Positions 1 through 64,000 of a stretch of 64,000 bases of DNA are shown piece by piece (position 1 is the stretch's first letter; the number at the start of each line of letters is the position of its first letter). The stretch is from Candidatus Falkowbacteria bacterium (GTDB lineage Bacteria; Patescibacteriota; Patescibacteriia; UBA11705): contig DOZJ01000005.1 of NCBI GenBank assembly GCA_003518055.1, forward strand, positions 1,319 to 65,318, given 5' to 3'. The notes below the pieces were generated by a model. That model was not told where the DNA came from, searched no databases, and saw only the letters and a list, made by a program, of their open reading frames with translations. The position numbers and the translations under genes were made by a program.

Positions 1-3000
1 GGCCAAAAGGGTCATAATATGTATATGAATCCGCGTAATCATTGCTGCCAAAATATTGGCGCTCACGAACAACCCTCGGATTAGCCGCATCATCATAACT
101 GTATTCCGTCGACGCCAAATACATGAATGTCTGCTCCGCCGAACTCCGCGACAGCGACAAAATTCGCCCGAGACCATCGTACTCGGCGTAAGTAATCGTA
201 CCGGCCGGATCACCGATAAATGTTGCTTGACCGAAAAAGTAATCATAGCGGAAACGATTTGAATGACCCATCCCATCCAAAATCTCAAACGGCATCAAAT
301 TGTATTCATCATAACTAATGGTCGTCACCGCCCCCGCCGGATCAGTTTCCGTCATCACCATTCCAACTTCGTTATACGTCCTAACTGTACTCGCTGTATT
401 TACTGTACTCGCTTGCCCACCGAAGTCTTGACGTAGGTGGGCTGTTACCTCTTCTCTCGTCACATTGCCGCTACTCACCTGTCCAAACAACAAATTATCA
501 TAATAATATTGCACTCTGCCTTCGAGTTCATTTTTATAATTATACCGCGCGCTTTCAGCCGTTAAACCAACAACATATCCTCCATCTGACGCGTATTGAT
601 AAATTTCATGATAACGATCATCGCCTATGTCTTGGACAACATACGTGCTGCCAAACGCAACTTCGCCGAAATTATCCCGCCGGCTTAAATTCAGCGTATC
701 TTTGTCATACTCCAATCTCTCAGCCGTGGTTCTCGCCGTCACTCCGCCGTCATAAGTATCAGTTAAACTCGTCTGAATCCGCACAAATTTTTGGCCGTTG
801 GGCAAATCACCCTGCTGCCAATCAACTCTCGATCCGGTCGTCAAACCACCGGCCGCGTTTCTACTTTCTGTGCGGTAAACACGATTGGCCAGATCAATAT
901 CATCTTCATCTTCGCCTGAAGCTGTTTGCGCGCCATTACCCTGATGAAAATAACTACTGACTTGATTGCCAACATTGTCAATCGCGGTTATTTTGGCAAA
1001 ACCGGCAAATTGCCGCTCCCTCGGTTCAGCCGTGTAATAACTTCCGCCTTCATATTGATAATTAACCGTTATTTTCTCGCCAAATCCCGGATCTCGCTCG
1101 ATCCGCGTCACCACCTGCAAACTCAAAGGCAGCTCCGGATTCAACCGCTGCCCACCATCGGCCTCCGATGTCGGTGTCGCTGAATATTCAATTGCAATAA
1201 TTTCACCGGTAGCGGTTCTGACCCCGATCAAAGCGTTATGCGCTGAAGTATTCAAATACACATGATCACGCGCCCGGTCACTGCCCTCGGCTCGAATCAA
1301 ATCCACTCGACCATCGCCGTTGATGTCAGCACTTTGCAGGGCCGTGTCGCCGTCAGAATACTGTTCAACAATCGGAACCGTCATCTGCGGCGCGTATTCC
1401 CATGATTTTGTCGCCGGATTTAATAGAAAAACTTTTCTCTCACCGGCATAAGCCTCAATGATATCGTCAAATCCGTCGCCGTTGACATCCGCGATCTGCA
1501 TGCCGAGATCAACATTGGTCGCCGCGGAAATAAAACCAACCGGCAGATTATACTCCGTTGTCTGGACAAATCCCCGGCCAGTGTTGAGATAAAACTCGCG
1601 CTGAATCTGCGTATGCACCCCCGGAATACCCTCGGCATGGACCAAATCCGGCAGACTGTCGCCGTTTATATCCATAAATCTGACGCCTCGATCCAGCGAA
1701 TCGCCGTTGCCGTTCAATGCAATCAGAAGACTCCATCCAGCCGCCAATTCAAACCCCGTGCCGTCAGCTTTGTTAATAAAAACCTGATTTATGTTCGGAT
1801 CGCGTCTTATAATATCCTGAAATCCATCGCCATTAATATCCACCACCCTGAGCAGCTTATCAGCACCGTTAAAACTGGGCGGTATCGGTAATATATAATT
1901 CACATCCAGCGTCCAATTTTGACCATCAAAAATATAAACTTGGCGCTCAGCACCAAAAACCCGAACCAAATCTTGTTTGGTATCACCATTGACATCAATC
2001 AAATGAACACCCAAACCGGATTGTGAATTGGCGCTGACAAAACCCACCGGTGCGTGATAACCAGTACCGGCTGTCCAGCCGCCATGACCGTCATTAAGAT
2101 AAAATTCACGAATTACGCCGCTCGCGTCACCGTCATTTCCCTGCAGGCGCATGACATCAGTCAAACCGTCTCCGTTCAAATCAAGCAGCCTCACACCCTG
2201 ATCGCTTGCGTATGGGCTGTTATTAGCCACAAACGCCGCCGGGAACTGCCAAGCTTCAGCCTCCACAAAACCGGTTGACTCCGCCGCGTAGGTGAATTGC
2301 GTTTCCGGCAACGTCACCGCCCCACCGCGGCTATCGTAGTGGATTTCCGTCATCCCGACCAGATTGGTCCGCGCGCCGGCTTCATAATTCAAACCGTATC
2401 GCTTCATCACCTGATTTTGGAATTTAGTGTCCACGGTCAAAAGCCTTCGGCCATGAGTCACGCTAAAACCCGAACTATAACTGACTGTCGCGTCTGGCCG
2501 CTGTTCATACGCAAAATTGATAGTATAGATTCCCTCGTTATTTTCATCACCGCCGTAAACGATCCGGCTCAAATAAACATTATTATTTTCTTTATCGTAA
2601 AAATATTGAATTGAATTTGTATTTAAATCTGTCATTTCCGTTATATACCACGCAAAAATTTCCGCCTGATTATCCGGATTGGATAGCCGCGCTGTTTCCT
2701 GATTACCAAGATAATATGTCAGCCCGGTTTTGGTTTTAATCGTCCAACCGCTCGCGTCATAAAGATAAACCAACTTAGCGCCGGTCTCGATTTTTCCGCC
2801 GTAGACACCAAAACCTTGATCATCAACTTCGAGCGCCATCAGCTCACCCGACAAAGACGAGGTGAAAACCGACTGATTATATAATTGATCCACGCCAAAC
2901 TTATTTAATCGCTGTATGGACAGCGTCGACATCTGCCAGCCGGCGCCAAGTATGCCATCAGCCTGATTTTGACTGTTGTATTGAAAAGACATTTCCGGCG

Positions 3001-3490
3001 TCAACCCCAATCTGCCTGCCGGAACTATAATCGGAAAAGAATAATTCAATGCGCCGGTCTGCTGGTCGGCGTTCACCGAATAATCCGCACCCACACTTTT
3101 TGTGTTGTCATTGTAAACCGCTACCTCCGGCATCGACACCGATTTATTTGTCCCGCCGCCACCACCGGCATCAGTTTCCACCGCGTCATTGGCACCAAGA
3201 TCATTCTCGACCGCGCTATTATCAGCCGGCAAATCCTCTTTGCCCCCGGCCTGATCATCAGCCTCCGTCAGCCCCTCCGGCCGCGCCGTTTCAGTCGCGA
3301 ATGGCGGACTGATCTCCGCCGGCACCGTGTCTGTTTCCGCTATCCCAACATTTTTTTCTGTCGCCGCCTCAACCGCCACCGTTTCACCACCATCAACCTC
3401 CGCCGCCGCCACCACCTGCCCCGGTAGCGGTCCCACGATCATCACCGTCAACAAAATCGCTATTACCACTCTAAACATTTTAATTTTCAT
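1..3490 (-). CDS. Large secreted FG-GAP (integrin-alpha/VCBS-like beta-propeller) repeat protein; 3' part of gene lies beyond window start
   Basis: ATG at 3490 gives MKIKMFRVVIAILLTVMIVGPLPG signal peptide. No stop in this minus frame down to position 1. Repeated D-x-N-G-D-G motifs, e.g. ADINGDGRVDLI from the revcomp of 1286-1330, in frame with the 3490 start. Confidence 0.7.
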   Translation of the reverse strand, partial: MKIKMFRVVIAILLTVMIVGPLPGQVVAAAEVDGGETVAVEAATEKNVGIAETDTVPAEISPPFATETARPEGLTEADDQAGGKEDLPADNSAVENDLGANDAVETDAGGGGGTNKSVSMPEVAVYNDNTKSVGADYSVNADQQTGALNYSFPIIVPAGRLGLTPEMSFQYNSQNQADGILGAGWQMSTLSIQRLNKFGVDQLYNQSVFTSSLSGELMALEVDDQGFGVYGGKIETGAKLVYLYDASGWTIKTKTGLTYYLGNQETARLSNPDNQAEIFAWYITEMTDLNTNSIQYFYDKENNNVYLSRIVYGGDENNEGIYTINFAYEQRPDATVSYSSGFSVTHGRRLLTVDTKFQNQVMKRYGLNYEAGARTNLVGMTEIHYDSRGGAVTLPETQFTYAAESTGFVEAEAWQFPAAFVANNSPYASDQGVRLLDLNGDGLTDVMRLQGNDGDASGVIREFYLNDGHGGWTAGTGYHAPVGFVSANSQSGLGVHLIDVNGDTKQDLVRVFGAERQVYIFDGQNWTLDVNYILPIPPSFNGADKLLRVVDINGDGFQDIIRRDPNINQVFINKADGTGFELAAGWSLLIALNGNGDSLDRGVRFMDINGDSLPDLVHAEGIPGVHTQIQREFYLNTGRGFVQTTEYNLPVGFISAATNVDLGMQIADVNGDGFDDIIEAYAGERKVFLLNPATKSWEYAPQMTVPIVEQYSDGDTALQSADINGDGRVDLIRAEGSDRARDHVYLNTSAHNALIGVRTATGEIIAIEYSATPTSEADGGQRLNPELPLSLQVVTRIERDPGFGEKITVNYQYEGGSYYTAEPRERQFAGFAKITAIDNVGNQVSSYFHQGNGAQTASGEDEDDIDLANRVYRTESRNAAGGLTTGSRVDWQQGDLPNGQKFVRIQTSLTDTYDGGVTARTTAERLEYDKDTLNLSRRDNFGEVAFGSTYVVQDIGDDRYHEIYQYASDGGYVVGLTAESARYNYKNELEGRVQYYYDNLLFGQVSSGNVTREEVTAHLRQDFGGQASTVNTASTVRTYNEVGMVMTETDPAGAVTTISYDEYNLMPFEILDGMGHSNRFRYDYFFGQATFIGDPAGTITYAEYDGLGRILSLSRSSAEQTFMYLASTEYSYDDAANPRVVRERQYFGSNDYADSYTYYDPFG

Positions 3491-3550
3491 AATATTTAAC
3501 AGTTTAATAATTTATTTATTAAGCCATACTTTTGTAGTTAAAGTTACACC

Positions 3551-3648
3551 CTCTTTACTCTTCGCTCTTTACTCTTCGCTTTTTACTCTTCGCTCTTTAC
3601 TCTTCGCTTTTTACTCTTCGCTCTTTACTCTTTACTCTTTACTTCCTC
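3551..3648. repeat. About 7 tandem copies of a 14-bp unit (CTCTTTACTCTTCG alternating with CTTTTTACTCTTCG)
   Basis: Read directly in the intergenic region upstream of the FG-GAP gene. The plus-strand ORF 3327..3713 is just a translation of this repeat. Confidence 0.85.
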
Positions 3649-4070
3649 CGTTACAGTTACCCCGCCATACTTCAATAGTTATAGTTGTTTTGTCAAACTT
3701 TTATAAAAACTAACTTGTGACCGCCAAAATTTTGTAGTTCCAGTTACCCCGCCAAACTTTTGTAGTTCCTGTTAAACAAAAATGAGCCCGCAATTCGGCT
3801 CAAATCATCACCCAAAATCCTTTTGGCTGTTTGTACAAATATTGATTGAATGTTTTATCAACACCACTCATATTGTCATGGGTAATTTCTCTAGTATTAT
3901 AACAGATCATCATAGCAAATCCAGTCTAAAATGTCAACCACAGCCGACAGAACCATCATTTAAACCCCCATTTTAAGGCAAAAAGCCTGTTGTAAACCAC
4001 TGACAAAACTTATGGTGAATAAAATTCAGTTATGCAAATAAAAAAGATTACCATTATTAGTAATCTCTAA

Positions 4071-4520
4071 TTACAACTCAATCGCGGGTGATTGCTGCCA
4101 CTGAGCGTTGAACTGATCAGCCAAACCATCCACGACCGTTCTGTCATCAATCGTCCAGCACTGATCACCATCCCTCACCACCACCACGTCATCGAGAATC
4201 ACGATTTCAGAAAATGCCGCCCCAACATGATTAAACGCTGCCTGATCAAGCAATTGCTTGCGGAATTCGTAATCAAACAGATCACTACCACTCAACAGGC
4301 TGGTATCAACTTCATCGCTGTCGCTGAGACACAGAATATTCATCTTTTGCACTTTCAGGGCCAGCTGCGCCCGATACTCCAGCTTCGATTTCCGTGAATC
4401 ATCATCATCGTGTTTCTTATCAACCGAAATCCTTGTCATGTCCACAACATTGAAAAATCGTTGGATCCGATCACGAGAAAGGATATGTTCTCGCGCCTGT
4501 TTCAGATTAAGCATCGGCAT
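4071..4520 (-). CDS. Hypothetical acidic protein (149 aa)
   Basis: Complete ORF with no recognisable motifs. Flanked by roughly 45-bp direct repeats. Confidence 0.5.
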   Translation of the reverse strand: MPMLNLKQAREHILSRDRIQRFFNVVDMTRISVDKKHDDDDSRKSKLEYRAQLALKVQKMNILCLSDSDEVDTSLLSGSDLFDYEFRKQLLDQAAFNHVGAAFSEIVILDDVVVVRDGDQCWTIDDRTVVDGLADQFNAQWQQSPAIEL

Positions 4521-4861
4521 CTTCCGTTGCCCGCATTGAATGCAGGCTATTCGTACCAGTTATCTGACGGACACCGTACCCATGGACACCTTGTCTGTCG
4601 CACCGGCCATGAAACGTTTCGATAGCCACCTCACTCCTCTCGGAAATCACCGAGAATATAAGCCTCCTTTATTTCATGAACAAATTATCATAACACACAA
4701 TTTTTTATTTGTCAATTGTATATCCCACCCCACCATCAAAACTACTATTTTAAGGCAAAAAAACCTGTTGAGCGTCTTCAACAAAATCATCGTAGCGGCC
4801 TTTTAATTTTCCTTGTTTATTCTTATCTTATATTTAATCAAAATTCCTGCTATCATAAATT

Positions 4862-5275
4862 ATGAATTATAAACTTAAATCAAATATGAAAATTGTTATT
4901 TGCGCCAGCAGTAAATTTATCGATGAAATTAATTTTTGGAAACAAAAACTTGTAAATGATGGTCACGTTGTAATTAAATATCCTGAAAAAATTGAAGGTG
5001 ATTTTCTCACCGGATATCAAAAAGAGTTCACGGATCATTATAAAAGAATCACTGAATGTGACGCGCTTTTCATCCTCAATATTAAAAAAAATAATATAGA
5101 AGGATATATCGGGCCTGGAGTTTATGCGGAAATTGCCTTTGCCGTCGGTCTCAAACGGTCTCAAAACAAACAAATTAAAATTATTTGCGTTAATCCCACC
5201 CCCAACAACCTACCACATTCTGAAGAACTAAAATTCTGGGAGAGCCTCGGCTGGATTGAAATTAAACCGCGATAA
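4862..5275 (+). CDS. Nucleoside 2-deoxyribosyltransferase-like (LOG/SLOG-type Rossmann fold) protein
   Basis: Pattern MKIVICASS ... CDALFILN ... GYIGPGVYAEIAFAVGL resembles the NDT/PF05014-like family, with a conserved Glu in AEIA. AT-rich. Intrinsic terminator follows at 5283-5312. Confidence 0.5.
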   Translation: MNYKLKSNMKIVICASSKFIDEINFWKQKLVNDGHVVIKYPEKIEGDFLTGYQKEFTDHYKRITECDALFILNIKKNNIEGYIGPGVYAEIAFAVGLKRSQNKQIKIICVNPTPNNLPHSEELKFWESLGWIEIKPR

Positions 5276-5282
5276 AAAATAT

Positions 5283-5312
5283 AAAATCGCTGAATTCAGC
5301 GATTTTTTTATG
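5283..5312 (+). terminator. Rho-independent terminator (AAAATCGCTGAA/TTCAGCGATTTT palindrome plus T-run)
   Basis: Perfect inverted repeat followed by TTTTTTT immediately after the stop of 4862..5275. Confidence 0.7.
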
Positions 5313-5551
5313 GCCACAAATTTTCTACAAATGCTCTTAACAACTCATAAGATCTATTCATCATTTCAAAATCATCCACACGTCCCCACCAATGATTTGA
5401 ATTGTGATGAATATGACATCTACTGTAATCTTCATCTATATACCATTTTCTCAACACAAATTTTTCTGGGTTTTGATAATTTGAACAAATTTATTTATAA
5501 TCAAGACAAAAATATTACACTTAAATAAACTATTCACATATTAAGCAAAGT

Positions 5552-5590
5552 TGACAACACCCCTCTATTTGCTAAGATATAATTCGAAAA
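5552..5590 (+). promoter_or_regulatory. Sigma70-like promoter (TTGACA - 16 nt - TAAGAT/TATAAT region) upstream of the small ORF 5628..5777
   Basis: TTGACAacacccctctatttgcTAAGATATAAT read directly, about 40 nt upstream of a GGAGG RBS. Confidence 0.4.
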
Positions 5591-5627
5591 GACCTTTTGA
5601 ACCAACTCGTCACAATGGAGGTGTCAG

Positions 5628-5777
5628 ATGAATCTGGATCCTACCGGACGCAACCTAATACCCGGCTGTTATTGTTCAATCAATCCAAATAATGACCACA
5701 AAAACTGTATAAAGGCTAAAATAGATATGTACAAAAAATCACCAAAATCATCCTCTGGCCATTTCGCAAACTCATAA
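5628..5777 (+). CDS. Small Cys-containing peptide ORF (49 aa: MNLDPTGRNLIPGCYCSINPNNDHKNCIKAKIDMYKKSPKSSSGHFANS)
   Basis: GGAGG at 5617-5621 with a 6-nt spacer to the ATG at 5628. Promoter-like hexamers upstream and a stem-loop plus T-run downstream. Below the 60-aa cutoff of the ORF track. Sits next to the rSAM/SPASM and methyltransferase genes. Confidence 0.4.
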   Translation: MNLDPTGRNLIPGCYCSINPNNDHKNCIKAKIDMYKKSPKSSSGHFANS

Positions 5778-5784
5778 ATTCAAT

Positions 5785-5822
5785 TAAACGCTGGTAATAC
5801 CTAGCGTTTTTTATTTTTGAGC
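5785..5822. terminator. Bidirectional stem-loop terminator between the convergent small ORF and the methyltransferase gene
   Basis: AACGCTGGtaatacCTAGCGTT followed by TTTTTATTTTT on the plus strand; A-rich on the other side. Confidence 0.5.
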
Positions 5823-6275
5823 AGAAGCTTCTAACACCCTATGCCAATGATTATGACCTTCCTCATCATCAAAAACATCAAAAACTCTAAAAACAATGTT
5901 ACGAAACCCCTCTTTATGCAATAATTTTGACAATAAATCACCAGTAAACTTTGAAGAACTATTCAAATCAGACAAATCAAAAGTCTGAATAAAAAACCAT
6001 CCGTCTTTTTTTAAATTTTCAAACGCAGTCTTTACAAATTCAGTCTGATTTTTTATCTTATGTATCACAAAATTTGAATATACCAAATCAAAGGGTCTCT
6101 TTTTAGATAAATAAAATTTTTCTAAATTCACTCCCATTTTCAAATCAACCCCTTCGACCTCCCATCCCATTTTTTTTAAACCATTTACATCTACTAATTC
6201 CCCCGCCCCTAAATCAAGAGCCCTCTTTGGGATTGAATAATTATCAAGAACAAACATCTTTAATCTTTTATTCAT
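5811..6275 (-). CDS. Small class I SAM-dependent methyltransferase
   Basis: Motif I LDLGAGEL(VD). The ORF-track ORF 5811..6335 begins at a TTG overlapping the rSAM 3' end; the first ATG in frame is at 6275 (MNKRLKMFVLDNY...). Confidence 0.6.
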   Translation of the reverse strand: MNKRLKMFVLDNYSIPKRALDLGAGELVDVNGLKKMGWEVEGVDLKMGVNLEKFYLSKKRPFDLVYSNFVIHKIKNQTEFVKTAFENLKKDGWFFIQTFDLSDLNSSSKFTGDLLSKLLHKEGFRNIVFRVFDVFDDEEGHNHWHRVLEASAQK

Positions 6276-6283
6276 ATAAACTG

Positions 6284-6317
6284 AATTAAAATTATAAAAA
6301 ACCGTAAAATTACGGTT
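6284..6317 (-). terminator. Stem-loop (AAACCGTA-ATTT-TACGGTTT) plus U-run directly after the rSAM stop codon
   Basis: 8-bp perfect stem overlapping the stop at 6317-6319, followed in minus sense by TTTTATAATTTT. Confidence 0.5.
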
Positions 6318-7402
6318 TACTTGTTTAAGAAACAATGAGGGTCTTCAGCCAAATAATCACCATTTTGGATATGTGCTCGAGCTCGACATCCACCACACTG
6401 ATACTTCAAGCCACATGAACCGCATTTCCCAGATAAATTCATCCCCAACATCTCTTTAACAATTCTATTTTTTTTGTATTCCTCAATCATTTCATCTATA
6501 GTCATTGAAAAAGTATTCATCATAGGAATATTCAATAAAGCACATGGGGTCATGGTTCCATCAGAATTAACATTAAAAGTGATTGCTGCCGCTCCACACC
6601 CATCAAAAACCAACTCGTCCTCTCTTCCCAGATCAGAAACACCTCGTAAAATACATTTTAGGGGGTCATTAGTTGTTACATTTACATCTGGAAAAATATT
6701 CTTCAACCTATAAACTTCTTCTAAAAAATCTTTCTTTTGTTCCCAAGTCATCCACAGATCAATACGATCAATTGCTCTGCCTGCAGGATGTATCGCTGAG
6801 AAACTTACTCTTTTACATCCCAAATCGACCGCAAACCTAACCATACTTTCCATTTCATCAATCTGATTTGGTCTTATTGTTGATCTCATAGATGGAACAA
6901 TAGCGTCATCATTAGCCCCCGCAGCTAGTCTCAAAGCTTTCACCGCGGAATCAAAGGCTCCTGTACTACATCTAAATGCGTCGTGCTTTTCCTGATCCAA
7001 ATCATCAAGACTGATAGATAATACGAATCTGGAAAAAGATAATTTTTTGATCAAATTGATGTGTCTCTCTCTTAAAAAAGTTCCATTCGTGGTTAATGTA
7101 ACATACTCGCCACCATTACCTCTTACTGCTGTCAAAACATCATCAAACTCAGAATGCAACAAAGGTTCTCCTCCAGACAGTACAATCTCTTTATAATTTG
7201 GACTGAACATTCGAGCAAACTCAATTATTTTTAGAATTTGTTCTAAAGGCATATCTCGTTTTAACTGGTGAGAAGCCCTACAATGCTTACAGTTCATATT
7301 ACATCTACCAGTAATTTCCACCTGGATTTGTCCAAACTCAATTTCATAAATAGCATCTTCAGTTTCTACCTCCAACCTGGGTTTTGCACTTTTACATTCC
7401 AT
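6317..7402 (-). CDS. Radical SAM / SPASM-domain peptide-modifying-type enzyme
   Basis: CNMNCKHC (CxxxCxxC) and the GGEPLL motif. C-terminal Cys-rich SPASM region (C...GKCGSCGLKYQCGGCRARAH). Two in-frame ATGs at 7414 and 7402; the latter has a GGAGGG RBS 4-5 nt upstream. Confidence 0.85.
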   Translation of the reverse strand: MECKSAKPRLEVETEDAIYEIEFGQIQVEITGRCNMNCKHCRASHQLKRDMPLEQILKIIEFARMFSPNYKEIVLSGGEPLLHSEFDDVLTAVRGNGGEYVTLTTNGTFLRERHINLIKKLSFSRFVLSISLDDLDQEKHDAFRCSTGAFDSAVKALRLAAGANDDAIVPSMRSTIRPNQIDEMESMVRFAVDLGCKRVSFSAIHPAGRAIDRIDLWMTWEQKKDFLEEVYRLKNIFPDVNVTTNDPLKCILRGVSDLGREDELVFDGCGAAAITFNVNSDGTMTPCALLNIPMMNTFSMTIDEMIEEYKKNRIVKEMLGMNLSGKCGSCGLKYQCGGCRARAHIQNGDYLAEDPHCFLNK

Positions 7403-7437
7403 TGGTCCCTCCATTTTAAAAGGGGAAAATCACTGAT

Positions 7438-7461
7438 TCTCCCCGTCTGATTGTGACCACG
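7438..7461 (-). promoter_or_regulatory. Two short hairpins between the precursor-like peptide ORF and the rSAM gene (possible attenuator or processing structure)
   Basis: In mRNA sense, TTGTGAC-tgacagacgtg-GTCACAA overlaps the peptide stop codon. It is followed by GGGGAG-aatcagtga-TTCCCC and then TTTTAAAA. Confidence 0.35.
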
Positions 7462-7465
7462 TCTG

Positions 7466-7531
7466 TCAGTCACAAATGCTGCAGCTTCCCTTGCCGATTC
7501 TGACCTTGATACGCTTCTTCTTGGGAGACAT
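7466..7531 (-). CDS. 21-aa Cys-containing peptide (MSPKKKRIKVRIGKGSCSICD); candidate RiPP precursor for the adjacent rSAM/SPASM enzyme
   Basis: AAGGAGG 7 nt upstream of the ATG at 7531; stop TGA at 7466-7468. Same strand and 64 nt upstream of the rSAM start. Confidence 0.45.
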   Translation of the reverse strand: MSPKKKRIKVRIGKGSCSICD

Positions 7532-7836
7532 CTTACATCCTCCTTACCTGCCTAATTCAATAGTTACAATTTTGATTGTGGCGCTAATATAGCACCTTCG
7601 TCAAGCTGTAACTTTGAATTTAGGACTTTGGGCTGAATTTAAAGAGCATCTAATTAAAGGATATCAGAACAATCGTATCTGTCAAGCGCTCGTTAAGGTA
7701 TGCCCCATATTCTGTATTGGGCTTGTTGCTTTGTTTATTCAAATATAACAATTTAAGACAAATTTGACAAAATAACATACTCTATATAACATACTCTACA
7801 ACAATCAGTTCCTTGAAAAACGAAGGATGGGCACCC

Positions 7837-8934
7837 ATGAATATTGTAACCACCTTGCCGATCACACCGAGACGCGACCCTCCACTTGGGTTATTCCTCC
7901 AGCCTTTTATTTGCGACCTGATCAGTCATTCAAATTTATCATTACAATATATTCAAAGCTTCAATCTAATGGGACGAAAAACCAACATGGATACTGAAAC
8001 CTTTCTGGCAAAAATGAAATATATGGGGATTATCCCGCCTCAAATTTGGTTTGACACCGCTTCAGACAATATTGAAATACTATCAGCCTTGATCAACCAT
8101 TTTATTGCCGAAGATAAAATTATCATAGAAAAAACAGCTGTGGTGAGCTGTTCGTGTGGCCGGGTGGAAACACTGGCTACACCAGACAACATTAAAGCGA
8201 TCAAACAATCAAAATCAAAAGGAAAATTAATTTTTGAACAACACAATGAATTATATTGCAAAATTTGCTGCTCATTGCTTAAAATCAGACTGGATTATGT
8301 CCTGCTGTTTCACACCGGTTTTTATAAACCCGATTATGAAATTAAAATTTCTCCCTCAAATTTTAAAGCCGAATTTAATCAGTTATGGTGCTACTTCAAT
8401 AATAAAAAAATTCTTATTTCACGATCATCGCTGCCGCACCCTTTAATCCCGACCATTGCCGGAGAATTTCGAATCGACGTTGACTTCCTCTGGCAAAATA
8501 TTATTAATATTTTTCATCTCCAGCACAATACCGTAAACATTATTGTCACCAGCCACAAATTAATGCAAAAAATGGTTTTTGCTTTAATTTTCGCCAGAGA
8601 ATTTGGCACGCCGCCGCCTTCAAATGTTATTCTGCTTCCGTATATTCATTTAACCGAGCACCACTCGGAAGTCTATGACTACATGAAACTCGCCCCCTGT
8701 CTTTTACGCGCCTTTCTTCTGTTGGGCTGGAGTCGACAGAAAAAAATATCACTTGAATTCAAACAGCTGAGCCGGTTGAAAATTCCCGACCCGGAATCAC
8801 CGACCAGGAGAAATTCTTCTCTCGGCAACATACCCCGAAATTTCAATCCGTCAGCGCTTTTCAAGCTTTGCGCCAAACACTCAGATAAATACTCCGATGA
8901 AGAATTGCAGATATTATCGCTCCTAAAACCTTAG
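7837..8934 (+). CDS. Hypothetical protein (about 365 aa)
   Basis: The ORF-track ORF 7813..8934 starts at TTG; the ATG at 7837 has an AAGGA RBS. Stem-loop terminator overlaps the stop. Confidence 0.55.
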   Translation: MNIVTTLPITPRRDPPLGLFLQPFICDLISHSNLSLQYIQSFNLMGRKTNMDTETFLAKMKYMGIIPPQIWFDTASDNIEILSALINHFIAEDKIIIEKTAVVSCSCGRVETLATPDNIKAIKQSKSKGKLIFEQHNELYCKICCSLLKIRLDYVLLFHTGFYKPDYEIKISPSNFKAEFNQLWCYFNNKKILISRSSLPHPLIPTIAGEFRIDVDFLWQNIINIFHLQHNTVNIIVTSHKLMQKMVFALIFAREFGTPPPSNVILLPYIHLTEHHSEVYDYMKLAPCLLRAFLLLGWSRQKKISLEFKQLSRLKIPDPESPTRRNSSLGNIPRNFNPSALFKLCAKHSDKYSDEELQILSLLKP

Positions 8935-8940
8935 GAGTTT
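8911..8940 (+). terminator. Rho-independent terminator (CTCCTAA-aacc-TTAGGAG plus TTTTTT)
   Basis: Read directly; overlaps the stop of the 7837..8934 gene. Confidence 0.55.
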
Positions 8941-8988
8941 TTTAATTGACAAATATACCAATTATTCATATTATAAAATCAAACGACA

Positions 8989-10773
8989 TTGATTATGACA
9001 ACCAATCATTCAACAATTTTCAAGCGCATTGGCTCCCAAACACAAAACAAAAACATTCTGCTTTATTGTCCCGGCCTGCCTGAATCAAAAAAAGTTTTAA
9101 ACAAATTAAGGATATTTTGTTCAGAGGCTGATTTGGAGCTGCAGATTATGTGCTACCCCGGAACACCCGGAAACAAAGGTCAATTTTTGCAATTCAATCC
9201 GGCCAAAACAATAGATAATTATATTTGCCAAATAAAACACAAAAAAAATCGCGCTGTTTTTGTCCTTGGCGACAGTTTTGGCGCCTCAGTTGCTCTCAAC
9301 ACATCATTGGCTGACAAAATCATCGCCATTTCTCCGGTTATAAACTGGAAATCTCTCTATCAAAAAAATTCCCCGGAAGAAAATTACGCCACTTTTCTCG
9401 CCTATTTAATCACTGTCGGCTACAATATAAATCACAAAAACTGGACAAAACTCAAATCCGACAATCTATTAAACAGCATAAATCAAACCACCCCGACGCT
9501 GATAATGGCCAGCAAAAACGACCCGACTGTGAAAATCGAGCCTCTGTTATCGCTCAAACAACAAAATCACGATACGCGTCTATGCGCTGAAAAGAAACAT
9601 CTATCATTCAGGACATTAAATCAAAAACAAATTATCGCATTAAAAAAATTTTTGTTAACTGATAAAATTCAAAAAAGGACATCTAAAAATAATAAAATTA
9701 TACATCAACTTATCGCCGGACACCACAAAGACTCCATCATTTCATTTGGGTCCCAAGCCGCCGACAACTCGGTGCCGGAATCAGACCTCGATTTATTGAT
9801 CATATCAGATAAACCCGTTATCCAAAATCAACAGAACAGAACAATAGAATTAAAATACTGTAACCAAGATATATTTAAAAAATATTCCCGAGAAACCCTT
9901 AGAGGGGCGGTTAAATTGATCACCTCAAATATTATCCGAAGTAATAACGAAGATACTGTATCAATTTCAAGTCTGAAATCCTACCTGCTAAAACGCCACA
10001 AACCAACCATTCTATTGGCTTTATTGCTGGAACAATATCGCTTCGGCCAAAAAAAATATCCTCAGGGCAGTCCGATTGAGGCCAAGTTCGCCCCGGGTGG
10101 ACGCAGACATCTGGGATTCATGACCGTCGCCAACAACATTATCAACAATCGACCATGTTCAAATTTCTGGGAATCGCTTCATGACCTGCTGACGAAAAAT
10201 ATTATCAACTATCAAGACATATCGAACATAAACATTTTTTTCTATTATCTGCAGACCGCGCCTCGAAGAAGAAACAAAATTATTATAAAAAAACACATAA
10301 CCGCGAACACAAAAATTGTGGCCAAATTTTTTCATAGTTATTTCGCGCCCCGAATAATGCAAGATTTTAGCATAAAAATCAAAATTACAGAAAAACGAAT
10401 ATCAGCGGATACTACACGTCATGAAATTAAAGATATGTTTGACGCCTTATTCACCAGATCAATCAAACACCAAGTAAATCTCTGGCGGCAATATCAAAAT
10501 AACACCAACCATCTCGTGAAGCATATTATTTTTTATTATCTGGCCTGCAATCAACATTTATCCCTGCCAATAGCAAAAAATATTATCAATCTATATATCG
10601 ACTCCCCAATTGATTCAAACATTATTCGTAATATTGTCCAAAACAGCAGCCTCAATTGCCAACCAGAAATAATTGCATCAATAAAACAATCACCTGACAT
10701 CAAGATCCAAAAATATCTTAGAGAATTTAAACGCAATCGTTATATTTTTTCACAAAAAATAATCAGAGGTTAA
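8989..10773 (+). CDS. Fusion protein: N-terminal alpha/beta-hydrolase (GDSFG nucleophile elbow), a minimal Pol-beta-type nucleotidyltransferase domain, and a helical C-terminal region
   Basis: VFVLGDSFGASVA (GxSxG) in the N-terminal domain. In the middle domain ISFGSQAADNSVPESDLDLLIISD matches hG[GS]-x10-DhDh. Very AT-rich, N/K/I-rich composition. Confidence 0.6.
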   Translation: MIMTTNHSTIFKRIGSQTQNKNILLYCPGLPESKKVLNKLRIFCSEADLELQIMCYPGTPGNKGQFLQFNPAKTIDNYICQIKHKKNRAVFVLGDSFGASVALNTSLADKIIAISPVINWKSLYQKNSPEENYATFLAYLITVGYNINHKNWTKLKSDNLLNSINQTTPTLIMASKNDPTVKIEPLLSLKQQNHDTRLCAEKKHLSFRTLNQKQIIALKKFLLTDKIQKRTSKNNKIIHQLIAGHHKDSIISFGSQAADNSVPESDLDLLIISDKPVIQNQQNRTIELKYCNQDIFKKYSRETLRGAVKLITSNIIRSNNEDTVSISSLKSYLLKRHKPTILLALLLEQYRFGQKKYPQGSPIEAKFAPGGRRHLGFMTVANNIINNRPCSNFWESLHDLLTKNIINYQDISNINIFFYYLQTAPRRRNKIIIKKHITANTKIVAKFFHSYFAPRIMQDFSIKIKITEKRISADTTRHEIKDMFDALFTRSIKHQVNLWRQYQNNTNHLVKHIIFYYLACNQHLSLPIAKNIINLYIDSPIDSNIIRNIVQNSSLNCQPEIIASIKQSPDIKIQKYLREFKRNRYIFSQKIIRG

Positions 10774-10900
10774 AGTGATCCGATCGTAATTTCAAATAAT
10801 ATTTTGATCTTGCCTTGTTGAACATGTGCTTCTCTCATACCCCACCCATTCCTTGTGAAATAATAATTCAATCTAATCATACCAAATAAAGTTCGTCAAT

Positions 10901-11482
10901 ATGTCAAAAATAAATTTCTACTACAATCGCGCTGATGATGTTAAAAATTGGACACGACACCACGAACAACACATCCCGACCTTGTCAAAAAGTCTCCAAT
11001 TCCTGCTAGAACAAAATATAGTGACGTTACAAAAAACCTGGAATTTTTTGGGAAGTAACATAATCCAAGCCCTTGAAAAAACTCTTGAAAAGCCCAACAC
11101 CACCACAAAATATACGTCCGCGCTCACAACCTACCACTCATGCCCCTACGACCCTGCCCACAACTGGTTCATGGTTTCTATCAAGGCCAGCCTGCCATCC
11201 CAAATCACCAATATCGCGCACGAATTACTGCATCTCCAATTTATCCATCACTACGGAGATTATTGCCACAAAATGAAAATAAATGAAAAACAATTTCATA
11301 TATTAAAGGAATCGCTCACCGTAATATTAAACACCTCTCGCTTTCAAAAAATTATCCCCGCGCTTGACAAAGGTTATTCGGAACATCAAAAAATAAGACA
11401 AAAAGTTTTTGGGGCATACAAACCAACAATGAAATTCCAAAAATTTCTCGATCATACAATCAAAATTATAAAAACCAATTAG
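10901..11482 (+). CDS. Hypothetical protein with an HExxH motif (IAHELLHLQFIHH); possible metal-dependent hydrolase
   Basis: Complete ORF; the HELLH motif was read directly. Terminator-like hairpin follows. Confidence 0.5.
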   Translation: MSKINFYYNRADDVKNWTRHHEQHIPTLSKSLQFLLEQNIVTLQKTWNFLGSNIIQALEKTLEKPNTTTKYTSALTTYHSCPYDPAHNWFMVSIKASLPSQITNIAHELLHLQFIHHYGDYCHKMKINEKQFHILKESLTVILNTSRFQKIIPALDKGYSEHQKIRQKVFGAYKPTMKFQKFLDHTIKIIKTN

Positions 11483-11487
11483 AATAA

Positions 11488-11516
11488 ACAAACAGGGACA
11501 ATCAGCCCCTGTTTTT
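11488..11516 (+). terminator. Stem-loop (ACAGGG...CCCTGT) plus T-run
   Basis: acagggacaatcagcccctgttttttatt read directly after the 10901..11482 stop. Confidence 0.5.
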
Positions 11517-11860
11517 TATTACCTCACTTAACATTTCAATTACACCGGCAAGATTGGCCATGACCTCTCTGTTGGTAAATCTGATGACCCGCAAGCCGAG
11601 ACTTTCCAAATAATTCGTCCATTCCTGATCGTAAAATATATTTTCCGGCAGAAAATGATGCCCGCCGTCGACTTCGATCACCAGCTTCGCGGCCGGGCAA
11701 TAGAAATCAACGATGTAACACCCAAAACCTTTTGTCGATAAAATTGCAACTTGTTGATTTGTTTTCTTCTAATTCTCAACCACAATTTTTTCTCCGGCAA
11801 AGTCATCCCTTTCTGAAGTTCACGCGCGAACGGTTTGAGTTTCTGATTATAATAATTCAT
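11502..11860 (-). pseudogene. DUF559 (Vsr-like endonuclease-domain) gene disrupted by a frameshift; paralog of 12948..13295
   Basis: The N-terminal 60 aa (MNYYNQKLKPFARELQKGMTLPEKKLWLRIRRKQINKLQFYRQKVLG) align to the intact paralog. The homologous C-terminus (YIVDFYCPAAKLVIEVDGGHHFLPEN...LGLRVIRFTNREV) continues in a different frame from about 11700 down to a TGA at 11502. Confidence 0.55.
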
Positions 11861-12210
11861 GATAGTTAATGTCTAATCCCCCTTGGGTTCCCCCTTGAAA
11901 CATCAAGGGGGATGTGTGCTTCATCGCAAAGCCAAAACAACCCCGCCGCGAAGCTACCAACCTTCCCCCTTAATTATTAAGGGGGACTGAGGGGGATTTC
12001 TTCTAGCCGCCAATCCCCATTTTCATCAAATTTTACCCTATTTTCCCCTTAATATTATACAAGATTGTTATCCACAGTCCCTCTTGCTTTCTTATATCCA
12101 CCGACTATTGCTTGACTTTTTTCCCTTTATATGATAAGCTGTAGGTGTAAAGGTAAGGCGTGAATCAGCACACACACACCCGCCAACGGCGGGAGAAACC
12201 GGAGGACCTC

Positions 12211-12852
12211 ATGACCACGCGCCACTCGTTCCTTTCCATTTTCGTTACTCTCGCTCTCCTGCTCTTCGCCTTCGGCTGTGAAGCCGGCGGCGGCGACACC
12301 AACCCGAACCCGGACATCCAGTCCGGCAGCGACACCGGCAATCCGCCGGACGACACCGGCTCTCCGCCCGACGACTCCGGCAACAAGCCCGACTCGCCGG
12401 ACCCGACCGACGTGCCGGATCCGCCGACCTGCGAGGGCGATCTCGTCGAGCTCGAACGCGATGGCGTGACCGAGTGCGTCTCGGCCGACTTCGCCGAGGC
12501 GGTCGAGGCTCTCGATGGTCTCGAGCTGACGCAGACTCAGCCGAACACCAACCCGGAAACCATCACGTTGGAATTCTATCATGTCACTGACTTTGACGAG
12601 GCTGTAATCCAGTGTGAGGGCTTTTCCCGATTCTTCATCCAGGGACTGGCTGGTGCAGTAGATGTGGCTTGTATAGACGAAAGCTTGGCATTGTCCATGT
12701 GTGAGGTGGACACTACCTTCTGTTTCGGCGGGACTCTCACCGGCCAAATCACCTACAGCAAGTCAGCCCAACCAGAAGTGGTGCTGCAAACCGACTTCTG
12801 TGGTGATCTCGGATGCGACAATTTCGTCTACGAATCTGATGTCAACGAGTAG
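12211..12852 (+). CDS. Lipoprotein with a low-complexity Pro/Asp/Gly linker and a Cys-rich C-terminal domain; its 5' half is about 65% GC
   Basis: GGAGG 5 nt upstream of the ATG at 12211. MTTRHSFLSIFVTLALLLFAFGC is a lipobox-type signal peptide. GC content far above neighbouring genes. The antisense ORFs 12127..12747 and 12165..12386 are artefacts of the GC-rich composition. Confidence 0.7.
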   Translation: MTTRHSFLSIFVTLALLLFAFGCEAGGGDTNPNPDIQSGSDTGNPPDDTGSPPDDSGNKPDSPDPTDVPDPPTCEGDLVELERDGVTECVSADFAEAVEALDGLELTQTQPNTNPETITLEFYHVTDFDEAVIQCEGFSRFFIQGLAGAVDVACIDESLALSMCEVDTTFCFGGTLTGQITYSKSAQPEVVLQTDFCGDLGCDNFVYESDVNE

Positions 12853-12862
12853 CGAACTTTTT

Positions 12863-12896
12863 CTTCTGCCGCGATCAAACCATCGCGGTTTTTTTG
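12863..12896 (+). terminator. Rho-independent terminator (CCGCGAT-caaacc-ATCGCGG plus TTTTTTT)
   Basis: Read directly after the lipoprotein stop. Confidence 0.65.
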
Positions 12897-12947
12897 TCGT
12901 GCGAATAATCTAAATATTCAAAAAAGCAGCATAGAGCCGCTTTTTTG

Positions 12948-13295
12948 TTATAAATATTTCATTATTTCCAATACAACCCCTTCGATATTAGTCAATACAT
13001 CACGATTGGTAAACCTTATTACCCGCAGCCCCAGTGTTTCCAAATAGGCTGTGCGCTCCTCGTCATAAAACTGATTCTCCGGTTCAAAGTGCTGGCTGCC
13101 GTCAACTTCGATTACTAAACTAGCCGCGGGACAATAAAAATCTACGATATAGTTACCTAAAATTTTTTGGCGATAAAAGTGGAAACCATTCAGCTGTTTG
13201 CGTCTAATTTTTGACCACAACAGTCTCTCGGTACCGGTCATTTCACGCCGCAGTTCCCGCGCGCGATATTTTAACTCTATATTATATTCTTTCAT
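12948..13295 (-). CDS. DUF559 endonuclease-domain protein (Vsr/very-short-patch-repair-like fold)
   Basis: 115-aa ORF with the typical DUF559 pattern (ARELRREMTGTERLLWSKIRRKQLNGFHFYRQKILGNYIVDFYCP...VIEVDGSQH). Confidence 0.75.
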   Translation of the reverse strand: MKEYNIELKYRARELRREMTGTERLLWSKIRRKQLNGFHFYRQKILGNYIVDFYCPAASLVIEVDGSQHFEPENQFYDEERTAYLETLGLRVIRFTNRDVLTNIEGVVLEIMKYL

Positions 13296-13420
13296 ATGCG
13301 CGGGGCAAATCCCCCTATATCCCCCTTTGAAAAAGGGGGAATGAACGAGGGATCACACCCAACGTCACTAAGTTCCCAATCTTCCCTCCTTAGAATAAGG
13401 AGGGACCGAGGGAGGATTTC

Positions 13421-16400
13421 TCACGGCTTCAACAATATCCTCCCATCAAAATATGTCCACGGATCAATGCCAGATACGCTATTTGTAGAACATGCATCAA
13501 AACCCCTTTCACCAACGTCATAACACCCCGCAAACCCATTTCCAAAACCTCGACAACCATCAACGGTCGATGACGGATCAGCATTACACCACCCCCAATT
13601 ATCTTTGACTTGGACGCGCGGGACAAACTGACAGGCCTGCTCGGCGGCGTTCCAGCAGTCGCTGTCGCGCTCACCGGCACAGAGATTGGCCGTCGCGTTG
13701 CCGCCGCCTTTCAAGTTCGGATCAGTCGGACCTTCACACGTCAACACAGTTTCATATTTGAAGAACTCCTGCTCAACGCAAGCGGTCGGGGAATCGCCAA
13801 ATCGCAGCTGAACCGAGTTTGGGTCGGGTATGGCGTTGCAGGTCAAATTGCCGTAGCAGTCATTGGCGCTCAAACAAGCATAGCCCTCAATTTTTTCACC
13901 CGCCAGCGTCTGACAGAGCCCCAACGCGATTGGCGACTCTTTCAATTGACACAGCGGCTTATGATTTTTGTAATGCCCCTCCGGAGCCGGCAGAGCCCCC
14001 TCGCCATCTCTCCAATCCACCGTCACTTTGCGAATCGGCATCTGATCATCATCAGCCCATGCGAAAAACTGCATCAAGGTTGTTGACTCGCCGCCAAAAA
14101 GCACGAGGTCATCAGACGCCCGGCCATTGATCGATACGGTCTTCGGTACAGCCAAATAAATCGGTTTGCCAGTCACCGGATCGCTTTCGATTTTTTCCGG
14201 CGCAGGCAGCACCACTCCGGCCACCACCGGCGGGAAACTCACCAAATCAGCTGATCTGTCGCGCTCATATCTGCTTTCTTTATCATAAATATAATTATCA
14301 TCCACCCGCCAGCCGGAGTAAACCGCCGCGAATATATCTTCCAGTTTGGAATAGGTTATGGGACTGGTTGCGCTTGTGGTTGAATACCCATAAAAACCAT
14401 CTTGAACATGCGAACACTGGCCATTCGGACAACCCCAAATCGTACCGCCATTTACTTCCCCGCCCATATCCGAGAACGGACTGCCTCCCTGACGATTGGA
14501 TTCACCCGCTGCCACTAAAATCGGCGCGTGTGATTCCACATCCTCCGCAGAGCCAAAAGCGCTTCCCATCGGAGAATTTACCGAGTTAAACACAATACTG
14601 AATGCCCCATGTGGAGCTGTAAGTAGATTTAATTTTTCTCCGGTCCAATCAGGGTTCAAAGAATAATGATACAACCGATTCGTCCTCGCTTTGTTATCCA
14701 AATTCCCGGCGACATTTTCAGCCACCGACACCACCTCGGCGCAATATTCGTTCAACAAGAAATGTACTCTTAATGTCTGATAACCATAATTAGAACTCTC
14801 ATCACAGAGCCCCACCCAAACCCCTTTGTAGATACCATTCTCATCGAACACCACTCTAATACCAAAATAATTGTCATCTGTCCCTTGGTTGCAATATCCA
14901 CCCAAAGTCCTGCCGACCGGAGCATTTCCGGCGCCGGAAACGCACCAGCCATTCAAATCCGCATCTTCACCATCAACCTGACAACCCCAACCGCTATTAA
15001 AGTTACACACTGTTTGTTCGTTGTCTTCTGTACAACTTCTATTTGAACAATAATATTTATTCCCAACCGGGACACAGACACCTCCACCCTGCCCCTGACA
15101 AACGTGGTCCCCGTCATCGGTTGTGACACATTCTTTTTCCGTAAACCCTCCCGGATTCAAATTTGCCGGAGCGACATAAAATCCATGTGTCGGATGATAT
15201 GACATACTTCCGGTTGTCTGCGAGGTGGTTAATTGAGTTCCTGTAAGAATATTATAAGTTCCTCCAGCATATGGGAAGTATCCCTTGCCGGCAAACATAT
15301 AATTTTTTTCACTCACGCCTTTTTCAACCTCAGTTCCCGGCCCCCAGTTAAAGCTGGTGCTCGGAGTCTGCTCCCAGACCGCTTGCCAATATGTCCATCC
15401 GCTGACGCCATAATCAGCATCGAGTGGCTGTCCGCTGGCCAAACATTTAGTTCCGTTGCAAGTGGCCAAACCTTGCCATTGTGACGACAGCTGCCTAGGA
15501 ATAATTAAAGATTCCGGAACAAAAGAACTGATCGTGTCATACAACGCTGGTGGAACAAACTTATTTTTATTTTCAAAACCATCACCGGGATCGCTCTCAC
15601 CATTCCAATCCGCTACCGACTCACACCAATCACCTGCCTGACCACCGGTACATTCAATCGCAATCCCCGCGACCTGACTCTCATGTATTACCGGGATATC
15701 AGCTGCCGGCTCTCTGAAGTACTCCATATACTCATCATACCCGGAATACCCGGTTGTAAAAGTCATCTCATCAGACGTCACCATGTATGTAACAGTATTA
15801 GCATCCGGCTCGGCCACGCCTAAATTTCCAAGACCGGCCGCATTTATGCAGTACAACCGCCCGACATCTTCGCCACCTTGAGTAAATAATTCATAGCCGG
15901 CATCTTTAAATTGATTATACATATCCTGCAGACCATTCATCGTATCGAGAGGATACCAAGTCAAACAGGCTTTTTCCGATTGCGAGCCGTTTATCGAGAC
16001 CGTATTATCGAATTCCATACAATATCCCTGCCAGCCTTTGTATTGCGTTTGGTCAACATCTTTTCTCATGCACATTCCCATATCCTGACTACCATCAACA
16101 ACACAATCCAGCGAGCTGCAAAAAGTCGCAGTTTTAATGTTAACGCCATCCGGCCCGGCCGCCGAACATTCACACTCCTTACTCTGATCATCCTGACAAA
16201 AACCATCCAGATAGCTTGACACGGAAATATCAAAATATTTTTCCACCGCCCGATTTCCATAGGTGACTTTTTTGTAATTACACGCACAGTCTTCGTCGTC
16301 ATTATAAAGAGTTTGTTTTACCCCGTTTTTATCATAATAGAAAGACGTACACGCCGTCGCGTTTTCAAACACTCCCTTAGCCGCATCAGCCGTTTTGGTT

Positions 16401-19400
16401 AGGCTCGGAAATGGAGAATTAACCTGAGGATAAGCGCGGCAATCAGCTGTCGGTGAAACCCAGTCATCATCCTCAAAATTATTCACCAACGGCTCAACGC
16501 ACTCACCGCCGGCGCAGAGGTCACCATCGTCACCACAATCCGTGTCCACGACACAGTCAAAAGGCACCCCTCCCGCTTCCGGTCGATATTTATGCACCAA
16601 CCGATAATCCTTGTCATCGGATTCTCTAGCCACATCAAACGAATCATAATACTGAATCGGATACTTGTCCGCCACCGAATAACCGCTGTAATCAAAAGCA
16701 TTCCAGCCTTTATCCCGAGACTGATATCCTGACCGCATGATATTATTATTAGCCAACAACGACTCGCTCGTTCCGCTGACAAAGTTGCTGCACTCGCCGG
16801 CCGTCTCACCCTCACCGACCTGGTCACAGAGCCCTAAATCCTGACAAACAAACACCTCTCGATTTTGTACCGGATCAAACGTGTACTGACCGCTCTTACA
16901 GTCATACCACTCAGCGCACTCCCGATCTCGATCCACCTTGATTATTCGATTGGTGTTGTTGAACAACGGACTTTTCTTGAGCGTATAACAAGCGACAAAT
17001 TCTTCATCAGCGCAACCATTAGCTCGAGCTGCTTCGTGCTCCGCGGTTAATGGATACCCGTTGGCAATCGTCTTTTCCGTCGCCCAAGCCGCCAGCGCGC
17101 ACATAAACTGCTCATTAAATGACTTACTCGAGACAAAACATTCTTGATTCAAATATGCCTGACATTCCGGATTGACTAAACCGTGGCAGACCGTCGCGTC
17201 ATCATAAAAGAGATCGAGTAATGCCTGAACATTCGGCAGGCCAGCCTGCGGATTCTTCAATTTACCGCCATCATCATTACTGGCTTTATACGTCATCCCG
17301 GCACTGGAACTGACCGAAATATTACCTGATTCATCTTTAATCGATGTATCAAGGAACAACAAACAGCCCTCTTTCTCGCTGACACCGGAGCAGCCTGATA
17401 ATTTTTCATCATTGATATAATAATACGCCTCGCCCACCGCTGATCCGCCTGACACATCCATCGGATCAATAAACGCGGTGCAGCCGCTGGCTTTCGGTTT
17501 GCACTCACCCACCCAGCCGGTAACTTGTTTTATAATTCCATCAGCGTCTCGATAAGGGATAGAATAATCAGGATCGTTTGAATGGATCAAATGTTTAACG
17601 CCGTCATTATAATAATCTTTCGTCGCTCGAATACCGCCAAAAAACATCCCTTCTCTTTCAATTGTCACTCCACATGGTTGATCGGTTCCTGTCTTATACC
17701 AGCCTTCAATTTTTGATCCGTCAGGGTTGCCAACCACCTTGTACTCACAAGTCCGATCGCCGGGATCTTTGAAATAATACGTCTGGCCGCCCTCATCCTC
17801 ATAAGATTGACATCGGCTGTCACCACCGCGGCAGAGGAATTTATCCAGCTGATTCGGATCAATCACATAATAAGCAGTATCCCATTCTGGATCGCCGTTC
17901 ACGCTGGCCACATTATAATTTTGATCCAACTTTGGCCGGCCAAGCATCATACAGCCAAGCGTATTTTCCTGACACGTCTTTTTTTCATCAAACACTACAA
18001 ACATCACATTATCCGCCGGTATCGTATATTGATCTCCATTTTTATAACACTTTCCCTCTTGATAAACATGCCCCAAAGCTTGACAGTATCCCTTGGTCGC
18101 CACATCATATTGGCACTGTTTTAACATCGTATCGTCAACATAATGAAATGGAAGATCCAAGTTATCCAATCCTGACCAAGTCCCCAAATCAATGCCAAAC
18201 GTATTGGCCAAGGCCACCAAGCGGACCCTTCCTAAAAATGTTAAATTTGTTTTATCAAAAGTATTAAGAAAATCTTGAAAATTAGTAGACGAAGTTAAAT
18301 TCCCCGATAAATCATAAAACCGAATAGCCAAATCATCAGCGCACGAGTCATATTCAGTTTGAGTGATACCGCTTGACGCCGCACATACCCCCAACGGACA
18401 TAATGCCGGCGCTAAATTCTGTTGACATTGATCGTCCGGGTCCAAAATTTCAGCCCCCACCGCCTCAGCGCACACATCAATTTCCGTCGCGTTAAACGCC
18501 AGCTCAAAAGGCGTTGTCGAATTTTGGGTGTCAATCACCGCTTCACAACCAACCGCCTCAAACCGACATAAACTACGAAATCCTTTCAAGTACTCAAGTG
18601 TTTCAGTACCGGTGGCGTATTCTCGACAACCAATTTGCGCCTGCGGCAGATATTGACCGGCCATCGTCTGGTCGCAAACTGCCGGCGTGCTCCAAGAATT
18701 TTTAATTAAATATTTGACATCATTCAGTCGCTTAATATTAATCGAATCAAAATATACCGTTGCCCCAGAGGTTCGAATAAACAAAGACTGAACTACATTT
18801 TCCAAACGCATTAAATCAGAAGTATAATGATAAAACTCAACCCCTCCCGCCGCCGCTTGATTGATATTCACATTTGATGTTGAATGCGTAAAACCTTCTT
18901 GACCGAATATTAATTCAACCGAGGCTGTTGCTTGATCTGCTTTGGCCCAAAAATCAATAATAAATTCTTCGTCGGCCGCCAAACTATTTGGCAAATCCAA
19001 AGTTACTCCATTATTTGCACCCTGATTAACTTGCAATGATTTCCCACCATTTATCATCGAGGCGGTGGAAAAAGTCACAGCACCATTAGCCGTCCAATTA
19101 TACGTTTCACCATCAAACGAATCGGAGAATATCACCTCTTGGTCATTGGCATTGTCACCACGGAATTCACGGCAGCCAGACGCATCATCGGAACATTTTC
19201 GACTCAAATCCGGCTCCACCATAAACACACACTCGCCGGCTACAACCGCGCCGCCCCGATCAGTGCACTGCGTGGCGGCCGTAGCGCCCTCATATTTAAT
19301 AGTCTTACGGTATGGAAAACAATTATCAGAGCACAAAACCAAATTATCCATTATTTCATAGAATACCGAACCGCCCTCACTGATAAATTCACGGCATTCA

Positions 19401-22400
19401 GGGGACGTCACAGGATTATAATTAGCCGCATTGCAAACCGTTTGATTCTGAGCCATATTAGTCACCTTTGGTGATCCTCCATTCATCTGGAACCGATAAA
19501 CTTGCAATTGATATCCGGATGTATCGTCACCAATCCAAGTAACATATGAACCGCAACTGCTGTCGTTAGCCGGATCAGCGGTTTTGTAGCACATTCGAAT
19601 TGATTTGAAAAATTCTTCCGATTCGCCGCCTCGATCCAGTTCATCCAAATTCGTAAACCCCTCACACCCGGCATCATTGGCTGAACATGACTCAGCTGAA
19701 TCAGCAATAAAATACACCGGATATTCCGCCTCAGCCAGACTGCTCTCCGCCTGCGAAAAAACTTCGTAACCGGCGCATTGAGCCGGACAAACGTCATCAT
19801 AACTGGCCACTCCGGTCACCGCCGGGCCTCCGGCCGTTGGAATATATTCTTGACAACCGACCTCCTCAGCCGAACATTGCGTGGCAAACTTGCCGCAAGC
19901 CGCATTGTCATTTGTCGTATTTATATCAACCGTTTTTATCGGCGTGTACCATTTCGTAAATTGAGTCGCTATCGCCTCGCCGGAAACGCCACTCTCATCA
20001 AAAGAATTTTCAGCGTCATAACACGCGTAATGATCGGGCGCCACCTTGAGATAATCATATGCCACTCGGCCATAATCATAATAATACGGAGCGTCATTCG
20101 GCCCTTCTGATTCGGCAATTAAAATATTATCAACCACTGCTTGTCCGGTCGCTCTAATTTTTACCCCCAGATATCCGACACCGGGCGCCACTCGAACAAT
20201 GACCAGAGTCTCTTTTCGCGTGCCGCTGACATTCTGCTCCTGATAATAAATATAGGAGTCATTCAACATATCCAAACCCGACGTGGTAGCGGTTTTCGTC
20301 ACCTCCACCTCACCACCCACGGACTCGGCGGCAAAATCAAACTTTTTAAATGTCGGCACCACCGCCACATTATCTGTCGCTCTCGTGGTGATCGAATAGG
20401 TGAAATATCTAACATATTTTTTGGGCGCGATCATTATACTGCGGCTGAGCGCCAATTCACCCCCACTCATACGAGCTCCCGGACCGTCAATGCCATCACC
20501 AATCGCCACCTCATGAACCGCTTGACCATTATTCCAGCCGGCAAAAATATCAGCTGTGCCGTCATCCGGATTCCCTGTATAGTATGAAAAACCGCCATTT
20601 GCCACCAAATTGGCTCGATATGAATTATCCATGTGAATAACTCGAGTGCAGCCCTCATCTCCGGCCGCGCAGGTTTCCGACTCAATATTTTGGTTCAAAT
20701 AAACCATTGCTGATCCGGGCTTATAATAACTACTGGGATATTCTTTGCTAAAATCCCGATCCGCGCCGTCAGCCGATACCAGCCAGCTGCTATATCCCAA
20801 ACACCCGACATCATCAGCCGAGCAGGAAGCGTAATCCACCGTATTCAATAAATAATTAAACCGTTTGCCGTCATCTCTCGTCACCGTCGAACAAGAATCA
20901 TAATAACCGGGGCATTGCTCTCCCCCGAATTGCCAGACATTCTTTTCCGCCGCGCAATAAGCATAGTGATCGCAGGAGCCGTCCTCATTTTCATCCACAC
21001 AACTTTTGAGATCTGCGCAGTATTCCTCTCGATCCTCCGCGCCACTCGTGATCAAAAGCGGCCCGTAACCGATCGCATCGCATCTTGTCTTGGGATATTT
21101 GAGAACCCAATTCGGATCAACCAAACCGGTATAATCAAAGTCAGCACTCACACAAGACGGATCTGTGCTATTAAAACAATCCATGAGAAAATTCAAAGTT
21201 ACGCGATCATCACCATTAGGATTTCTCTCGCCGACAATTTTAGCCGCCAACTCCCAGCCAATCGGAATAATCCGCGCTTTGCGTAATTTTATCAAGTTGG
21301 AATAACAATAGGCGTTCTCATAACAATCCGGATTTAAATTCCGATTATCAATGTGACTGATAAATGGCAGATTACCCTTCAAAAACCCCTCGTCAACCGC
21401 CTCACGCACCGACATTGACCGGCCATAGCCGGCGCTCCTGACCGCGTCGGCAAAATCATCAGACATCACGCAATGATTAATTTGTCTCTGAATACTCGAA
21501 TCACAAATTGTAAACTCACTCAATAAATCCACTTCTTTTTCCGAAACTGAAAATCTGACTTCCTGTATTTTGGAAATCGCCCGTTCCGCTCCGGCCACAT
21601 AATCATAAACACCTTGAGCCGGATTGTATGAACTGGACCTTGAGACATACCCTTCGCTGATTCTTTTAAACAATGCCTCCACAAACCGTTGTGACACGAA
21701 TGAATTCAACAAAGTTGTACCAATCGCTTCTGGAATTGATTCAATCGTTGCCAGCGCCTGCGTAATTTCTTCCGACTGCGCCTTCTCGGCTCGTTTTACA
21801 TTTTCTTCCACCACCGTTTTTGTGGTCCCCGGTGGATTCTGAATCGTGTTGCCCAAGACATCAGTTTTCGGCTTAAGCGATCCTTCGCCTTCTCGCCGCT
21901 GTTCTTTTTGCGCCTCAACCTGCTCCTGATGCTCGGTTTCTAGCAAATCATAAGTCCAAATATATGTTCCAACCTGACTCTGCTGCGGTTCAAATCCCTT
22001 GACCACCTGATCAATCGTCAGAAACGATGCTACTTCCGGATTATCAACATATCGATCCTGCAGCTCATCGGCAAAACCTTCCCAATTATCTTTGACCTGA
22101 TTCCAAGAACAGCGCTGATTTTGCGCCCGGCGGTCAAACGGATCCCTCATTTCTCCGGCTTCAATCGACCGGATAATTCGCAATTTCAATTCAACATTTG
22201 GTTCGCAGATATCAAAATATTCCGACCACGGTCCGGACATACTGAGGTCAGCCAAAACATCGGTCAAAACCGCCTCCTCCACTTTATCAACATAAGCGGT
22301 CCAAGTATCAGTTTCCCACACCGGCGTTTGACCAAAGCTGCCGGTTTCCAAATATTCGATTGACCGCTGAGATAAATCCTGAGTTAGACTGATGGCTAAA

Positions 22401-22711
22401 TTCTTGAGCGACAAAGCCGCGCTTTTGACAAAAACTTTATAGATTCTTTCTTCCAGCGTATCCTCAATTTTATCCGTCGTCCGCGCCACCGCGTCTTTTG
22501 ACTGGCCGACAAACTCAGCTGTCGTGTTGCCCGGATCGCTCACCACTGCCTGAGCTGACACCAACCGAGTCCACCCCAAAAACAGACCTATCATCAGCAT
22601 GATAATTCCCAACCATTTAATCTTTTGATATTTGTCACGACTCTGAGTCTGATACATATTTTGTAGATAGTTTATTTCTGTTTTTATGGTGTTTTTTCCA
22701 CGTCTGTCCAA
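13421..22711 (-). CDS. Giant (3096 aa) Cys-rich secreted or membrane-anchored surface protein
   Basis: Uninterrupted 9.3-kb ORF. N-terminal hydrophobic anchor (WLGIIMLMIGLFLGWTRLVSAQA). Very high Cys, Gly, Asp and Asn content throughout. Confidence 0.8.
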   Translation of the reverse strand: MDRRGKNTIKTEINYLQNMYQTQSRDKYQKIKWLGIIMLMIGLFLGWTRLVSAQAVVSDPGNTTAEFVGQSKDAVARTTDKIEDTLEERIYKVFVKSAALSLKNLAISLTQDLSQRSIEYLETGSFGQTPVWETDTWTAYVDKVEEAVLTDVLADLSMSGPWSEYFDICEPNVELKLRIIRSIEAGEMRDPFDRRAQNQRCSWNQVKDNWEGFADELQDRYVDNPEVASFLTIDQVVKGFEPQQSQVGTYIWTYDLLETEHQEQVEAQKEQRREGEGSLKPKTDVLGNTIQNPPGTTKTVVEENVKRAEKAQSEEITQALATIESIPEAIGTTLLNSFVSQRFVEALFKRISEGYVSRSSSYNPAQGVYDYVAGAERAISKIQEVRFSVSEKEVDLLSEFTICDSSIQRQINHCVMSDDFADAVRSAGYGRSMSVREAVDEGFLKGNLPFISHIDNRNLNPDCYENAYCYSNLIKLRKARIIPIGWELAAKIVGERNPNGDDRVTLNFLMDCFNSTDPSCVSADFDYTGLVDPNWVLKYPKTRCDAIGYGPLLITSGAEDREEYCADLKSCVDENEDGSCDHYAYCAAEKNVWQFGGEQCPGYYDSCSTVTRDDGKRFNYLLNTVDYASCSADDVGCLGYSSWLVSADGADRDFSKEYPSSYYKPGSAMVYLNQNIESETCAAGDEGCTRVIHMDNSYRANLVANGGFSYYTGNPDDGTADIFAGWNNGQAVHEVAIGDGIDGPGARMSGGELALSRSIMIAPKKYVRYFTYSITTRATDNVAVVPTFKKFDFAAESVGGEVEVTKTATTSGLDMLNDSYIYYQEQNVSGTRKETLVIVRVAPGVGYLGVKIRATGQAVVDNILIAESEGPNDAPYYYDYGRVAYDYLKVAPDHYACYDAENSFDESGVSGEAIATQFTKWYTPIKTVDINTTNDNAACGKFATQCSAEEVGCQEYIPTAGGPAVTGVASYDDVCPAQCAGYEVFSQAESSLAEAEYPVYFIADSAESCSANDAGCEGFTNLDELDRGGESEEFFKSIRMCYKTADPANDSSCGSYVTWIGDDTSGYQLQVYRFQMNGGSPKVTNMAQNQTVCNAANYNPVTSPECREFISEGGSVFYEIMDNLVLCSDNCFPYRKTIKYEGATAATQCTDRGGAVVAGECVFMVEPDLSRKCSDDASGCREFRGDNANDQEVIFSDSFDGETYNWTANGAVTFSTASMINGGKSLQVNQGANNGVTLDLPNSLAADEEFIIDFWAKADQATASVELIFGQEGFTHSTSNVNINQAAAGGVEFYHYTSDLMRLENVVQSLFIRTSGATVYFDSINIKRLNDVKYLIKNSWSTPAVCDQTMAGQYLPQAQIGCREYATGTETLEYLKGFRSLCRFEAVGCEAVIDTQNSTTPFELAFNATEIDVCAEAVGAEILDPDDQCQQNLAPALCPLGVCAASSGITQTEYDSCADDLAIRFYDLSGNLTSSTNFQDFLNTFDKTNLTFLGRVRLVALANTFGIDLGTWSGLDNLDLPFHYVDDTMLKQCQYDVATKGYCQALGHVYQEGKCYKNGDQYTIPADNVMFVVFDEKKTCQENTLGCMMLGRPKLDQNYNVASVNGDPEWDTAYYVIDPNQLDKFLCRGGDSRCQSYEDEGGQTYYFKDPGDRTCEYKVVGNPDGSKIEGWYKTGTDQPCGVTIEREGMFFGGIRATKDYYNDGVKHLIHSNDPDYSIPYRDADGIIKQVTGWVGECKPKASGCTAFIDPMDVSGGSAVGEAYYYINDEKLSGCSGVSEKEGCLLFLDTSIKDESGNISVSSSAGMTYKASNDDGGKLKNPQAGLPNVQALLDLFYDDATVCHGLVNPECQAYLNQECFVSSKSFNEQFMCALAAWATEKTIANGYPLTAEHEAARANGCADEEFVACYTLKKSPLFNNTNRIIKVDRDRECAEWYDCKSGQYTFDPVQNREVFVCQDLGLCDQVGEGETAGECSNFVSGTSESLLANNNIMRSGYQSRDKGWNAFDYSGYSVADKYPIQYYDSFDVARESDDKDYRLVHKYRPEAGGVPFDCVVDTDCGDDGDLCAGGECVEPLVNNFEDDDWVSPTADCRAYPQVNSPFPSLTKTADAAKGVFENATACTSFYYDKNGVKQTLYNDDEDCACNYKKVTYGNRAVEKYFDISVSSYLDGFCQDDQSKECECSAAGPDGVNIKTATFCSSLDCVVDGSQDMGMCMRKDVDQTQYKGWQGYCMEFDNTVSINGSQSEKACLTWYPLDTMNGLQDMYNQFKDAGYELFTQGGEDVGRLYCINAAGLGNLGVAEPDANTVTYMVTSDEMTFTTGYSGYDEYMEYFREPAADIPVIHESQVAGIAIECTGGQAGDWCESVADWNGESDPGDGFENKNKFVPPALYDTISSFVPESLIIPRQLSSQWQGLATCNGTKCLASGQPLDADYGVSGWTYWQAVWEQTPSTSFNWGPGTEVEKGVSEKNYMFAGKGYFPYAGGTYNILTGTQLTTSQTTGSMSYHPTHGFYVAPANLNPGGFTEKECVTTDDGDHVCQGQGGGVCVPVGNKYYCSNRSCTEDNEQTVCNFNSGWGCQVDGEDADLNGWCVSGAGNAPVGRTLGGYCNQGTDDNYFGIRVVFDENGIYKGVWVGLCDESSNYGYQTLRVHFLLNEYCAEVVSVAENVAGNLDNKARTNRLYHYSLNPDWTGEKLNLLTAPHGAFSIVFNSVNSPMGSAFGSAEDVESHAPILVAAGESNRQGGSPFSDMGGEVNGGTIWGCPNGQCSHVQDGFYGYSTTSATSPITYSKLEDIFAAVYSGWRVDDNYIYDKESRYERDRSADLVSFPPVVAGVVLPAPEKIESDPVTGKPIYLAVPKTVSINGRASDDLVLFGGESTTLMQFFAWADDDQMPIRKVTVDWRDGEGALPAPEGHYKNHKPLCQLKESPIALGLCQTLAGEKIEGYACLSANDCYGNLTCNAIPDPNSVQLRFGDSPTACVEQEFFKYETVLTCEGPTDPNLKGGGNATANLCAGERDSDCWNAAEQACQFVPRVQVKDNWGWCNADPSSTVDGCRGFGNGFAGCYDVGERGFDACSTNSVSGIDPWTYFDGRILLKP

Positions 22712-23496
22712 GCGTCTTCAAACATTTGGCGCAATTCTTCGTCACTTACTTTACTAAGAGTTTCCTCGTCCACTCCATTTTGTCTTAAAATTTGTTTTAA
22801 TTCATCAATCGTATAGCTGGCCGGTGACTCTTTTTCCGGCCCGGTCGTTGTCGGCGCCTGATCCTCCGCCGCCATCTGCTTATACATGGTTACCAACTCA
22901 TCATCGTTAACCGCCGCCAAATCATCAGCCGTAAACAAACCTGAAGCGAGCAAAATACTCCGAATCTCCGCTGCCGTTGGCACTCCGCCAACCGCCGTTG
23001 ATTCGGTTTCCGTTTCATTTTCCGCCGCCGGTTTCTCAATCGCGCACTCCTTGCCTTCCGGACAGTTTGGATCCGTGCCCATGTCAATCTCAGCCTTATC
23101 GGTCAGCGTATCGCTGTCGCTATCAGCCAGATAAGGACTGGTTTTCCATTTATTTAATTCATCATAATCATTCAACCCATCCTGATCAGTGTCTTTTTGT
23201 TTATCTTCAGCTACTCGCTGCTCCTCGGATTTAAACAATTCCTCAACCGACTGTTTATTCTCATCCGAATTATCTTGGTTTGAAATTGGGACCAAGAAAA
23301 ACGATTTGGCGTTAGCCCCCATCACAATCACAATCATAATAAAAAGCAAAACCAAAAGCCCGGCCAGCCCCTTTTGTCTTTTTGACAAATCAGCAAAGCC
23401 TTTCGGCGCGGTCGGCGAATGATGATTACCCAAAAATTCCTCTTGATTATCATCAAAAGAGGACCCGTCAACTGCTTGTGGACGATCTTCCATCAT
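22684..23496 (-). CDS. Membrane-anchored protein with thrombospondin-type-3-like Ca-binding repeats
   Basis: TM helix LAGLLVLLFIMIVIVMGA. Repeats DTDQDGLNDYDE and DSDSDTLTDKAE. Overlaps the start of the giant gene by 28 bp, suggesting translational coupling. Confidence 0.65.
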   Translation of the reverse strand: MMEDRPQAVDGSSFDDNQEEFLGNHHSPTAPKGFADLSKRQKGLAGLLVLLFIMIVIVMGANAKSFFLVPISNQDNSDENKQSVEELFKSEEQRVAEDKQKDTDQDGLNDYDELNKWKTSPYLADSDSDTLTDKAEIDMGTDPNCPEGKECAIEKPAAENETETESTAVGGVPTAAEIRSILLASGLFTADDLAAVNDDELVTMYKQMAAEDQAPTTTGPEKESPASYTIDELKQILRQNGVDEETLSKVSDEELRQMFEDAWTDVEKTP

Positions 23497-23630
23497 GGAG
23501 GTAAATTAGTTCAGATTTATTATACCACAAATTACGCTCCGGCCGAAGATAATTATTCACATATTCTAAATAAAAAAACCGGCCGATTTTAAGCCGTATA
23601 TTAATACCAAAATTCATCAAAAATCACCTC

Positions 23631-23810
23631 TTTCTTTTGCTGCGAGGCGTATGCAATAACGCTGCGGCAGCCTCCACCCGGTTTCAAGATTTAGCTCAAC
23701 GCCGTGGCAGCCCCCACCCGGTTTCTAAACTTAACTAAACGCAGTAACGCCCTGCCTACCGGCAGGCAGGCGCGGCAGCCCCATCAGCTGTCAAACGAAG
23801 CAACCTCCAG
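23631..23810. repeat. Copy A of a roughly 150-bp structured intergenic repeat (internal units GGCAGCCTCCACCCGGTTTCAAGATTTAGCTCAACGC plus a GC hairpin)
   Basis: About 85-90% identical over roughly 80 nt to 39190-39270. Both copies lie immediately 3' of a minus-strand gene stop. Confidence 0.75.
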
Positions 23811-23827
23811 ATGAAAAAAAACAGTAA

Positions 23828-25921
23828 TTAAAGCGTTGTTTGTCCACCTTTATCAAAATTACCCGAGCCCAAAACAACTGTTTGTACTTTCTCTATTTTA
23901 CCTATACTGCCATCAATTTGCACAAAATCACCTAATTTCAAAACGCTTTTCGATAATGAATATCCAACTATAACTGGAATATTTTTTTCACGAGCCACGA
24001 TTGCCAAATGCGATAATAAACCTCCATTTTCTGACACAATCCCAGAAATTTTATCAAAATATTTTGTTAAAGCAGGTGATAATATTTCGGTATACAAAAT
24101 AATCTTTTTATTCTCTGTTTTTCCTGAATCGAGATATGAACGATTTTGTAAAACACCCGTTGCCACACCCGCAGAAACACCAGAGATATCCACCCTCTTT
24201 TGAATAAATGATGAAGTAATTGAGTTTGGCAGACAATATTCATTGTGTTGGGTATAAATATTTTTTCTTTTTTTGCAAACTATTTCATCGATCAGACTGC
24301 CAAGAATTTCATCGATATTTGCAAAATAAATATTCTGTACATCGTTAAACTCTTGAGCTTTTGCATAATTTAATAATAAAGTCCTTATCGCGGTTATGTT
24401 CTTGATAGTTAACCATCGGCCCAATTCTCTTAACCGATTATAAATTATAGCTTCCTTAATTTTGTCTTGGAGTATCTTCTTTTTGAAAGCGGACATCTTT
24501 CCCCACCATTGCGATACCTTGTCGCTTGTTTGGCTTACTATTTTTTCAGTCGCTGAGAAGTTTGACTCATCGGAAATCTCCAAAGAATTACCTTTTAAAT
24601 TCTGCATTAACACTACTGGATAATGACCCCAGTCAACAAACAGACTACTTTCATTAAAAATGTCCGGTAACTTTATCGGTTCTTTTTTAAGGAGGTAATT
24701 TAGTTTTTTTATCGCCAAACCGGATAAAAGGTTTGTTTCAAAAATCAATTTATAATCCGTTAAAAAATTTCTCAACGCTACTTGAAAATCATATTCTTGA
24801 TTGGACGTCTCAATTTTTATTTTTAAATTAAAAAATATTTGCTCATAGCCATTGGTTTGAATTTTATTCAGAAAAAAAAGATTTTTTATCGTTGGGATAA
24901 TTTTTGAATAGCTGCTGAATTTTGGAAAAAACGTTCTATTTTGTAAATAGCTAAAAGCTGGAAGCAAACTTTGAATTTCCCGTTCTTTATCCACAAAAAG
25001 CTCATTTCCTATAATGTGTAAAAATTCCGTATCCTTAAAATTAACGCCGTACTTACTATAAACTTCATTTACCGGTCCATCATGGGAATAAACACGTTTC
25101 AAAAGACAACGGGTGAACTCTGTCGGTCTTGGTGCGATTTCTGAAACTTCTGTTTTTTCAAAAAAATACTTTTCACTGTCCGACAATTGTTTTTCTAAAA
25201 AATTTACTTGCTCATATTGCTGACTGGTGATAGTGGTAATGGGCCTTGTTTGTAACAGATAAAATTGATTATCTTTGATACACCATTCAATATCTTGCGG
25301 AAATTTAGTTTTATTTTCAATATCCTTAAATTTTTCAACTATTTGGTTCATTAAAAATTGTTTGGGTAATTTGACGTCTTTTTCATTCCTGTAAAAATTA
25401 ATTTTTTCTGGTTTTATTTCTCCGCTTACTATTTTTTCTCCTTCGCAAAACCCGTATTCAATCATCATTTCTCTGCTGCCATTTGGATTTCTCGTAAAAG
25501 TAACACCGGAAATATCAGGGACGATATATTCCTGAACAATTATTGAGAATTTATCAAGTTCACCGTGCAGATAATCATTCGCCTGCTTTAAGACCTCGTC
25601 TATTCCTCCAATCAATTCGTCACTGGATAGATTAAGCTTGGTTTTAAATTGTCCTGCAAATGATTTGTTTTTGCTATCTTCAATCAAAGCGCTTGATCTC
25701 ACTGTATATTTTTTACATTGTAAAATACTGATCGCTTCTTTAGCTATTTCTTTTTTCAGAATATCGCTTGAGCTTAATTCACTAAAAACATACGAAGGTA
25801 TTCCGACAAATTTTGGGACATTAAAACCCCAATCTACGAGCTTCTTTAGATTGAGCGTTTTATTGCCTAAGAATTGTTTATTTTGATCAATTTCTTGCAG
25901 TTGAATAATATTATTTGTCAT
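23828..25921 (-). CDS. PEP-utilizing enzyme family protein (PPDK/PEP-synthase-type N-terminal nucleotide-binding domain plus C-terminal phosphohistidine mobile domain)
   Basis: C-terminal GGLLSHLAIVAREKNIPVIVG matches the PEP-utilizers signature. N-terminal RSSALIEDSKNKSFAGQF matches the PPDK_N/PEP-synthase ATP-binding region. Very AT-rich. Confidence 0.65.
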   Translation of the reverse strand: MTNNIIQLQEIDQNKQFLGNKTLNLKKLVDWGFNVPKFVGIPSYVFSELSSSDILKKEIAKEAISILQCKKYTVRSSALIEDSKNKSFAGQFKTKLNLSSDELIGGIDEVLKQANDYLHGELDKFSIIVQEYIVPDISGVTFTRNPNGSREMMIEYGFCEGEKIVSGEIKPEKINFYRNEKDVKLPKQFLMNQIVEKFKDIENKTKFPQDIEWCIKDNQFYLLQTRPITTITSQQYEQVNFLEKQLSDSEKYFFEKTEVSEIAPRPTEFTRCLLKRVYSHDGPVNEVYSKYGVNFKDTEFLHIIGNELFVDKEREIQSLLPAFSYLQNRTFFPKFSSYSKIIPTIKNLFFLNKIQTNGYEQIFFNLKIKIETSNQEYDFQVALRNFLTDYKLIFETNLLSGLAIKKLNYLLKKEPIKLPDIFNESSLFVDWGHYPVVLMQNLKGNSLEISDESNFSATEKIVSQTSDKVSQWWGKMSAFKKKILQDKIKEAIIYNRLRELGRWLTIKNITAIRTLLLNYAKAQEFNDVQNIYFANIDEILGSLIDEIVCKKRKNIYTQHNEYCLPNSITSSFIQKRVDISGVSAGVATGVLQNRSYLDSGKTENKKIILYTEILSPALTKYFDKISGIVSENGGLLSHLAIVAREKNIPVIVGYSLSKSVLKLGDFVQIDGSIGKIEKVQTVVLGSGNFDKGGQTTL

Positions 25922-27551
25922 ACTCCCAAGGTGTGTTATATCTGCCTAAAAATTGGTGCCCTCTCCGCTCCAATTCGACTCCCGTAATTTTAGCATCAAA
26001 ACAATTGACGTATCCGTCGCAAACTGTAATGACTTTACTATTTGCTGGAACTTGGCTAAATGTTTTTTCAAGATTGATAGTTGGAGTATACATTATCGGG
26101 ATATTCACACTTCCAGCAATATGCGATCTATATGGCTCTCTCGTATCAACAAGGACCACACCTTCTGCTACTTTCTTTTTAAGCTCATCCGTACTAAATA
26201 GAATTTGATATTTTGAATCTGTATATTTTTCCCCGAATTTGATTTCTCCAACCCATTTGCCGCCAAATTCAACCCAGCCGTTAGCGCCACCTTCCAAATA
26301 AGACGACACAATTTTTTTGGTTCTCAAAAATTCGGCCACTTCTTCACCTCGTATCCCGGACCAACAAATTACATAAACAAACTTATCTTTTGGTAATTCA
26401 ATCCAACGGCCTGCTTTTATGTCGGCAAACCGCATATGTAAACTTCCGGGGAAATAACCATTTTCGTATTCAATATCTTCTCTGGCGTCTAAAACAATAT
26501 AATCGTTTTGCTGGTTGTCTGTGATATTTTTAAAATCCTGATTTGTAACAAGCATGCTTGCACTTTCATTTTTGGCAAAAAAATCATATTCTTGGGCAAT
26601 TTTACTTTCATCAACGGAAACATTTTGATTATCAATTAACCCTTGAGCCAAAATTTTAACTTCCGATTTTTCCACTCTTACCGGTATCTCGCTTTGTAAC
26701 GCTAAAGTCATCAAAACACCATATCTCGTGAATGTTCCGTCCTCATATAAAGTTAATTCGATTGATGATTTTTTTTCATCAATCCGAACCAATTTATCCA
26801 ACGTTATTTTAGAGGTTTTTAAATACCAACCTTTGAAAGTGTCAAAGCCAACAGTTTTTTTAGACCTTTCATAGGCTTGTTCTAAATTTCCATTGGCAAT
26901 ATTTCCGTAGTATTCGCTTATAAACTTAGCCGAACTATCATTTAAATTTATATTGGAGATAAATTTTTTAGCAGAGGTGTCAATATTTTTGTTATTCTCA
27001 GCACCAATATGTAATTGGTCATTTTCATCATCATTAACCCCGCTGCCGCCAAGTTTTCCTGGACCATTTGGGTTATATCCATTTTTTACTTCCTCTCCGT
27101 CCAAATATCCATCACCATCCGTATCCGGATTATTTAGATCAGTGCCAAAGTTTTTTTCTTCTAAATCAGTTAATCCATCATTATCTGAATCATAATTGAT
27201 ATTTTGACTTGCGGCGTATAGTTGACTTTCTTCAAGCCATTTTTGATATTCGATTTTTTGCTTGTAGATTGCGTAAAAATAAGACGAAACAATAGATATT
27301 ACTATAATAGCGAGAATAGTCAGACTTAAAATTGTTTTTTTATATTTAAAAGCATAATATCTTGTCTTAAAAAATTGGAACAACGTTCCAAAAATGGCAG
27401 TAAAAAATATTGCAACCATTGAAAAAAATTGAGCTACTTGAGTTCCAATATTGAAAATAAAATCAGGTGGAATTACGGCCTGGGCGGGTTGAGGGTAAAA
27501 ATAATACCCAAGAAGTAAAAACGCTGATACTTTTAAAATTTTTTTATTCAT
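25911..27551 (-). CDS. Secreted or membrane protein with TSP3-like Ca-binding repeats and two C-terminal rhodanese-homology domains
   Basis: Signal peptide MNKKILKVSAFLLLGYYFYPQPAQA, taken from the ATG at 27551; the longest ORF begins at 27647. DSDNDGLTDLEE...DTDGDGYLDGEE repeats. The first rhodanese domain has the catalytic loop VICWSGIRGEE; a second rhodanese-like domain follows. Overlaps the previous gene by 11 bp. Confidence 0.6.
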   Translation of the reverse strand: MNKKILKVSAFLLLGYYFYPQPAQAVIPPDFIFNIGTQVAQFFSMVAIFFTAIFGTLFQFFKTRYYAFKYKKTILSLTILAIIVISIVSSYFYAIYKQKIEYQKWLEESQLYAASQNINYDSDNDGLTDLEEKNFGTDLNNPDTDGDGYLDGEEVKNGYNPNGPGKLGGSGVNDDENDQLHIGAENNKNIDTSAKKFISNINLNDSSAKFISEYYGNIANGNLEQAYERSKKTVGFDTFKGWYLKTSKITLDKLVRIDEKKSSIELTLYEDGTFTRYGVLMTLALQSEIPVRVEKSEVKILAQGLIDNQNVSVDESKIAQEYDFFAKNESASMLVTNQDFKNITDNQQNDYIVLDAREDIEYENGYFPGSLHMRFADIKAGRWIELPKDKFVYVICWSGIRGEEVAEFLRTKKIVSSYLEGGANGWVEFGGKWVGEIKFGEKYTDSKYQILFSTDELKKKVAEGVVLVDTREPYRSHIAGSVNIPIMYTPTINLEKTFSQVPANSKVITVCDGYVNCFDAKITGVELERRGHQFLGRYNTPWEYDK

Positions 27552-27739
27552 GCTGTGATTATTGTAGTTTGTTTTTTTTATTTCCAAGCGTCGCCATTTG
27601 GTGATATCAACACCACGCAAAAAACACCTCATTAAATGGAAAACCAATCTGAAAATTTATTTAAACTGCTTGAACGCCTGTCCAACATTAAGGCCGCACC
27701 TCAGGTATGGGATACAAACCACCACGACCAAACCAACGG

Positions 27740-28579
27740 TTAAATCATTTCTTTCATGCCCTGACTGATGACACCCGCCAGCCGCGCCCAATCCTCGACC
27801 GCCAATTCCTGCGCTCTCACAGTCGACTTCAACCCGGCCGCCAGTAAAAATTGTTCAACTTCATTTGCAGACAGTCGAAAACCCGCGGCTAAATTATTTT
27901 TCAGTTGTTTTCTTTTGGCGGAAAAACCGATCCGAACAGTTTGGAAAAATATTTTCTCATCAATCTCAAATCGCGGCCCGGTCACGTCAAAAACCAAAAT
28001 CGCGCTATCCACCCTCGGCACCGGATAAAAACTTTTCGCCGGCACCAAACCCACAATTTTCGGCTCAGCAAAAAACTGCGCCGACACACCGAGCAGACTC
28101 ATTTTTCCCGCCCGAGCAGTCACGCGCTCCGCCACTTCTTTTTGCACCAGCAGCACCATTTTACGCGGTCGAAATTCCGTTTCCAAAAACTGCCGCAAAA
28201 AATGAGCGGTAATATTATAGGGGATATTGGCCACGATTTTATATTCTTTGGTCTCAAAATTATCAACAATCCGTGACGGCGCCACTTTCAAAATACTATC
28301 GTTGATCAGAATTAAATTCTCCGTCTGTCTAAATTCTTTTTTCAAAACATACATCATTTGCCGGTCAAGCTCCACCGCCACGACCAGCTTTGCCTTTGCC
28401 ACCAGTTGCTCGGTCAAAACTCCAAGTCCGGGGCCGACTTCAAGCACCTCATCTTGATCAGTCAAATCCGCCGCCTCGACAATCTGGCGCAGCGCTGTCC
28501 GATCAACCAAAAAATTCTGCCCGGCATCGTGATTGGGTTTAACATTATATTTTGTTATAAGTTTTCGCGGATCAAGCAT
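27740..28579 (-). CDS. rsmA: 16S rRNA (adenine1518/1519-N6)-dimethyltransferase RsmA/KsgA
   Basis: GQNFLVDRTALRQIVEAADLTDQDEVLEVGPGLGVLTEQL and overall KsgA architecture. Confidence 0.9.
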   Translation of the reverse strand: MLDPRKLITKYNVKPNHDAGQNFLVDRTALRQIVEAADLTDQDEVLEVGPGLGVLTEQLVAKAKLVVAVELDRQMMYVLKKEFRQTENLILINDSILKVAPSRIVDNFETKEYKIVANIPYNITAHFLRQFLETEFRPRKMVLLVQKEVAERVTARAGKMSLLGVSAQFFAEPKIVGLVPAKSFYPVPRVDSAILVFDVTGPRFEIDEKIFFQTVRIGFSAKRKQLKNNLAAGFRLSANEVEQFLLAAGLKSTVRAQELAVEDWARLAGVISQGMKEMI

Positions 28580-28697
28580 AAGGAGATTTGAACGATTAAT
28601 AAATTGGTGAGTAAATAAAAAGTAAAACAGTAAATCGAAAATTGATATTACGCCATTCAGGATTGTACTCCCTGTTTTTAAATTAGCTTTTCGAATT

Positions 28698-29396
28698 TCA
28701 AATTTGAAACTTTGAATTTAGCGCCGTGAACAACTCAGGCTCCAAATCCTCAGGCACAAAATAAAACACATCTTTGCCATTTTCTTTGACGGCGCCAACC
28801 TTAACCAGCTTTTCCCCTCTTGGAATTACAGGGTGCCGACCTCCCTGCATATTTTTAAAATAATATTTAGCGATTTTTTCCAGCAATTCAGGACTTAAAA
28901 TCCCTTTAAAAGACCGCCATTTAGAATTATGATGGACATTGCCCCAAAACAGCACCCTGATTTCAAATTCATGATTGCGTTTTTTATAATCCGCCTCAGA
29001 CATTCCCTCCGGTTTAACTGTTGATTGATAACTCTTGGTTGTATTATAATTTCCGCGCTTGATATCCTCTTCATACTCCTCCTTAGTTACCACTGAAAGA
29101 CCATTGCCCCTGTTTATTACCAACCTATCCTGAACATAAGGATCTGTCCCCTCCGGCCATCTAATCAAATTTGTCCCGTGCTTTAAATACGTCCATCCCT
29201 CAGGAATATTTTTCTCCCAATCAATATCAACGGCCTCAAAAATTACGGCCCGGCCGGGATCATCTTTTTTGGCGGTAAAACCCGCCACCTTCATCACTTT
29301 TCCGGCTCGAATAACCAAACTTCCCATCTTCAATTCCTCTGTTGGCGGTTGAACTTGGTTTTTCACCGGCATTGTCGGAAAATTTTCCATCGACAT
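28698..29396 (-). CDS. Hypothetical protein (232 aa)
   Basis: Complete ORF with no recognisable motif. Confidence 0.5.
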   Translation of the reverse strand: MSMENFPTMPVKNQVQPPTEELKMGSLVIRAGKVMKVAGFTAKKDDPGRAVIFEAVDIDWEKNIPEGWTYLKHGTNLIRWPEGTDPYVQDRLVINRGNGLSVVTKEEYEEDIKRGNYNTTKSYQSTVKPEGMSEADYKKRNHEFEIRVLFWGNVHHNSKWRSFKGILSPELLEKIAKYYFKNMQGGRHPVIPRGEKLVKVGAVKENGKDVFYFVPEDLEPELFTALNSKFQI

Positions 29397-29401
29397 AAAA
29401 A

Positions 29402-30493
29402 TTAATTAAGCCTGCTAATAATCGCCTCCGCCGCTTCACCCGTAGCCAAATTCGGCTGGCAGTAATCATCAATCACCACCGGATGATATTCAATTTCGGT
29501 CACGCCCTCTTTATTCATGTGAATCATCAGCCCCAACCCCTCACGCGTATCCTGACTCCACATTTGGTCAAAGACAAAATTGCCCAAACTGTAAAATATA
29601 TATTTTTCTTTGTAAAGTTCCATTTTCTGCACCACGTGAGGATGATGGCCGAGCACCAAATCCGCGCCCGCGTCAATTGCCGCGCGAGCAAATGTCCGCT
29701 GATGCTCTGACGGATCATTCACGTACTCAACGCCGTCATGCATCGAAACAATAATTAAATCCGCGCCCTGCTCTTTGGCTTCATTTATATCTTGAATCAA
29801 TTGCTCCATATCCATAATGGCCATGCCCGCGTTTTTCCCGGTCGCCCGATACTCCACCGGTCCATAACCATACGCCAAAAAAGCCATCTTAATCCCCTTT
29901 ACTTCTTTGATCAGCGGATTAACCATCTCATCCAGCTTTTTCCCCGCCCCAACATACTCAAGCTCATTGGCCTTTAAATATTCAAATGTTTTCGCCCAGC
30001 CCTCTTGACCGAAATTACCAATGTGATTATTCGGCAGACTCAAAATATCAAATCCGGCGATCTTCAACGCCTCAGCCGACCGCGGGTCGGCGCGAAAGGA
30101 AAAAGATCCTGTCGGCACCGGCTCGCCGGCGATTATCGGACTCTCGAGATTACCAATCGCCACATCCGCCGACTGCACCAGTTTACGCGTCGGTTCAAGA
30201 CAATACATAAAATCATTTTTTTGAATCATCTTCTGTTCCACCGTCCGGCTCATCATAATATCGCCAACCACGAAAAGTGTCAATTCTTCTTGCTCTTTTT
30301 TGTGAAACAAAGCGATTTGCTCTCGCTGCCACTTTTGCCAATCAGCAAAATCCACGTATTCAAGTTTCTCTTCCGGCCGCACTTTTTCAAACGAAACCGC
30401 CTTATTTGGCAGCCAAAAAATCAACGCCAAAACTCCAGCCGCCACCAAAACCGCCAACGCTGAGATCAAACTGATTGTCGTGATTTTATTCAT
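29402..30493 (-). CDS. CapA/PgsA-family metallophosphatase (poly-gamma-glutamate/capsule-synthesis-type), membrane anchored
   Basis: N-terminal TM helix. FVVGDIMMSR, GNLESP, NNHIGNFG and GADLVLGHHPHVVQ are metallophosphatase/CapA signatures. Confidence 0.75.
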   Translation of the reverse strand: MNKITTISLISALAVLVAAGVLALIFWLPNKAVSFEKVRPEEKLEYVDFADWQKWQREQIALFHKKEQEELTLFVVGDIMMSRTVEQKMIQKNDFMYCLEPTRKLVQSADVAIGNLESPIIAGEPVPTGSFSFRADPRSAEALKIAGFDILSLPNNHIGNFGQEGWAKTFEYLKANELEYVGAGKKLDEMVNPLIKEVKGIKMAFLAYGYGPVEYRATGKNAGMAIMDMEQLIQDINEAKEQGADLIIVSMHDGVEYVNDPSEHQRTFARAAIDAGADLVLGHHPHVVQKMELYKEKYIFYSLGNFVFDQMWSQDTREGLGLMIHMNKEGVTEIEYHPVVIDDYCQPNLATGEAAEAIISRLN

Positions 30494-30560
30494 TGATTTT
30501 TTAATTCCGCATTACTTGTACGTAATAATTTCAAACCGTCACACAGCTAATACTTCAAAT

Positions 30561-31658
30561 TTACTTTTTCACCTGACTTCTCAAATACGCTTCGATAAAC
30601 GCCATCAAATCACCATCAAGCACTGATTCAACCTTGTCCGTTTCCTCACCCGTTCGATGATCCTTGACCATTTTATATGGATGCAAAACATACGATCGCG
30701 TTTGATTACCCCAAGCCGCCTCCGTGTATTCACCTCGCAATTTTTGCCTTTCTTCTTCCACCTCGGCTTCATAATACTGCTGCAACTTTGACTGCAGATG
30801 GCGAAGCGCTTTTTCTTTATTTTGAATTTGCGACCGTTCATTTTGACATGAAACCACTATACCGGTCGGCAGATGCGTAATTCTAATCGCTGAATCCGTC
30901 GTATTCACACTCTGACCGCCATGGCCGCCGGCCCGAAACGTGTCGATTCGCAATTCGTCCGGTTTAATTTCCACCGTCACCTCATCGTCCAGCCAAGGCA
31001 AAACCTCCACCATGGCAAATGATGTATGGCGCATCTTTTCCGCGTCAAATGGCGATATTCGCACCAGCCGATGCACCCCGGCCTCGGCTTTGAGATAACC
31101 GTAAGCGTACCTGCCCTCCACGTCAAACTGCACACTCTTGATCCCCGCTTCCTGACCAGATGAAATGCTAATTATTTCCGTCTTCCAACCCTGCTTTTCC
31201 GCCAACCGTAAATACATTCGCAAAAGCATCTCCGCCCAATCCTGCGCATCAGTGCCGCCGGTACCGGCATGAATAGTCACGATCGCGGATTTTGTATCGT
31301 ATTTTCCGGCCAAAAACAACTCCAGCTCCATCTGTGAAAACATCTTTTCCAACTTTTCAATTTGAACTTCAAAATCCTCGCGCAAATTAACCGCCTCATC
31401 AGCTGAATCAAGCGCCAGCATTTCCTGTAAGTCTTCAATTTCTTTTTTAAATTTCTGCCACTTCTGAATCTCTTGTTTCAAGGCGCTGGCCGCAGAGCCG
31501 ATTCGCCGCGCTTTTTCTTGATCAGCCCAAAACCCCGGCAGGCTCATTTCTGCTTCAAGCGCATCCATTTTTTCCTGTTTTTTCTGAATATCAACCACCG
31601 CCCATGCTCTGATGAGTCTTTCATTCAAATTATCCAATTTTTGCTGCAAATCATTCAT
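30561..31658 (-). CDS. prfB: Peptide chain release factor 2
   Basis: GGQ motif (GGHGGQSVNTTDSAIR) and the SPF tripeptide (RISPFD). The ORF is continuous from the N-terminus, so there is no programmed +1 frameshift. Confidence 0.9.
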   Translation of the reverse strand: MNDLQQKLDNLNERLIRAWAVVDIQKKQEKMDALEAEMSLPGFWADQEKARRIGSAASALKQEIQKWQKFKKEIEDLQEMLALDSADEAVNLREDFEVQIEKLEKMFSQMELELFLAGKYDTKSAIVTIHAGTGGTDAQDWAEMLLRMYLRLAEKQGWKTEIISISSGQEAGIKSVQFDVEGRYAYGYLKAEAGVHRLVRISPFDAEKMRHTSFAMVEVLPWLDDEVTVEIKPDELRIDTFRAGGHGGQSVNTTDSAIRITHLPTGIVVSCQNERSQIQNKEKALRHLQSKLQQYYEAEVEEERQKLRGEYTEAAWGNQTRSYVLHPYKMVKDHRTGEETDKVESVLDGDLMAFIEAYLRSQVKK

Positions 31659-31888
31659 AAAAATATAGCCCTAACTTACAATTTACCCCCTAGCGTTACC
31701 ATCATTAGTGAAAACGACTTAACCAAACCGTTTTCACTCACGTTGCCACATTATTGCCATTATACTAAAATCAAAATAAAAAATAAAGGTTTCCCTTTAT
31801 TTTAGCTAAAATTGACTAAGACAATTGACCTTTTACCACAAAATGCTACGATGATTGAATCCCACAACCACCACCCCAAGAAAGGAGC

Positions 31889-32203
31889 ATGAATATGGAA
31901 AAAATTTTTGGCATTAACTATGCTTTTCTTCTTATCATTTTGGGATCTTTGCTGGTCGCCTTTAGCTTCATGGCCCGATTCGTTTCCTGGTTTCATGACA
32001 ACTCACCGTTTCATATCGCCATGGGAATCATCGCTTTAAGTGCCGGAGTAGTTTTATTCCTCGCCCCCAACAACCCTGTATCATCTTCGATGATGTTCAT
32101 TAAATTTATTGTTGGTTCTCTGTCTAGTATGAGCGGTCTGTATCTTATTGGTTTTTATTCCTACGCCATGCATCAAAAACGCCATCGTTCTTGCAACTGC
32201 TAA
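31889..32203 (+). CDS. Small hydrophobic membrane protein (104 aa)
   Basis: AAAGGAG RBS before the ATG. Three predicted TM segments. Promoter-like TTGACC-16-TACGAT sequence upstream. Confidence 0.5.
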   Translation: MNMEKIFGINYAFLLIILGSLLVAFSFMARFVSWFHDNSPFHIAMGIIALSAGVVLFLAPNNPVSSSMMFIKFIVGSLSSMSGLYLIGFYSYAMHQKRHRSCNC

Positions 32204-32324
32204 CTCAGCAGTTTTTTTATTATCACGCCAAAAATATATTTTTGTAAAAATGTCCCCCATAAACGACTCGCCATTTTCAAACACTTTTTGTAAAAGTCAC
32301 GTTTATCAACTGGATTATTCACAT

Positions 32325-33515
32325 TCAACTCTCCCGCTTCTCCAATTTCACCTTAACGACTTTCACCTCACCGTCATGCCACACCTTGAGTTCAATTTCG
32401 TCATCGACGCCATACTTCTGAATTTCCGTCGCCAGCGTCACTTTATCCAACTTTACGCCGTTAATTTCTAAAATTATATCATTGGCTTCCAACCCGGCCT
32501 TATCCGCCGGCGATCCCGGCGCCACCGCTAAATCCGCGTCTGTTCGGCCGGCGACAATCAACGCGCCATAATCAACCGAGATTTCGTTGGCTTTGGCCAG
32601 CTCCGACGTGACATTTTGATACCGAACCCCGAGCCACGGCCGGACAATCTCGCCAAATTCCTTGACACTATTGACCACTTGTTTGGCCACATTGATTGGA
32701 ATGGCAAAACCGATTGATTCACCCTCGCGGTTAACAGCGGTATTTATCCCCACCACCTCCCCGCTCAGATTTATCAGCGGCCCGCCGGAATTACCCGGAT
32801 TGATCGCGGCGTCAGTTTGCAGCGCTTCATCAATTATATCCGCCTGAAAATTTGATCCGGCCACCACCCGCCTGTCGATCCCGCTGATGATGCCTTTTGT
32901 CACCGTATTTTGATATTCACCTAGAGTATAACCGATAGCAATCACGGTTTGACCGAGCTCAAGCGCGTCCGAATCACCCAAATTGACCACCGGCAGATCC
33001 ACCGCTTCAATCTTGATTATCGCCAAATCATTATTAAAATCTCGAGCCAAAATTTTGGCCTCAAATTCTCGTCCATCCGCCATAACCACCGAATACTCCG
33101 CCGCTTCATCCGACACCACATGTTTATTAGTTAAAATTAAACCATCAGCACTAACAATAAATCCCGTACCGCCGCCGACTCGTTGCGACTCGCCCGACTC
33201 GGGGTTCAATTGTGGTCCGAACGGATTAAAAGGATCAATCAGCCCTTCGGTCAACTCTTTACTGACAATAATACTGACCACTGACGGCGAAACCTTGGCG
33301 ACCGCCGAGATGGTGGCCGACTCTTCCTCCACCGAGACCACTGTTTTATTTTCAATCATCGCTCTTTCATAATCGGAAAAAAACTTACCGGCCAGCGGCA
33401 AACTTTTGATGGCCGGAGTCAAAAATAACCCGCCCAACACGCCGGCCGAGCCGCCGACGATTAAACTGACGATCACCGTGACAATCAAAAATTCTCGAGT
33501 AAATTTTTCTGCCAT
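32325..33515 (-). CDS. htrA: HtrA/DegP-family serine protease with C-terminal PDZ domain
   Basis: GTGFIVSADGLILTNKHVV and GNSGGPLINLSGEVVGINTAV catalytic motifs. N-terminal TM anchor. Confidence 0.9.
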   Translation of the reverse strand: MAEKFTREFLIVTVIVSLIVGGSAGVLGGLFLTPAIKSLPLAGKFFSDYERAMIENKTVVSVEEESATISAVAKVSPSVVSIIVSKELTEGLIDPFNPFGPQLNPESGESQRVGGGTGFIVSADGLILTNKHVVSDEAAEYSVVMADGREFEAKILARDFNNDLAIIKIEAVDLPVVNLGDSDALELGQTVIAIGYTLGEYQNTVTKGIISGIDRRVVAGSNFQADIIDEALQTDAAINPGNSGGPLINLSGEVVGINTAVNREGESIGFAIPINVAKQVVNSVKEFGEIVRPWLGVRYQNVTSELAKANEISVDYGALIVAGRTDADLAVAPGSPADKAGLEANDIILEINGVKLDKVTLATEIQKYGVDDEIELKVWHDGEVKVVKVKLEKRES

Positions 33516-33640
33516 ATATGTTTATTTTTAATTTATTTATAATAATCAATTTTAAATTTTGGTGTTTCTCCAAAAATCAATTTACCAAATTTTATTACAT
33601 TGTAAAATATCACCGCGCGAGTCTTTTAGTCTTTTTATTT

Positions 33641-33958
33641 CTAAATTTCACCTCCATATTGCCTCAAATCAATCCTGTTGTTTACCACTTTGACTCCCTC
33701 CAGCTCCAATAAAGCGATTTTATGCTTTTGGCTGTGCCGAAACCCGCCGATCGAACCATCAGCACGAACCACTCGATGACACGGAATTTTAACGAAAGAC
33801 TGAGACAAAAAATCCGCCTGATTTTTATTCAACGCGTTGCCCACGGCTCTAGCCGCTGCCGGGCGGCCAATTTTTTCCGCGATCCGGCTATAGGTTAATA
33901 CGCGGCCGGCCGGAATTTCTTTCACCATATCCAAAACTTGTTTTTGAAAATCCGACAT
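33641..33958 (-). CDS. ogt: Methylated-DNA--protein-cysteine methyltransferase (DNA-binding/active-site domain)
   Basis: IPCHRVV active-site motif. Confidence 0.85.
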   Translation of the reverse strand: MSDFQKQVLDMVKEIPAGRVLTYSRIAEKIGRPAAARAVGNALNKNQADFLSQSFVKIPCHRVVRADGSIGGFRHSQKHKIALLELEGVKVVNNRIDLRQYGGEI

Positions 33959-34020
33959 AGCTTATTTCTTTATAAAAAAACCAATCTATCGCTGACTGGT
34001 TTTATCAAAATGTCTAATGT

Positions 34021-34806
34021 CTAAGGTTGACCGGCCATAAACGATGACCGAACCGCCCCAAGTTCACTGAATCGATCACTCATTTCTCTATTGGCCGCGT
34101 ACTGAGCTGATTCAAAAGAATAAATCATTCCTCGCTCCTGATTTTCGCCGATTTTAATCCACTGCGCCCGCTCCGGTTCCGCCGCGATATATTCCTGCCA
34201 CTCAGACTCGGTCCACACTTTGAGCGTAAACAAATCAGGCTGGGCTGAAAAGCCGAAAACATATGTCGCGAGAGGAAACGCACCGTCATGATTTGAATTC
34301 AACCGGTTGGCCACAGTATAACCAGCCCAAGATTCCGGAAAAGAGAAAGAAAAAGCATATTGATTATTAATATATGAAATTTGCGAATCAACCACGTTAT
34401 TATCCGGAGCTTGATCCAGCGTCACCGGCTCATTGGATTCAGTTGTCCGAGTTTTACACTCACCAGCCAGACAAACCAGTTGCTTGCTCAGTACCTGATC
34501 AAAGCCGCACACCGCCCCATCCGGTCGGCCGAAACAATCTTCATCAAACTCCTCGATTCCCGCTGCTGGTGGTGGAACTATTTGACCTGATTTCCATTGA
34601 TCCAAGTCTACCATCAACTGAGCGATTTGCGCCTGCTGAGTCTCAACTATTGGTTTGTGATACCAAAAATAAGCAGCCGCGCCGAAAATTATCAATACTA
34701 TTGTTTCAATTACCGCCGCTAACATATAAAACCGGCTCAATTTTTGGTTGAAGTCTTCTTTCCGTTGATCATCTAAGGATAAATTTGCCTCTGGAATCTC
34801 ATTCAT
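34021..34806 (-). CDS. Hypothetical membrane-anchored protein (261 aa)
   Basis: Single N-terminal TM helix followed by a domain with no recognisable motifs. Confidence 0.5.
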   Translation of the reverse strand: MNEIPEANLSLDDQRKEDFNQKLSRFYMLAAVIETIVLIIFGAAAYFWYHKPIVETQQAQIAQLMVDLDQWKSGQIVPPPAAGIEEFDEDCFGRPDGAVCGFDQVLSKQLVCLAGECKTRTTESNEPVTLDQAPDNNVVDSQISYINNQYAFSFSFPESWAGYTVANRLNSNHDGAFPLATYVFGFSAQPDLFTLKVWTESEWQEYIAAEPERAQWIKIGENQERGMIYSFESAQYAANREMSDRFSELGAVRSSFMAGQP

Positions 34807-34814
34807 ATTTTAGT

Positions 34815-35144
34815 TTATTTCAATAAATTTTTAATCAAATCCGAATCGATTTGCGTCGTGGTGCCGCTCTTCATACCATCAAGCTCCTGAAATAGCTTGT
34901 CATAAGTTTCATAGCTCTTTTTCAAAAACGGCGGCAAAAATACCAACATCAAAATAATCGGCAGGGCGATCAAAACCAGTTTCAATATATTGATTATTTT
35001 AAGCCACAGAATATACTTCCTGATTTTTTCCGCGCTCTCGTATGTTTTTTTAGCGTAATCCAAATTCCGCTCCAAAAGCATTTCCAATCGCTTGTGATCA
35101 TTGCCTTCCATAACGCCCCCCCCATAAAATTCACACATCAGCAC
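34815..35144 (-). CDS. Small membrane protein (up to 109 aa; an internal ATG at 35111 gives MEGNDHKRL...)
   Basis: ORF with one TM helix. The start codon is uncertain. Confidence 0.4.
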   Translation of the reverse strand: MLMCEFYGGGVMEGNDHKRLEMLLERNLDYAKKTYESAEKIRKYILWLKIINILKLVLIALPIILMLVFLPPFLKKSYETYDKLFQELDGMKSGTTTQIDSDLIKNLLK

Positions 35145-35186
35145 CCCAAAATATGGGGGGTGAGAATCTCATGATTAATTTTTAAG

Positions 35187-35882
35187 TCACCTTAACTTAC
35201 AGATACCAAACCAGTCTTTCACCTCTTCCCTTATTATTTCAAGATCTTTCAATAAAAATCTTTTTTCTTGTATAAAATTTTGATCCACCAATTCCGGCGC
35301 CGGCTTGAACCGTTGAATATAAAAAGCGTCCGCACCCTTTACTTGTCTGGCCATTTTCACCACGTCTTCGGGCGTATGCAGTCCGGGCAAAACCGTTGAC
35401 CGAAACTCGTGGGGTAATTTACTATCCATTATTATTTTAACACTTTGCCTCAGTTTATCCAAATCCACCTTGACCCCAACCACGCGTTCATATTTGGCCC
35501 ACGGAGCTTTGATGTCCATAGCCACATAATCAATCAACCGCCTGTTGATTAACTTTTGAATGATACTCGGCCTAAACCCATTTGTATCCAATTTAATCTT
35601 GTAGCCCAAATCTTTTACCGCCGCGCAGAACTCGGCCAAATCTTTTTGCAGCGTTGGCTCACCGCCGGTTATGCACACCGCGTCAAGCAATTTTTTTCTC
35701 GCCCGCAAAAAATCTAAAACGTCTTTGTCCGTTCGCAGATTCGGTTCAAATTTTTCCGGTAATACCAGCCCCGGATTATGGCAAAAATGACAGCGGAAAT
35801 TGCACCCAAGCGTAAAAATCGTGGCCGCCACCTGCCCCGGATAATCCAACAACGTCATTTTTTGCAACCCGCCTATAAGCAT
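35187..35882 (-). CDS. nrdG: Anaerobic ribonucleoside-triphosphate reductase activating protein (radical SAM)
   Basis: CNFRCHFCHN matches the NrdG-type CxxxCxxC cluster. Length and context match NrdG. Confidence 0.85.
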   Translation of the reverse strand: MLIGGLQKMTLLDYPGQVAATIFTLGCNFRCHFCHNPGLVLPEKFEPNLRTDKDVLDFLRARKKLLDAVCITGGEPTLQKDLAEFCAAVKDLGYKIKLDTNGFRPSIIQKLINRRLIDYVAMDIKAPWAKYERVVGVKVDLDKLRQSVKIIMDSKLPHEFRSTVLPGLHTPEDVVKMARQVKGADAFYIQRFKPAPELVDQNFIQEKRFLLKDLEIIREEVKDWFGICKLR

Positions 35883-35885
35883 AGA

Positions 35886-35960
35886 TATACAGCGTTTAGG
35901 GTTTAGCGTTTAGGGTATAGTGATTTTTACTAAACGCTATACGCTATCCCCTCATCAAGA
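35886..35960. repeat. Direct and inverted repeat cluster (GCGTTTAGGGTTTAGCGTTTAGGGTAT ... TAAACGCTATACGCTAT) between the glycyl-radical small ORF and nrdG
   Basis: Read directly. Could form a hairpin in the nrdD-nrdG transcript. Confidence 0.6.
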
Positions 35961-36019
35961 CACAAATCCCCCGACCTTCAGCCGAGGGATATTTTTATGT
36001 CAATAAAATTATCTGTTTC

Positions 36020-36175
36020 TTAACTTTCCTTTCCCACAGACAACATCCGATCATATTCCTTGCGATCGCCGAACTCAGCCTGTTTCCCTTTGTTCCAGCG
36101 GTGAATCGGACTCAAATAGCCGACTACTCGGGAATAAATCTCGCATTTTTGTCGTTGAAGTTTTTCTGCGGGCAT
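36020..36175 (-). CDS. Stand-alone 51-aa ORF encoding the class III RNR glycyl-radical motif (MPAEKLQRQKCEIYSRVVGYLSPIHRWNKGKQAEFGDRKEYDRMLSVGKES)
   Basis: SRVVGYLSPIHRWNKGKQAEF closely matches the canonical NrdD C-terminal RV(C/V)GYLG...WN(A/K)GKQ(E/A)E glycyl-radical signature. ATG at 36175, TAA at 36020-36022. Lies between the nrdD stop (36293) and nrdG. Confidence 0.6.
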   Translation of the reverse strand: MPAEKLQRQKCEIYSRVVGYLSPIHRWNKGKQAEFGDRKEYDRMLSVGKES

Positions 36176-36292
36176 AACTTTTTGTTTTTATTTCCCCCGA
36201 CCGACAACCCATACTTGTTGAGCGGGATTATGATTAAGCACTATTATTTTATAACTTTTTTTTCCACTTGAAAACCACCTGATTTATCCACA

Positions 36293-38350
36293 CTAAACCG
36301 TCTTATTCAGAATTTCATCCGCGTGTTCAGCGTAGCCCATTTCCTCATCACATTTGGGACAATATTCATGTTCCCCTGACAAATAACCATGGAGCGGACA
36401 GACGCTGAACGTCGGTGTGATGGTAAAATACGGCAACCGAAAATTTTCCGCGATTTTGCGCACCAACCCTTTGGTACTCTCGGCTGATGGCATTTTTTCG
36501 CCCAAAAACCCATGAAGCACCGTTCCGCCTGTATATCTCGTCTGTAGGTCATCCTGCAGCTTCAAGGCTTCGAATATATCATCGGTGTACCCGACCGGCA
36601 GTTGTGATGAATTGGTATAATAAGGATCCGCGCCCGCTTCCTGAACCGCCTTTTCATTGGCCACGATAATATCCGGAAACTGCTTTTTATCGAGCCGCGC
36701 AAACCGATACGCCGTACCCTCGGCCGGAGTGGCCTCGAGGTTAAACAGTTGATTTGATTCATTCTGATAATCCATCAGACGCTCGCGCATAAAATCGAGA
36801 GTCTGTCTGGCAAACTTATGCCCCTCAACCGTTGTGATATCCTGTCCGAGCAAATTCAGCGCCGCTTCATTCATCCCATTTAAGCCAATGGTGTTGAAAT
36901 GATTTTTCCAGTATTCATTGAACCGCAATTTAATATTATCCAGATAATGTTTGGAATAAGGATAAAGCCCATTGTCTGTAAACTCTTCCAGCACTTTACG
37001 TTTAATGTCCAGACTTTGCCGCGCCAAATCCATTAAATCCGAAATTTTTTCAAAATATTCCTCTTTATCTTTGGCCAAAAACGCCGCTCGGGGCAGATTC
37101 AAAGTCACCACGCCGATTGAACCGGTTAATGGATTGGCCCCGAACAAACCGCCGCCGCGCTTCCTGAGTTCTCGATTATCAAGCCTGAGGCGGCAGCACA
37201 TACTGCGCGCGTCGTCAGGACTCATATCGCTGTTGATAAAATTGGAAAAATAAGGAATGCCGTATTTGGCCGTCATCTCCATGATTTTATCGATGATCAA
37301 ATTATCCCAGTCCCAATCAGCAGTCACATTATAGGTCGGAATCGGCCAGCTAAGCACGCGGCCGCTCTTGTCACCCTCAATCATGACTTCAATGAACGCT
37401 TGATTAAACATGTCCATTTCCTTTTGAAACTCGCCATATTTTTCCTTCATCGGCTGTCCGCCGATAATCACTGACTCGCCTGCCAAACTCTTGGGCACAA
37501 ATAAATCCATGGTAACGTTAGTGAACGGCGTTTGGAAACCGACTCGGGTCGGCACATTAATGTTATACAAAAACATCTGAATCTGCTGTTTCGTCTGTTC
37601 ATAATCCAACCCGTCATAGCGGATAAACGGCGCCGCCAGCGTATCAAAACTCGATACCGCCTGAGCCCCGGCCGCCTCACCTTGAAGCGTATAAAAGAAA
37701 TTAACCAGCTGACTGAGGGCCGTTGAAAAATGCTTTGGTGGTTTGCTCTGAACCTTGCCGCGAACCCCGCCAAATCCCCGCATCAGTAAATCCTTGAAAT
37801 CCCAGCCGCAGCAATAAGGCGCCAAGAGCTGCAAATCATGAATATGAAAGTCGCCGTTAACATGCGCCTCTTTGATATTTGGCGGATAAATCTTGTTGAG
37901 CCAATAATGAGAGCTGATGGTTGACGCCACATAATTATTCAATCCTTGCAGCGAATAATCCATGTTGGAATTTTCCTTGACTCGCCAATCGTTTAACTTC
38001 AAATAATCATCCATGAGCTGATCCGAATTAATCATGGCGTCAAGGTCTCTCATTTTCGCGTGCTGATCACGATAAATAATATACGCTTTAGCTGCTTTGA
38101 TATGATGATCTTCAATCAAAACGTTTTCAACCATATCTTGAATTTCCTCAACCGCCGGAATGGTGCGCTCATGAAATTTTTCATTCAAATTGTTCATCAC
38201 CTTCTCGGTCAAAAGGTCAGCCTCTTCCTGTCCACCCGATTTGGTGGCTTGAAGCGCCTTGAAAACCGCAGTTTGAATTTTCGCTTGATCAAAATCAACA
38301 ATCCGGCCGTCACGCTTGCGAATTTGGATAATCTTGTTGCCTGCGTACAT
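36293..38350 (-). CDS. nrdD: Anaerobic (class III) ribonucleoside-triphosphate reductase NrdD; ends after the Zn-ribbon without the canonical glycyl-radical tail
   Basis: N-terminal ATP-cone (KIIQIRKRDGRIVDFDQAKIQTAV), large NRDD core and C-terminal CPLH...CPKC Zn-ribbon. The protein ends ...CPKCDEEMGYAEHADEILNKTV. Confidence 0.9.
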   Translation of the reverse strand: MYAGNKIIQIRKRDGRIVDFDQAKIQTAVFKALQATKSGGQEEADLLTEKVMNNLNEKFHERTIPAVEEIQDMVENVLIEDHHIKAAKAYIIYRDQHAKMRDLDAMINSDQLMDDYLKLNDWRVKENSNMDYSLQGLNNYVASTISSHYWLNKIYPPNIKEAHVNGDFHIHDLQLLAPYCCGWDFKDLLMRGFGGVRGKVQSKPPKHFSTALSQLVNFFYTLQGEAAGAQAVSSFDTLAAPFIRYDGLDYEQTKQQIQMFLYNINVPTRVGFQTPFTNVTMDLFVPKSLAGESVIIGGQPMKEKYGEFQKEMDMFNQAFIEVMIEGDKSGRVLSWPIPTYNVTADWDWDNLIIDKIMEMTAKYGIPYFSNFINSDMSPDDARSMCCRLRLDNRELRKRGGGLFGANPLTGSIGVVTLNLPRAAFLAKDKEEYFEKISDLMDLARQSLDIKRKVLEEFTDNGLYPYSKHYLDNIKLRFNEYWKNHFNTIGLNGMNEAALNLLGQDITTVEGHKFARQTLDFMRERLMDYQNESNQLFNLEATPAEGTAYRFARLDKKQFPDIIVANEKAVQEAGADPYYTNSSQLPVGYTDDIFEALKLQDDLQTRYTGGTVLHGFLGEKMPSAESTKGLVRKIAENFRLPYFTITPTFSVCPLHGYLSGEHEYCPKCDEEMGYAEHADEILNKTV

Positions 38351-38488
38351 AATATATTTATATAAATTTAATTACTATTTTATCTTTTTACAAAAATTTC
38401 TCGACCCACCCGCAAAACTTCCGCCGTTACAGTTACTAAGTCATACTTTTGTAAAAGCTTTGCCCTTTTTATTAAACGTTTGTAAAAC

Positions 38489-38959
38489 TTATTTCTTCTT
38501 CGTCAATTTTTTTATCTCCGCTTCAAATTCCTCAGCATCGGCAAATGATTTGTAAACCGACGCGAACCGGATATACGCCACCTTATCAACCTGCTTTAAA
38601 TTATCCATCACAATCTCGCCGATTTCTTGGCTCGAAATAATCGAGCCTTCTTTTTTATTTTTGATAAAGACTTGAATATCCCTTTCAATATTATTCACCA
38701 GTCTTTTAACCTTATCGACATCAACATCTCTTTTCTCAAGCGCCCGCTTTAGTCCCTTCTCCATTTTTTCCCGCGCGTAGGCCTCGCGGCTCCCATCGCG
38801 TTTAATCACCGTGACATCAAGCAATTCCACTTCTTCATAAGTGGAAAATCGAAAGTTACACTTGCTGCACTCCCGCCGCCGCCGAATCGCCAAACCATCA
38901 GCCGCCACGCGAGAATCAAGCACCTTGGTGTCTTCGTTGTAACAGACCGGACACTTCAT
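38489..38959 (-). CDS. nrdR: Transcriptional repressor NrdR
   Basis: MKCPVCYNEDTKVLDSR...RRRECSKC Zn-ribbon plus ATP-cone. Confidence 0.9.
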   Translation of the reverse strand: MKCPVCYNEDTKVLDSRVAADGLAIRRRRECSKCNFRFSTYEEVELLDVTVIKRDGSREAYAREKMEKGLKRALEKRDVDVDKVKRLVNNIERDIQVFIKNKKEGSIISSQEIGEIVMDNLKQVDKVAYIRFASVYKSFADAEEFEAEIKKLTKKK

Positions 38960-39055
38960 AATAAGAGCTTTTTATTCAGAAAAAAATTAACCACCTAACA
39001 GGTTAGCGTTGAAACGGACATTTCCCCACAACCACATATGGTAGTTACTAGGTTA

Positions 39056-39084
39056 ATTATACCACCATATCTTGCGACCGCCAA
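39056..39084 (-). promoter_or_regulatory. Sigma70-like promoter (TTGGCG - 17 nt - TATAAT in minus sense) upstream of nrdR
   Basis: Revcomp of 39056-39084 reads TTGGCGgtcgcaagatatggtggTATAAT, about 95 nt upstream of the nrdR ATG. Confidence 0.45.
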
Positions 39085-39189
39085 ACATTATCACCGCAAC
39101 CGGATATTCACCTGAAACTAAAAAAAAATGAGGCGTCGGGAAATATTCCGGCCGCCTTTCAGCCCACTTATCCACACACCAAAATCCAT

Positions 39190-39345
39190 TTCTTTGCTGC
39201 GAGGAGTATGCAATAACGACGCGGCAGCCTCCAACCGGTTTCAAGATTTAGCTCAACGCAGTAACGCCGCCCGCCCGCCTTTGGCGGGTGGCAGCCTCCA
39301 CCCGATTTCAAGATTTACCCCAACCCTCAACCATCCGTCAGCCAA
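39190..39345. repeat. Copy B of the roughly 150-bp structured intergenic repeat (see 23631..23810)
   Basis: TTGCTGCGAGGAGTATGCAATAACGACGCGGCAGCCTCCAACCGGTTTCAAGATTTAGCTCAACGC... is near-identical to copy A. Immediately 3' of the HAD hydrolase gene stop. Confidence 0.75.
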
Positions 39346-39376
39346 AAAAAAACAAGAGGCTTATTAACCTCTTTAT

Positions 39377-40264
39377 TCAACCAAGTAGTGTTTTGTTTCT
39401 GGTTCTGCCATTGCTCATATCAAAAATCATTTCCACCTTGAACTTTTGGACCAAACCGGGCTCAGACAGCTGACGCTCGCCATCGATCAACGGCACATTT
39501 TCCGCCACGATACGATAAGCCCGATGAGTATCTCCGGGGAAACAACTCATCCATTCGAGAATTACATCTTTGCGCTCAACCACAAACCAAGTTTTAGCCG
39601 CAACTTCATATGGCTGATTCAACACCGAATCCATCAATTCACTTGAAGGATTGACACAAATTGCTCGTCCAACTTCCGGCATAAACAACATTGGCATGTC
39701 GCTGAGAGTATCGCCGCAAGCCCAAATATTCCTTCTCGGTATATTAGGAAACCGGCTCAACAAGCGGTGAATCACCTTTACTTTTTCTTCACGATCTAGA
39801 ACTAAACGTTCACCCGTATACACTCCATTTTGCTGATACATTTCAGTCCCGTAGGCCTCATGAATATTCCATGACTTGGCAAAAGCCTTGACCGCGTTGT
39901 CAGGTGAAGCGCTGATACAACACACCAGCCAACCCTCATCAAGCTTCTGCTGCACCAAAGCTCTTGGAAACCGATAAACATTATTCCGCGTTCGCTTCAG
40001 CACACCAGCCACAATAACATCAAAAGCCCCTACCGGCACACCGGCCAAATTGGCTTCAAATATTTCCACCGCCTTCATCAAATACGAATCAAATCCGCCA
40101 TCCCGAGCTTCCCATTTTTCTCTATGCACCTCTATTTCTTTAGACGCTGCCTGCGACAGCAAACCAACCCGGGCCATTTCATGTACGAGGTCCAAAAATA
40201 CAGAATTGCGTTTCCATGTGCCATCAAGATCTGTCAATAGAATCCCTGAATAGTCTTGCTCCAT
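39377..40264 (-). CDS. HAD-superfamily hydrolase (DxDGT motif)
   Basis: LLTDLDGTW (motif I) and GDTLSDMPM (motif IV-like). Confidence 0.65.
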   Translation of the reverse strand: MEQDYSGILLTDLDGTWKRNSVFLDLVHEMARVGLLSQAASKEIEVHREKWEARDGGFDSYLMKAVEIFEANLAGVPVGAFDVIVAGVLKRTRNNVYRFPRALVQQKLDEGWLVCCISASPDNAVKAFAKSWNIHEAYGTEMYQQNGVYTGERLVLDREEKVKVIHRLLSRFPNIPRRNIWACGDTLSDMPMLFMPEVGRAICVNPSSELMDSVLNQPYEVAAKTWFVVERKDVILEWMSCFPGDTHRAYRIVAENVPLIDGERQLSEPGLVQKFKVEMIFDMSNGRTRNKTLLG

Positions 40265-40360
40265 GTCCGCCTCCTCCGGGGGTAAACATCTTGCTTAGAT
40301 TATCATCAAATTATCACCCAGTCAAGACAAAAAAAACAGAGTCTTTAACCCTGTTTCAAA

Positions 40361-40846
40361 TTACTCCTTGGACGGTTCGATCTGCGGGTTTGACCAATCC
40401 TCAAACGGCACAATTCTCCCGCCGCGAATAGCGTAATACATTGTTCTCATTGCTTCCGTGTCCAATTTGGCTTTTTTCTCGACAATTACTCCTGAAATCA
40501 TCAAAACGTAACGATCTGAGTCTCTCAAATCAACATCCAATTCCGCCTGCATCATCAAAGATCCATCAGCACTTAGCTGTCGATAAATTCCCAGCCTCCG
40601 CTCATATCTGGCTGTAAACTCACACCTGAAAGACAACCCGGCACAATGCGCCTGGAGCCACAAGGGGATGTTCACATCAAAATCAGTCAATGGCACATGA
40701 AATCCATCTCCGGCCTCACTCTTCAGAATCCTAAAACCATCAACTCTAATATCCCGTCTATTCCTCAACCGCTCTTTATCTTCCGGAACAATTTTTTCAC
40801 TCTCAACAATAGATGGGTGCAGCAGCAACCATAGACTCATGTCCAC
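40361..40846 (-). CDS. Hypothetical protein (161 aa)
   Basis: Complete ORF with no recognisable motif. Confidence 0.45.
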   Translation of the reverse strand: MDMSLWLLLHPSIVESEKIVPEDKERLRNRRDIRVDGFRILKSEAGDGFHVPLTDFDVNIPLWLQAHCAGLSFRCEFTARYERRLGIYRQLSADGSLMMQAELDVDLRDSDRYVLMISGVIVEKKAKLDTEAMRTMYYAIRGGRIVPFEDWSNPQIEPSKE

Positions 40847-40946
40847 CTCCTCGTCTCTCGGTTCTGATTCTGCTTCCGCCAGAGTTTATTTAACCCTGAT
40901 CAGAGCTCAGATACCGGAGAAATGGTGATCTACACATTAAAGAACT

Positions 40947-41537
40947 TTAATGACGCAGCGATCCAACCACAAATCGCACTCGGTCCGCGACTGACACAGG
41001 CGGCACTTCAATCAACCGATATCCAAGTGATTCATAAACCGCTACGATATAATCATAAACTCTGACCGCGTCTTCAAATGTCTCTTGCCTCACCTCATCA
41101 TTATTAAAAATATCTCGCCAAGGCGGCAGGCAAAAAACTTCAGCCGCGTATCGATAATCAGCGCAGGCCTGCAAACAACTTTCATCCGGAGATAAACCGT
41201 CTTTTAGATAGTAAGCAATTTCATCCGGCAAACCGCGATCCATGAAGCACATTTGATCCTTCGGCGCCGCCAAAAAATCATCTACTCTTCTTCTGACAAT
41301 AATCCGCTGAAATGCCAGCCGGTTTTTCCACGGCAAATCTGCGCTGTCATCTCGAATCATCGCTTCGATTATCTGTCTTGTCCCTTCTTCCACCACCGAT
41401 ATACCAAGCTGGCTCAGACCACGAATCAACGTGGTCTTCCCTGCCCCTGAACAACCGGTAACAAGATACAATTTCGATTTTGTGATCTTCAAACCGAACC
41501 TCCCTCTTGGGATTAAACCTCTAATAATATTTATCAA
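40947..41537 (-). CDS. P-loop NTPase, small kinase-like (Walker A GCSGAGKTT)
   Basis: LYLVTGCSGAGKTTLIRGL Walker A near the N-terminus. About 190 aa, like small nucleotide or polynucleotide kinases and AAA_28/33 families. Confidence 0.6.
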   Translation of the reverse strand: MINIIRGLIPRGRFGLKITKSKLYLVTGCSGAGKTTLIRGLSQLGISVVEEGTRQIIEAMIRDDSADLPWKNRLAFQRIIVRRRVDDFLAAPKDQMCFMDRGLPDEIAYYLKDGLSPDESCLQACADYRYAAEVFCLPPWRDIFNNDEVRQETFEDAVRVYDYIVAVYESLGYRLIEVPPVSVADRVRFVVGSLRH

Positions 41538-41669
41538 ATACTGCTGCTTTTGTCAATGTTACAAAAAACCAGCGGCTCAAACCGCTGATCTTTAACTTTA
41601 TTTGCCACACATTAGTGGTTATGGTTATAACCAACCCACCCGTCACACTTCTGTAGTTCTGGTTATACC

Positions 41670-42914
41670 CTACATCATTTTCTTTCTAATAAACGCGGGA
41701 ATATCTAATTCATCATCATTGGCGGTGTCATCAACCACCCTTCGTGGAGTTTCAACCCGCGCATCTTCCTGTGCTTGATGGTAAGCGGCTGCCGAATTCA
41801 TCGGCTTGGTCATAAAATTACTCACTGTCCGGCTGGCCGCATCCGGTTCTACTACCGCTTCTTTTTCTTCTTTTACTGGCACCGACTTGGCCTGAAAATA
41901 ATTTATCGGCTCATGCTTTACCTTCAAAATATTTTCCTTAGCCACTTTCTCGTCAAACCCGGTTGCCACCACCGTAATTTTTATTTCATCCTTTAATTTT
42001 TCATTATGAACCGCGCCAAAAATAATCTTGGCGTCCGCGTCAACCGATTCGGTAATCACCTTGGCCGCTTCACTGACTTCATACATGGTCAGACTTTCAC
42101 CGCCGGCGATGGTAAAGAGAATTCCCTTTGCACCCTCGACTGAAATCTCGAGCAGCGGACTCGACACGGCTGCCTTGGCCGCCTCAATCGCCCGATTATC
42201 ACCGCTCGCAATCCCCATACCCATGAGGGCCGAGCCGCTCGAACGCATAATTGCCCGGACATCGGCAAAGTCCACATTGATCAAGCCCGGCAAAGTAATT
42301 AATTCAGAAATTCCCTGAACCCCTTGACGCAAAACTTCATCAACCACTTTAAACGCGTCAATCAGCGGCGTTTTCTTATCAATCAGCTGCCAAATTCGAT
42401 CATTCGGAATAGTAATTAAAGTATCAACTTTTTGACTCAAATTCTCCAGACTTTCCTCCGCGATTCTGCGTCTTGGACCACCCTCAAACGAAAACGGCTT
42501 AGTCACAACCGCGATCGTAAGAATGCCCATTTCCTTGGCTATCTCCGCCACCACCGGTGACGCGCCCGAACCGGTTCCCCCACCAAGCCCGCAGGTAATA
42601 AATAATAAATCTGTTCCTTTTAACAATTCTCGAATTTCATTCTGAGATTCCTCCGCCGACTTGCGTCCGAGAGCCGGATCCATGCCGGCGCCGAGACCTC
42701 TAGTAGTGGTTCGTCCAATATGGACTTTATGACTGGCCGGATTATGCTGCAACGCCTGCAAATCCGTATTAATGGCAACAAACTCCACCCCTTTAACATC
42801 CGCTTCAATCATTCTAGTTACAGCTGACCCACCGCCGCCGCCGACTCCGACAACTTTAATTTTGGCAACAGTTTCAATTTCTGGTTTAATTTCTGGCATA
42901 AGACAATAAATCAA
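41670..42914 (-). CDS. ftsZ: Cell division GTPase FtsZ
   Basis: VVGVGGGGGSAV and GLGGGTGSGASPVVAEIAKE tubulin signature. AGGAGG 9 nt upstream of the TTG at 42914; an in-frame ATG lies at 42899. Confidence 0.95.
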   Translation of the reverse strand: MIYCLMPEIKPEIETVAKIKVVGVGGGGGSAVTRMIEADVKGVEFVAINTDLQALQHNPASHKVHIGRTTTRGLGAGMDPALGRKSAEESQNEIRELLKGTDLLFITCGLGGGTGSGASPVVAEIAKEMGILTIAVVTKPFSFEGGPRRRIAEESLENLSQKVDTLITIPNDRIWQLIDKKTPLIDAFKVVDEVLRQGVQGISELITLPGLINVDFADVRAIMRSSGSALMGMGIASGDNRAIEAAKAAVSSPLLEISVEGAKGILFTIAGGESLTMYEVSEAAKVITESVDADAKIIFGAVHNEKLKDEIKITVVATGFDEKVAKENILKVKHEPINYFQAKSVPVKEEKEAVVEPDAASRTVSNFMTKPMNSAAAYHQAQEDARVETPRRVVDDTANDDELDIPAFIRKKMM

Positions 42915-43130
42915 TAATTAAACCTCCTGTTCCCCCCTGTTTAATTATATTAAACACACTTTAATTTTATTATTTTCATATCAATAATATCTATCTTCCG
43001 AAATCACGTTTACATCCGTCTCCGAATCTTTTGCTACCACGCGTTCATCAATTCCGTCGTTCCCAGCCAAACTTTTGTAAAACCCAACCAACCCGCCAAG
43101 CGTCTGTAGTTATAGTTATTTCCGTTATAG

Positions 43131-44408
43131 TTACGACAGCAGCGACTTAAACCACTTTTTCGCGCCCTCAACCACATCTTTGGCTGATTGTAATTTACCG
43201 CCGAGGTTAAATTTGCTTCGACCCTTCTGATCAAGCATCTGGTAGCCCCAAAGCACCAATCCGAGAGAATTAACAAACACGACATCATTAACTTTATCAA
43301 TCGCGGTATTGAAATTTTGCACCACACCTACAGCCGCCGGTAGCATGGTTTTTTTCTTGGCGATTTCCAAAATTCCCGCCAATTTAGCGCCTCCGCCAAT
43401 CAACACGATTCCGGCCGGCAGCAAACCACTGCGATTGATTTTTTGCAATTCAACGTCAACTTTTTCAAAAATTTCTTCCACTCTGGCGTTGATGATTTCC
43501 GTTATATACTGTTTGGAAAAAACTTGATCATCACCGCCCAAATCGCGCAAATTAATCTCTTCGCCTTTATCAATCTTATCATATGTTGCTCGGCCGTATT
43601 CCAACTTGACTCGCTCTGCCACCTCCACCGCCGATTGAAGGCCAATGGCCAAATCAGCTGTTATATGGTCGGCTCCGATCGGCAAAATCGCCGTATGAAT
43701 CACATCACCCTCTTCAAACACCAAAATATTGGTCGTTGAAGCCCCGATATCAACCAGCGCCACCCCGAGCTCCTTCTGTCGGACATTCAAAACCACCTCA
43801 GACGCCGCCAGTGAGGATAAAACAATATCATTAATATCCAAACCGGTGCGGTAAACGCATTTGGTCAAATTTTTAATATGAGAACTTAATCCCCGGACAA
43901 CTTGAGTCGTCACTTCCAGCCTAAGTCCTGTCATGCCGACCGGATCCTTTACACCGCTTTGATTATCAACCGTGAATGTTTTTGGAATCACATGGAGTAC
44001 ATCATAATTAACCGGCGCCGCAACTGATTTGGCCGCGTCAATTACCCGTTCGATATCTTCCTCCTGAATCTCTCCGCTGGTTCGCGGAATGGCAATCACA
44101 CCGTTGCTTTCTTGTGAATTGATATGCACGCCGCCAATGCTGATCCAAACATTCTCAATGGGAAGACCCACCATTCTTTCCGCTTTTTCAAGCGCCGTTG
44201 AAATACTGGAAACCGTATCTTCAATACTGACCACCGATCCCTTGCTCACTCCCTGAGACGGGACCTCAACCACTCCAATAATATTCAGCTGCTGAGTCTC
44301 CTGATTTCGGGAAAATTGTCCGATCACGATCCTGATTTGGGACGATCCGATGTCCAAACCGGCAATCAATTCTTCTGGCATAGATTTAGAAACTAGTTTC
44401 ATATTCAA
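43131..44408 (-). CDS. ftsA: Cell division protein FtsA (actin-like ATPase)
   Basis: 425 aa. GLDIGSSQIRIVIG N-terminal motif, ftsA-ftsZ gene order, SHS2/actin fold pattern. Confidence 0.9.
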   Translation of the reverse strand: MNMKLVSKSMPEELIAGLDIGSSQIRIVIGQFSRNQETQQLNIIGVVEVPSQGVSKGSVVSIEDTVSSISTALEKAERMVGLPIENVWISIGGVHINSQESNGVIAIPRTSGEIQEEDIERVIDAAKSVAAPVNYDVLHVIPKTFTVDNQSGVKDPVGMTGLRLEVTTQVVRGLSSHIKNLTKCVYRTGLDINDIVLSSLAASEVVLNVRQKELGVALVDIGASTTNILVFEEGDVIHTAILPIGADHITADLAIGLQSAVEVAERVKLEYGRATYDKIDKGEEINLRDLGGDDQVFSKQYITEIINARVEEIFEKVDVELQKINRSGLLPAGIVLIGGGAKLAGILEIAKKKTMLPAAVGVVQNFNTAIDKVNDVVFVNSLGLVLWGYQMLDQKGRSKFNLGGKLQSAKDVVEGAKKWFKSLLS

Positions 44409-44484
44409 TTATATAGAAGTTCAAAGTTTTTATAAACAATTTTGAACACAAAATTAACTCAGTTTAAATTTTTATCAAAATTCA

Positions 44485-44841
44485 TTATAAAAACCTTGAC
44501 CCGAAAATAAACAACCCAATGATTATCGCTGAAATAACCGTTATCAGCACCACCGAAGACATGATATTTTTTATATCATGAACATACAGATGGACTCTAG
44601 GCTGCAACATATCCACAAGCCGTTCAAAAACTGTATTCAGCATTTCCAAAACCAGAACAAATAATATGAGCAAAATTATCACCACCCACTCCCACGGTTT
44701 GAGCTGAAAATACACCCCGGCCAGAATCACTATAAGCGCAGCTAGAACCTGAATCCGAAAATTTTGTTCCATGACAAAAACCGTTTTTAACCCTTTTAGC
44801 GCAAACCGAAAACTTCGTTGTAAGCGATTCAATTTCACCAT
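44485..44841 (-). CDS. dgkA: Diacylglycerol kinase / undecaprenol kinase family (DgkA)
   Basis: 118 aa with three TM helices. E..N...E...D pattern (VLEMLNTVFERLVD...HDIKNIMSSVV) typical of prokaryotic DgkA. Located after ybeY. Confidence 0.7.
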   Translation of the reverse strand: MVKLNRLQRSFRFALKGLKTVFVMEQNFRIQVLAALIVILAGVYFQLKPWEWVVIILLILFVLVLEMLNTVFERLVDMLQPRVHLYVHDIKNIMSSVVLITVISAIIIGLFIFGSRFL

Positions 44842-44845
44842 ATTA

Positions 44846-45274
44846 TTAATTATACGTCTTGGTTAAAATCCCCAACTCAAGAGCTTCCATTTCGAACGCC
44901 TCAGCCTTCTTAACATGATCAAATCCGAGTAAATGCAGTATACCATGAATCGCCAAAATCAGTATTTCCTTCCGCTCTGAAATCCCTTTTTCTTTTGCTT
45001 GACGCCTCGCTTGAGCACCATCAATAAAAATATCTCCCAAATAAATCATCCCCGCCTCTAACTCGCCGTCGGTAAACGACAAAACATCCGTAACGTTATC
45101 TTTTGCCCTGTACTTCCGATTCAAATCTCTAATTTTTTTATCACCGACAAAAACTATTGTCAGCTCATGTTTTTTCTTGAGTTTCAATAATTTAGCTGCG
45201 TTAACCACCGCCGCCTCAATCAGGCGTCTGGGCACCCGCGCCTTTGTCCGATTATCAATATTTACCTTAATCAT
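44846..45274 (-). CDS. ybeY: rRNA maturation endoribonuclease YbeY
   Basis: HGILHLLGFDH zinc-binding motif. Confidence 0.9.
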   Translation of the reverse strand: MIKVNIDNRTKARVPRRLIEAAVVNAAKLLKLKKKHELTIVFVGDKKIRDLNRKYRAKDNVTDVLSFTDGELEAGMIYLGDIFIDGAQARRQAKEKGISERKEILILAIHGILHLLGFDHVKKAEAFEMEALELGILTKTYN

Positions 45275-45277
45275 ATC

Positions 45278-46225
45278 TTATTCCTGACCGGTAAACACAA
45301 AGCTTTGCACCAAAAGTTCAAACAAATGCGGATAGCTGGCCTTTTCCTTCAAACCAATATCATAATCAATCACATAAACATATTCACCTCGAGCGAAATA
45401 AACCGTAAACTCATCCGGACTACGAACCCCCTTTAGTCCTGACTTATTTTCAAATTCCACCACTTCATCTTGTTTCTCGATATCGATCTGGGAGGTATAC
45501 CACTCAATCAAGGACAAATTCAAAGAATTTTCCAGCACCAGTACATTGATATTTTCCGTCAGCGGCGAAGAAAAAATTATCTCCGAGTTGTCCGGTTTAA
45601 GCGATCGGGCAAACCACCCCTTGGGATAAAACAAGTCATAATCAAATGTCGGATTCACATATGTAAAAACCAACCCTGAAAATTCCAATTTAGCTGGATC
45701 TATACCAGATGGATTGTATAAATTCCCCAATTCAACGCCATCCACAAAGCTATCAGAATCCGAGTCTGGCCTTTGATAATCCGTCTCCAGTAAAAATTCC
45801 TCAGCATCGGTCAAACCGTCGTTATCACCATCAACATCAATCATATCACTCAATTTTGTCGGTTTAATTGTTGCCGGGTCAAATTCAATTTCCGGCTCGA
45901 TCTCGATCTTGGGTTCAACCACCTCAGGGATTTCCTCCGGCTTTTTTTCCGTCTCAATGACCTTCACGATTACTTCCGGTTCAGGAGCAGGCTTAAAATA
46001 AATCAAATACCCGATATAAGACAATAATGCGACCGTAAGAATCAAAAACACAATCACCACCATCGGCAGAGCGCGGCTTTTTTTCCTGATCACTTTGGTT
46101 TTAGTCACGATTTTTTCCCGAATGATCTCCTTTGGTTGGTCGGGATTTATCCCATGATACTCTTCGGGCATGACATAAACCTTGTCATAATCAGCGGTAA
46201 TTTTTTTTTCTTTTTCTTCGGCCAT
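45278..46225 (-). CDS. Membrane-anchored protein with TSP3-like Ca-binding repeats (315 aa)
   Basis: TM helix LPMVVIVFLILTVALLSYIGYLIYF and repeats DVDGDNDGLTDAEE...DSDSDSFVDGVE. Paralog of 22684..23496 and 46264..46869. Confidence 0.6.
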   Translation of the reverse strand: MAEEKEKKITADYDKVYVMPEEYHGINPDQPKEIIREKIVTKTKVIRKKSRALPMVVIVFLILTVALLSYIGYLIYFKPAPEPEVIVKVIETEKKPEEIPEVVEPKIEIEPEIEFDPATIKPTKLSDMIDVDGDNDGLTDAEEFLLETDYQRPDSDSDSFVDGVELGNLYNPSGIDPAKLEFSGLVFTYVNPTFDYDLFYPKGWFARSLKPDNSEIIFSSPLTENINVLVLENSLNLSLIEWYTSQIDIEKQDEVVEFENKSGLKGVRSPDEFTVYFARGEYVYVIDYDIGLKEKASYPHLFELLVQSFVFTGQE

Positions 46226-46263
46226 AATTAAATATAATCTATAGACTAAATTACAATTTACAC

Positions 46264-46869
46264 CTACAAATTCAACAGTTTTCCCGGACCGTTCGGATCA
46301 TAACCATTATTAACCTCATCTCCATCAATGTAGGTATCATTATCAGAATCACGATTCAATGGATTGGTTCGATAAACCCGCGTTTCCTGAAAATCAGTTA
46401 AACCGTCATTATCAGTATCAACCTTATCAGCGGCCGTACCAAGCTGAGCTTCTTCAGCATCCGTCAAACCATCGCCATCCAAATCTGAGACTATCGGAGT
46501 CAGAGGGATTTCATTTGTAACCGACTCAGGATTGTCCTGCGGTTCTTCAATGACTTCAACCGGCGCGTCACGTTCCTCAAGAATCAAATCGCTATCGTTA
46601 TCATCTTCAATCTTTTCCCCATCAAAAAACCATAACCCAGCCATAACCGCGGCCGCGATGACCACCAAAACCACGACAAAAAGCAAAACAATCTTCATCA
46701 CGCTCCCACCGGATTTCGCCGCCATCGGCGCGCCCACAGGGACTTCGCTCTGCGGAATGGAATTCACCGGCTGAGTCGTTGGTTTCATTGGGATTGACTC
46801 AGTTGTTTGCGGCGGTGTTTGACCGTCGGCTTTATTCATCCCGTCTTGAAATTTTGGATCGTCAAACAT
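46264..46869 (-). CDS. Membrane-anchored protein with TSP3-like Ca-binding repeats (201 aa)
   Basis: TM helix plus DLDGDGLTDAEE...DTDNDGLTDFQE...DSDNDTYIDGDE repeats. Shares the C-terminal NGYDPNGPGKL motif with 25911..27551. Confidence 0.6.
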   Translation of the reverse strand: MFDDPKFQDGMNKADGQTPPQTTESIPMKPTTQPVNSIPQSEVPVGAPMAAKSGGSVMKIVLLFVVVLVVIAAAVMAGLWFFDGEKIEDDNDSDLILEERDAPVEVIEEPQDNPESVTNEIPLTPIVSDLDGDGLTDAEEAQLGTAADKVDTDNDGLTDFQETRVYRTNPLNRDSDNDTYIDGDEVNNGYDPNGPGKLLNL

Positions 46870-46874
46870 ACTAT

Positions 46875-49800
46875 TTATTCGATTACAAAATTAAATCCTG
46901 GTTTATTATTGATAGTATAATAATTGTATGACTCGGCTTCTGTCCTGAAAGTAATCCTAGCCTCATTAAAACCCTGGTATAAGTAAGAATATGCATAGTT
47001 AAACAACGACACTGGTGATGTCCCTATCGGGAAAACCATCTCTATTTGTAATGTATCAGGATCATAACAATTATTCACGTCCGCGCCTTGAGAACAGACC
47101 GAACATTTAGCCTGTCCCTGATAATCGAAACATTGGTGCTCTGCTAACAAACATTTTTTACCATTACTGCCACAAGAAACACCAACAAAAGTTGCATTTG
47201 TGCTTGGTTCATATCGAGCCATTTGATTGATTGGATCAAGTGCTAACTGTTTACCCAGAATATTACCTAATTCCGCTTGCCAACTCGGCCAAACGGAATA
47301 TGATTCTCCCCGGCGATAAGTGCCTCCTTCCAATCGCGGCAAATCTATTTTTTGCGTGTAATAATCGGTTAAATACTGACGAAGCCCAACAATATTATTA
47401 ATTCTCTGAATATCCCGTCTAATCGCAAACTGTACGTCGGAACTGGACACATTAATATTAAATCCCATATTTTCAACCAGCTGGGAAAACATATTTATTG
47501 TCCGGCTATTAGCGCCCAAGTTGTAGCCCAAAACATATATATAATTGGAAACGCTAGCGCTCGAACCGCTGCCGATCAAATTCCCGGCAGAGACATAAAC
47601 GGTATTACCGTCTTTTACGCCGTAATAACAATCATCAGTATCATAGCGTGCATCATGACTGCAAAAAACCTTGACCTCACTGACTGATTGCCCGGCTTGC
47701 GGCACTTGCTGGCGATACCATTCAGCCGCCGACAAATTAGCCGGATTTTCATAAATGCGCAATGAAATCACATCATCGGAAAAATCATTGGTATTCACTG
47801 AATTTATAATCTCATCGGAACGGATCAACAAATACTGCCGCTGCAAACCATTCTCCTCCGCGCCGATTTGAGATGTCACCACCCGAAGAAGCGGCAGATC
47901 ATCCATCCGATTATTTATTTGTTCCCGATCGCGGCAATATCGCAACAAAATATTCCGGCCATCGCTACCGTCATCCCAACTCCATGGATTTTCACAAATA
48001 AAGGCTGAAACCAAACCCGAACCGGTTCTTTCTGATTTAACCTCGCCAAAATATTGATCAAATGTAATTTCCGCCGTCATCTCAATATCACTGTCACCGT
48101 TTTTATTCTTCGCCATAGCTACATCCTCATTCGAATCAACCACATCGGTAATACTCACAATATCTCTATCTTCAATCTCCCAAGCTCCCCAGCTCCAAGC
48201 ATAATGCCCGGAAATCGGCTGGATTTCAGTATTGCCTGATTTGGCCAAATGACGAATATTCCAAATTTCATCCCTCTGAGTCACATTCTTGACCGCCGGT
48301 TCAATCCCAACCGAATCAAAATGACAATAATCCGATCCGACATTAAATCTGAACTCCTGATCAGGAATAATCATGCTGCAATTATTTTTTACATTCTTCA
48401 ACACCACTTCATAATCCGTCACCCTCAAAGCGCCTTTAGTGGCAATATAAATCTGAGTCACCAAATTCTTTCCAATTTGAACCTTTTGCGCCACAACCGC
48501 GTAATTATTCTGATTTTCCACGCACCATTCAGCCGCCTGAGCCTTTAACCCAAAAAATTCTCCAGTCCAATCACGCAGCCGCCCCAACCAACTCAAACTG
48601 CCGCCGCATTGATCCGCCCGATAGCGCAATTCCACAAATTTATTGATTTTTCCACCCCCCTTGTGTAATTCCGTCATCAAATAATCATATCTAACTGTTA
48701 TCACCGCGTTGGGGCAGGTCAACGTACCATCCGGACTGATCAACGTCGCTCGCGGCGGATTATTCGGATCACATTCAGGAGGTGTTGGACCGCCCAAACC
48801 TGAATATATATATGTTAATAAACTTTCATCGTTAATACTTTGTCCTTGCTCTGTAGAATTTTCAAGGTACGACACGTTGTTGGTCAACGTCCCCCTGATT
48901 TTAGCTGTTTGCTGATTCTGTCCGGCTGGAAGATGACCCAAAACCGTCGCCATACTATATGGCGCGCCATAATTAGTCACCGTCACACCAGCCTCTGTTT
49001 GTTCACAAATTCTATCTTCACCCGGCTCGACAATTCCATTGCCGCAAAAAGACGCGTTGGCATCATTAGATCCGCCATTCAGACATCCACTCGTGCACCC
49101 GGCCGCCGGTCGGCAGGTACAATTACCCTCATCCAATCTGCCGGCACAATTTTCGCCGGTGGAATTATTAGTACAAGTATATTCACACTCTTCAGTATAA
49201 CCATTAAAGGATTCAGTCAACCCATTGCCGCAGCAACTCACAGTGTCTTGTAATTCCGTACATGTATCAAAAGGTTTTATTAAACATTTATTTGAACATG
49301 TGACCGATTCAAATGCCGGACAAACACAATAATCAGTTCCCGGCTGACACAAAACCGTCACCACTTCTCCTTGTGAATTTTTTTGCACACTGCCATCAGC
49401 ATTTCTTACCGGCATAACGCATTCATTAGTCACCGGTTCGCACTCTTCACCGGAATCCACCAGACCGTTGCCGCACACCGGACCAACATACCCTGAGCTT
49501 CCTTTATATAAACAATTATTATCTAATCCAAATAGTGTATTAAGCTTCGAACTGCCAAAATCATCATCTTCACCCAATTCTTTTGCTCCATTGCCACAGA
49601 CAAATCCCGCTGACTGAGCACCCTCATTAAAACATTCACGGCTGCAGCCATCACCGCTATTACCGTTGCCGTCATCACAATCTTCGGTCGGATCAACCGT
49701 CCGATTACCGCAGCAAGCACTCGAGTTGCCGCCGAAACACAGCGGACTGCCGAGACGTAAACATTTATTCGAACAAAAGGCCTCACCGTCACATTCTTCA

Positions 49801-52800
49801 CCGGCTTCAATCACATCATTACCGCACACCGCTCTAAAAGTCACCGACCCTTGATTCAAACAATTTTCCGTACACGCCACCGCTCTTTGCGGTGAATATG
49901 TGGTTTCATACATGGCAATCAATTTGTCCGCGGCCGCCGCACTGGCTGAGACACTGGCCAAATCTACTCTTCTTGTATAATAAACCGCCTCACCCGTCAT
50001 CTCCTCCCAATCCCAAGTATAATGTTTTGCGCTCAATCTCTGACCGTTAGCGCTGCATGTATCCGGAGCAGAAAATGGCGTGGCGCTGAAGACAGCCTGC
50101 TCACCCGCCATCGTAGATAAATAACTGCTCGGACTAACATCCACCCGTTCCGGCCGGCAAAAACCGCCATCCTCACGAGTTTTAAATACAAAACTGAAAG
50201 AATCAAACGTTGATGGACTGGTAATCGTCTGATCAGTCAAAACACAATTAGTACAATTATCCGGAAAACTGCAGCTACAACCGGCATCTCCATAATCACA
50301 CTCTTGCCTCTCAGACAGGCTGCAAGTCTCCGGACAAACCAAATCTTTTTCTTGCGGACACTCAGCCGTGGTGGTATTTAAATCAACACAAGTGCAGGCT
50401 GGCGAACTCGCTGTACATTGATTGGTTGTCCCTGAACAATAAGTTAAAATCTGACACTCGCCCTTGACCGCATCAGCTTCAAAACAAGCTTCCTCCGGCG
50501 CCAATTGAAAGCGTCCAACATCTTGGCACGTACACCCGGCCGAGCTGCCGGTACAAGCCTGAGTAATGTTTTCCGCGCAGGCTCTTTGCGGCTGACAATC
50601 ACACGCGGATTGATTTTCAGTACAATATTTTGTTGTATCCTCCTGACACACCTTTGGTTCAATACATGTGCAGGTCAAAGAATCAGTGGTACATTTTTTA
50701 TTTATATCTTCTAAACAATATGACGCACAAGTTGAACTTTCACACTCTCTTGGCTGGCCGCATTGACAAGCCGTGGACAAAATATTCGGTTTATTTTTAT
50801 TATCATTAAAATATTCATTACACACTTCGAGTGGCGTCACCCCAAGGCTGCCGACAAACGTCACCTTTCCTGCTTTTGTGCACTCATCAACTTCGCATTG
50901 TTCCTGCAACTGGGCTGAACCAAGATAAGTGTCAATATCACCGTCGCCGCAGCAGCCGGTCCCGCCATTAGTACACCGTGAAAAACCAACCAATCGGCAA
51001 TCATTGGAACAATATGGATTGTTGCTCAAAGCACACACGCAATTCGCCGTACCGGATACGCAAACCGCGTTGGACTGGCTATTCAAACAAATCGCTTCGC
51101 ATTGTTCACCGGCATCGGTTTCAATCACGCCGTTCCCACAGGTTCCCACATTTGCCCGGGTATTAAAATTCAAACCGGTCAATGTTTTATCACTGATACT
51201 CGTCAATTGGCCGCTGATAACCAAGCGATAATACTTGGCCGGGCTAAGCACCGGTGTCGGACTGATCCTGAGACGATTACAGACCTCGCCATAATTCGTC
51301 AAAGTTGAGACTCCGGTCGTCGAATCGCAATCAATTTCTCCGGCTTGATAATCAGCCAGCATATTCACCTTTGAAGCCACGGATATGCAGTCGGCATTAT
51401 CACATTCGTACAGACCAACCGCTGCTGTATTGTCACGCAATGCTTCATAGGGAAAATATGTATTAAACAAAGCTCCAAGTTCGGCATTCACACACGCCGC
51501 GCCGCAATTAGGCCAAAAATCCACTACCCTCGGCTCAGCCAAAGTTACAGCCAAATCTGCCTCATCTTGCAGCGGCTGGCTGGAAACCATACCATTAGTT
51601 TGGACCACCCCCGGATCGCCCGGCGGCGTTTCCACCACCACCGCCTCTGGATTGGCGGCAAAATAGGCCACATCACTCCTAGATCCGGCCACAAACAATC
51701 GGCTGATTCGATCGCCGTATCTCGTTACCAGCCAATTCCAAGTCTCATTTGAGACATCAATGATACCGCAATTACTGGCTTGACCGGAAACCGCGAACTT
51801 CTGGCTCTCAGTCACATCAGTCAAAACTCCCTCTCCGGGATTAACCACCACCGAATCTATCGCACAGTCAGCCTCAGCAGTTTTGAATTTCCAGGTATAA
51901 TCATTCAATAATTCTTGAACCTCATCGCCGACGGCCGAAACATTTCTGATCCCGGCTTTTACCATCACGGCATACCATGTATTCGGCGCCACATCATAAT
52001 TTACTAAATTTATTTGAGTTACCCTGGTGTTGTCATAATTGGAAACCAACGCCTCATCAAGTAATGTTCGCCCGCTTCCGTCCGTACCCTGAGCCACGAA
52101 ATCATATTCCTCCACCGCGCAGTTGCTGTCGTCACACAAATCAAGATTACATTCACTCCCCGCCGTCAAGCAGCTCCGAACTTCCACTCGATTGGCGTCA
52201 ACCAAAGATTCAGTATCCATTTCCATGTTAAACGTAAAACTGATCAACCCGTTCGGACAAGCATTCTGACCGTTGGCTTTCGGTGACGGCGATTCATCAA
52301 AAATCCCCAAACTACATTCTCGGTTAATGACTCGAGGAACGCGGGGAATATTACCGGTGCTGAAATACCAGCCAAATTCGCAATTCGTCGCTTGAGCCTG
52401 ACAAAATTGAGCCTCGGTACAATATGAATTTTGACAACATACCTCGCCCGCGCCACAACTACTGGTCGTGCATCGGCCAACGCTAAAAGTTACCGGGGTG
52501 CTATTAACCCCAGCGGCCTCCACCACCATATCGCCGCTTCTGGCATCAGGCGGAACCGTCACACCGGAAATTTCTGTATTACTCCACTCTGCAGATTGCA
52601 AATTAAATCCCTCGACAATCGCCGGCACACCTTCGGCCGCTGACGCAAACTTTATTCTACCCTTCTGCTCTCCAAAGCCGACGCCTTGAATTGTGATTGT
52701 TGTTCCCGGCGGTCCGTTATCAGGCGTCACCGAACAAATTCCGGGGGTAACCGTCAAACTATCATCCACGGAATAAGGCACTGTGGCACTCCCCGCATTA

Positions 52801-54902
52801 TTAACAATTTCCAAAGTATATGAAGCAGTCGCCAGTTCCGGTATTGTTATTTGGATGCTGTCATTTGACCAATTATTAACACAAGTGGTCAATGCCGGTG
52901 TCCGCGTATTATCTCTTATAAAATTAACCGTTCCTCCCACGCCAAAATTATTGCCTCGAATGGTTATAATTTGACCGGGAGCCGCGGCTGTGGGCGTTAT
53001 CGATTCAATTGTTATCTGGCTCTCGCTTTCGCTAACACTAAAATCTACCGGATTGCTATAAAATTCATCTCGGCCCACTTGTACTGTCTTTCTGCCAGCG
53101 CCGATAAACGGCACCTGAACATCACTGATCACGTCATCAAGCCAATTTCCGGCCGATATTTCATCTCCGTTAAAATATACACCACCATCAGAACCAAAAT
53201 TTCTGCCGGTTAAAATTAATTGATTACCGGGCAAACCGAATCGCTCCTGAGTGGCCGCATTCCGGACTGAACACAGTCCGATCATATTCGAACCGTTCGC
53301 CACAATTTCCAAATCCCGATTCCATCCGGGAGCATTTGGATCTGCTGTATTGTACCAACTACCTTGATTATTAAAAATTTGTACTGGACCGGTGGTTGTG
53401 TCCGGCACCGTAACTACCACTTGTCGCTCATCCCAGCTGTCACGGCCGCAAAGCGGCGCAGCCTCAACACCATTAATCAAAACTCTGGCCTCCTGAGCAA
53501 ACACGCCAAAATTCCGGCCAAACAAAGTGATAAAACCGTTGATCGGCGAACTGGCCGGAGAAATATTGGTTATCAATGGATATGGCCAGTTCGAGCATGT
53601 AGTTGAACATTGCTCCACCCCATTAATTTCCGTACAATCATCCGGTACACAATTATAAACACAATCGTCACCAGTGCATTCATTGCAATCATCCACCTCG
53701 CACTCCGGTAATGTGCAATCAAAATCCCCATCAGCATCAAAACAATTATCAGACGCAACCAAATATCGACCGGTAGCCGAAGCCTGATTGCCACTAACAT
53801 CACCAACGGATACCTCTCCGGTGTGCCAGCCCAAATCAAAACCAGAAGTAACCGAACTTAATATTGAATTATATGTCAGTGGAGAGGCATCCTCAAAAAT
53901 AATCTCCTGACACAGACTATCTTGGGCCGTTTGTTTTGTCGGACAAAATTCCACCGCCGCCAATCCACTGGCATCAGCCGCGTCAACCGTAAAATCTTCT
54001 TGGAACCCCAATCGCACCTGTCTTGGACTTGGAGTCAATGACACCGTCGGACTGGTGGTATCGCAGCTGTTTGACGTAGAAAAATCAACTTGCTGACAAT
54101 ATCCCTGTAGTCGATTCGGGCAGGCGACCAAATTGCCATTTTGATCTTGCAATTCCAAAACTTTAATTCGGTAATTTTTATCTGGCTGCAAACAGCTGGT
54201 CGCGGCACACCCCTCAGGACAAGTATCATTAGTGGCAAAAATCACTTTTCGATCGGTTACCGTATAGTCTCCTTCCACCGGCACCTCAGTTTCAGTTTCA
54301 CCCTCAGTCACAATTTCAAACAATTTAATATTTGTCTTGGCATTTTGGTATTCACCTTCGGGCAACGCTGTCCGTCCACTCGGAAAGGTTATCTGGACTA
54401 CCGAATTTACCGGCCGATTGGCTCCCCTCGGCGACATCCCGACGCTAAATCCAACCGTTCCTCCGTTACCGCCATCGCCCCCGGTGCCTCCGGTCCCATC
54501 TTCCGTGCTATTAGTCGCCCCGGTTGCGTCGCCAAGACGGTTAATGACAAAACTGGTAATGGAAAAAGCGGAAATTATAATCGCCAACCCGATCATGCCG
54601 TTAATTATCCACTTTTTTGCCTTTTCCACCGCAGTTTCAGCCCCGCCGCTCGTCATATACAAAAACCCGCCGTACAAAACTATCGCCAAAGCCACCACGC
54701 CAAGAAATCCCAAAAATATTCGCAGCACTCTGGCAATGATTATTCTTGGATCTTCATTACCTAAACCGGTCTGGCCGCCGACTTCCTCCAATCCAGTGTC
54801 CAATGGTGCTTGTGCCTGAACCAATTCGGTCAAAAACAAAAAACCTCCGGCTATCACCAGTATCAGGATCAACAATCCGACGATTTTGTTTTTATTTCTC
54901 AT
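46875..54902 (-). CDS. Giant (2675 aa) secreted Cys-rich surface protein with IPT/TIG-like domains and CGNG-x-GEECD Cys-rich repeats
   Basis: Uninterrupted 8-kb ORF. The N-terminal module (signal peptide AQA, then two hydrophobic helices) is shared with 54936..57053. IPT/TIG-like segments (e.g. ITIESITPTAAAPGQIITIRGNNFG). Repeats CGNGVIETDAGEQCE, CGNDVIEAGEECD and CGNGLVDSGEECE resemble myxococcal Cys-rich repeats. Confidence 0.8.
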   Translation of the reverse strand: MRNKNKIVGLLILILVIAGGFLFLTELVQAQAPLDTGLEEVGGQTGLGNEDPRIIIARVLRIFLGFLGVVALAIVLYGGFLYMTSGGAETAVEKAKKWIINGMIGLAIIISAFSITSFVINRLGDATGATNSTEDGTGGTGGDGGNGGTVGFSVGMSPRGANRPVNSVVQITFPSGRTALPEGEYQNAKTNIKLFEIVTEGETETEVPVEGDYTVTDRKVIFATNDTCPEGCAATSCLQPDKNYRIKVLELQDQNGNLVACPNRLQGYCQQVDFSTSNSCDTTSPTVSLTPSPRQVRLGFQEDFTVDAADASGLAAVEFCPTKQTAQDSLCQEIIFEDASPLTYNSILSSVTSGFDLGWHTGEVSVGDVSGNQASATGRYLVASDNCFDADGDFDCTLPECEVDDCNECTGDDCVYNCVPDDCTEINGVEQCSTTCSNWPYPLITNISPASSPINGFITLFGRNFGVFAQEARVLINGVEAAPLCGRDSWDERQVVVTVPDTTTGPVQIFNNQGSWYNTADPNAPGWNRDLEIVANGSNMIGLCSVRNAATQERFGLPGNQLILTGRNFGSDGGVYFNGDEISAGNWLDDVISDVQVPFIGAGRKTVQVGRDEFYSNPVDFSVSESESQITIESITPTAAAPGQIITIRGNNFGVGGTVNFIRDNTRTPALTTCVNNWSNDSIQITIPELATASYTLEIVNNAGSATVPYSVDDSLTVTPGICSVTPDNGPPGTTITIQGVGFGEQKGRIKFASAAEGVPAIVEGFNLQSAEWSNTEISGVTVPPDARSGDMVVEAAGVNSTPVTFSVGRCTTSSCGAGEVCCQNSYCTEAQFCQAQATNCEFGWYFSTGNIPRVPRVINRECSLGIFDESPSPKANGQNACPNGLISFTFNMEMDTESLVDANRVEVRSCLTAGSECNLDLCDDSNCAVEEYDFVAQGTDGSGRTLLDEALVSNYDNTRVTQINLVNYDVAPNTWYAVMVKAGIRNVSAVGDEVQELLNDYTWKFKTAEADCAIDSVVVNPGEGVLTDVTESQKFAVSGQASNCGIIDVSNETWNWLVTRYGDRISRLFVAGSRSDVAYFAANPEAVVVETPPGDPGVVQTNGMVSSQPLQDEADLAVTLAEPRVVDFWPNCGAACVNAELGALFNTYFPYEALRDNTAAVGLYECDNADCISVASKVNMLADYQAGEIDCDSTTGVSTLTNYGEVCNRLRISPTPVLSPAKYYRLVISGQLTSISDKTLTGLNFNTRANVGTCGNGVIETDAGEQCEAICLNSQSNAVCVSGTANCVCALSNNPYCSNDCRLVGFSRCTNGGTGCCGDGDIDTYLGSAQLQEQCEVDECTKAGKVTFVGSLGVTPLEVCNEYFNDNKNKPNILSTACQCGQPRECESSTCASYCLEDINKKCTTDSLTCTCIEPKVCQEDTTKYCTENQSACDCQPQRACAENITQACTGSSAGCTCQDVGRFQLAPEEACFEADAVKGECQILTYCSGTTNQCTASSPACTCVDLNTTTAECPQEKDLVCPETCSLSERQECDYGDAGCSCSFPDNCTNCVLTDQTITSPSTFDSFSFVFKTREDGGFCRPERVDVSPSSYLSTMAGEQAVFSATPFSAPDTCSANGQRLSAKHYTWDWEEMTGEAVYYTRRVDLASVSASAAAADKLIAMYETTYSPQRAVACTENCLNQGSVTFRAVCGNDVIEAGEECDGEAFCSNKCLRLGSPLCFGGNSSACCGNRTVDPTEDCDDGNGNSGDGCSRECFNEGAQSAGFVCGNGAKELGEDDDFGSSKLNTLFGLDNNCLYKGSSGYVGPVCGNGLVDSGEECEPVTNECVMPVRNADGSVQKNSQGEVVTVLCQPGTDYCVCPAFESVTCSNKCLIKPFDTCTELQDTVSCCGNGLTESFNGYTEECEYTCTNNSTGENCAGRLDEGNCTCRPAAGCTSGCLNGGSNDANASFCGNGIVEPGEDRICEQTEAGVTVTNYGAPYSMATVLGHLPAGQNQQTAKIRGTLTNNVSYLENSTEQGQSINDESLLTYIYSGLGGPTPPECDPNNPPRATLISPDGTLTCPNAVITVRYDYLMTELHKGGGKINKFVELRYRADQCGGSLSWLGRLRDWTGEFFGLKAQAAEWCVENQNNYAVVAQKVQIGKNLVTQIYIATKGALRVTDYEVVLKNVKNNCSMIIPDQEFRFNVGSDYCHFDSVGIEPAVKNVTQRDEIWNIRHLAKSGNTEIQPISGHYAWSWGAWEIEDRDIVSITDVVDSNEDVAMAKNKNGDSDIEMTAEITFDQYFGEVKSERTGSGLVSAFICENPWSWDDGSDGRNILLRYCRDREQINNRMDDLPLLRVVTSQIGAEENGLQRQYLLIRSDEIINSVNTNDFSDDVISLRIYENPANLSAAEWYRQQVPQAGQSVSEVKVFCSHDARYDTDDCYYGVKDGNTVYVSAGNLIGSGSSASVSNYIYVLGYNLGANSRTINMFSQLVENMGFNINVSSSDVQFAIRRDIQRINNIVGLRQYLTDYYTQKIDLPRLEGGTYRRGESYSVWPSWQAELGNILGKQLALDPINQMARYEPSTNATFVGVSCGSNGKKCLLAEHQCFDYQGQAKCSVCSQGADVNNCYDPDTLQIEMVFPIGTSPVSLFNYAYSYLYQGFNEARITFRTEAESYNYYTINNKPGFNFVIE

Positions 54903-54935
54903 TCGCTATCTTTTTCTATTTATTTCAATTTTCTT

Positions 54936-57053
54936 TTAATATGGACACATCGCTCCCGGCTGCACCTGCATACCGCCCTCACCGGAATCATCCACCGTCC
55001 CGCAGCAAGCCCGTCCGGGAGTTTGCGGATCGCAGGCTGGTCCTTTACACGGATTAAAGCAGTTTCCCTGCATATCTTGAACCCCGGACATAATTTTCGG
55101 AAAAAAGAAAGGGATATCTAATGGATTTTGAGCCAGTGTAAACGGACCGTGATTGATCATTGTTCTTCGATCATCAGTGGTACAAAAACGTGACCCATCC
55201 GGAGATACGCCCTGATTACAAAATAAACTGCCGGTATACCAACCATTCCACGAATCCGAAACGATTATCATATTATTATTAGTCGTTGTTGTCGGATCCA
55301 TCGCCTCATTAAAGGTGGCCGACACTAAACTGTCCGGCTGGACTCCGTCACTTTTATCCTCGCCGTTTTGCGGCGTTAGGGCGGTTATTTGTGGCGGAAT
55401 CAAATCCACCTGAGACGACGTCAAAAAAGACCAATCAAAACTATCAATCGCTTGGGTCTCAGTCTGGCCATTGCCCCGCCCGATTCGTCCATTGGTATCA
55501 AGGCCGTTTAGAGCCGCGTCCACAATACCTCCAACTGGAAATCTGATTGCTGTTGGTCCGGCCGGCCCATCCGGATCGGCCGAGTTATAATTAATCAAAT
55601 TGCTCTTAGGCACCGATCTAACCAAAGTTCTAATTTCACTGTCCGCCGGCAGACAAGTCACGATATCGCCACAAGAATTGAATAGATCTGCCCCAGTGCC
55701 ACAATTTCCGTTTGATTTAAAAATTATCGATCGATATTGATTGACCGCTCCGATCACATCGCCAGTTATCGCTGCGCCGGCCGTATCATTGGTCACCAGA
55801 AACTCCGCGTTAGCATAATCAGTCACGTTAGTTGAAGTCATCCGCGAAAAAATCGGTGGAATCACCGCCTCACTAAAATCCACTCTGATCCGGCTGTTAC
55901 GCCATTGTGTAACCGCGTTCGCCGCGCCCAAATCATACTCGATTGGTTGACCGTTGGCATCCAACGTTACCGGATATACATTAGTAATAAAAGGCGGAGT
56001 TATATCAATCGTTGTATTCGTCGTAAAATACCACGGGTAAGATGAAACTGTTTGTCCGTTAAACACTCCGGTATTGGTTTGAAATTTTCTAATATTATTT
56101 GTTAACAAGGTGAAATATGTTACGTCTTCCGCCACAGTACCCAAATGATCGGTTGGGCTATTGCCATACGGATTTATCACGATGGTTTTAAAATCCGGAG
56201 TCATATAAACTTCACCGGTGACAAATTCAAAACCGCTCGGTGAAGGTTCATTCCCCCGCCACAAATTACACACTGGCCGGTTATTCCGTTGCGTCGGATC
56301 ATAACTGGGCGGCGCTATCGACCCTGCCGGATATTCGGTCTGACAAGCCTCATATATTTTAACCGCTTCTGTATTCAAGTCTCCAGCACAAACACAATTA
56401 TTGTCCGGCGTTACCGTCGTACACGCACTGCCATTTATATCAGTACAAACAAAAGCACTGTTATCTATAATAACACTACCGGGAACAATCGCTTCTTTGA
56501 AGGTAACCATTATTACCGTATTTCTAGGTACGGTCGCCCCAATTCCGGGGAAATGATCTTGAATCACCAGCCCGAGAATCCCCGAGCCGAGTCCGGGAGT
56601 AGTATATTCCCGCTGAATCCCATCACCTGTCCCACCGCCCAAAATATCCTGCAATCGACTGATAATATAACTCGTAATCGCGAACGCTGACATCATAATC
56701 GCCAGACCGATCGTCGCGTTGATCATTACTTTCTTGGCTTTGCCGGTCTTGACTTCTTCTCCACCGCTAGTCATGTAAAGATACCCGGCATAAATCATGA
56801 GCACCAAAAAAATCGACCCCACAAAACCAAAAAATATTCGAATCACCCTCGCGATTATAATTCTCGGATCTTCGTTCCCCAATCCGGTCGCTTCTCCCAC
56901 CTGTTCCGTCCCCTCGATAACACCCGGTGCCTGAGCCAAAACTGTCGAGACGCCGGTATAAAAAATCGCAATCAAAACCAACGCCAAAAAAACTCCGGCA
57001 TAGACGAGCTTTTTCTTCCGCTTAACCATTAAAAATTTAGACCGCCGATCCAT
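54936..57053 (-). CDS. Secreted protein (705 aa) sharing the N-terminal anchor module of the 2675-aa giant
   Basis: Residues about 40-130 (TGLGNEDPRIIIARVIRIFFGFVGS...YLYMTSGGEEVKTGKAKKVMINATIGLAIMMSAFAITSYIISRL) are near-colinear with the giant N-terminus. Confidence 0.7.
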   Translation of the reverse strand: MDRRSKFLMVKRKKKLVYAGVFLALVLIAIFYTGVSTVLAQAPGVIEGTEQVGEATGLGNEDPRIIIARVIRIFFGFVGSIFLVLMIYAGYLYMTSGGEEVKTGKAKKVMINATIGLAIMMSAFAITSYIISRLQDILGGGTGDGIQREYTTPGLGSGILGLVIQDHFPGIGATVPRNTVIMVTFKEAIVPGSVIIDNSAFVCTDINGSACTTVTPDNNCVCAGDLNTEAVKIYEACQTEYPAGSIAPPSYDPTQRNNRPVCNLWRGNEPSPSGFEFVTGEVYMTPDFKTIVINPYGNSPTDHLGTVAEDVTYFTLLTNNIRKFQTNTGVFNGQTVSSYPWYFTTNTTIDITPPFITNVYPVTLDANGQPIEYDLGAANAVTQWRNSRIRVDFSEAVIPPIFSRMTSTNVTDYANAEFLVTNDTAGAAITGDVIGAVNQYRSIIFKSNGNCGTGADLFNSCGDIVTCLPADSEIRTLVRSVPKSNLINYNSADPDGPAGPTAIRFPVGGIVDAALNGLDTNGRIGRGNGQTETQAIDSFDWSFLTSSQVDLIPPQITALTPQNGEDKSDGVQPDSLVSATFNEAMDPTTTTNNNMIIVSDSWNGWYTGSLFCNQGVSPDGSRFCTTDDRRTMINHGPFTLAQNPLDIPFFFPKIMSGVQDMQGNCFNPCKGPACDPQTPGRACCGTVDDSGEGGMQVQPGAMCPY

Positions 57054-57065
57054 AGAGCGCGATAT

Positions 57066-57518
57066 TCATTGAATCATTTTCTTCACCATTGACTGCACCT
57101 TTTGACCATCAGCCTGACCGGCGAGCGCCTTCATCACTCGTCCCATCACCTGCCCGAAATTTGCCTTGTCACTTTCAGACAATGTAGCCAATATTTCTTT
57201 GACCCGGACCTCAATCTGTTCATCGGACAACTGCGCCGGCACATATTGGTCCAAAACTGAAATTTCAAATTCATCGATTTGTTTTAAATCTTCTCGTCCG
57301 CCTTGAATGTAATTGGCTATTGCTTCTCGTCTTTTTTTGATCTCCGTCCGAATCACCGTTATCAATTCCGTTTCATCCAAAAGGCGTCCAAGCTCTATCT
57401 CCTTGTTTTTGGCACCGGCGCGAAGCCCCCGAATCACGTTCAATTTTTTTGTATTTTTATCTTTTAAAGCTTGAATAAAATCAGCTTCAATTCTCTCTTG
57501 AAGTTCCATATATTTCAA
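57066..57518 (-). CDS. GatB/YqeY domain protein
   Basis: 150-aa ORF with YqeY-like pattern (ELQERIEADFIQALKDK...IRGLRAG...). Confidence 0.75.
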   Translation of the reverse strand: MKYMELQERIEADFIQALKDKNTKKLNVIRGLRAGAKNKEIELGRLLDETELITVIRTEIKKRREAIANYIQGGREDLKQIDEFEISVLDQYVPAQLSDEQIEVRVKEILATLSESDKANFGQVMGRVMKALAGQADGQKVQSMVKKMIQ

Positions 57519-57686
57519 TTAAATTATAACATTTTTTTTCTCAAGTCACAAATCTTCATGTTAATGATTTACACACAGCGGCCGTAAAACATTTTTCTTG
57601 AACCTCACGGCACAAAGACAACCACCAGCCCAACAGCTACTGATTTTCACCAATAAAAAAATCACCCTGTTCGGGTGATCTTTTAT

Positions 57687-57929
57687 TTATCGCTTAAACT
57701 TTTTCTTTTCATCCTCTTTCAACCGGCCGGACTTTTTCAAATATTCCAATCTTTCTTTCATTTTCATCGAATACAAACGAGACTCCTTGGTCATATTTCG
57801 ACTTTTGTCTTTGCTGTGATAGCGGATTTTCTTGAATTGCAAAATTTTGCCGCTCTGAATCAACCGTTTATTGAAGCGTCTGACAAAAGACTCAAAAGTT
57901 TCGCCTTTTTTTCGTTTCACTTCTACCAT
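57687..57929 (-). CDS. rpsU: 30S ribosomal protein S21
   Basis: 80-aa basic protein. ETFESFVRRFNKRLIQSGKI matches the S21 N-terminal signature. Confidence 0.8.
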   Translation of the reverse strand: MVEVKRKKGETFESFVRRFNKRLIQSGKILQFKKIRYHSKDKSRNMTKESRLYSMKMKERLEYLKKSGRLKEDEKKKFKR

Positions 57930-58067
57930 ACGTTATTTCCACACCCTTTCTATATAAATTTTTATAAAATAAATATTTCTTTCACTCATTACCGACCTCC
58001 AATCGCTGACCAAACCATCCTCAAACGCGCCGTTACTTGTTTTTCCCTGACGCGGTATATTCAACCA

Positions 58068-59384
58068 TTATCTTTTATACAAGATTTTCCGAATCTCGGC
58101 AATTACCTTCTTGATATTAACCACTTCCTGAATCCCACTTTCCACGTCGCGCATCAAAATAGTCCCATCCAAAGCTTCTTTCTGCCCTAGGATTAATACT
58201 ATTTTGGCGCCTATTTTTGTCGCCGTGTCGAGCTGGCTCTTCAAACTATCTTTGGAAAAATTAGCCACCACCCGAAAATCTTCACGGCGCAATTCATCCA
58301 CAAATTGCATCGCTCGTCTTTTGGCCTGTTCACTCAATTGCGCCAAATACACATGGGGACTCTTGGCTTTGGGCACCTCGATTTTTCGATTTTTAATTTC
58401 TGAAATTACTTTCTCCACAATGAGCGACATGGTACAGGCCGGCATTTCCGGTCCGCTCAGCATTTCCGACAAATGATTGATGCGTCCGCCTTGAGCCAAC
58501 AATACCTTTTCACCGTCTTCGGATCGATTATATATCGAATAAACCGTACCACCAAAATATCCAAAATCAGGAACCATGGAATTATCCATTTCATATTCAA
58601 CCTTCACCTCGTCCAAAGCTTCCAAAAACCTGAATAAATGGCTATGTTCATCCTCGGACAAATAATCCACAATCTGCGGCGCGTCTTCAATCTGCTTGGC
58701 GCACTTTTGATTGGCGCAGGCCAAAAATTTAAATGGGTCTCTGGTTGCCTGGCTACGGCACTCGGTACAGATAGCAGAACGACGGCTTTTAATATACCCT
58801 GTCAATGCTTTAGCATATTCTACTCGGCCCGTCAACCCTCCCAAACTATTGACCTTCACATACGGCGTCAATCCCATTGCTACCAAAGTTTGGTAAATCA
58901 TAACTACCAACTCCGCATCAGCCGCCGGAGAACTCACACCATACACCTGATATCCCATTTGATACATCTGCCTATGCTTGCTTTCATAATGCTCGCCTTG
59001 AGTCATGATTGATCCCCCGTACCACAATTTCACCGGCATAGACTGATTATGCAGACTGTGTTCAATAAAAGATCGCATTACCGCCGGCGTAAAATCCGCC
59101 CGAATCGCCACCTTTTCATTTTTATCAACAAAAGTAATTATATCCTTTCGCACAAAATCGCTATTCCGTCCGATAGTGTGGGCATACAAATCAAACCGCT
59201 CCAATATCGGTGTATCAATCCATTGAAAACTAAAATCAGTCGCGGCCTGAGTCAAACCGTCAACCAAGATCCGCCAATATTTATTATCCGAGGGCAAAAC
59301 ATCTTTCATCCCCTTCACCAGCGGCGGAGTTTTGATTTTTTTTATTTGCTCCATCGGCTCGTCCATTTTTTTTCTTCTAGGCAT
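58068..59384 (-). CDS. hisS: Histidine--tRNA ligase
   Basis: Class II aaRS core with HisS-specific motifs (GMKDVLP...W; AIRADFTP; GGRIN) and a C-terminal anticodon-binding domain. Confidence 0.9.
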   Translation of the reverse strand: MPRRKKMDEPMEQIKKIKTPPLVKGMKDVLPSDNKYWRILVDGLTQAATDFSFQWIDTPILERFDLYAHTIGRNSDFVRKDIITFVDKNEKVAIRADFTPAVMRSFIEHSLHNQSMPVKLWYGGSIMTQGEHYESKHRQMYQMGYQVYGVSSPAADAELVVMIYQTLVAMGLTPYVKVNSLGGLTGRVEYAKALTGYIKSRRSAICTECRSQATRDPFKFLACANQKCAKQIEDAPQIVDYLSEDEHSHLFRFLEALDEVKVEYEMDNSMVPDFGYFGGTVYSIYNRSEDGEKVLLAQGGRINHLSEMLSGPEMPACTMSLIVEKVISEIKNRKIEVPKAKSPHVYLAQLSEQAKRRAMQFVDELRREDFRVVANFSKDSLKSQLDTATKIGAKIVLILGQKEALDGTILMRDVESGIQEVVNIKKVIAEIRKILYKR

Positions 59385-59411
59385 AAAAATTGTATCTTAT
59401 TTTATTTCAAA

Positions 59412-60104
59412 TTAATTACTGTTGAATTGAACATAATCGACTTGGTCAAATACCTTGGCACGATCAAGCGGCCACCCTCGAAGCCATACTTTACCGACGA
59501 TAAAGCCTCGACTGACCGGACCAAATAACCGCGAATCCAAACTATGCTCTCGATTATCTCCCATCACATAATATTCATCTGCTTCAAGCTGCCATCGTTT
59601 ATCGCCACGAGTCTGAACCGTCTGATCTAAATAATTAAATTCATCCAACAAATATTTCTTTTCCCCGACATCAGTATAGATAAAGACAAAACCATCCTTT
59701 ACTTCCACTGTTTCACCCGGCAAACCGATCACTCGTTTGATAAAAAACTGGGTTGGATCTTTTGGATATTTAAACACCACGATATCCCCCCGCTCAGGAT
59801 TGGAAAAACGGTATGACAATTCATCAATAATCAAATACTCATGATCATAAAAACTCGGCTCCATCGACGCCCCTTGGACATAAAACGGCTGAATCAAAAA
59901 ATATCTGACCGGAATGATTATCGCGAGAGCTACCGCCACCACTTTGATCAAATCCCAAAAAAAATACCAGACACGCTTGCCGAATGATAAATCATCGTGT
60001 TGCTGGCTAAAAGTGTATTTGTCTATATTTTTACTAAGCATTGACTCAATTATACCTGATAAAAAGTAAAAAATCAAGCCCCTGAACCTTCCCGAGTATA
60101 ACAC
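59412..60104 (-). CDS. lepB: Signal peptidase I
   Basis: GASMEPS (catalytic Ser box) and YVMGDNREHSLDSR (box D/E). Confidence 0.85.
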   Translation of the reverse strand: MLYSGRFRGLIFYFLSGIIESMLSKNIDKYTFSQQHDDLSFGKRVWYFFWDLIKVVAVALAIIIPVRYFLIQPFYVQGASMEPSFYDHEYLIIDELSYRFSNPERGDIVVFKYPKDPTQFFIKRVIGLPGETVEVKDGFVFIYTDVGEKKYLLDEFNYLDQTVQTRGDKRWQLEADEYYVMGDNREHSLDSRLFGPVSRGFIVGKVWLRGWPLDRAKVFDQVDYVQFNSN

Positions 60105-60184
60105 AAAATGTTATTTCCGCCAAATCCCATACCGCTTGCTTATTTCCGCTTCTCCCACTATAATGGTCTTAATGAAACTAAGCC

Positions 60185-61684
60185 TTGAATCCTCTTAGTT
60201 TTCTTTTGGTTTTTATGCTGCAAAAATACAAGAAAAATCTTGATGACCACAATATTAATCTGCTTGACTACACCGACAACCAAAGCCCCAAAGGCCGGCC
60301 GTTTTTCAAAGTCAGCAAATTTATTGTTTACATGTTGACCACCCTCGTCATTATATTCTTCATTTTTACCTATCAAATTCTCTTTACCAACAGCAGCTTC
60401 GTGGACTCCCTCGGCGGTTCAGGCGGATTTTTCAAACAATTGACATCCATTGCCAAAAGCTCTGACCAACTCCAAGGTTACGAAGATGATCGGATCAATA
60501 TTTTACTCCTTGGTATTGGCGGCGAAGGTCATGATGGACCGAATTTAACCGACACTATCATGATTGCCAGCCTCAAACCATCAACCAAATCAGTTGGATT
60601 CATTTCCATACCGCGAGACCTGCTGGTTGATATTCCCGGCCAAGGGCTGTGGAAAATAAACAACGCCAATCATTTTGGTGAAAAGGAAAAAACCGGACAC
60701 GGACCAGAACTGACCAGCCAAGTAGTCTCAAATATCACCGGTATTCCCATTCACTATTATATCCGCGTTGATTTTGACGGGTTTGCCCAAATTATCGACG
60801 ATCTGGGCGGGGTCAAAGTTTACGTTGATCGCAGTTTTGTCGACTATCAATATCCGGCGGCCAATTACAAATATCAAGTCGTGTCTTTTGATCAGGGCTG
60901 GCAAACCATGGACGGCGACGCGGCCCTCAAATTCGCCCGGTCAAGACACGGCAACAACGGTGAAGGCTCTGATTTCTCCCGATCCAACCGCCAGCAAAAA
61001 ATCATTGCCGCCGCCAAAGATCGCGCCTTTTCCTTTCGCACCCTTTTCAACCCAAGCAAAATCAACAAAATGCTGAAAACACTCGACACCCACATTGCGA
61101 CCAACATGTCCATTTCCGAAATTATCGAACTGTATAAATTATCAAAAAATCTCAACACCGATAACCCGATAAACCTTATTCTCGACGACGGCCCCAATGG
61201 TTATTTATTTTCTTCCATGGTGAACAATTCTTATGTTCTGCAACCTAGAGGCGGCAGCTATACCGCTATCAGTTCAGCCGTCAAGCATATTTTTGATCAA
61301 ACCACCATCGAGTCGCCCAAAATGCAGACCGCTTCCATTGAAATCCGCAATGGTACAACGATCAATGGCCTAGCCTTCGAAACTTCACAAACATTAAAAA
61401 ACCTCGGCTACAAAATCATCAAAATCGGCAACGCGCCAACGCAAAACTATCCCGAGACGCAAATATACCAACTCCAAGCCGATGCCAATCAAGAATCATT
61501 AGATAACCTGAAATCAACTTTTAACGCGGTTCTTGTTGATTCGGTTCCCGAGTGGATCCGCGAAGACGCTGAACTCACCACCGAATTTTACATTATTCTC
61601 GGAGACCCCGATCACATTGAAACCGCGCTGCCTGAGACCGCGCCGCAACCTTTAATCACCGACTCATCCGCTGACAACCAATAA
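60185..61684 (+). CDS. LytR-CpsA-Psr (LCP) family cell-envelope phosphotransferase with LytR_C domain
   Basis: N-terminal TM helix. [24 protein letters not shown]...ISIPRD is the LCP signature. Confidence 0.85.
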
Positions 61685-61685
61685 T

Positions 61686-63065
61686 ATGACCTCATCAAAA
61701 CTTCCCAACGTCGTCCTGCTCGGCCGCACCAACGTCGGCAAATCAACGCTATTCAACACCCTGACAGAAACTCAGACCGCGATTGTCACCCGCACCGCCG
61801 GAACCACCAGAAACCCCAACCAAGGTGTTTGTTTTTGGCACAAAAAAATGTTTAATTTGATCGACACCGCCGGTCTCGATGTGTCTTCTGATGAGGCGAT
61901 CGATAAAAAAGCGATTAACCAAGCCAAAAAACATGCCGCCTCAGCCGACCTGAATCTGCTCTTGGTCGATGCCAAATCAGGCCTATTGCCTCAGGACAAA
62001 GCTTACGCGCTGATGCTAAAAAAACTGGGCAAACCGGTGATTTTGGTCATCAACAAAGTGGACAGCCGCAAACAACTCAATTCACTCGGTGAATTCGAAA
62101 AATTAGGTTTCAAAAATATCGAATTGGTCTCCGCCGCCTCCGGCGCCGGCACCGGTGATTTCTTGGACTCAGTCGTCGAGCATTTGGGTGACAAAGCACC
62201 CGCCGCCGAATTACCGGTTGAAGCCAAAACAGTCAACGTCGCCATCGTGGGTAAACCCAACGTCGGCAAATCAAGCTTGCTCAATCGCTTGGCCGCCAAA
62301 GAAATTTCCATTACCAGCCAAGTAGCCAACACCACCCGCGACACCAAAGAATATTTTCTCGAGTTAACCCATCACGACGAACCGCTCACGCTCAAATTTA
62401 TCGACACCGCCGGTCTGCGCCGCGAGGCCAAAATAAAAAACGAAATTGACATTCTCAGCCGAGACCGATCCATGGATGCCATCAAACACGCGAACATTGT
62501 TTTACTTATTATTGACGCCACCGAAGATATTACCGCTCAAGACAAAAACATCACCAAAGAAATCATCGAAAGCAGCAAAAGTTTGATCTTTGTCGTCAAT
62601 AAATGGGATTTGGTAACCGAAAAAGATACCAGCAGCGACAAAGAATTCATCGAATACATTCACCGCGCCTTCCCCTATCTGACGTGGGCTCCGGTTGTCT
62701 TTCTCTCCGCCAAAACCGGCTTCAAGCTGGATCGGCTGGTCAAATTAATTTTAGAGGTGAATGATAAACAAAATTTAGTCATTAGAGACAGAGAACTCGA
62801 AAAATTTTTAAAGTATATCATCAAGAAACAAGCGCCGCGCAAAAAAAAGGGTCTGAGACCGCCGTATCTTCATGAAATCAAACAAATCAAAACCAATCCG
62901 CAAACTTTTGAAATCAAAGCCGACCAGCCGGAAAACATTCATTTTTCCTATATCCGCTTTATCAAAAATAAACTGCGGGAAAACTTTGATTTAGCCGGGG
63001 TGGGGCTAAAAGTTTTTTCCAGCTATTACCGGCGAGTCAAATCACACCAAACAAAAAAATACTAA
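61686..63065 (+). CDS. der: Ribosome-biogenesis GTPase Der (EngA), with two GTPase domains and a KH-like domain
   Basis: Two G-domains ([12 protein letters not shown]...DTAGL and [12 protein letters not shown]...DTAGL) plus a C-terminal KH-like region. Confidence 0.9.
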
Positions 63066-63086
63066 CAACCCTAATTTTTTGGTCTT

Positions 63087-63653
63087 TTGCTTTTAACTTT
63101 TCATATGAAACTTATCATCGGCCTCGGCAATCCCGGCTTAGACTATCAAAAAACCCGTCACAACGTCGGTTTCATGGCTCTCGACCATTTGTGGGCCGAC
63201 CACAAAGATGATTTTCATTTAACCGCGTGGACCAACCACAAAAAATTTTCCGCCGAGATCTCTGAAGGCATCGTCAATCAAGAAAAAATCATCCTCATCA
63301 AACCGAATACCTTCATGAACGAATCAGGTCGAGCAGCATCAGCTATCAGTCACTACTATCAAGTCGCCCCCTTGGATATAATTGTTGTTCACGATGACGT
63401 TGATTTGATTTTTGGGTCATACAAAATCCAAAAAAACATCTCCAGCGCCGGCCATAATGGCATCAAATCGATTATTCAACATCTAAAAACCGAACAATTT
63501 CATCGCGTCCGAATCGGGATAGCCAAAACTGACAAAGAGAAACAAGGCGACACCGCTAAATTTGTCCTTAATCAATTTTCCTTGTTTGAACGACTCAAAC
63601 TGAACAAACTCCTGACTCAAATCACTGAAGAAATCATTACTCTCATCAAATAA
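63087..63653 (+). CDS. pth: Peptidyl-tRNA hydrolase
   Basis: MKLIIGLGNPGLDYQKTRHNVGFMALD is the canonical Pth N-terminus. Confidence 0.9.
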   Translation: MLLTFHMKLIIGLGNPGLDYQKTRHNVGFMALDHLWADHKDDFHLTAWTNHKKFSAEISEGIVNQEKIILIKPNTFMNESGRAASAISHYYQVAPLDIIVVHDDVDLIFGSYKIQKNISSAGHNGIKSIIQHLKTEQFHRVRIGIAKTDKEKQGDTAKFVLNQFSLFERLKLNKLLTQITEEIITLIK

Positions 63654-63690
63654 AAACACGAGACCTTGGTCTCGTGTTTTTATTCAAAAA
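63654..63690. terminator. Bidirectional rho-independent terminator (ACACGAGACC-ttgg-GGTCTCGTGT flanked by A-run and T-run)
   Basis: 10-bp perfect stem read directly. T-runs follow on both strands. Confidence 0.8.
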
Positions 63691-63699
63691 ACCTCTCTC

Positions 63700-63880
63700 G
63701 AGGTTTCACCAAAAATTCTCATCAATGCTCATCAGCGCAAATTGCTTAAGACCAGCTCAAGCAACTTAACTTCTGGGGCAGGAAGCTAGCACAGGAGGGG
63801 GGTACTGGCTTCACCCCGCTGATAAGCATTGATCAAAGTTCTTTCATTCTCACCTTAACAAATTCTGTGATCATGTCAAG
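63700..63880 (-). ncRNA. Candidate small structured RNA between convergent terminators (identity unresolved; compare with SRP and 6S models)
   Basis: Minus sense has a TTGACA-like box near 63873-63878. Long-range pairing AUCAGCG...CGCUGAU encloses internal hairpins (GGGGU...ACCCC; UUGCUUGAG...CUUAAGCAA). Ends with AACCUC-gaga-GAGGUU plus U-run at about 63695-63715. No protein-coding potential seen. Confidence 0.25.
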
Positions 63881-63905
63881 CCCAAAGAGAACACTTTTTG
63901 TGTTC

Positions 63906-63931
63906 AATTAAAAAAGGAGCCCATTTGCTCC
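63906..63931 (-). terminator. Rho-independent terminator on the minus strand (GGAGC-aaatgg-GCTCC plus TTTTTT)
   Basis: Read directly. Follows a minus-strand ORF that enters the window from beyond 64000. Confidence 0.6.
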
Positions 63932-63940
63932 TTCATATCA

Positions 63941-64000
63941 GTAACAATCAACCACAAAGTCAAACAATAAAGTCCCCCTGAATGCTGAATCATCACCACA
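63941..64000 (-). CDS. 3' end of an unidentified minus-strand gene (partial; ...CGDDSAFRGTLLFDFVVDCY*)
   Basis: Open frame running to the window edge with TGA at 63941-63943, followed by a terminator hairpin. Too short to identify. Confidence 0.25.

Follow-up and report, generated by a model that had tools for sequence, protein, structure and literature searches.

The window analyzed is a 64 kb stretch of a Candidatus Falkowbacteria genome, from an ultra-small CPR/Patescibacteria bacterium. It carries two adjacent ORFs in the same orientation, with 33 nt between them, which encode a protein of 705 aa (p705) and a giant protein of 2675 aa (Table 1). The sequence of p705 is identical to that of P0010 from Candidatus Falkowbacteria and the giant is identical to the representative P0031, with colinear orthologs of the giant at loci L001 and L003-L005. 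The Sec signal peptide of each protein would be cut after AQA by signal peptidase I, and the mature proteins come to approximately 663 aa (p705) and 2643 aa (giant).

Table 1. Coordinates of the gene pair, its parts, and its neighbors in the window.
Feature	Coordinates	Strand	Evidence and remarks
lepB, signal peptidase I, upstream neighbor	59412..60104	-	Pfam
hisS, upstream neighbor	58068..59384	-	Pfam
yqeY, upstream neighbor	57066..57518	-	Pfam; 12 nt separate its end from the p705 start codon
p705 gene, 705 aa, putative 'short' modular pilin	54936..57053	-	ORF and translation; NCBI tag DF272_04920, annotated as hypothetical protein
p705 signal peptide, residues 1-42	56928..57053	-	Sequence reading; ends VLAQA/P, predicted signal peptidase I site; hydrophobic segment 21-39
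p705 mature pilin module, residues 43-135	56649..56927	-	PF18895 match at residues 71-130; AlphaFold2 hairpin; alignable with free-standing pilins
p705 ectodomain, residues 158-705	54939..56582	-	AlphaFold2, Foldseek, Pfam; follows disordered Gly-rich linker (residues 133-157)
Giant gene, 2675 aa, putative modular pilin	46875..54902	-	ORF and translation
Giant signal peptide, residues 1-32	54807..54902	-	Sequence reading; ends VQAQA/P; hydrophobic segment 7-25
Giant mature pilin module, residues 33-124	54531..54806	-	PF18895 match at 55-119; weak NF045849 pilin-like match at 55-121
Giant ectodomain, residues 150-2675	46878..54455	-	Pfam/NCBIfam matches, repeat positions, Cys profile
201-aa single-pass membrane protein with thrombospondin type-3 (Ca-binding) repeats	46264..46869	-	TSP3_bac, 1.6e-9; start 5 nt past the giant's stop codon
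315-aa single-pass membrane protein with TSP3-like acidic motif	45278..46225	-	Sequence; position kept in related loci

The shared N-terminal module

The initial annotation had described the N-terminal ~130 residues of the two proteins as colinear, and this was confirmed by BLASTP, in which residues 12-140 of p705 and 2-129 of the giant were 53% identical (E 1e-35). This was the sole significant match, and all other BLASTP segments had E ≥ 0.26. The elements it had listed can all be read in both translations: the signal peptide ending in AQA, the identical 15-mer TGLGNEDPRIIIARV, helix 1, the loop MTSGG(E/A)E...KAKK, and helix 2, which ends in (S/N)RL. In p705 the mature module consists, in order, of an acidic N-terminal segment with the 15-mer, helix 1, the basic loop TSGGEEVKTGKAKK, and helix 2 ending in SRL. 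Just two copies of the module were found in the 64 kb window by a six-frame HMM scan.

A hydropathy scan identified three hydrophobic segments, and no more, in each protein, none of them beyond residue 131. The module was modeled by AlphaFold2 as a two-helix hairpin (core pLDDT 78-89) whose helices span residues 21-53 and 58-95 in mature-module numbering, and in both proteins the hairpin loop is basic and its flanks are acidic. The VirB2-like layout is therefore present, namely a predicted cleavable Sec-type signal peptide, two hydrophobic helices, and a short positively charged loop (KAKK). A Foldseek search of the hairpin against the PDB produced no match at E ≤ 0.001 (best E 1.1; the archaeal conjugation pilin 8dfu of A. 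pernix at rank 9, E 2.6), a bare helical hairpin being too simple to discriminate.

The resemblance to VirB2/TrbC-type pilins, offered at first as an inference, was upheld by profile searches. The two window proteins matched PF18895 T4SS_pilin (VirB2-like) with 23.1 and 24.9 bits, just short of the gathering score of 26.6, and 17 of 17 members of the ortholog family matched it at E ≤ 1e-3 (best E 6e-12), one of them also matching PF04956 TrbC/VirB2; precomputed PF18895 matches are present on orthologs. The closest small relatives are free-standing PF18895 pilins of 120-142 aa encoded in pilin arrays (phmmer E down to 1e-21). Weak matches to the whole 80-residue model NF045849 were also obtained (E 9e-5 and 1.4e-3; 22 and 18 bits against a curated cut-off of 40), and a profile comparison with a provisional sequence of A. 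tumefaciens VirB2 gave a probability of only 23%. Judged by the matches of the whole ortholog family, the module is a member of PF18895, an already catalogued domain, and hence is not new. The suggestion of a lineage-specific novelty was accordingly dropped, since the module itself proved to be a common annotated domain that is widespread in Patescibacteria, where PF18895 pilins are abundant as small-pilin arrays (PMC12102498).

Ectodomains, linkers, and anchoring signals

The AlphaFold2 model of the p705 ectodomain was beta-rich (pLDDT mostly 80-94, overall pTM 0.71), and its best Foldseek match was domains 1-6 of the S-layer protein SbsC (E 5.6e-6), with the Ig-like domains of LdtMt2 ranking next; it is an Ig-like string similar to the folds of S-layer proteins and adhesins. 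A Big_5 domain was detected at residues 552-609 of p705 (4e-10) and, below threshold, in the giant (0.0026), which also has three TIG domains according to Pfam. The giant's ectodomain is composed of a Gly-rich linker, an Ig-like region with the three TIG domains, a Cys-rich repeat region (CGNG...EEC, myxo_disulf/DUF4215-type, TIGR02232; positions 1693-1953), and a conserved C-terminal block. Blocks 400-1200, 1600-1800, and 2200-2600 are kept in most of 71 giant relatives, 1300-1500 is variable, and the giants are colinear orthologs of one another. The description of both ectodomains as Cys-rich holds for the giant (139 Cys, 5.2%) and fits p705 weakly (17 Cys, 2.4%). They are unrelated by sequence, as had been stated, but both bear Ig-like domains. 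The picture of different giant ectodomains grafted onto one module was overstated, because the 111 fused relatives examined form two conserved families, p705-like and giant.

Other modes of anchoring were considered. A type IV (T4P) modular pilin was ruled out by the long Sec-type AQA leader, the two post-leader helices, and the lack of a G-F-T-L-I-E-type motif, and neither protein has a Pfam match to a T4P pilin. A sortase-anchored (LPXTG) protein was likewise ruled out: the C-termini read ...QPGAMCPY and ...KPGFNFVIE with no C-terminal hydrophobic segment, and the LPXTG motif or another C-terminal anchor is absent from both proteins. No Pfam match to an SLH or similar S-layer anchoring domain was found in either.

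Directly behind helix 2 both proteins, like many relatives, have a Gly-rich disordered linker, and the free-standing pilins P0001 and P0003 have a similar Gly-rich C-terminal tail. Both features would fit a cleavable carrier, in which a protease cuts the linker after export, so that the ectodomain is set free, secreted or bound to the wall, while a normal-sized pilin is left in the membrane; C-terminal trimming of a propilin is known for RP4 TrbC and counts in the same direction. The conserved cassette contains no protease gene, however, and no conserved cleavage motif is evident in the linker on reading the sequence, and we consider such processing very improbable.

Conservation, synteny, and secretion genes

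The representative proteins recovered by an exhaustive search at E ≤ 1e-3 numbered 23,407; among the best 150 of these, 63 were longer than 2000 aa and 40 were of 400-1000 aa, and the module was N-terminal in all. Full-length orthologs of p705 are present in at least 80 species genomes. Of 80 related species genomes (GTDB class ABY1 for those checked), 72 carry the adjacent pair in fixed synteny, with a pilin fusion of ~540-760 aa followed directly by a giant fusion of 1400 to >3400 aa, and syntenic pairs are still found at 28-30% ectodomain identity. The gene order is LepB-HisRS-YqeY-pair-TSP3-...-FtsA-FtsZ, the downstream stretch including YbeY-DAGK. Among the 80 related loci, LepB was found upstream at 63, HisRS at 66, and YqeY at 59, and a TSP3 homolog follows the giant at every locus with a flank long enough to show it.

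The module is the best-conserved part of these proteins (49-52% identity versus 27% for the ectodomains). At least 80% of 73 genomes keep the QA with which the mature p705 module opens, the loop motif Y.G..[YW]MT..G...AK is invariant, and no alignment column separates the two classes strongly, with one column weakly different (I versus V). Modules from the same genome were 58.8% identical, whereas orthologous modules reached 48-50% and paralogs from different genomes 47.6%, and the best module match was the own-genome partner in 30 of 73 genomes. Because same-genome modules are closer than orthologs, concerted evolution or co-evolution is indicated. Within the window the 79-aa module core has 65.8% amino-acid identity between p705 and the giant while third codon positions are 36.7% identical, which argues for selection, and not a recent DNA copy, as the reason for the amino-acid similarity. 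Identical codons are in excess in genomes with module identity of at least 70%, and within-genome similarity could be due partly to episodic gene conversion instead of selection for matching.

The housekeeping and cell-division context of a single-copy, syntenic pair, vertically inherited across the class, would suit a plain membrane anchor, exapted to tether two structural envelope proteins (an S-layer-like coat or cell-wall scaffold) and no longer connected with pili or secretion. The name 'T4SS pilin' used by Pfam would then be misleading for this branch. Such an origin is consistent with ectodomains that are colinear orthologs and not hypervariable adhesins, with SbsC as the best structural match, and with the frequent placement of small PF18895 genes away from VirB4. 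It is nevertheless judged quite unlikely, since a generic anchor would hardly be the best-conserved part (~50% versus 27%), carry an invariant loop motif, and co-vary between paralogs.

Type IV secretion or pilus genes, whose co-occurrence the initial annotation had proposed as a check, were not found in the 64 kb window by Pfam scans of the pair region and most larger ORFs elsewhere, and the pair sits amid housekeeping genes. T4SS machinery was also absent from the 10 kb flanks of related loci with examined gene calls. According to Table S1 of PMC12102498, VirB4 is present in five of the six pair-carrying related genomes that it lists. These results bear on whether the two proteins act in a T4SS-type pilus as its minor or tip pilins, their hairpins being extracted and polymerized with small VirB2-like pilins and the ectodomains carried out as adhesins, much as modular type IV pilins ride on type IV pili. 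In F-type pilin the C-terminus is exposed on the pilus exterior and fused peptides are tolerated there, which would allow for this. Also in its favor are the homology of the module to pilins of the essential Patescibacteria T4SS family (PMC12102498; PMC10633639), its conservation above the ectodomain, the co-variation of its two copies per genome, the long flexible Gly-rich linker behind helix 2, and the occurrence of VirB4 in five of the six genomes checked. We nonetheless regard incorporation of this kind as doubtful, because the cassette is unlinked to any T4SS locus in the window and related loci examined, ectodomains of 60-280 kDa are far beyond any known pilin appendage, and the structural search with the hairpin was uninformative. 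In addition, no T4SS pilus of Patescibacteria has been visualized, and a review describes it as 'potential' (PMC12857230).

Proposed role and comparison with known systems

Our preferred reading, to which a probability of about 0.55 is assigned, is that the pair represents natural 'modular VirB2-type pilins', two conserved surface proteins that are each displayed by a hairpin acting as a sequence-specific membrane or assembly handle. The PF18895 hairpin would lie in the cytoplasmic membrane with the KAKK loop on the cytoplasmic side and its two ends on the outside, so that helix 2 would be the start-transfer signal for the C-terminal part. The flexible Gly-rich linker and the Ig-like string, plus the Cys-rich repeats in the giant, would be displayed at the surface. 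Beyond serving as a greasy anchor, the hairpin would be a handle kept matched in both proteins, probably through docking to a shared partner; candidates are each other, the free-standing VirB2-like pilins of the cell, or the T4SS pilin-assembly platform. The pair and the two TSP3 (Ca-binding) membrane proteins encoded downstream would jointly form a core, vertically inherited surface apparatus of the lineage (ABY1 where checked). The role of the pair is most likely contact with other cells or surfaces, and the two proteins may act as adhesins in episymbiosis. The module homology, the predicted hairpin, the conserved architecture and synteny, and the co-variation of the two modules are shown by the data, and the membrane topology, surface display, shared partner, and adhesive function are inferred. 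The tight packing and the cyclization of some VirB2/TrbC pilins are incompatible with C-terminal extensions of 660-2640 aa and count against this reading.

A wider and more speculative proposal, which we think rather unlikely, is that the VirB2-like pilins of Patescibacteria constitute a general surface-assembly system in addition to being T4SS accessories. The giant Ig-like pair of ABY1 would be built onto pilin subunits whose co-evolving hairpins, mutually or with small pilins, give rise to a filament or an envelope lattice presenting megadalton-scale adhesins to host cells. A system of this kind, if real, would provide the first modular pilin of the conjugative type known from nature, as well as a candidate for the attachment or envelope structure that has long been sought in CPR other than Saccharibacteria. 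No description of a pilin-ectodomain fusion pair was found in the searchable literature; what is new here is the fusion as a deeply conserved, co-varying gene pair across the class, the module itself being already known.

Among known systems, the Mbov_0395 family of mycoplasma ICEs (NF045849) is also a two-helix pilin-like protein, annotated for conjugal transfer, of a wall-less, monoderm lineage, but its members are small ICE-encoded proteins without ectodomains. The Gram-positive S-layer proteins SbsC and Sap share with the pair strings of Ig-like domains, including Big_5-type domains, and the status of a conserved core envelope gene, and they are the best structural matches of the p705 ectodomain. 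The TM-scores to p705 are low (0.15), so that the common feature is the repeated domain type only, and instead of a known S-layer anchoring domain the pair has the N-terminal pilin-like hairpin as its anchor. The VirB5 tip protein of Gram-negative bacteria and the PrgB-type LPXTG adhesins of Gram-positive conjugation have a comparable proposed role in cell contact for a T4SS-bearing cell, but they are separate from the pilin and differ in fold and anchoring, and a PrgB-like adhesin was not detected in Patescibacteria (PMC12102498).

The PF18895/VirB2-like pilins of the same phylum (PMC12102498; PMC10633639; PMC12857230) have the AXA-type signal peptide end, the two helices, the short basic loop, significant sequence similarity, and tandem paralogous genes in common with the pair. 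Known members are ~100-160 aa in length, end just past helix 2, and have mature forms of roughly 70-120 aa, a size range outside which the window proteins fall, with 570 and 2550 additional aa. Their arrays consist of 2-11 variable small genes, whereas the pair is a fixed two-gene cassette with conserved ectodomains and without a T4SS locus nearby. The modular type IV pilins (PilB of Streptococcus sanguinis), with many examples from CPR lineages including Falkowbacteria and Magasanikbacteria, are similar in having a small N-terminal pilin carrier, a short linker, and a bulky functional or adhesive module (PMC8179133). Type IV pilins differ in their class III signal peptide (short basic leader, G/F or M-x-x-x-E), single N-terminal helix, cleavage by prepilin peptidase, and T4P assembly, in contrast to the Sec/signal peptidase I signal, the two-helix VirB2-like hairpin, and the several-fold larger appendages of the window proteins.

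The shared N-terminal module

A BLASTP comparison between p705 (the 705-aa protein) and the adjacent 2675-aa protein (the giant) returned a single significant segment, residues 12-140 of p705 against residues 2-129 of the giant, with 53% identity and an E value of 1e-35, which rules out chance similarity of the N-termini; all remaining segments had E values of 0.26 or higher. The colinear N-terminal module described in the initial annotation is thereby upheld, and every element listed for it can be read in both translations. The leader ends with VLAQA, followed by PG, in p705 and with VQAQA, followed by PL, in the giant. The 15-mer TGLGNEDPRIIIARV is identical in the two proteins and precedes, in both, a first hydrophobic helix, which the loop MTSGG(E/A)E..KAKK joins to another hydrophobic helix with the ending (S/N)RL. 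Exactly three hydrophobic segments are present per protein, all inside the first 131 residues, and a six-frame HMM scan of the window located the module in these two proteins only.

The two modules scored 23.1 and 24.9 bits against the Pfam family PF18895 (T4SS_pilin), which is just below the gathering score of 26.6. The family was matched by all 17 aligned p705 orthologues (best E 6e-12), one of which also matched PF04956 (TrbC/VirB2). A search with the module alone identified nine free-standing proteins of 120-142 aa, all previously annotated as PF18895, with E values down to 1e-21; both of the small-pilin contexts examined were arrays of several small PF18895 genes. Weak, sub-threshold matches to a mycoplasma ICE "pilin-like conjugal transfer protein" family were found in NCBIfam. 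Judged from these sequence profiles, the assignment to PF18895 is considered solid at the family level, and the VirB2/TrbC resemblance proposed earlier is supported. The proposed novelty of the module is refuted, as PF18895 is already catalogued and widely reported in Patescibacteria (PMC12102498).

In the AlphaFold2 model, the mature module folds into a hairpin of two helices (21-53 and 58-95; core pLDDT 78-89), and this hairpin recurred in the full-length model. A Foldseek search with the isolated hairpin returned nothing significant (best E 1.1, with an archaeal conjugation pilin at rank 9) because the fold is too simple, and a PDB sequence search with the module profile gave chance matches only. 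Alignment of the module profile with Agrobacterium tumefaciens VirB2 using hhalign was colinear at only 23% probability and is regarded as a weak lead, not as evidence.

The initial annotation had also suggested a search for co-occurring type IV secretion or pilus genes. Neither the scanned ORFs of the window nor the gene calls examined at related loci included a T4SS component. Of the six pair-carrying genomes covered by PMC12102498, five have VirB4, the only one without it being a 619 kb partial MAG. The link to type IV secretion therefore rests on module homology and on genome-level co-occurrence. The T4SS, together with unusual VirB2-like pilins, is essential in Southlakia epibionticum, the one genetically tractable species (PMC10633639; PMC12857230). 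That p705 and the giant are truly built into a pilus of the T4SS type, as its minor or tip subunits, is a possible but rather doubtful reading.

Gene neighbourhood and protein layout

The p705 gene, whose product is identical to DF272_04920 (a hypothetical protein of a Candidatus Falkowbacteria MAG), starts 12 nt after the end of yqeY and is separated from the co-oriented giant gene by 33 nt. A gene for a TSP3-repeat protein starts 5 nt past the giant and is closely followed by genes for a 315-aa membrane protein, ybeY, and dagK. These short gaps fit co-transcription of the pair with its neighbours; consensus scans added only a promoter-like site upstream of yqeY, which is a pattern match and not evidence. 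The cassette, consisting of the pair and the downstream TSP3 and 315-aa membrane protein genes, is surrounded by housekeeping and cell-division genes. Among 80 related loci, lepB was located upstream of the pair in 63, at a distance of two genes. The signal peptidase I that it encodes is the enzyme expected to cleave long pilin-type leaders, and the linkage may simply be inherited synteny.

Features of the window
Feature	Position	Strand	Description
ORF at window start	2-3511	-	>1170 aa, runs off window start; N-terminal signal peptide, YD/RHS-like sequence at window edge
AT-rich stretch	4001-12000		radical-SAM, methyltransferase, and nucleotidyltransferase genes, unannotated ORFs
Second giant ORF	13421-22711	-	3096 aa, signal peptide ending SAQA, without pilin module
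TSP3-repeat gene	22684-23496	-	270-aa single-pass membrane protein, directly upstream of the 3096-aa ORF, overlap 28 nt
AT-rich stretch	24001-28000		PPDK-like gene, rhodanese/TSP3 gene
Giant gene	46875-54902	-	ORF, 2675 aa
p705 gene	54936-57053	-	ORF, 705 aa
lepB	59412-60104	-	signal peptidase I, upstream of cassette, order lepB-hisS-yqeY-pair

Several other features of the window were recorded. The 3096-aa ORF gave only a weak, sub-threshold match to DUF4141 (residues 36-82). As TSP3 genes lie beside both giants, the pairing of a giant surface protein with a TSP3 membrane protein occurs twice in the window. The ORF at the window start appears to encode a third large secreted protein. The two AT-rich stretches, with a GC content of 0.33-0.38 against about 0.45 elsewhere, may be acquired islands. 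Nearly all credible genes are on the minus strand. All 2 kb bins have a negative GC skew (-0.12 to -0.31), a pattern that a single replichore with a strong gene-strand bias would be expected to show. No tRNA gene was found in the 64 kb.

Both proteins are arranged as a Sec leader with an AXA site, an acidic mature N-terminal segment, helix 1, a basic loop with net positive charge, helix 2, a linker, and the ectodomain. The membrane topology of VirB2 and F-pilin is established. By analogy with these pilins and from the positive-inside rule, we infer that the loop would lie in the cytoplasm with both ends directed outwards, in which case translocation of the C-terminal part would be initiated by helix 2. 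Neither protein has an LPXTG motif or another C-terminal anchor. The linker after helix 2 is acidic, Gly-rich, and disordered (p705 residues 133-157, pLDDT below 50); release of the ectodomain at this linker, with the module acting as a cleavable carrier, is considered very improbable.

The ectodomain of p705 was modelled confidently as a beta-rich structure (pLDDT mostly 80-94, pTM 0.71), and its best structural matches were strings of Ig-like domains, namely S-layer SbsC domains 1-6 (E 5.6e-6), LdtMt2 Ig domains, cadherins, and Sap. The giant additionally contains three TIG domains, Big_5-like regions, and CGNG...EEC "myxo_disulf/DUF4215" Cys repeats. Both ectodomains had been described as Cys-rich; this holds for the giant (139 Cys, 5.2%), whereas the enrichment in p705 is slight (17 Cys, 2.4%). 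PDB sequence searches with the C-terminal 646 aa of the giant and with the p705 ectodomain returned chance matches or none. A protein search with the C-terminal block of the giant gave zero matches, its own orthologues included, which was attributed to a word-index limit and not to absence; in local BLAST, more than 50 of 71 giants proved to share this conserved block.

Conservation of the pair and matching of its modules

The combination of PF18895 with Big_5 was shared by about 20 clusters at 28-74% identity. Four related genomes shared the gene order LepB, HisRS, (S21), YqeY, a pilin fusion of 580-712 aa, a pilin fusion of 2688-3142 aa, and a TSP3-repeat protein. A locus scan using one genome per GTDB species yielded at least 578 matching stretches, of which the best 80 loci were examined; these came from Falkowbacteria, Uhrbacteria, Magasanikbacteria, Komeilibacteria, BM507, and other Patescibacteria. 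In 72 of the 80, the ORF directly after a fusion of about 540-760 aa had the same orientation and also carried the module; its length ranged from 1400 to more than 3480 aa, and in many loci it was cut short by the 10 kb flank limit. The contig ended right after the first gene in six loci, TSP3 and p315 genes lay between the two pilin fusions in one (L033), and no giant was found within 10 kb in another (L056). All six pair-carrying genomes listed in Table S1 of PMC12102498 belong to the GTDB class ABY1. Spurious ORFs were ruled out by full-length orthologues in at least 80 species, and artefact or chance was excluded as an explanation of the pair. The proteins of the pair are all named "hypothetical protein" in databases, except for one evident mis-annotation. 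Many GTDB species-representative records that carry the Patescibacteria-type cassette with typical synteny (L008, L010, L015, L016, and about 30 others) bear the title "uncultured Gammaproteobacteria bacterium", these being binchicken co-assembly MAGs, or in single cases Kapaibacterium or Udaeobacter; the titles are evidently wrong.

An exhaustive module search of 1.84 billion representatives identified 23,407 proteins at E <= 1e-3. Among the best 150, 63 were longer than 2000 aa (up to 5289), 11 had 1000-2000 aa, 40 had 400-1000 aa, and 36 were shorter than 400 aa; the module was N-terminal in every one. The ectodomains of the 111 fused relatives formed two BLAST components, comprising 86 giants and 24 p705-like proteins (p305-to-p705-sized). 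The giants are colinear orthologues, with blocks 400-1200, 1600-1800, and 2200-2600 common to most of 71 relatives and a variable Cys-rich insert at 1300-1500. The earlier proposal that many different ectodomains were grafted onto one module is therefore replaced by two ancient families, each module-bearing, that are kept together as a pair. Separately, 17 of the best 150 relatives were "polypilins" with 2-7 complete modules head to tail and 4-14 predicted helices: P0046 (552 aa), P0056 (606 aa), P0075 (501 aa, in a cluster that includes a Candidatus Andersenbacteria protein), P0042 (386 aa), and 13 two-module proteins. These are another undescribed architecture of the PF18895 family.

The module is the most constrained part of both proteins: mean identity of orthologues to the window proteins was 48.9% (p705 type) and 52.5% (giant) for modules, against 27.7% and 27.0%, respectively, for ectodomains. 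Across 73 genomes, the two modules of one genome had a mean identity of 58.8%, compared with 48.5% between p705-type orthologues, 49.8% between giant-type orthologues, and 47.6% between cross-genome paralogues. Ranked among 73 candidates, a module's own partner came first in 30 genomes and within the top five in 50; it was the nearest of all 145 other module sequences in 15. No alignment column cleanly separated p705-type from giant-type modules; one weak difference (I versus V) was seen. Excess identity within genomes together with the lack of a class-splitting column is characteristic of concerted evolution or co-evolution.

Identical codons were in clear excess only in pairs with paralogue identity of at least 70% (0.667 observed versus 0.491 expected), the excess being small below 70%. 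Recent gene conversion between the 5' ends is thus indicated in some lineages (L041, L082, L029, L043, and L034); L082 has 52 of 68 codons identical, versus 32 expected by codon usage. Recent duplication or gene conversion was rejected for the window pair, which has 19 identical codons versus 22.5 expected and therefore no excess. Its 79-aa core has 65.8% amino-acid identity, with 78.5%, 81%, and 36.7% identity at codon positions 1, 2, and 3, and the similarity is maintained here by selection on the protein. It is unlikely that the hairpin is simply an exapted tether of S-layer-like envelope proteins, since a generic two-TM anchor would not need its modules kept matched; we infer that both hairpins fit a common partner.

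Interpretation and comparison with known systems

Much of bacterial diversity belongs to the Patescibacteria, which are believed to live in attachment to other cells; to our knowledge, molecules of contact are known only from a few cultured Saccharibacteria. Our preferred reading, which we consider slightly more likely than not, is that p705 and the giant are natural modular VirB2-type pilins, in which the hairpin would serve as a sequence-specific membrane or assembly handle that presents two large, conserved Ig-like proteins at the cell surface. The pair and the TSP3 membrane proteins would then make up a core apparatus of the surface, whose function is probably contact. The module is permanently fused to this conserved pair across a whole class. 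If it is a general membrane or assembly handle, the label "T4SS pilin" misleads surveys that count each PF18895 match as VirB2; if the opposite reading is true, conjugative-type pili can carry built-in giant adhesins. Either reading is informative and testable. The order LepB-HisRS-YqeY-pair-TSP3 provides a sharp marker for comparative and metaproteomic work, and the finding that a CPR class conserves a fused pair whose modules co-vary offers a substantive and testable lead on how surfaces are built in these bacteria.

A survey reports VirB2-like PF18895 pilins from 1,948 Patescibacteria assemblies, where the small genes frequently form arrays of 2-11 (PMC12102498). Searches of open-access papers and preprints on these pilins and on giant or large surface proteins found descriptions of small pilin arrays only and no mention of the PF18895 module fused to large proteins, which is absence of evidence. 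The HMM-coverage criteria of the PMC12102498 survey would count the giants as "VirB2" unflagged. The modules of p705 and the giant share profile-level family membership with PF18895/VirB2 pilins, whereas two defining features of the latter, small size and a T4SS locus, are missing from both proteins. Identity with the modular type IV (T4P) pilins was rejected on the basis of the wrong signal peptide and the wrong helix count. The closest conceptual parallel is nevertheless a pilin of this kind, PilB from S. sanguinis (PMC8179133), which differs from p705 and the giant in pilin superfamily, signal peptide, and machinery.
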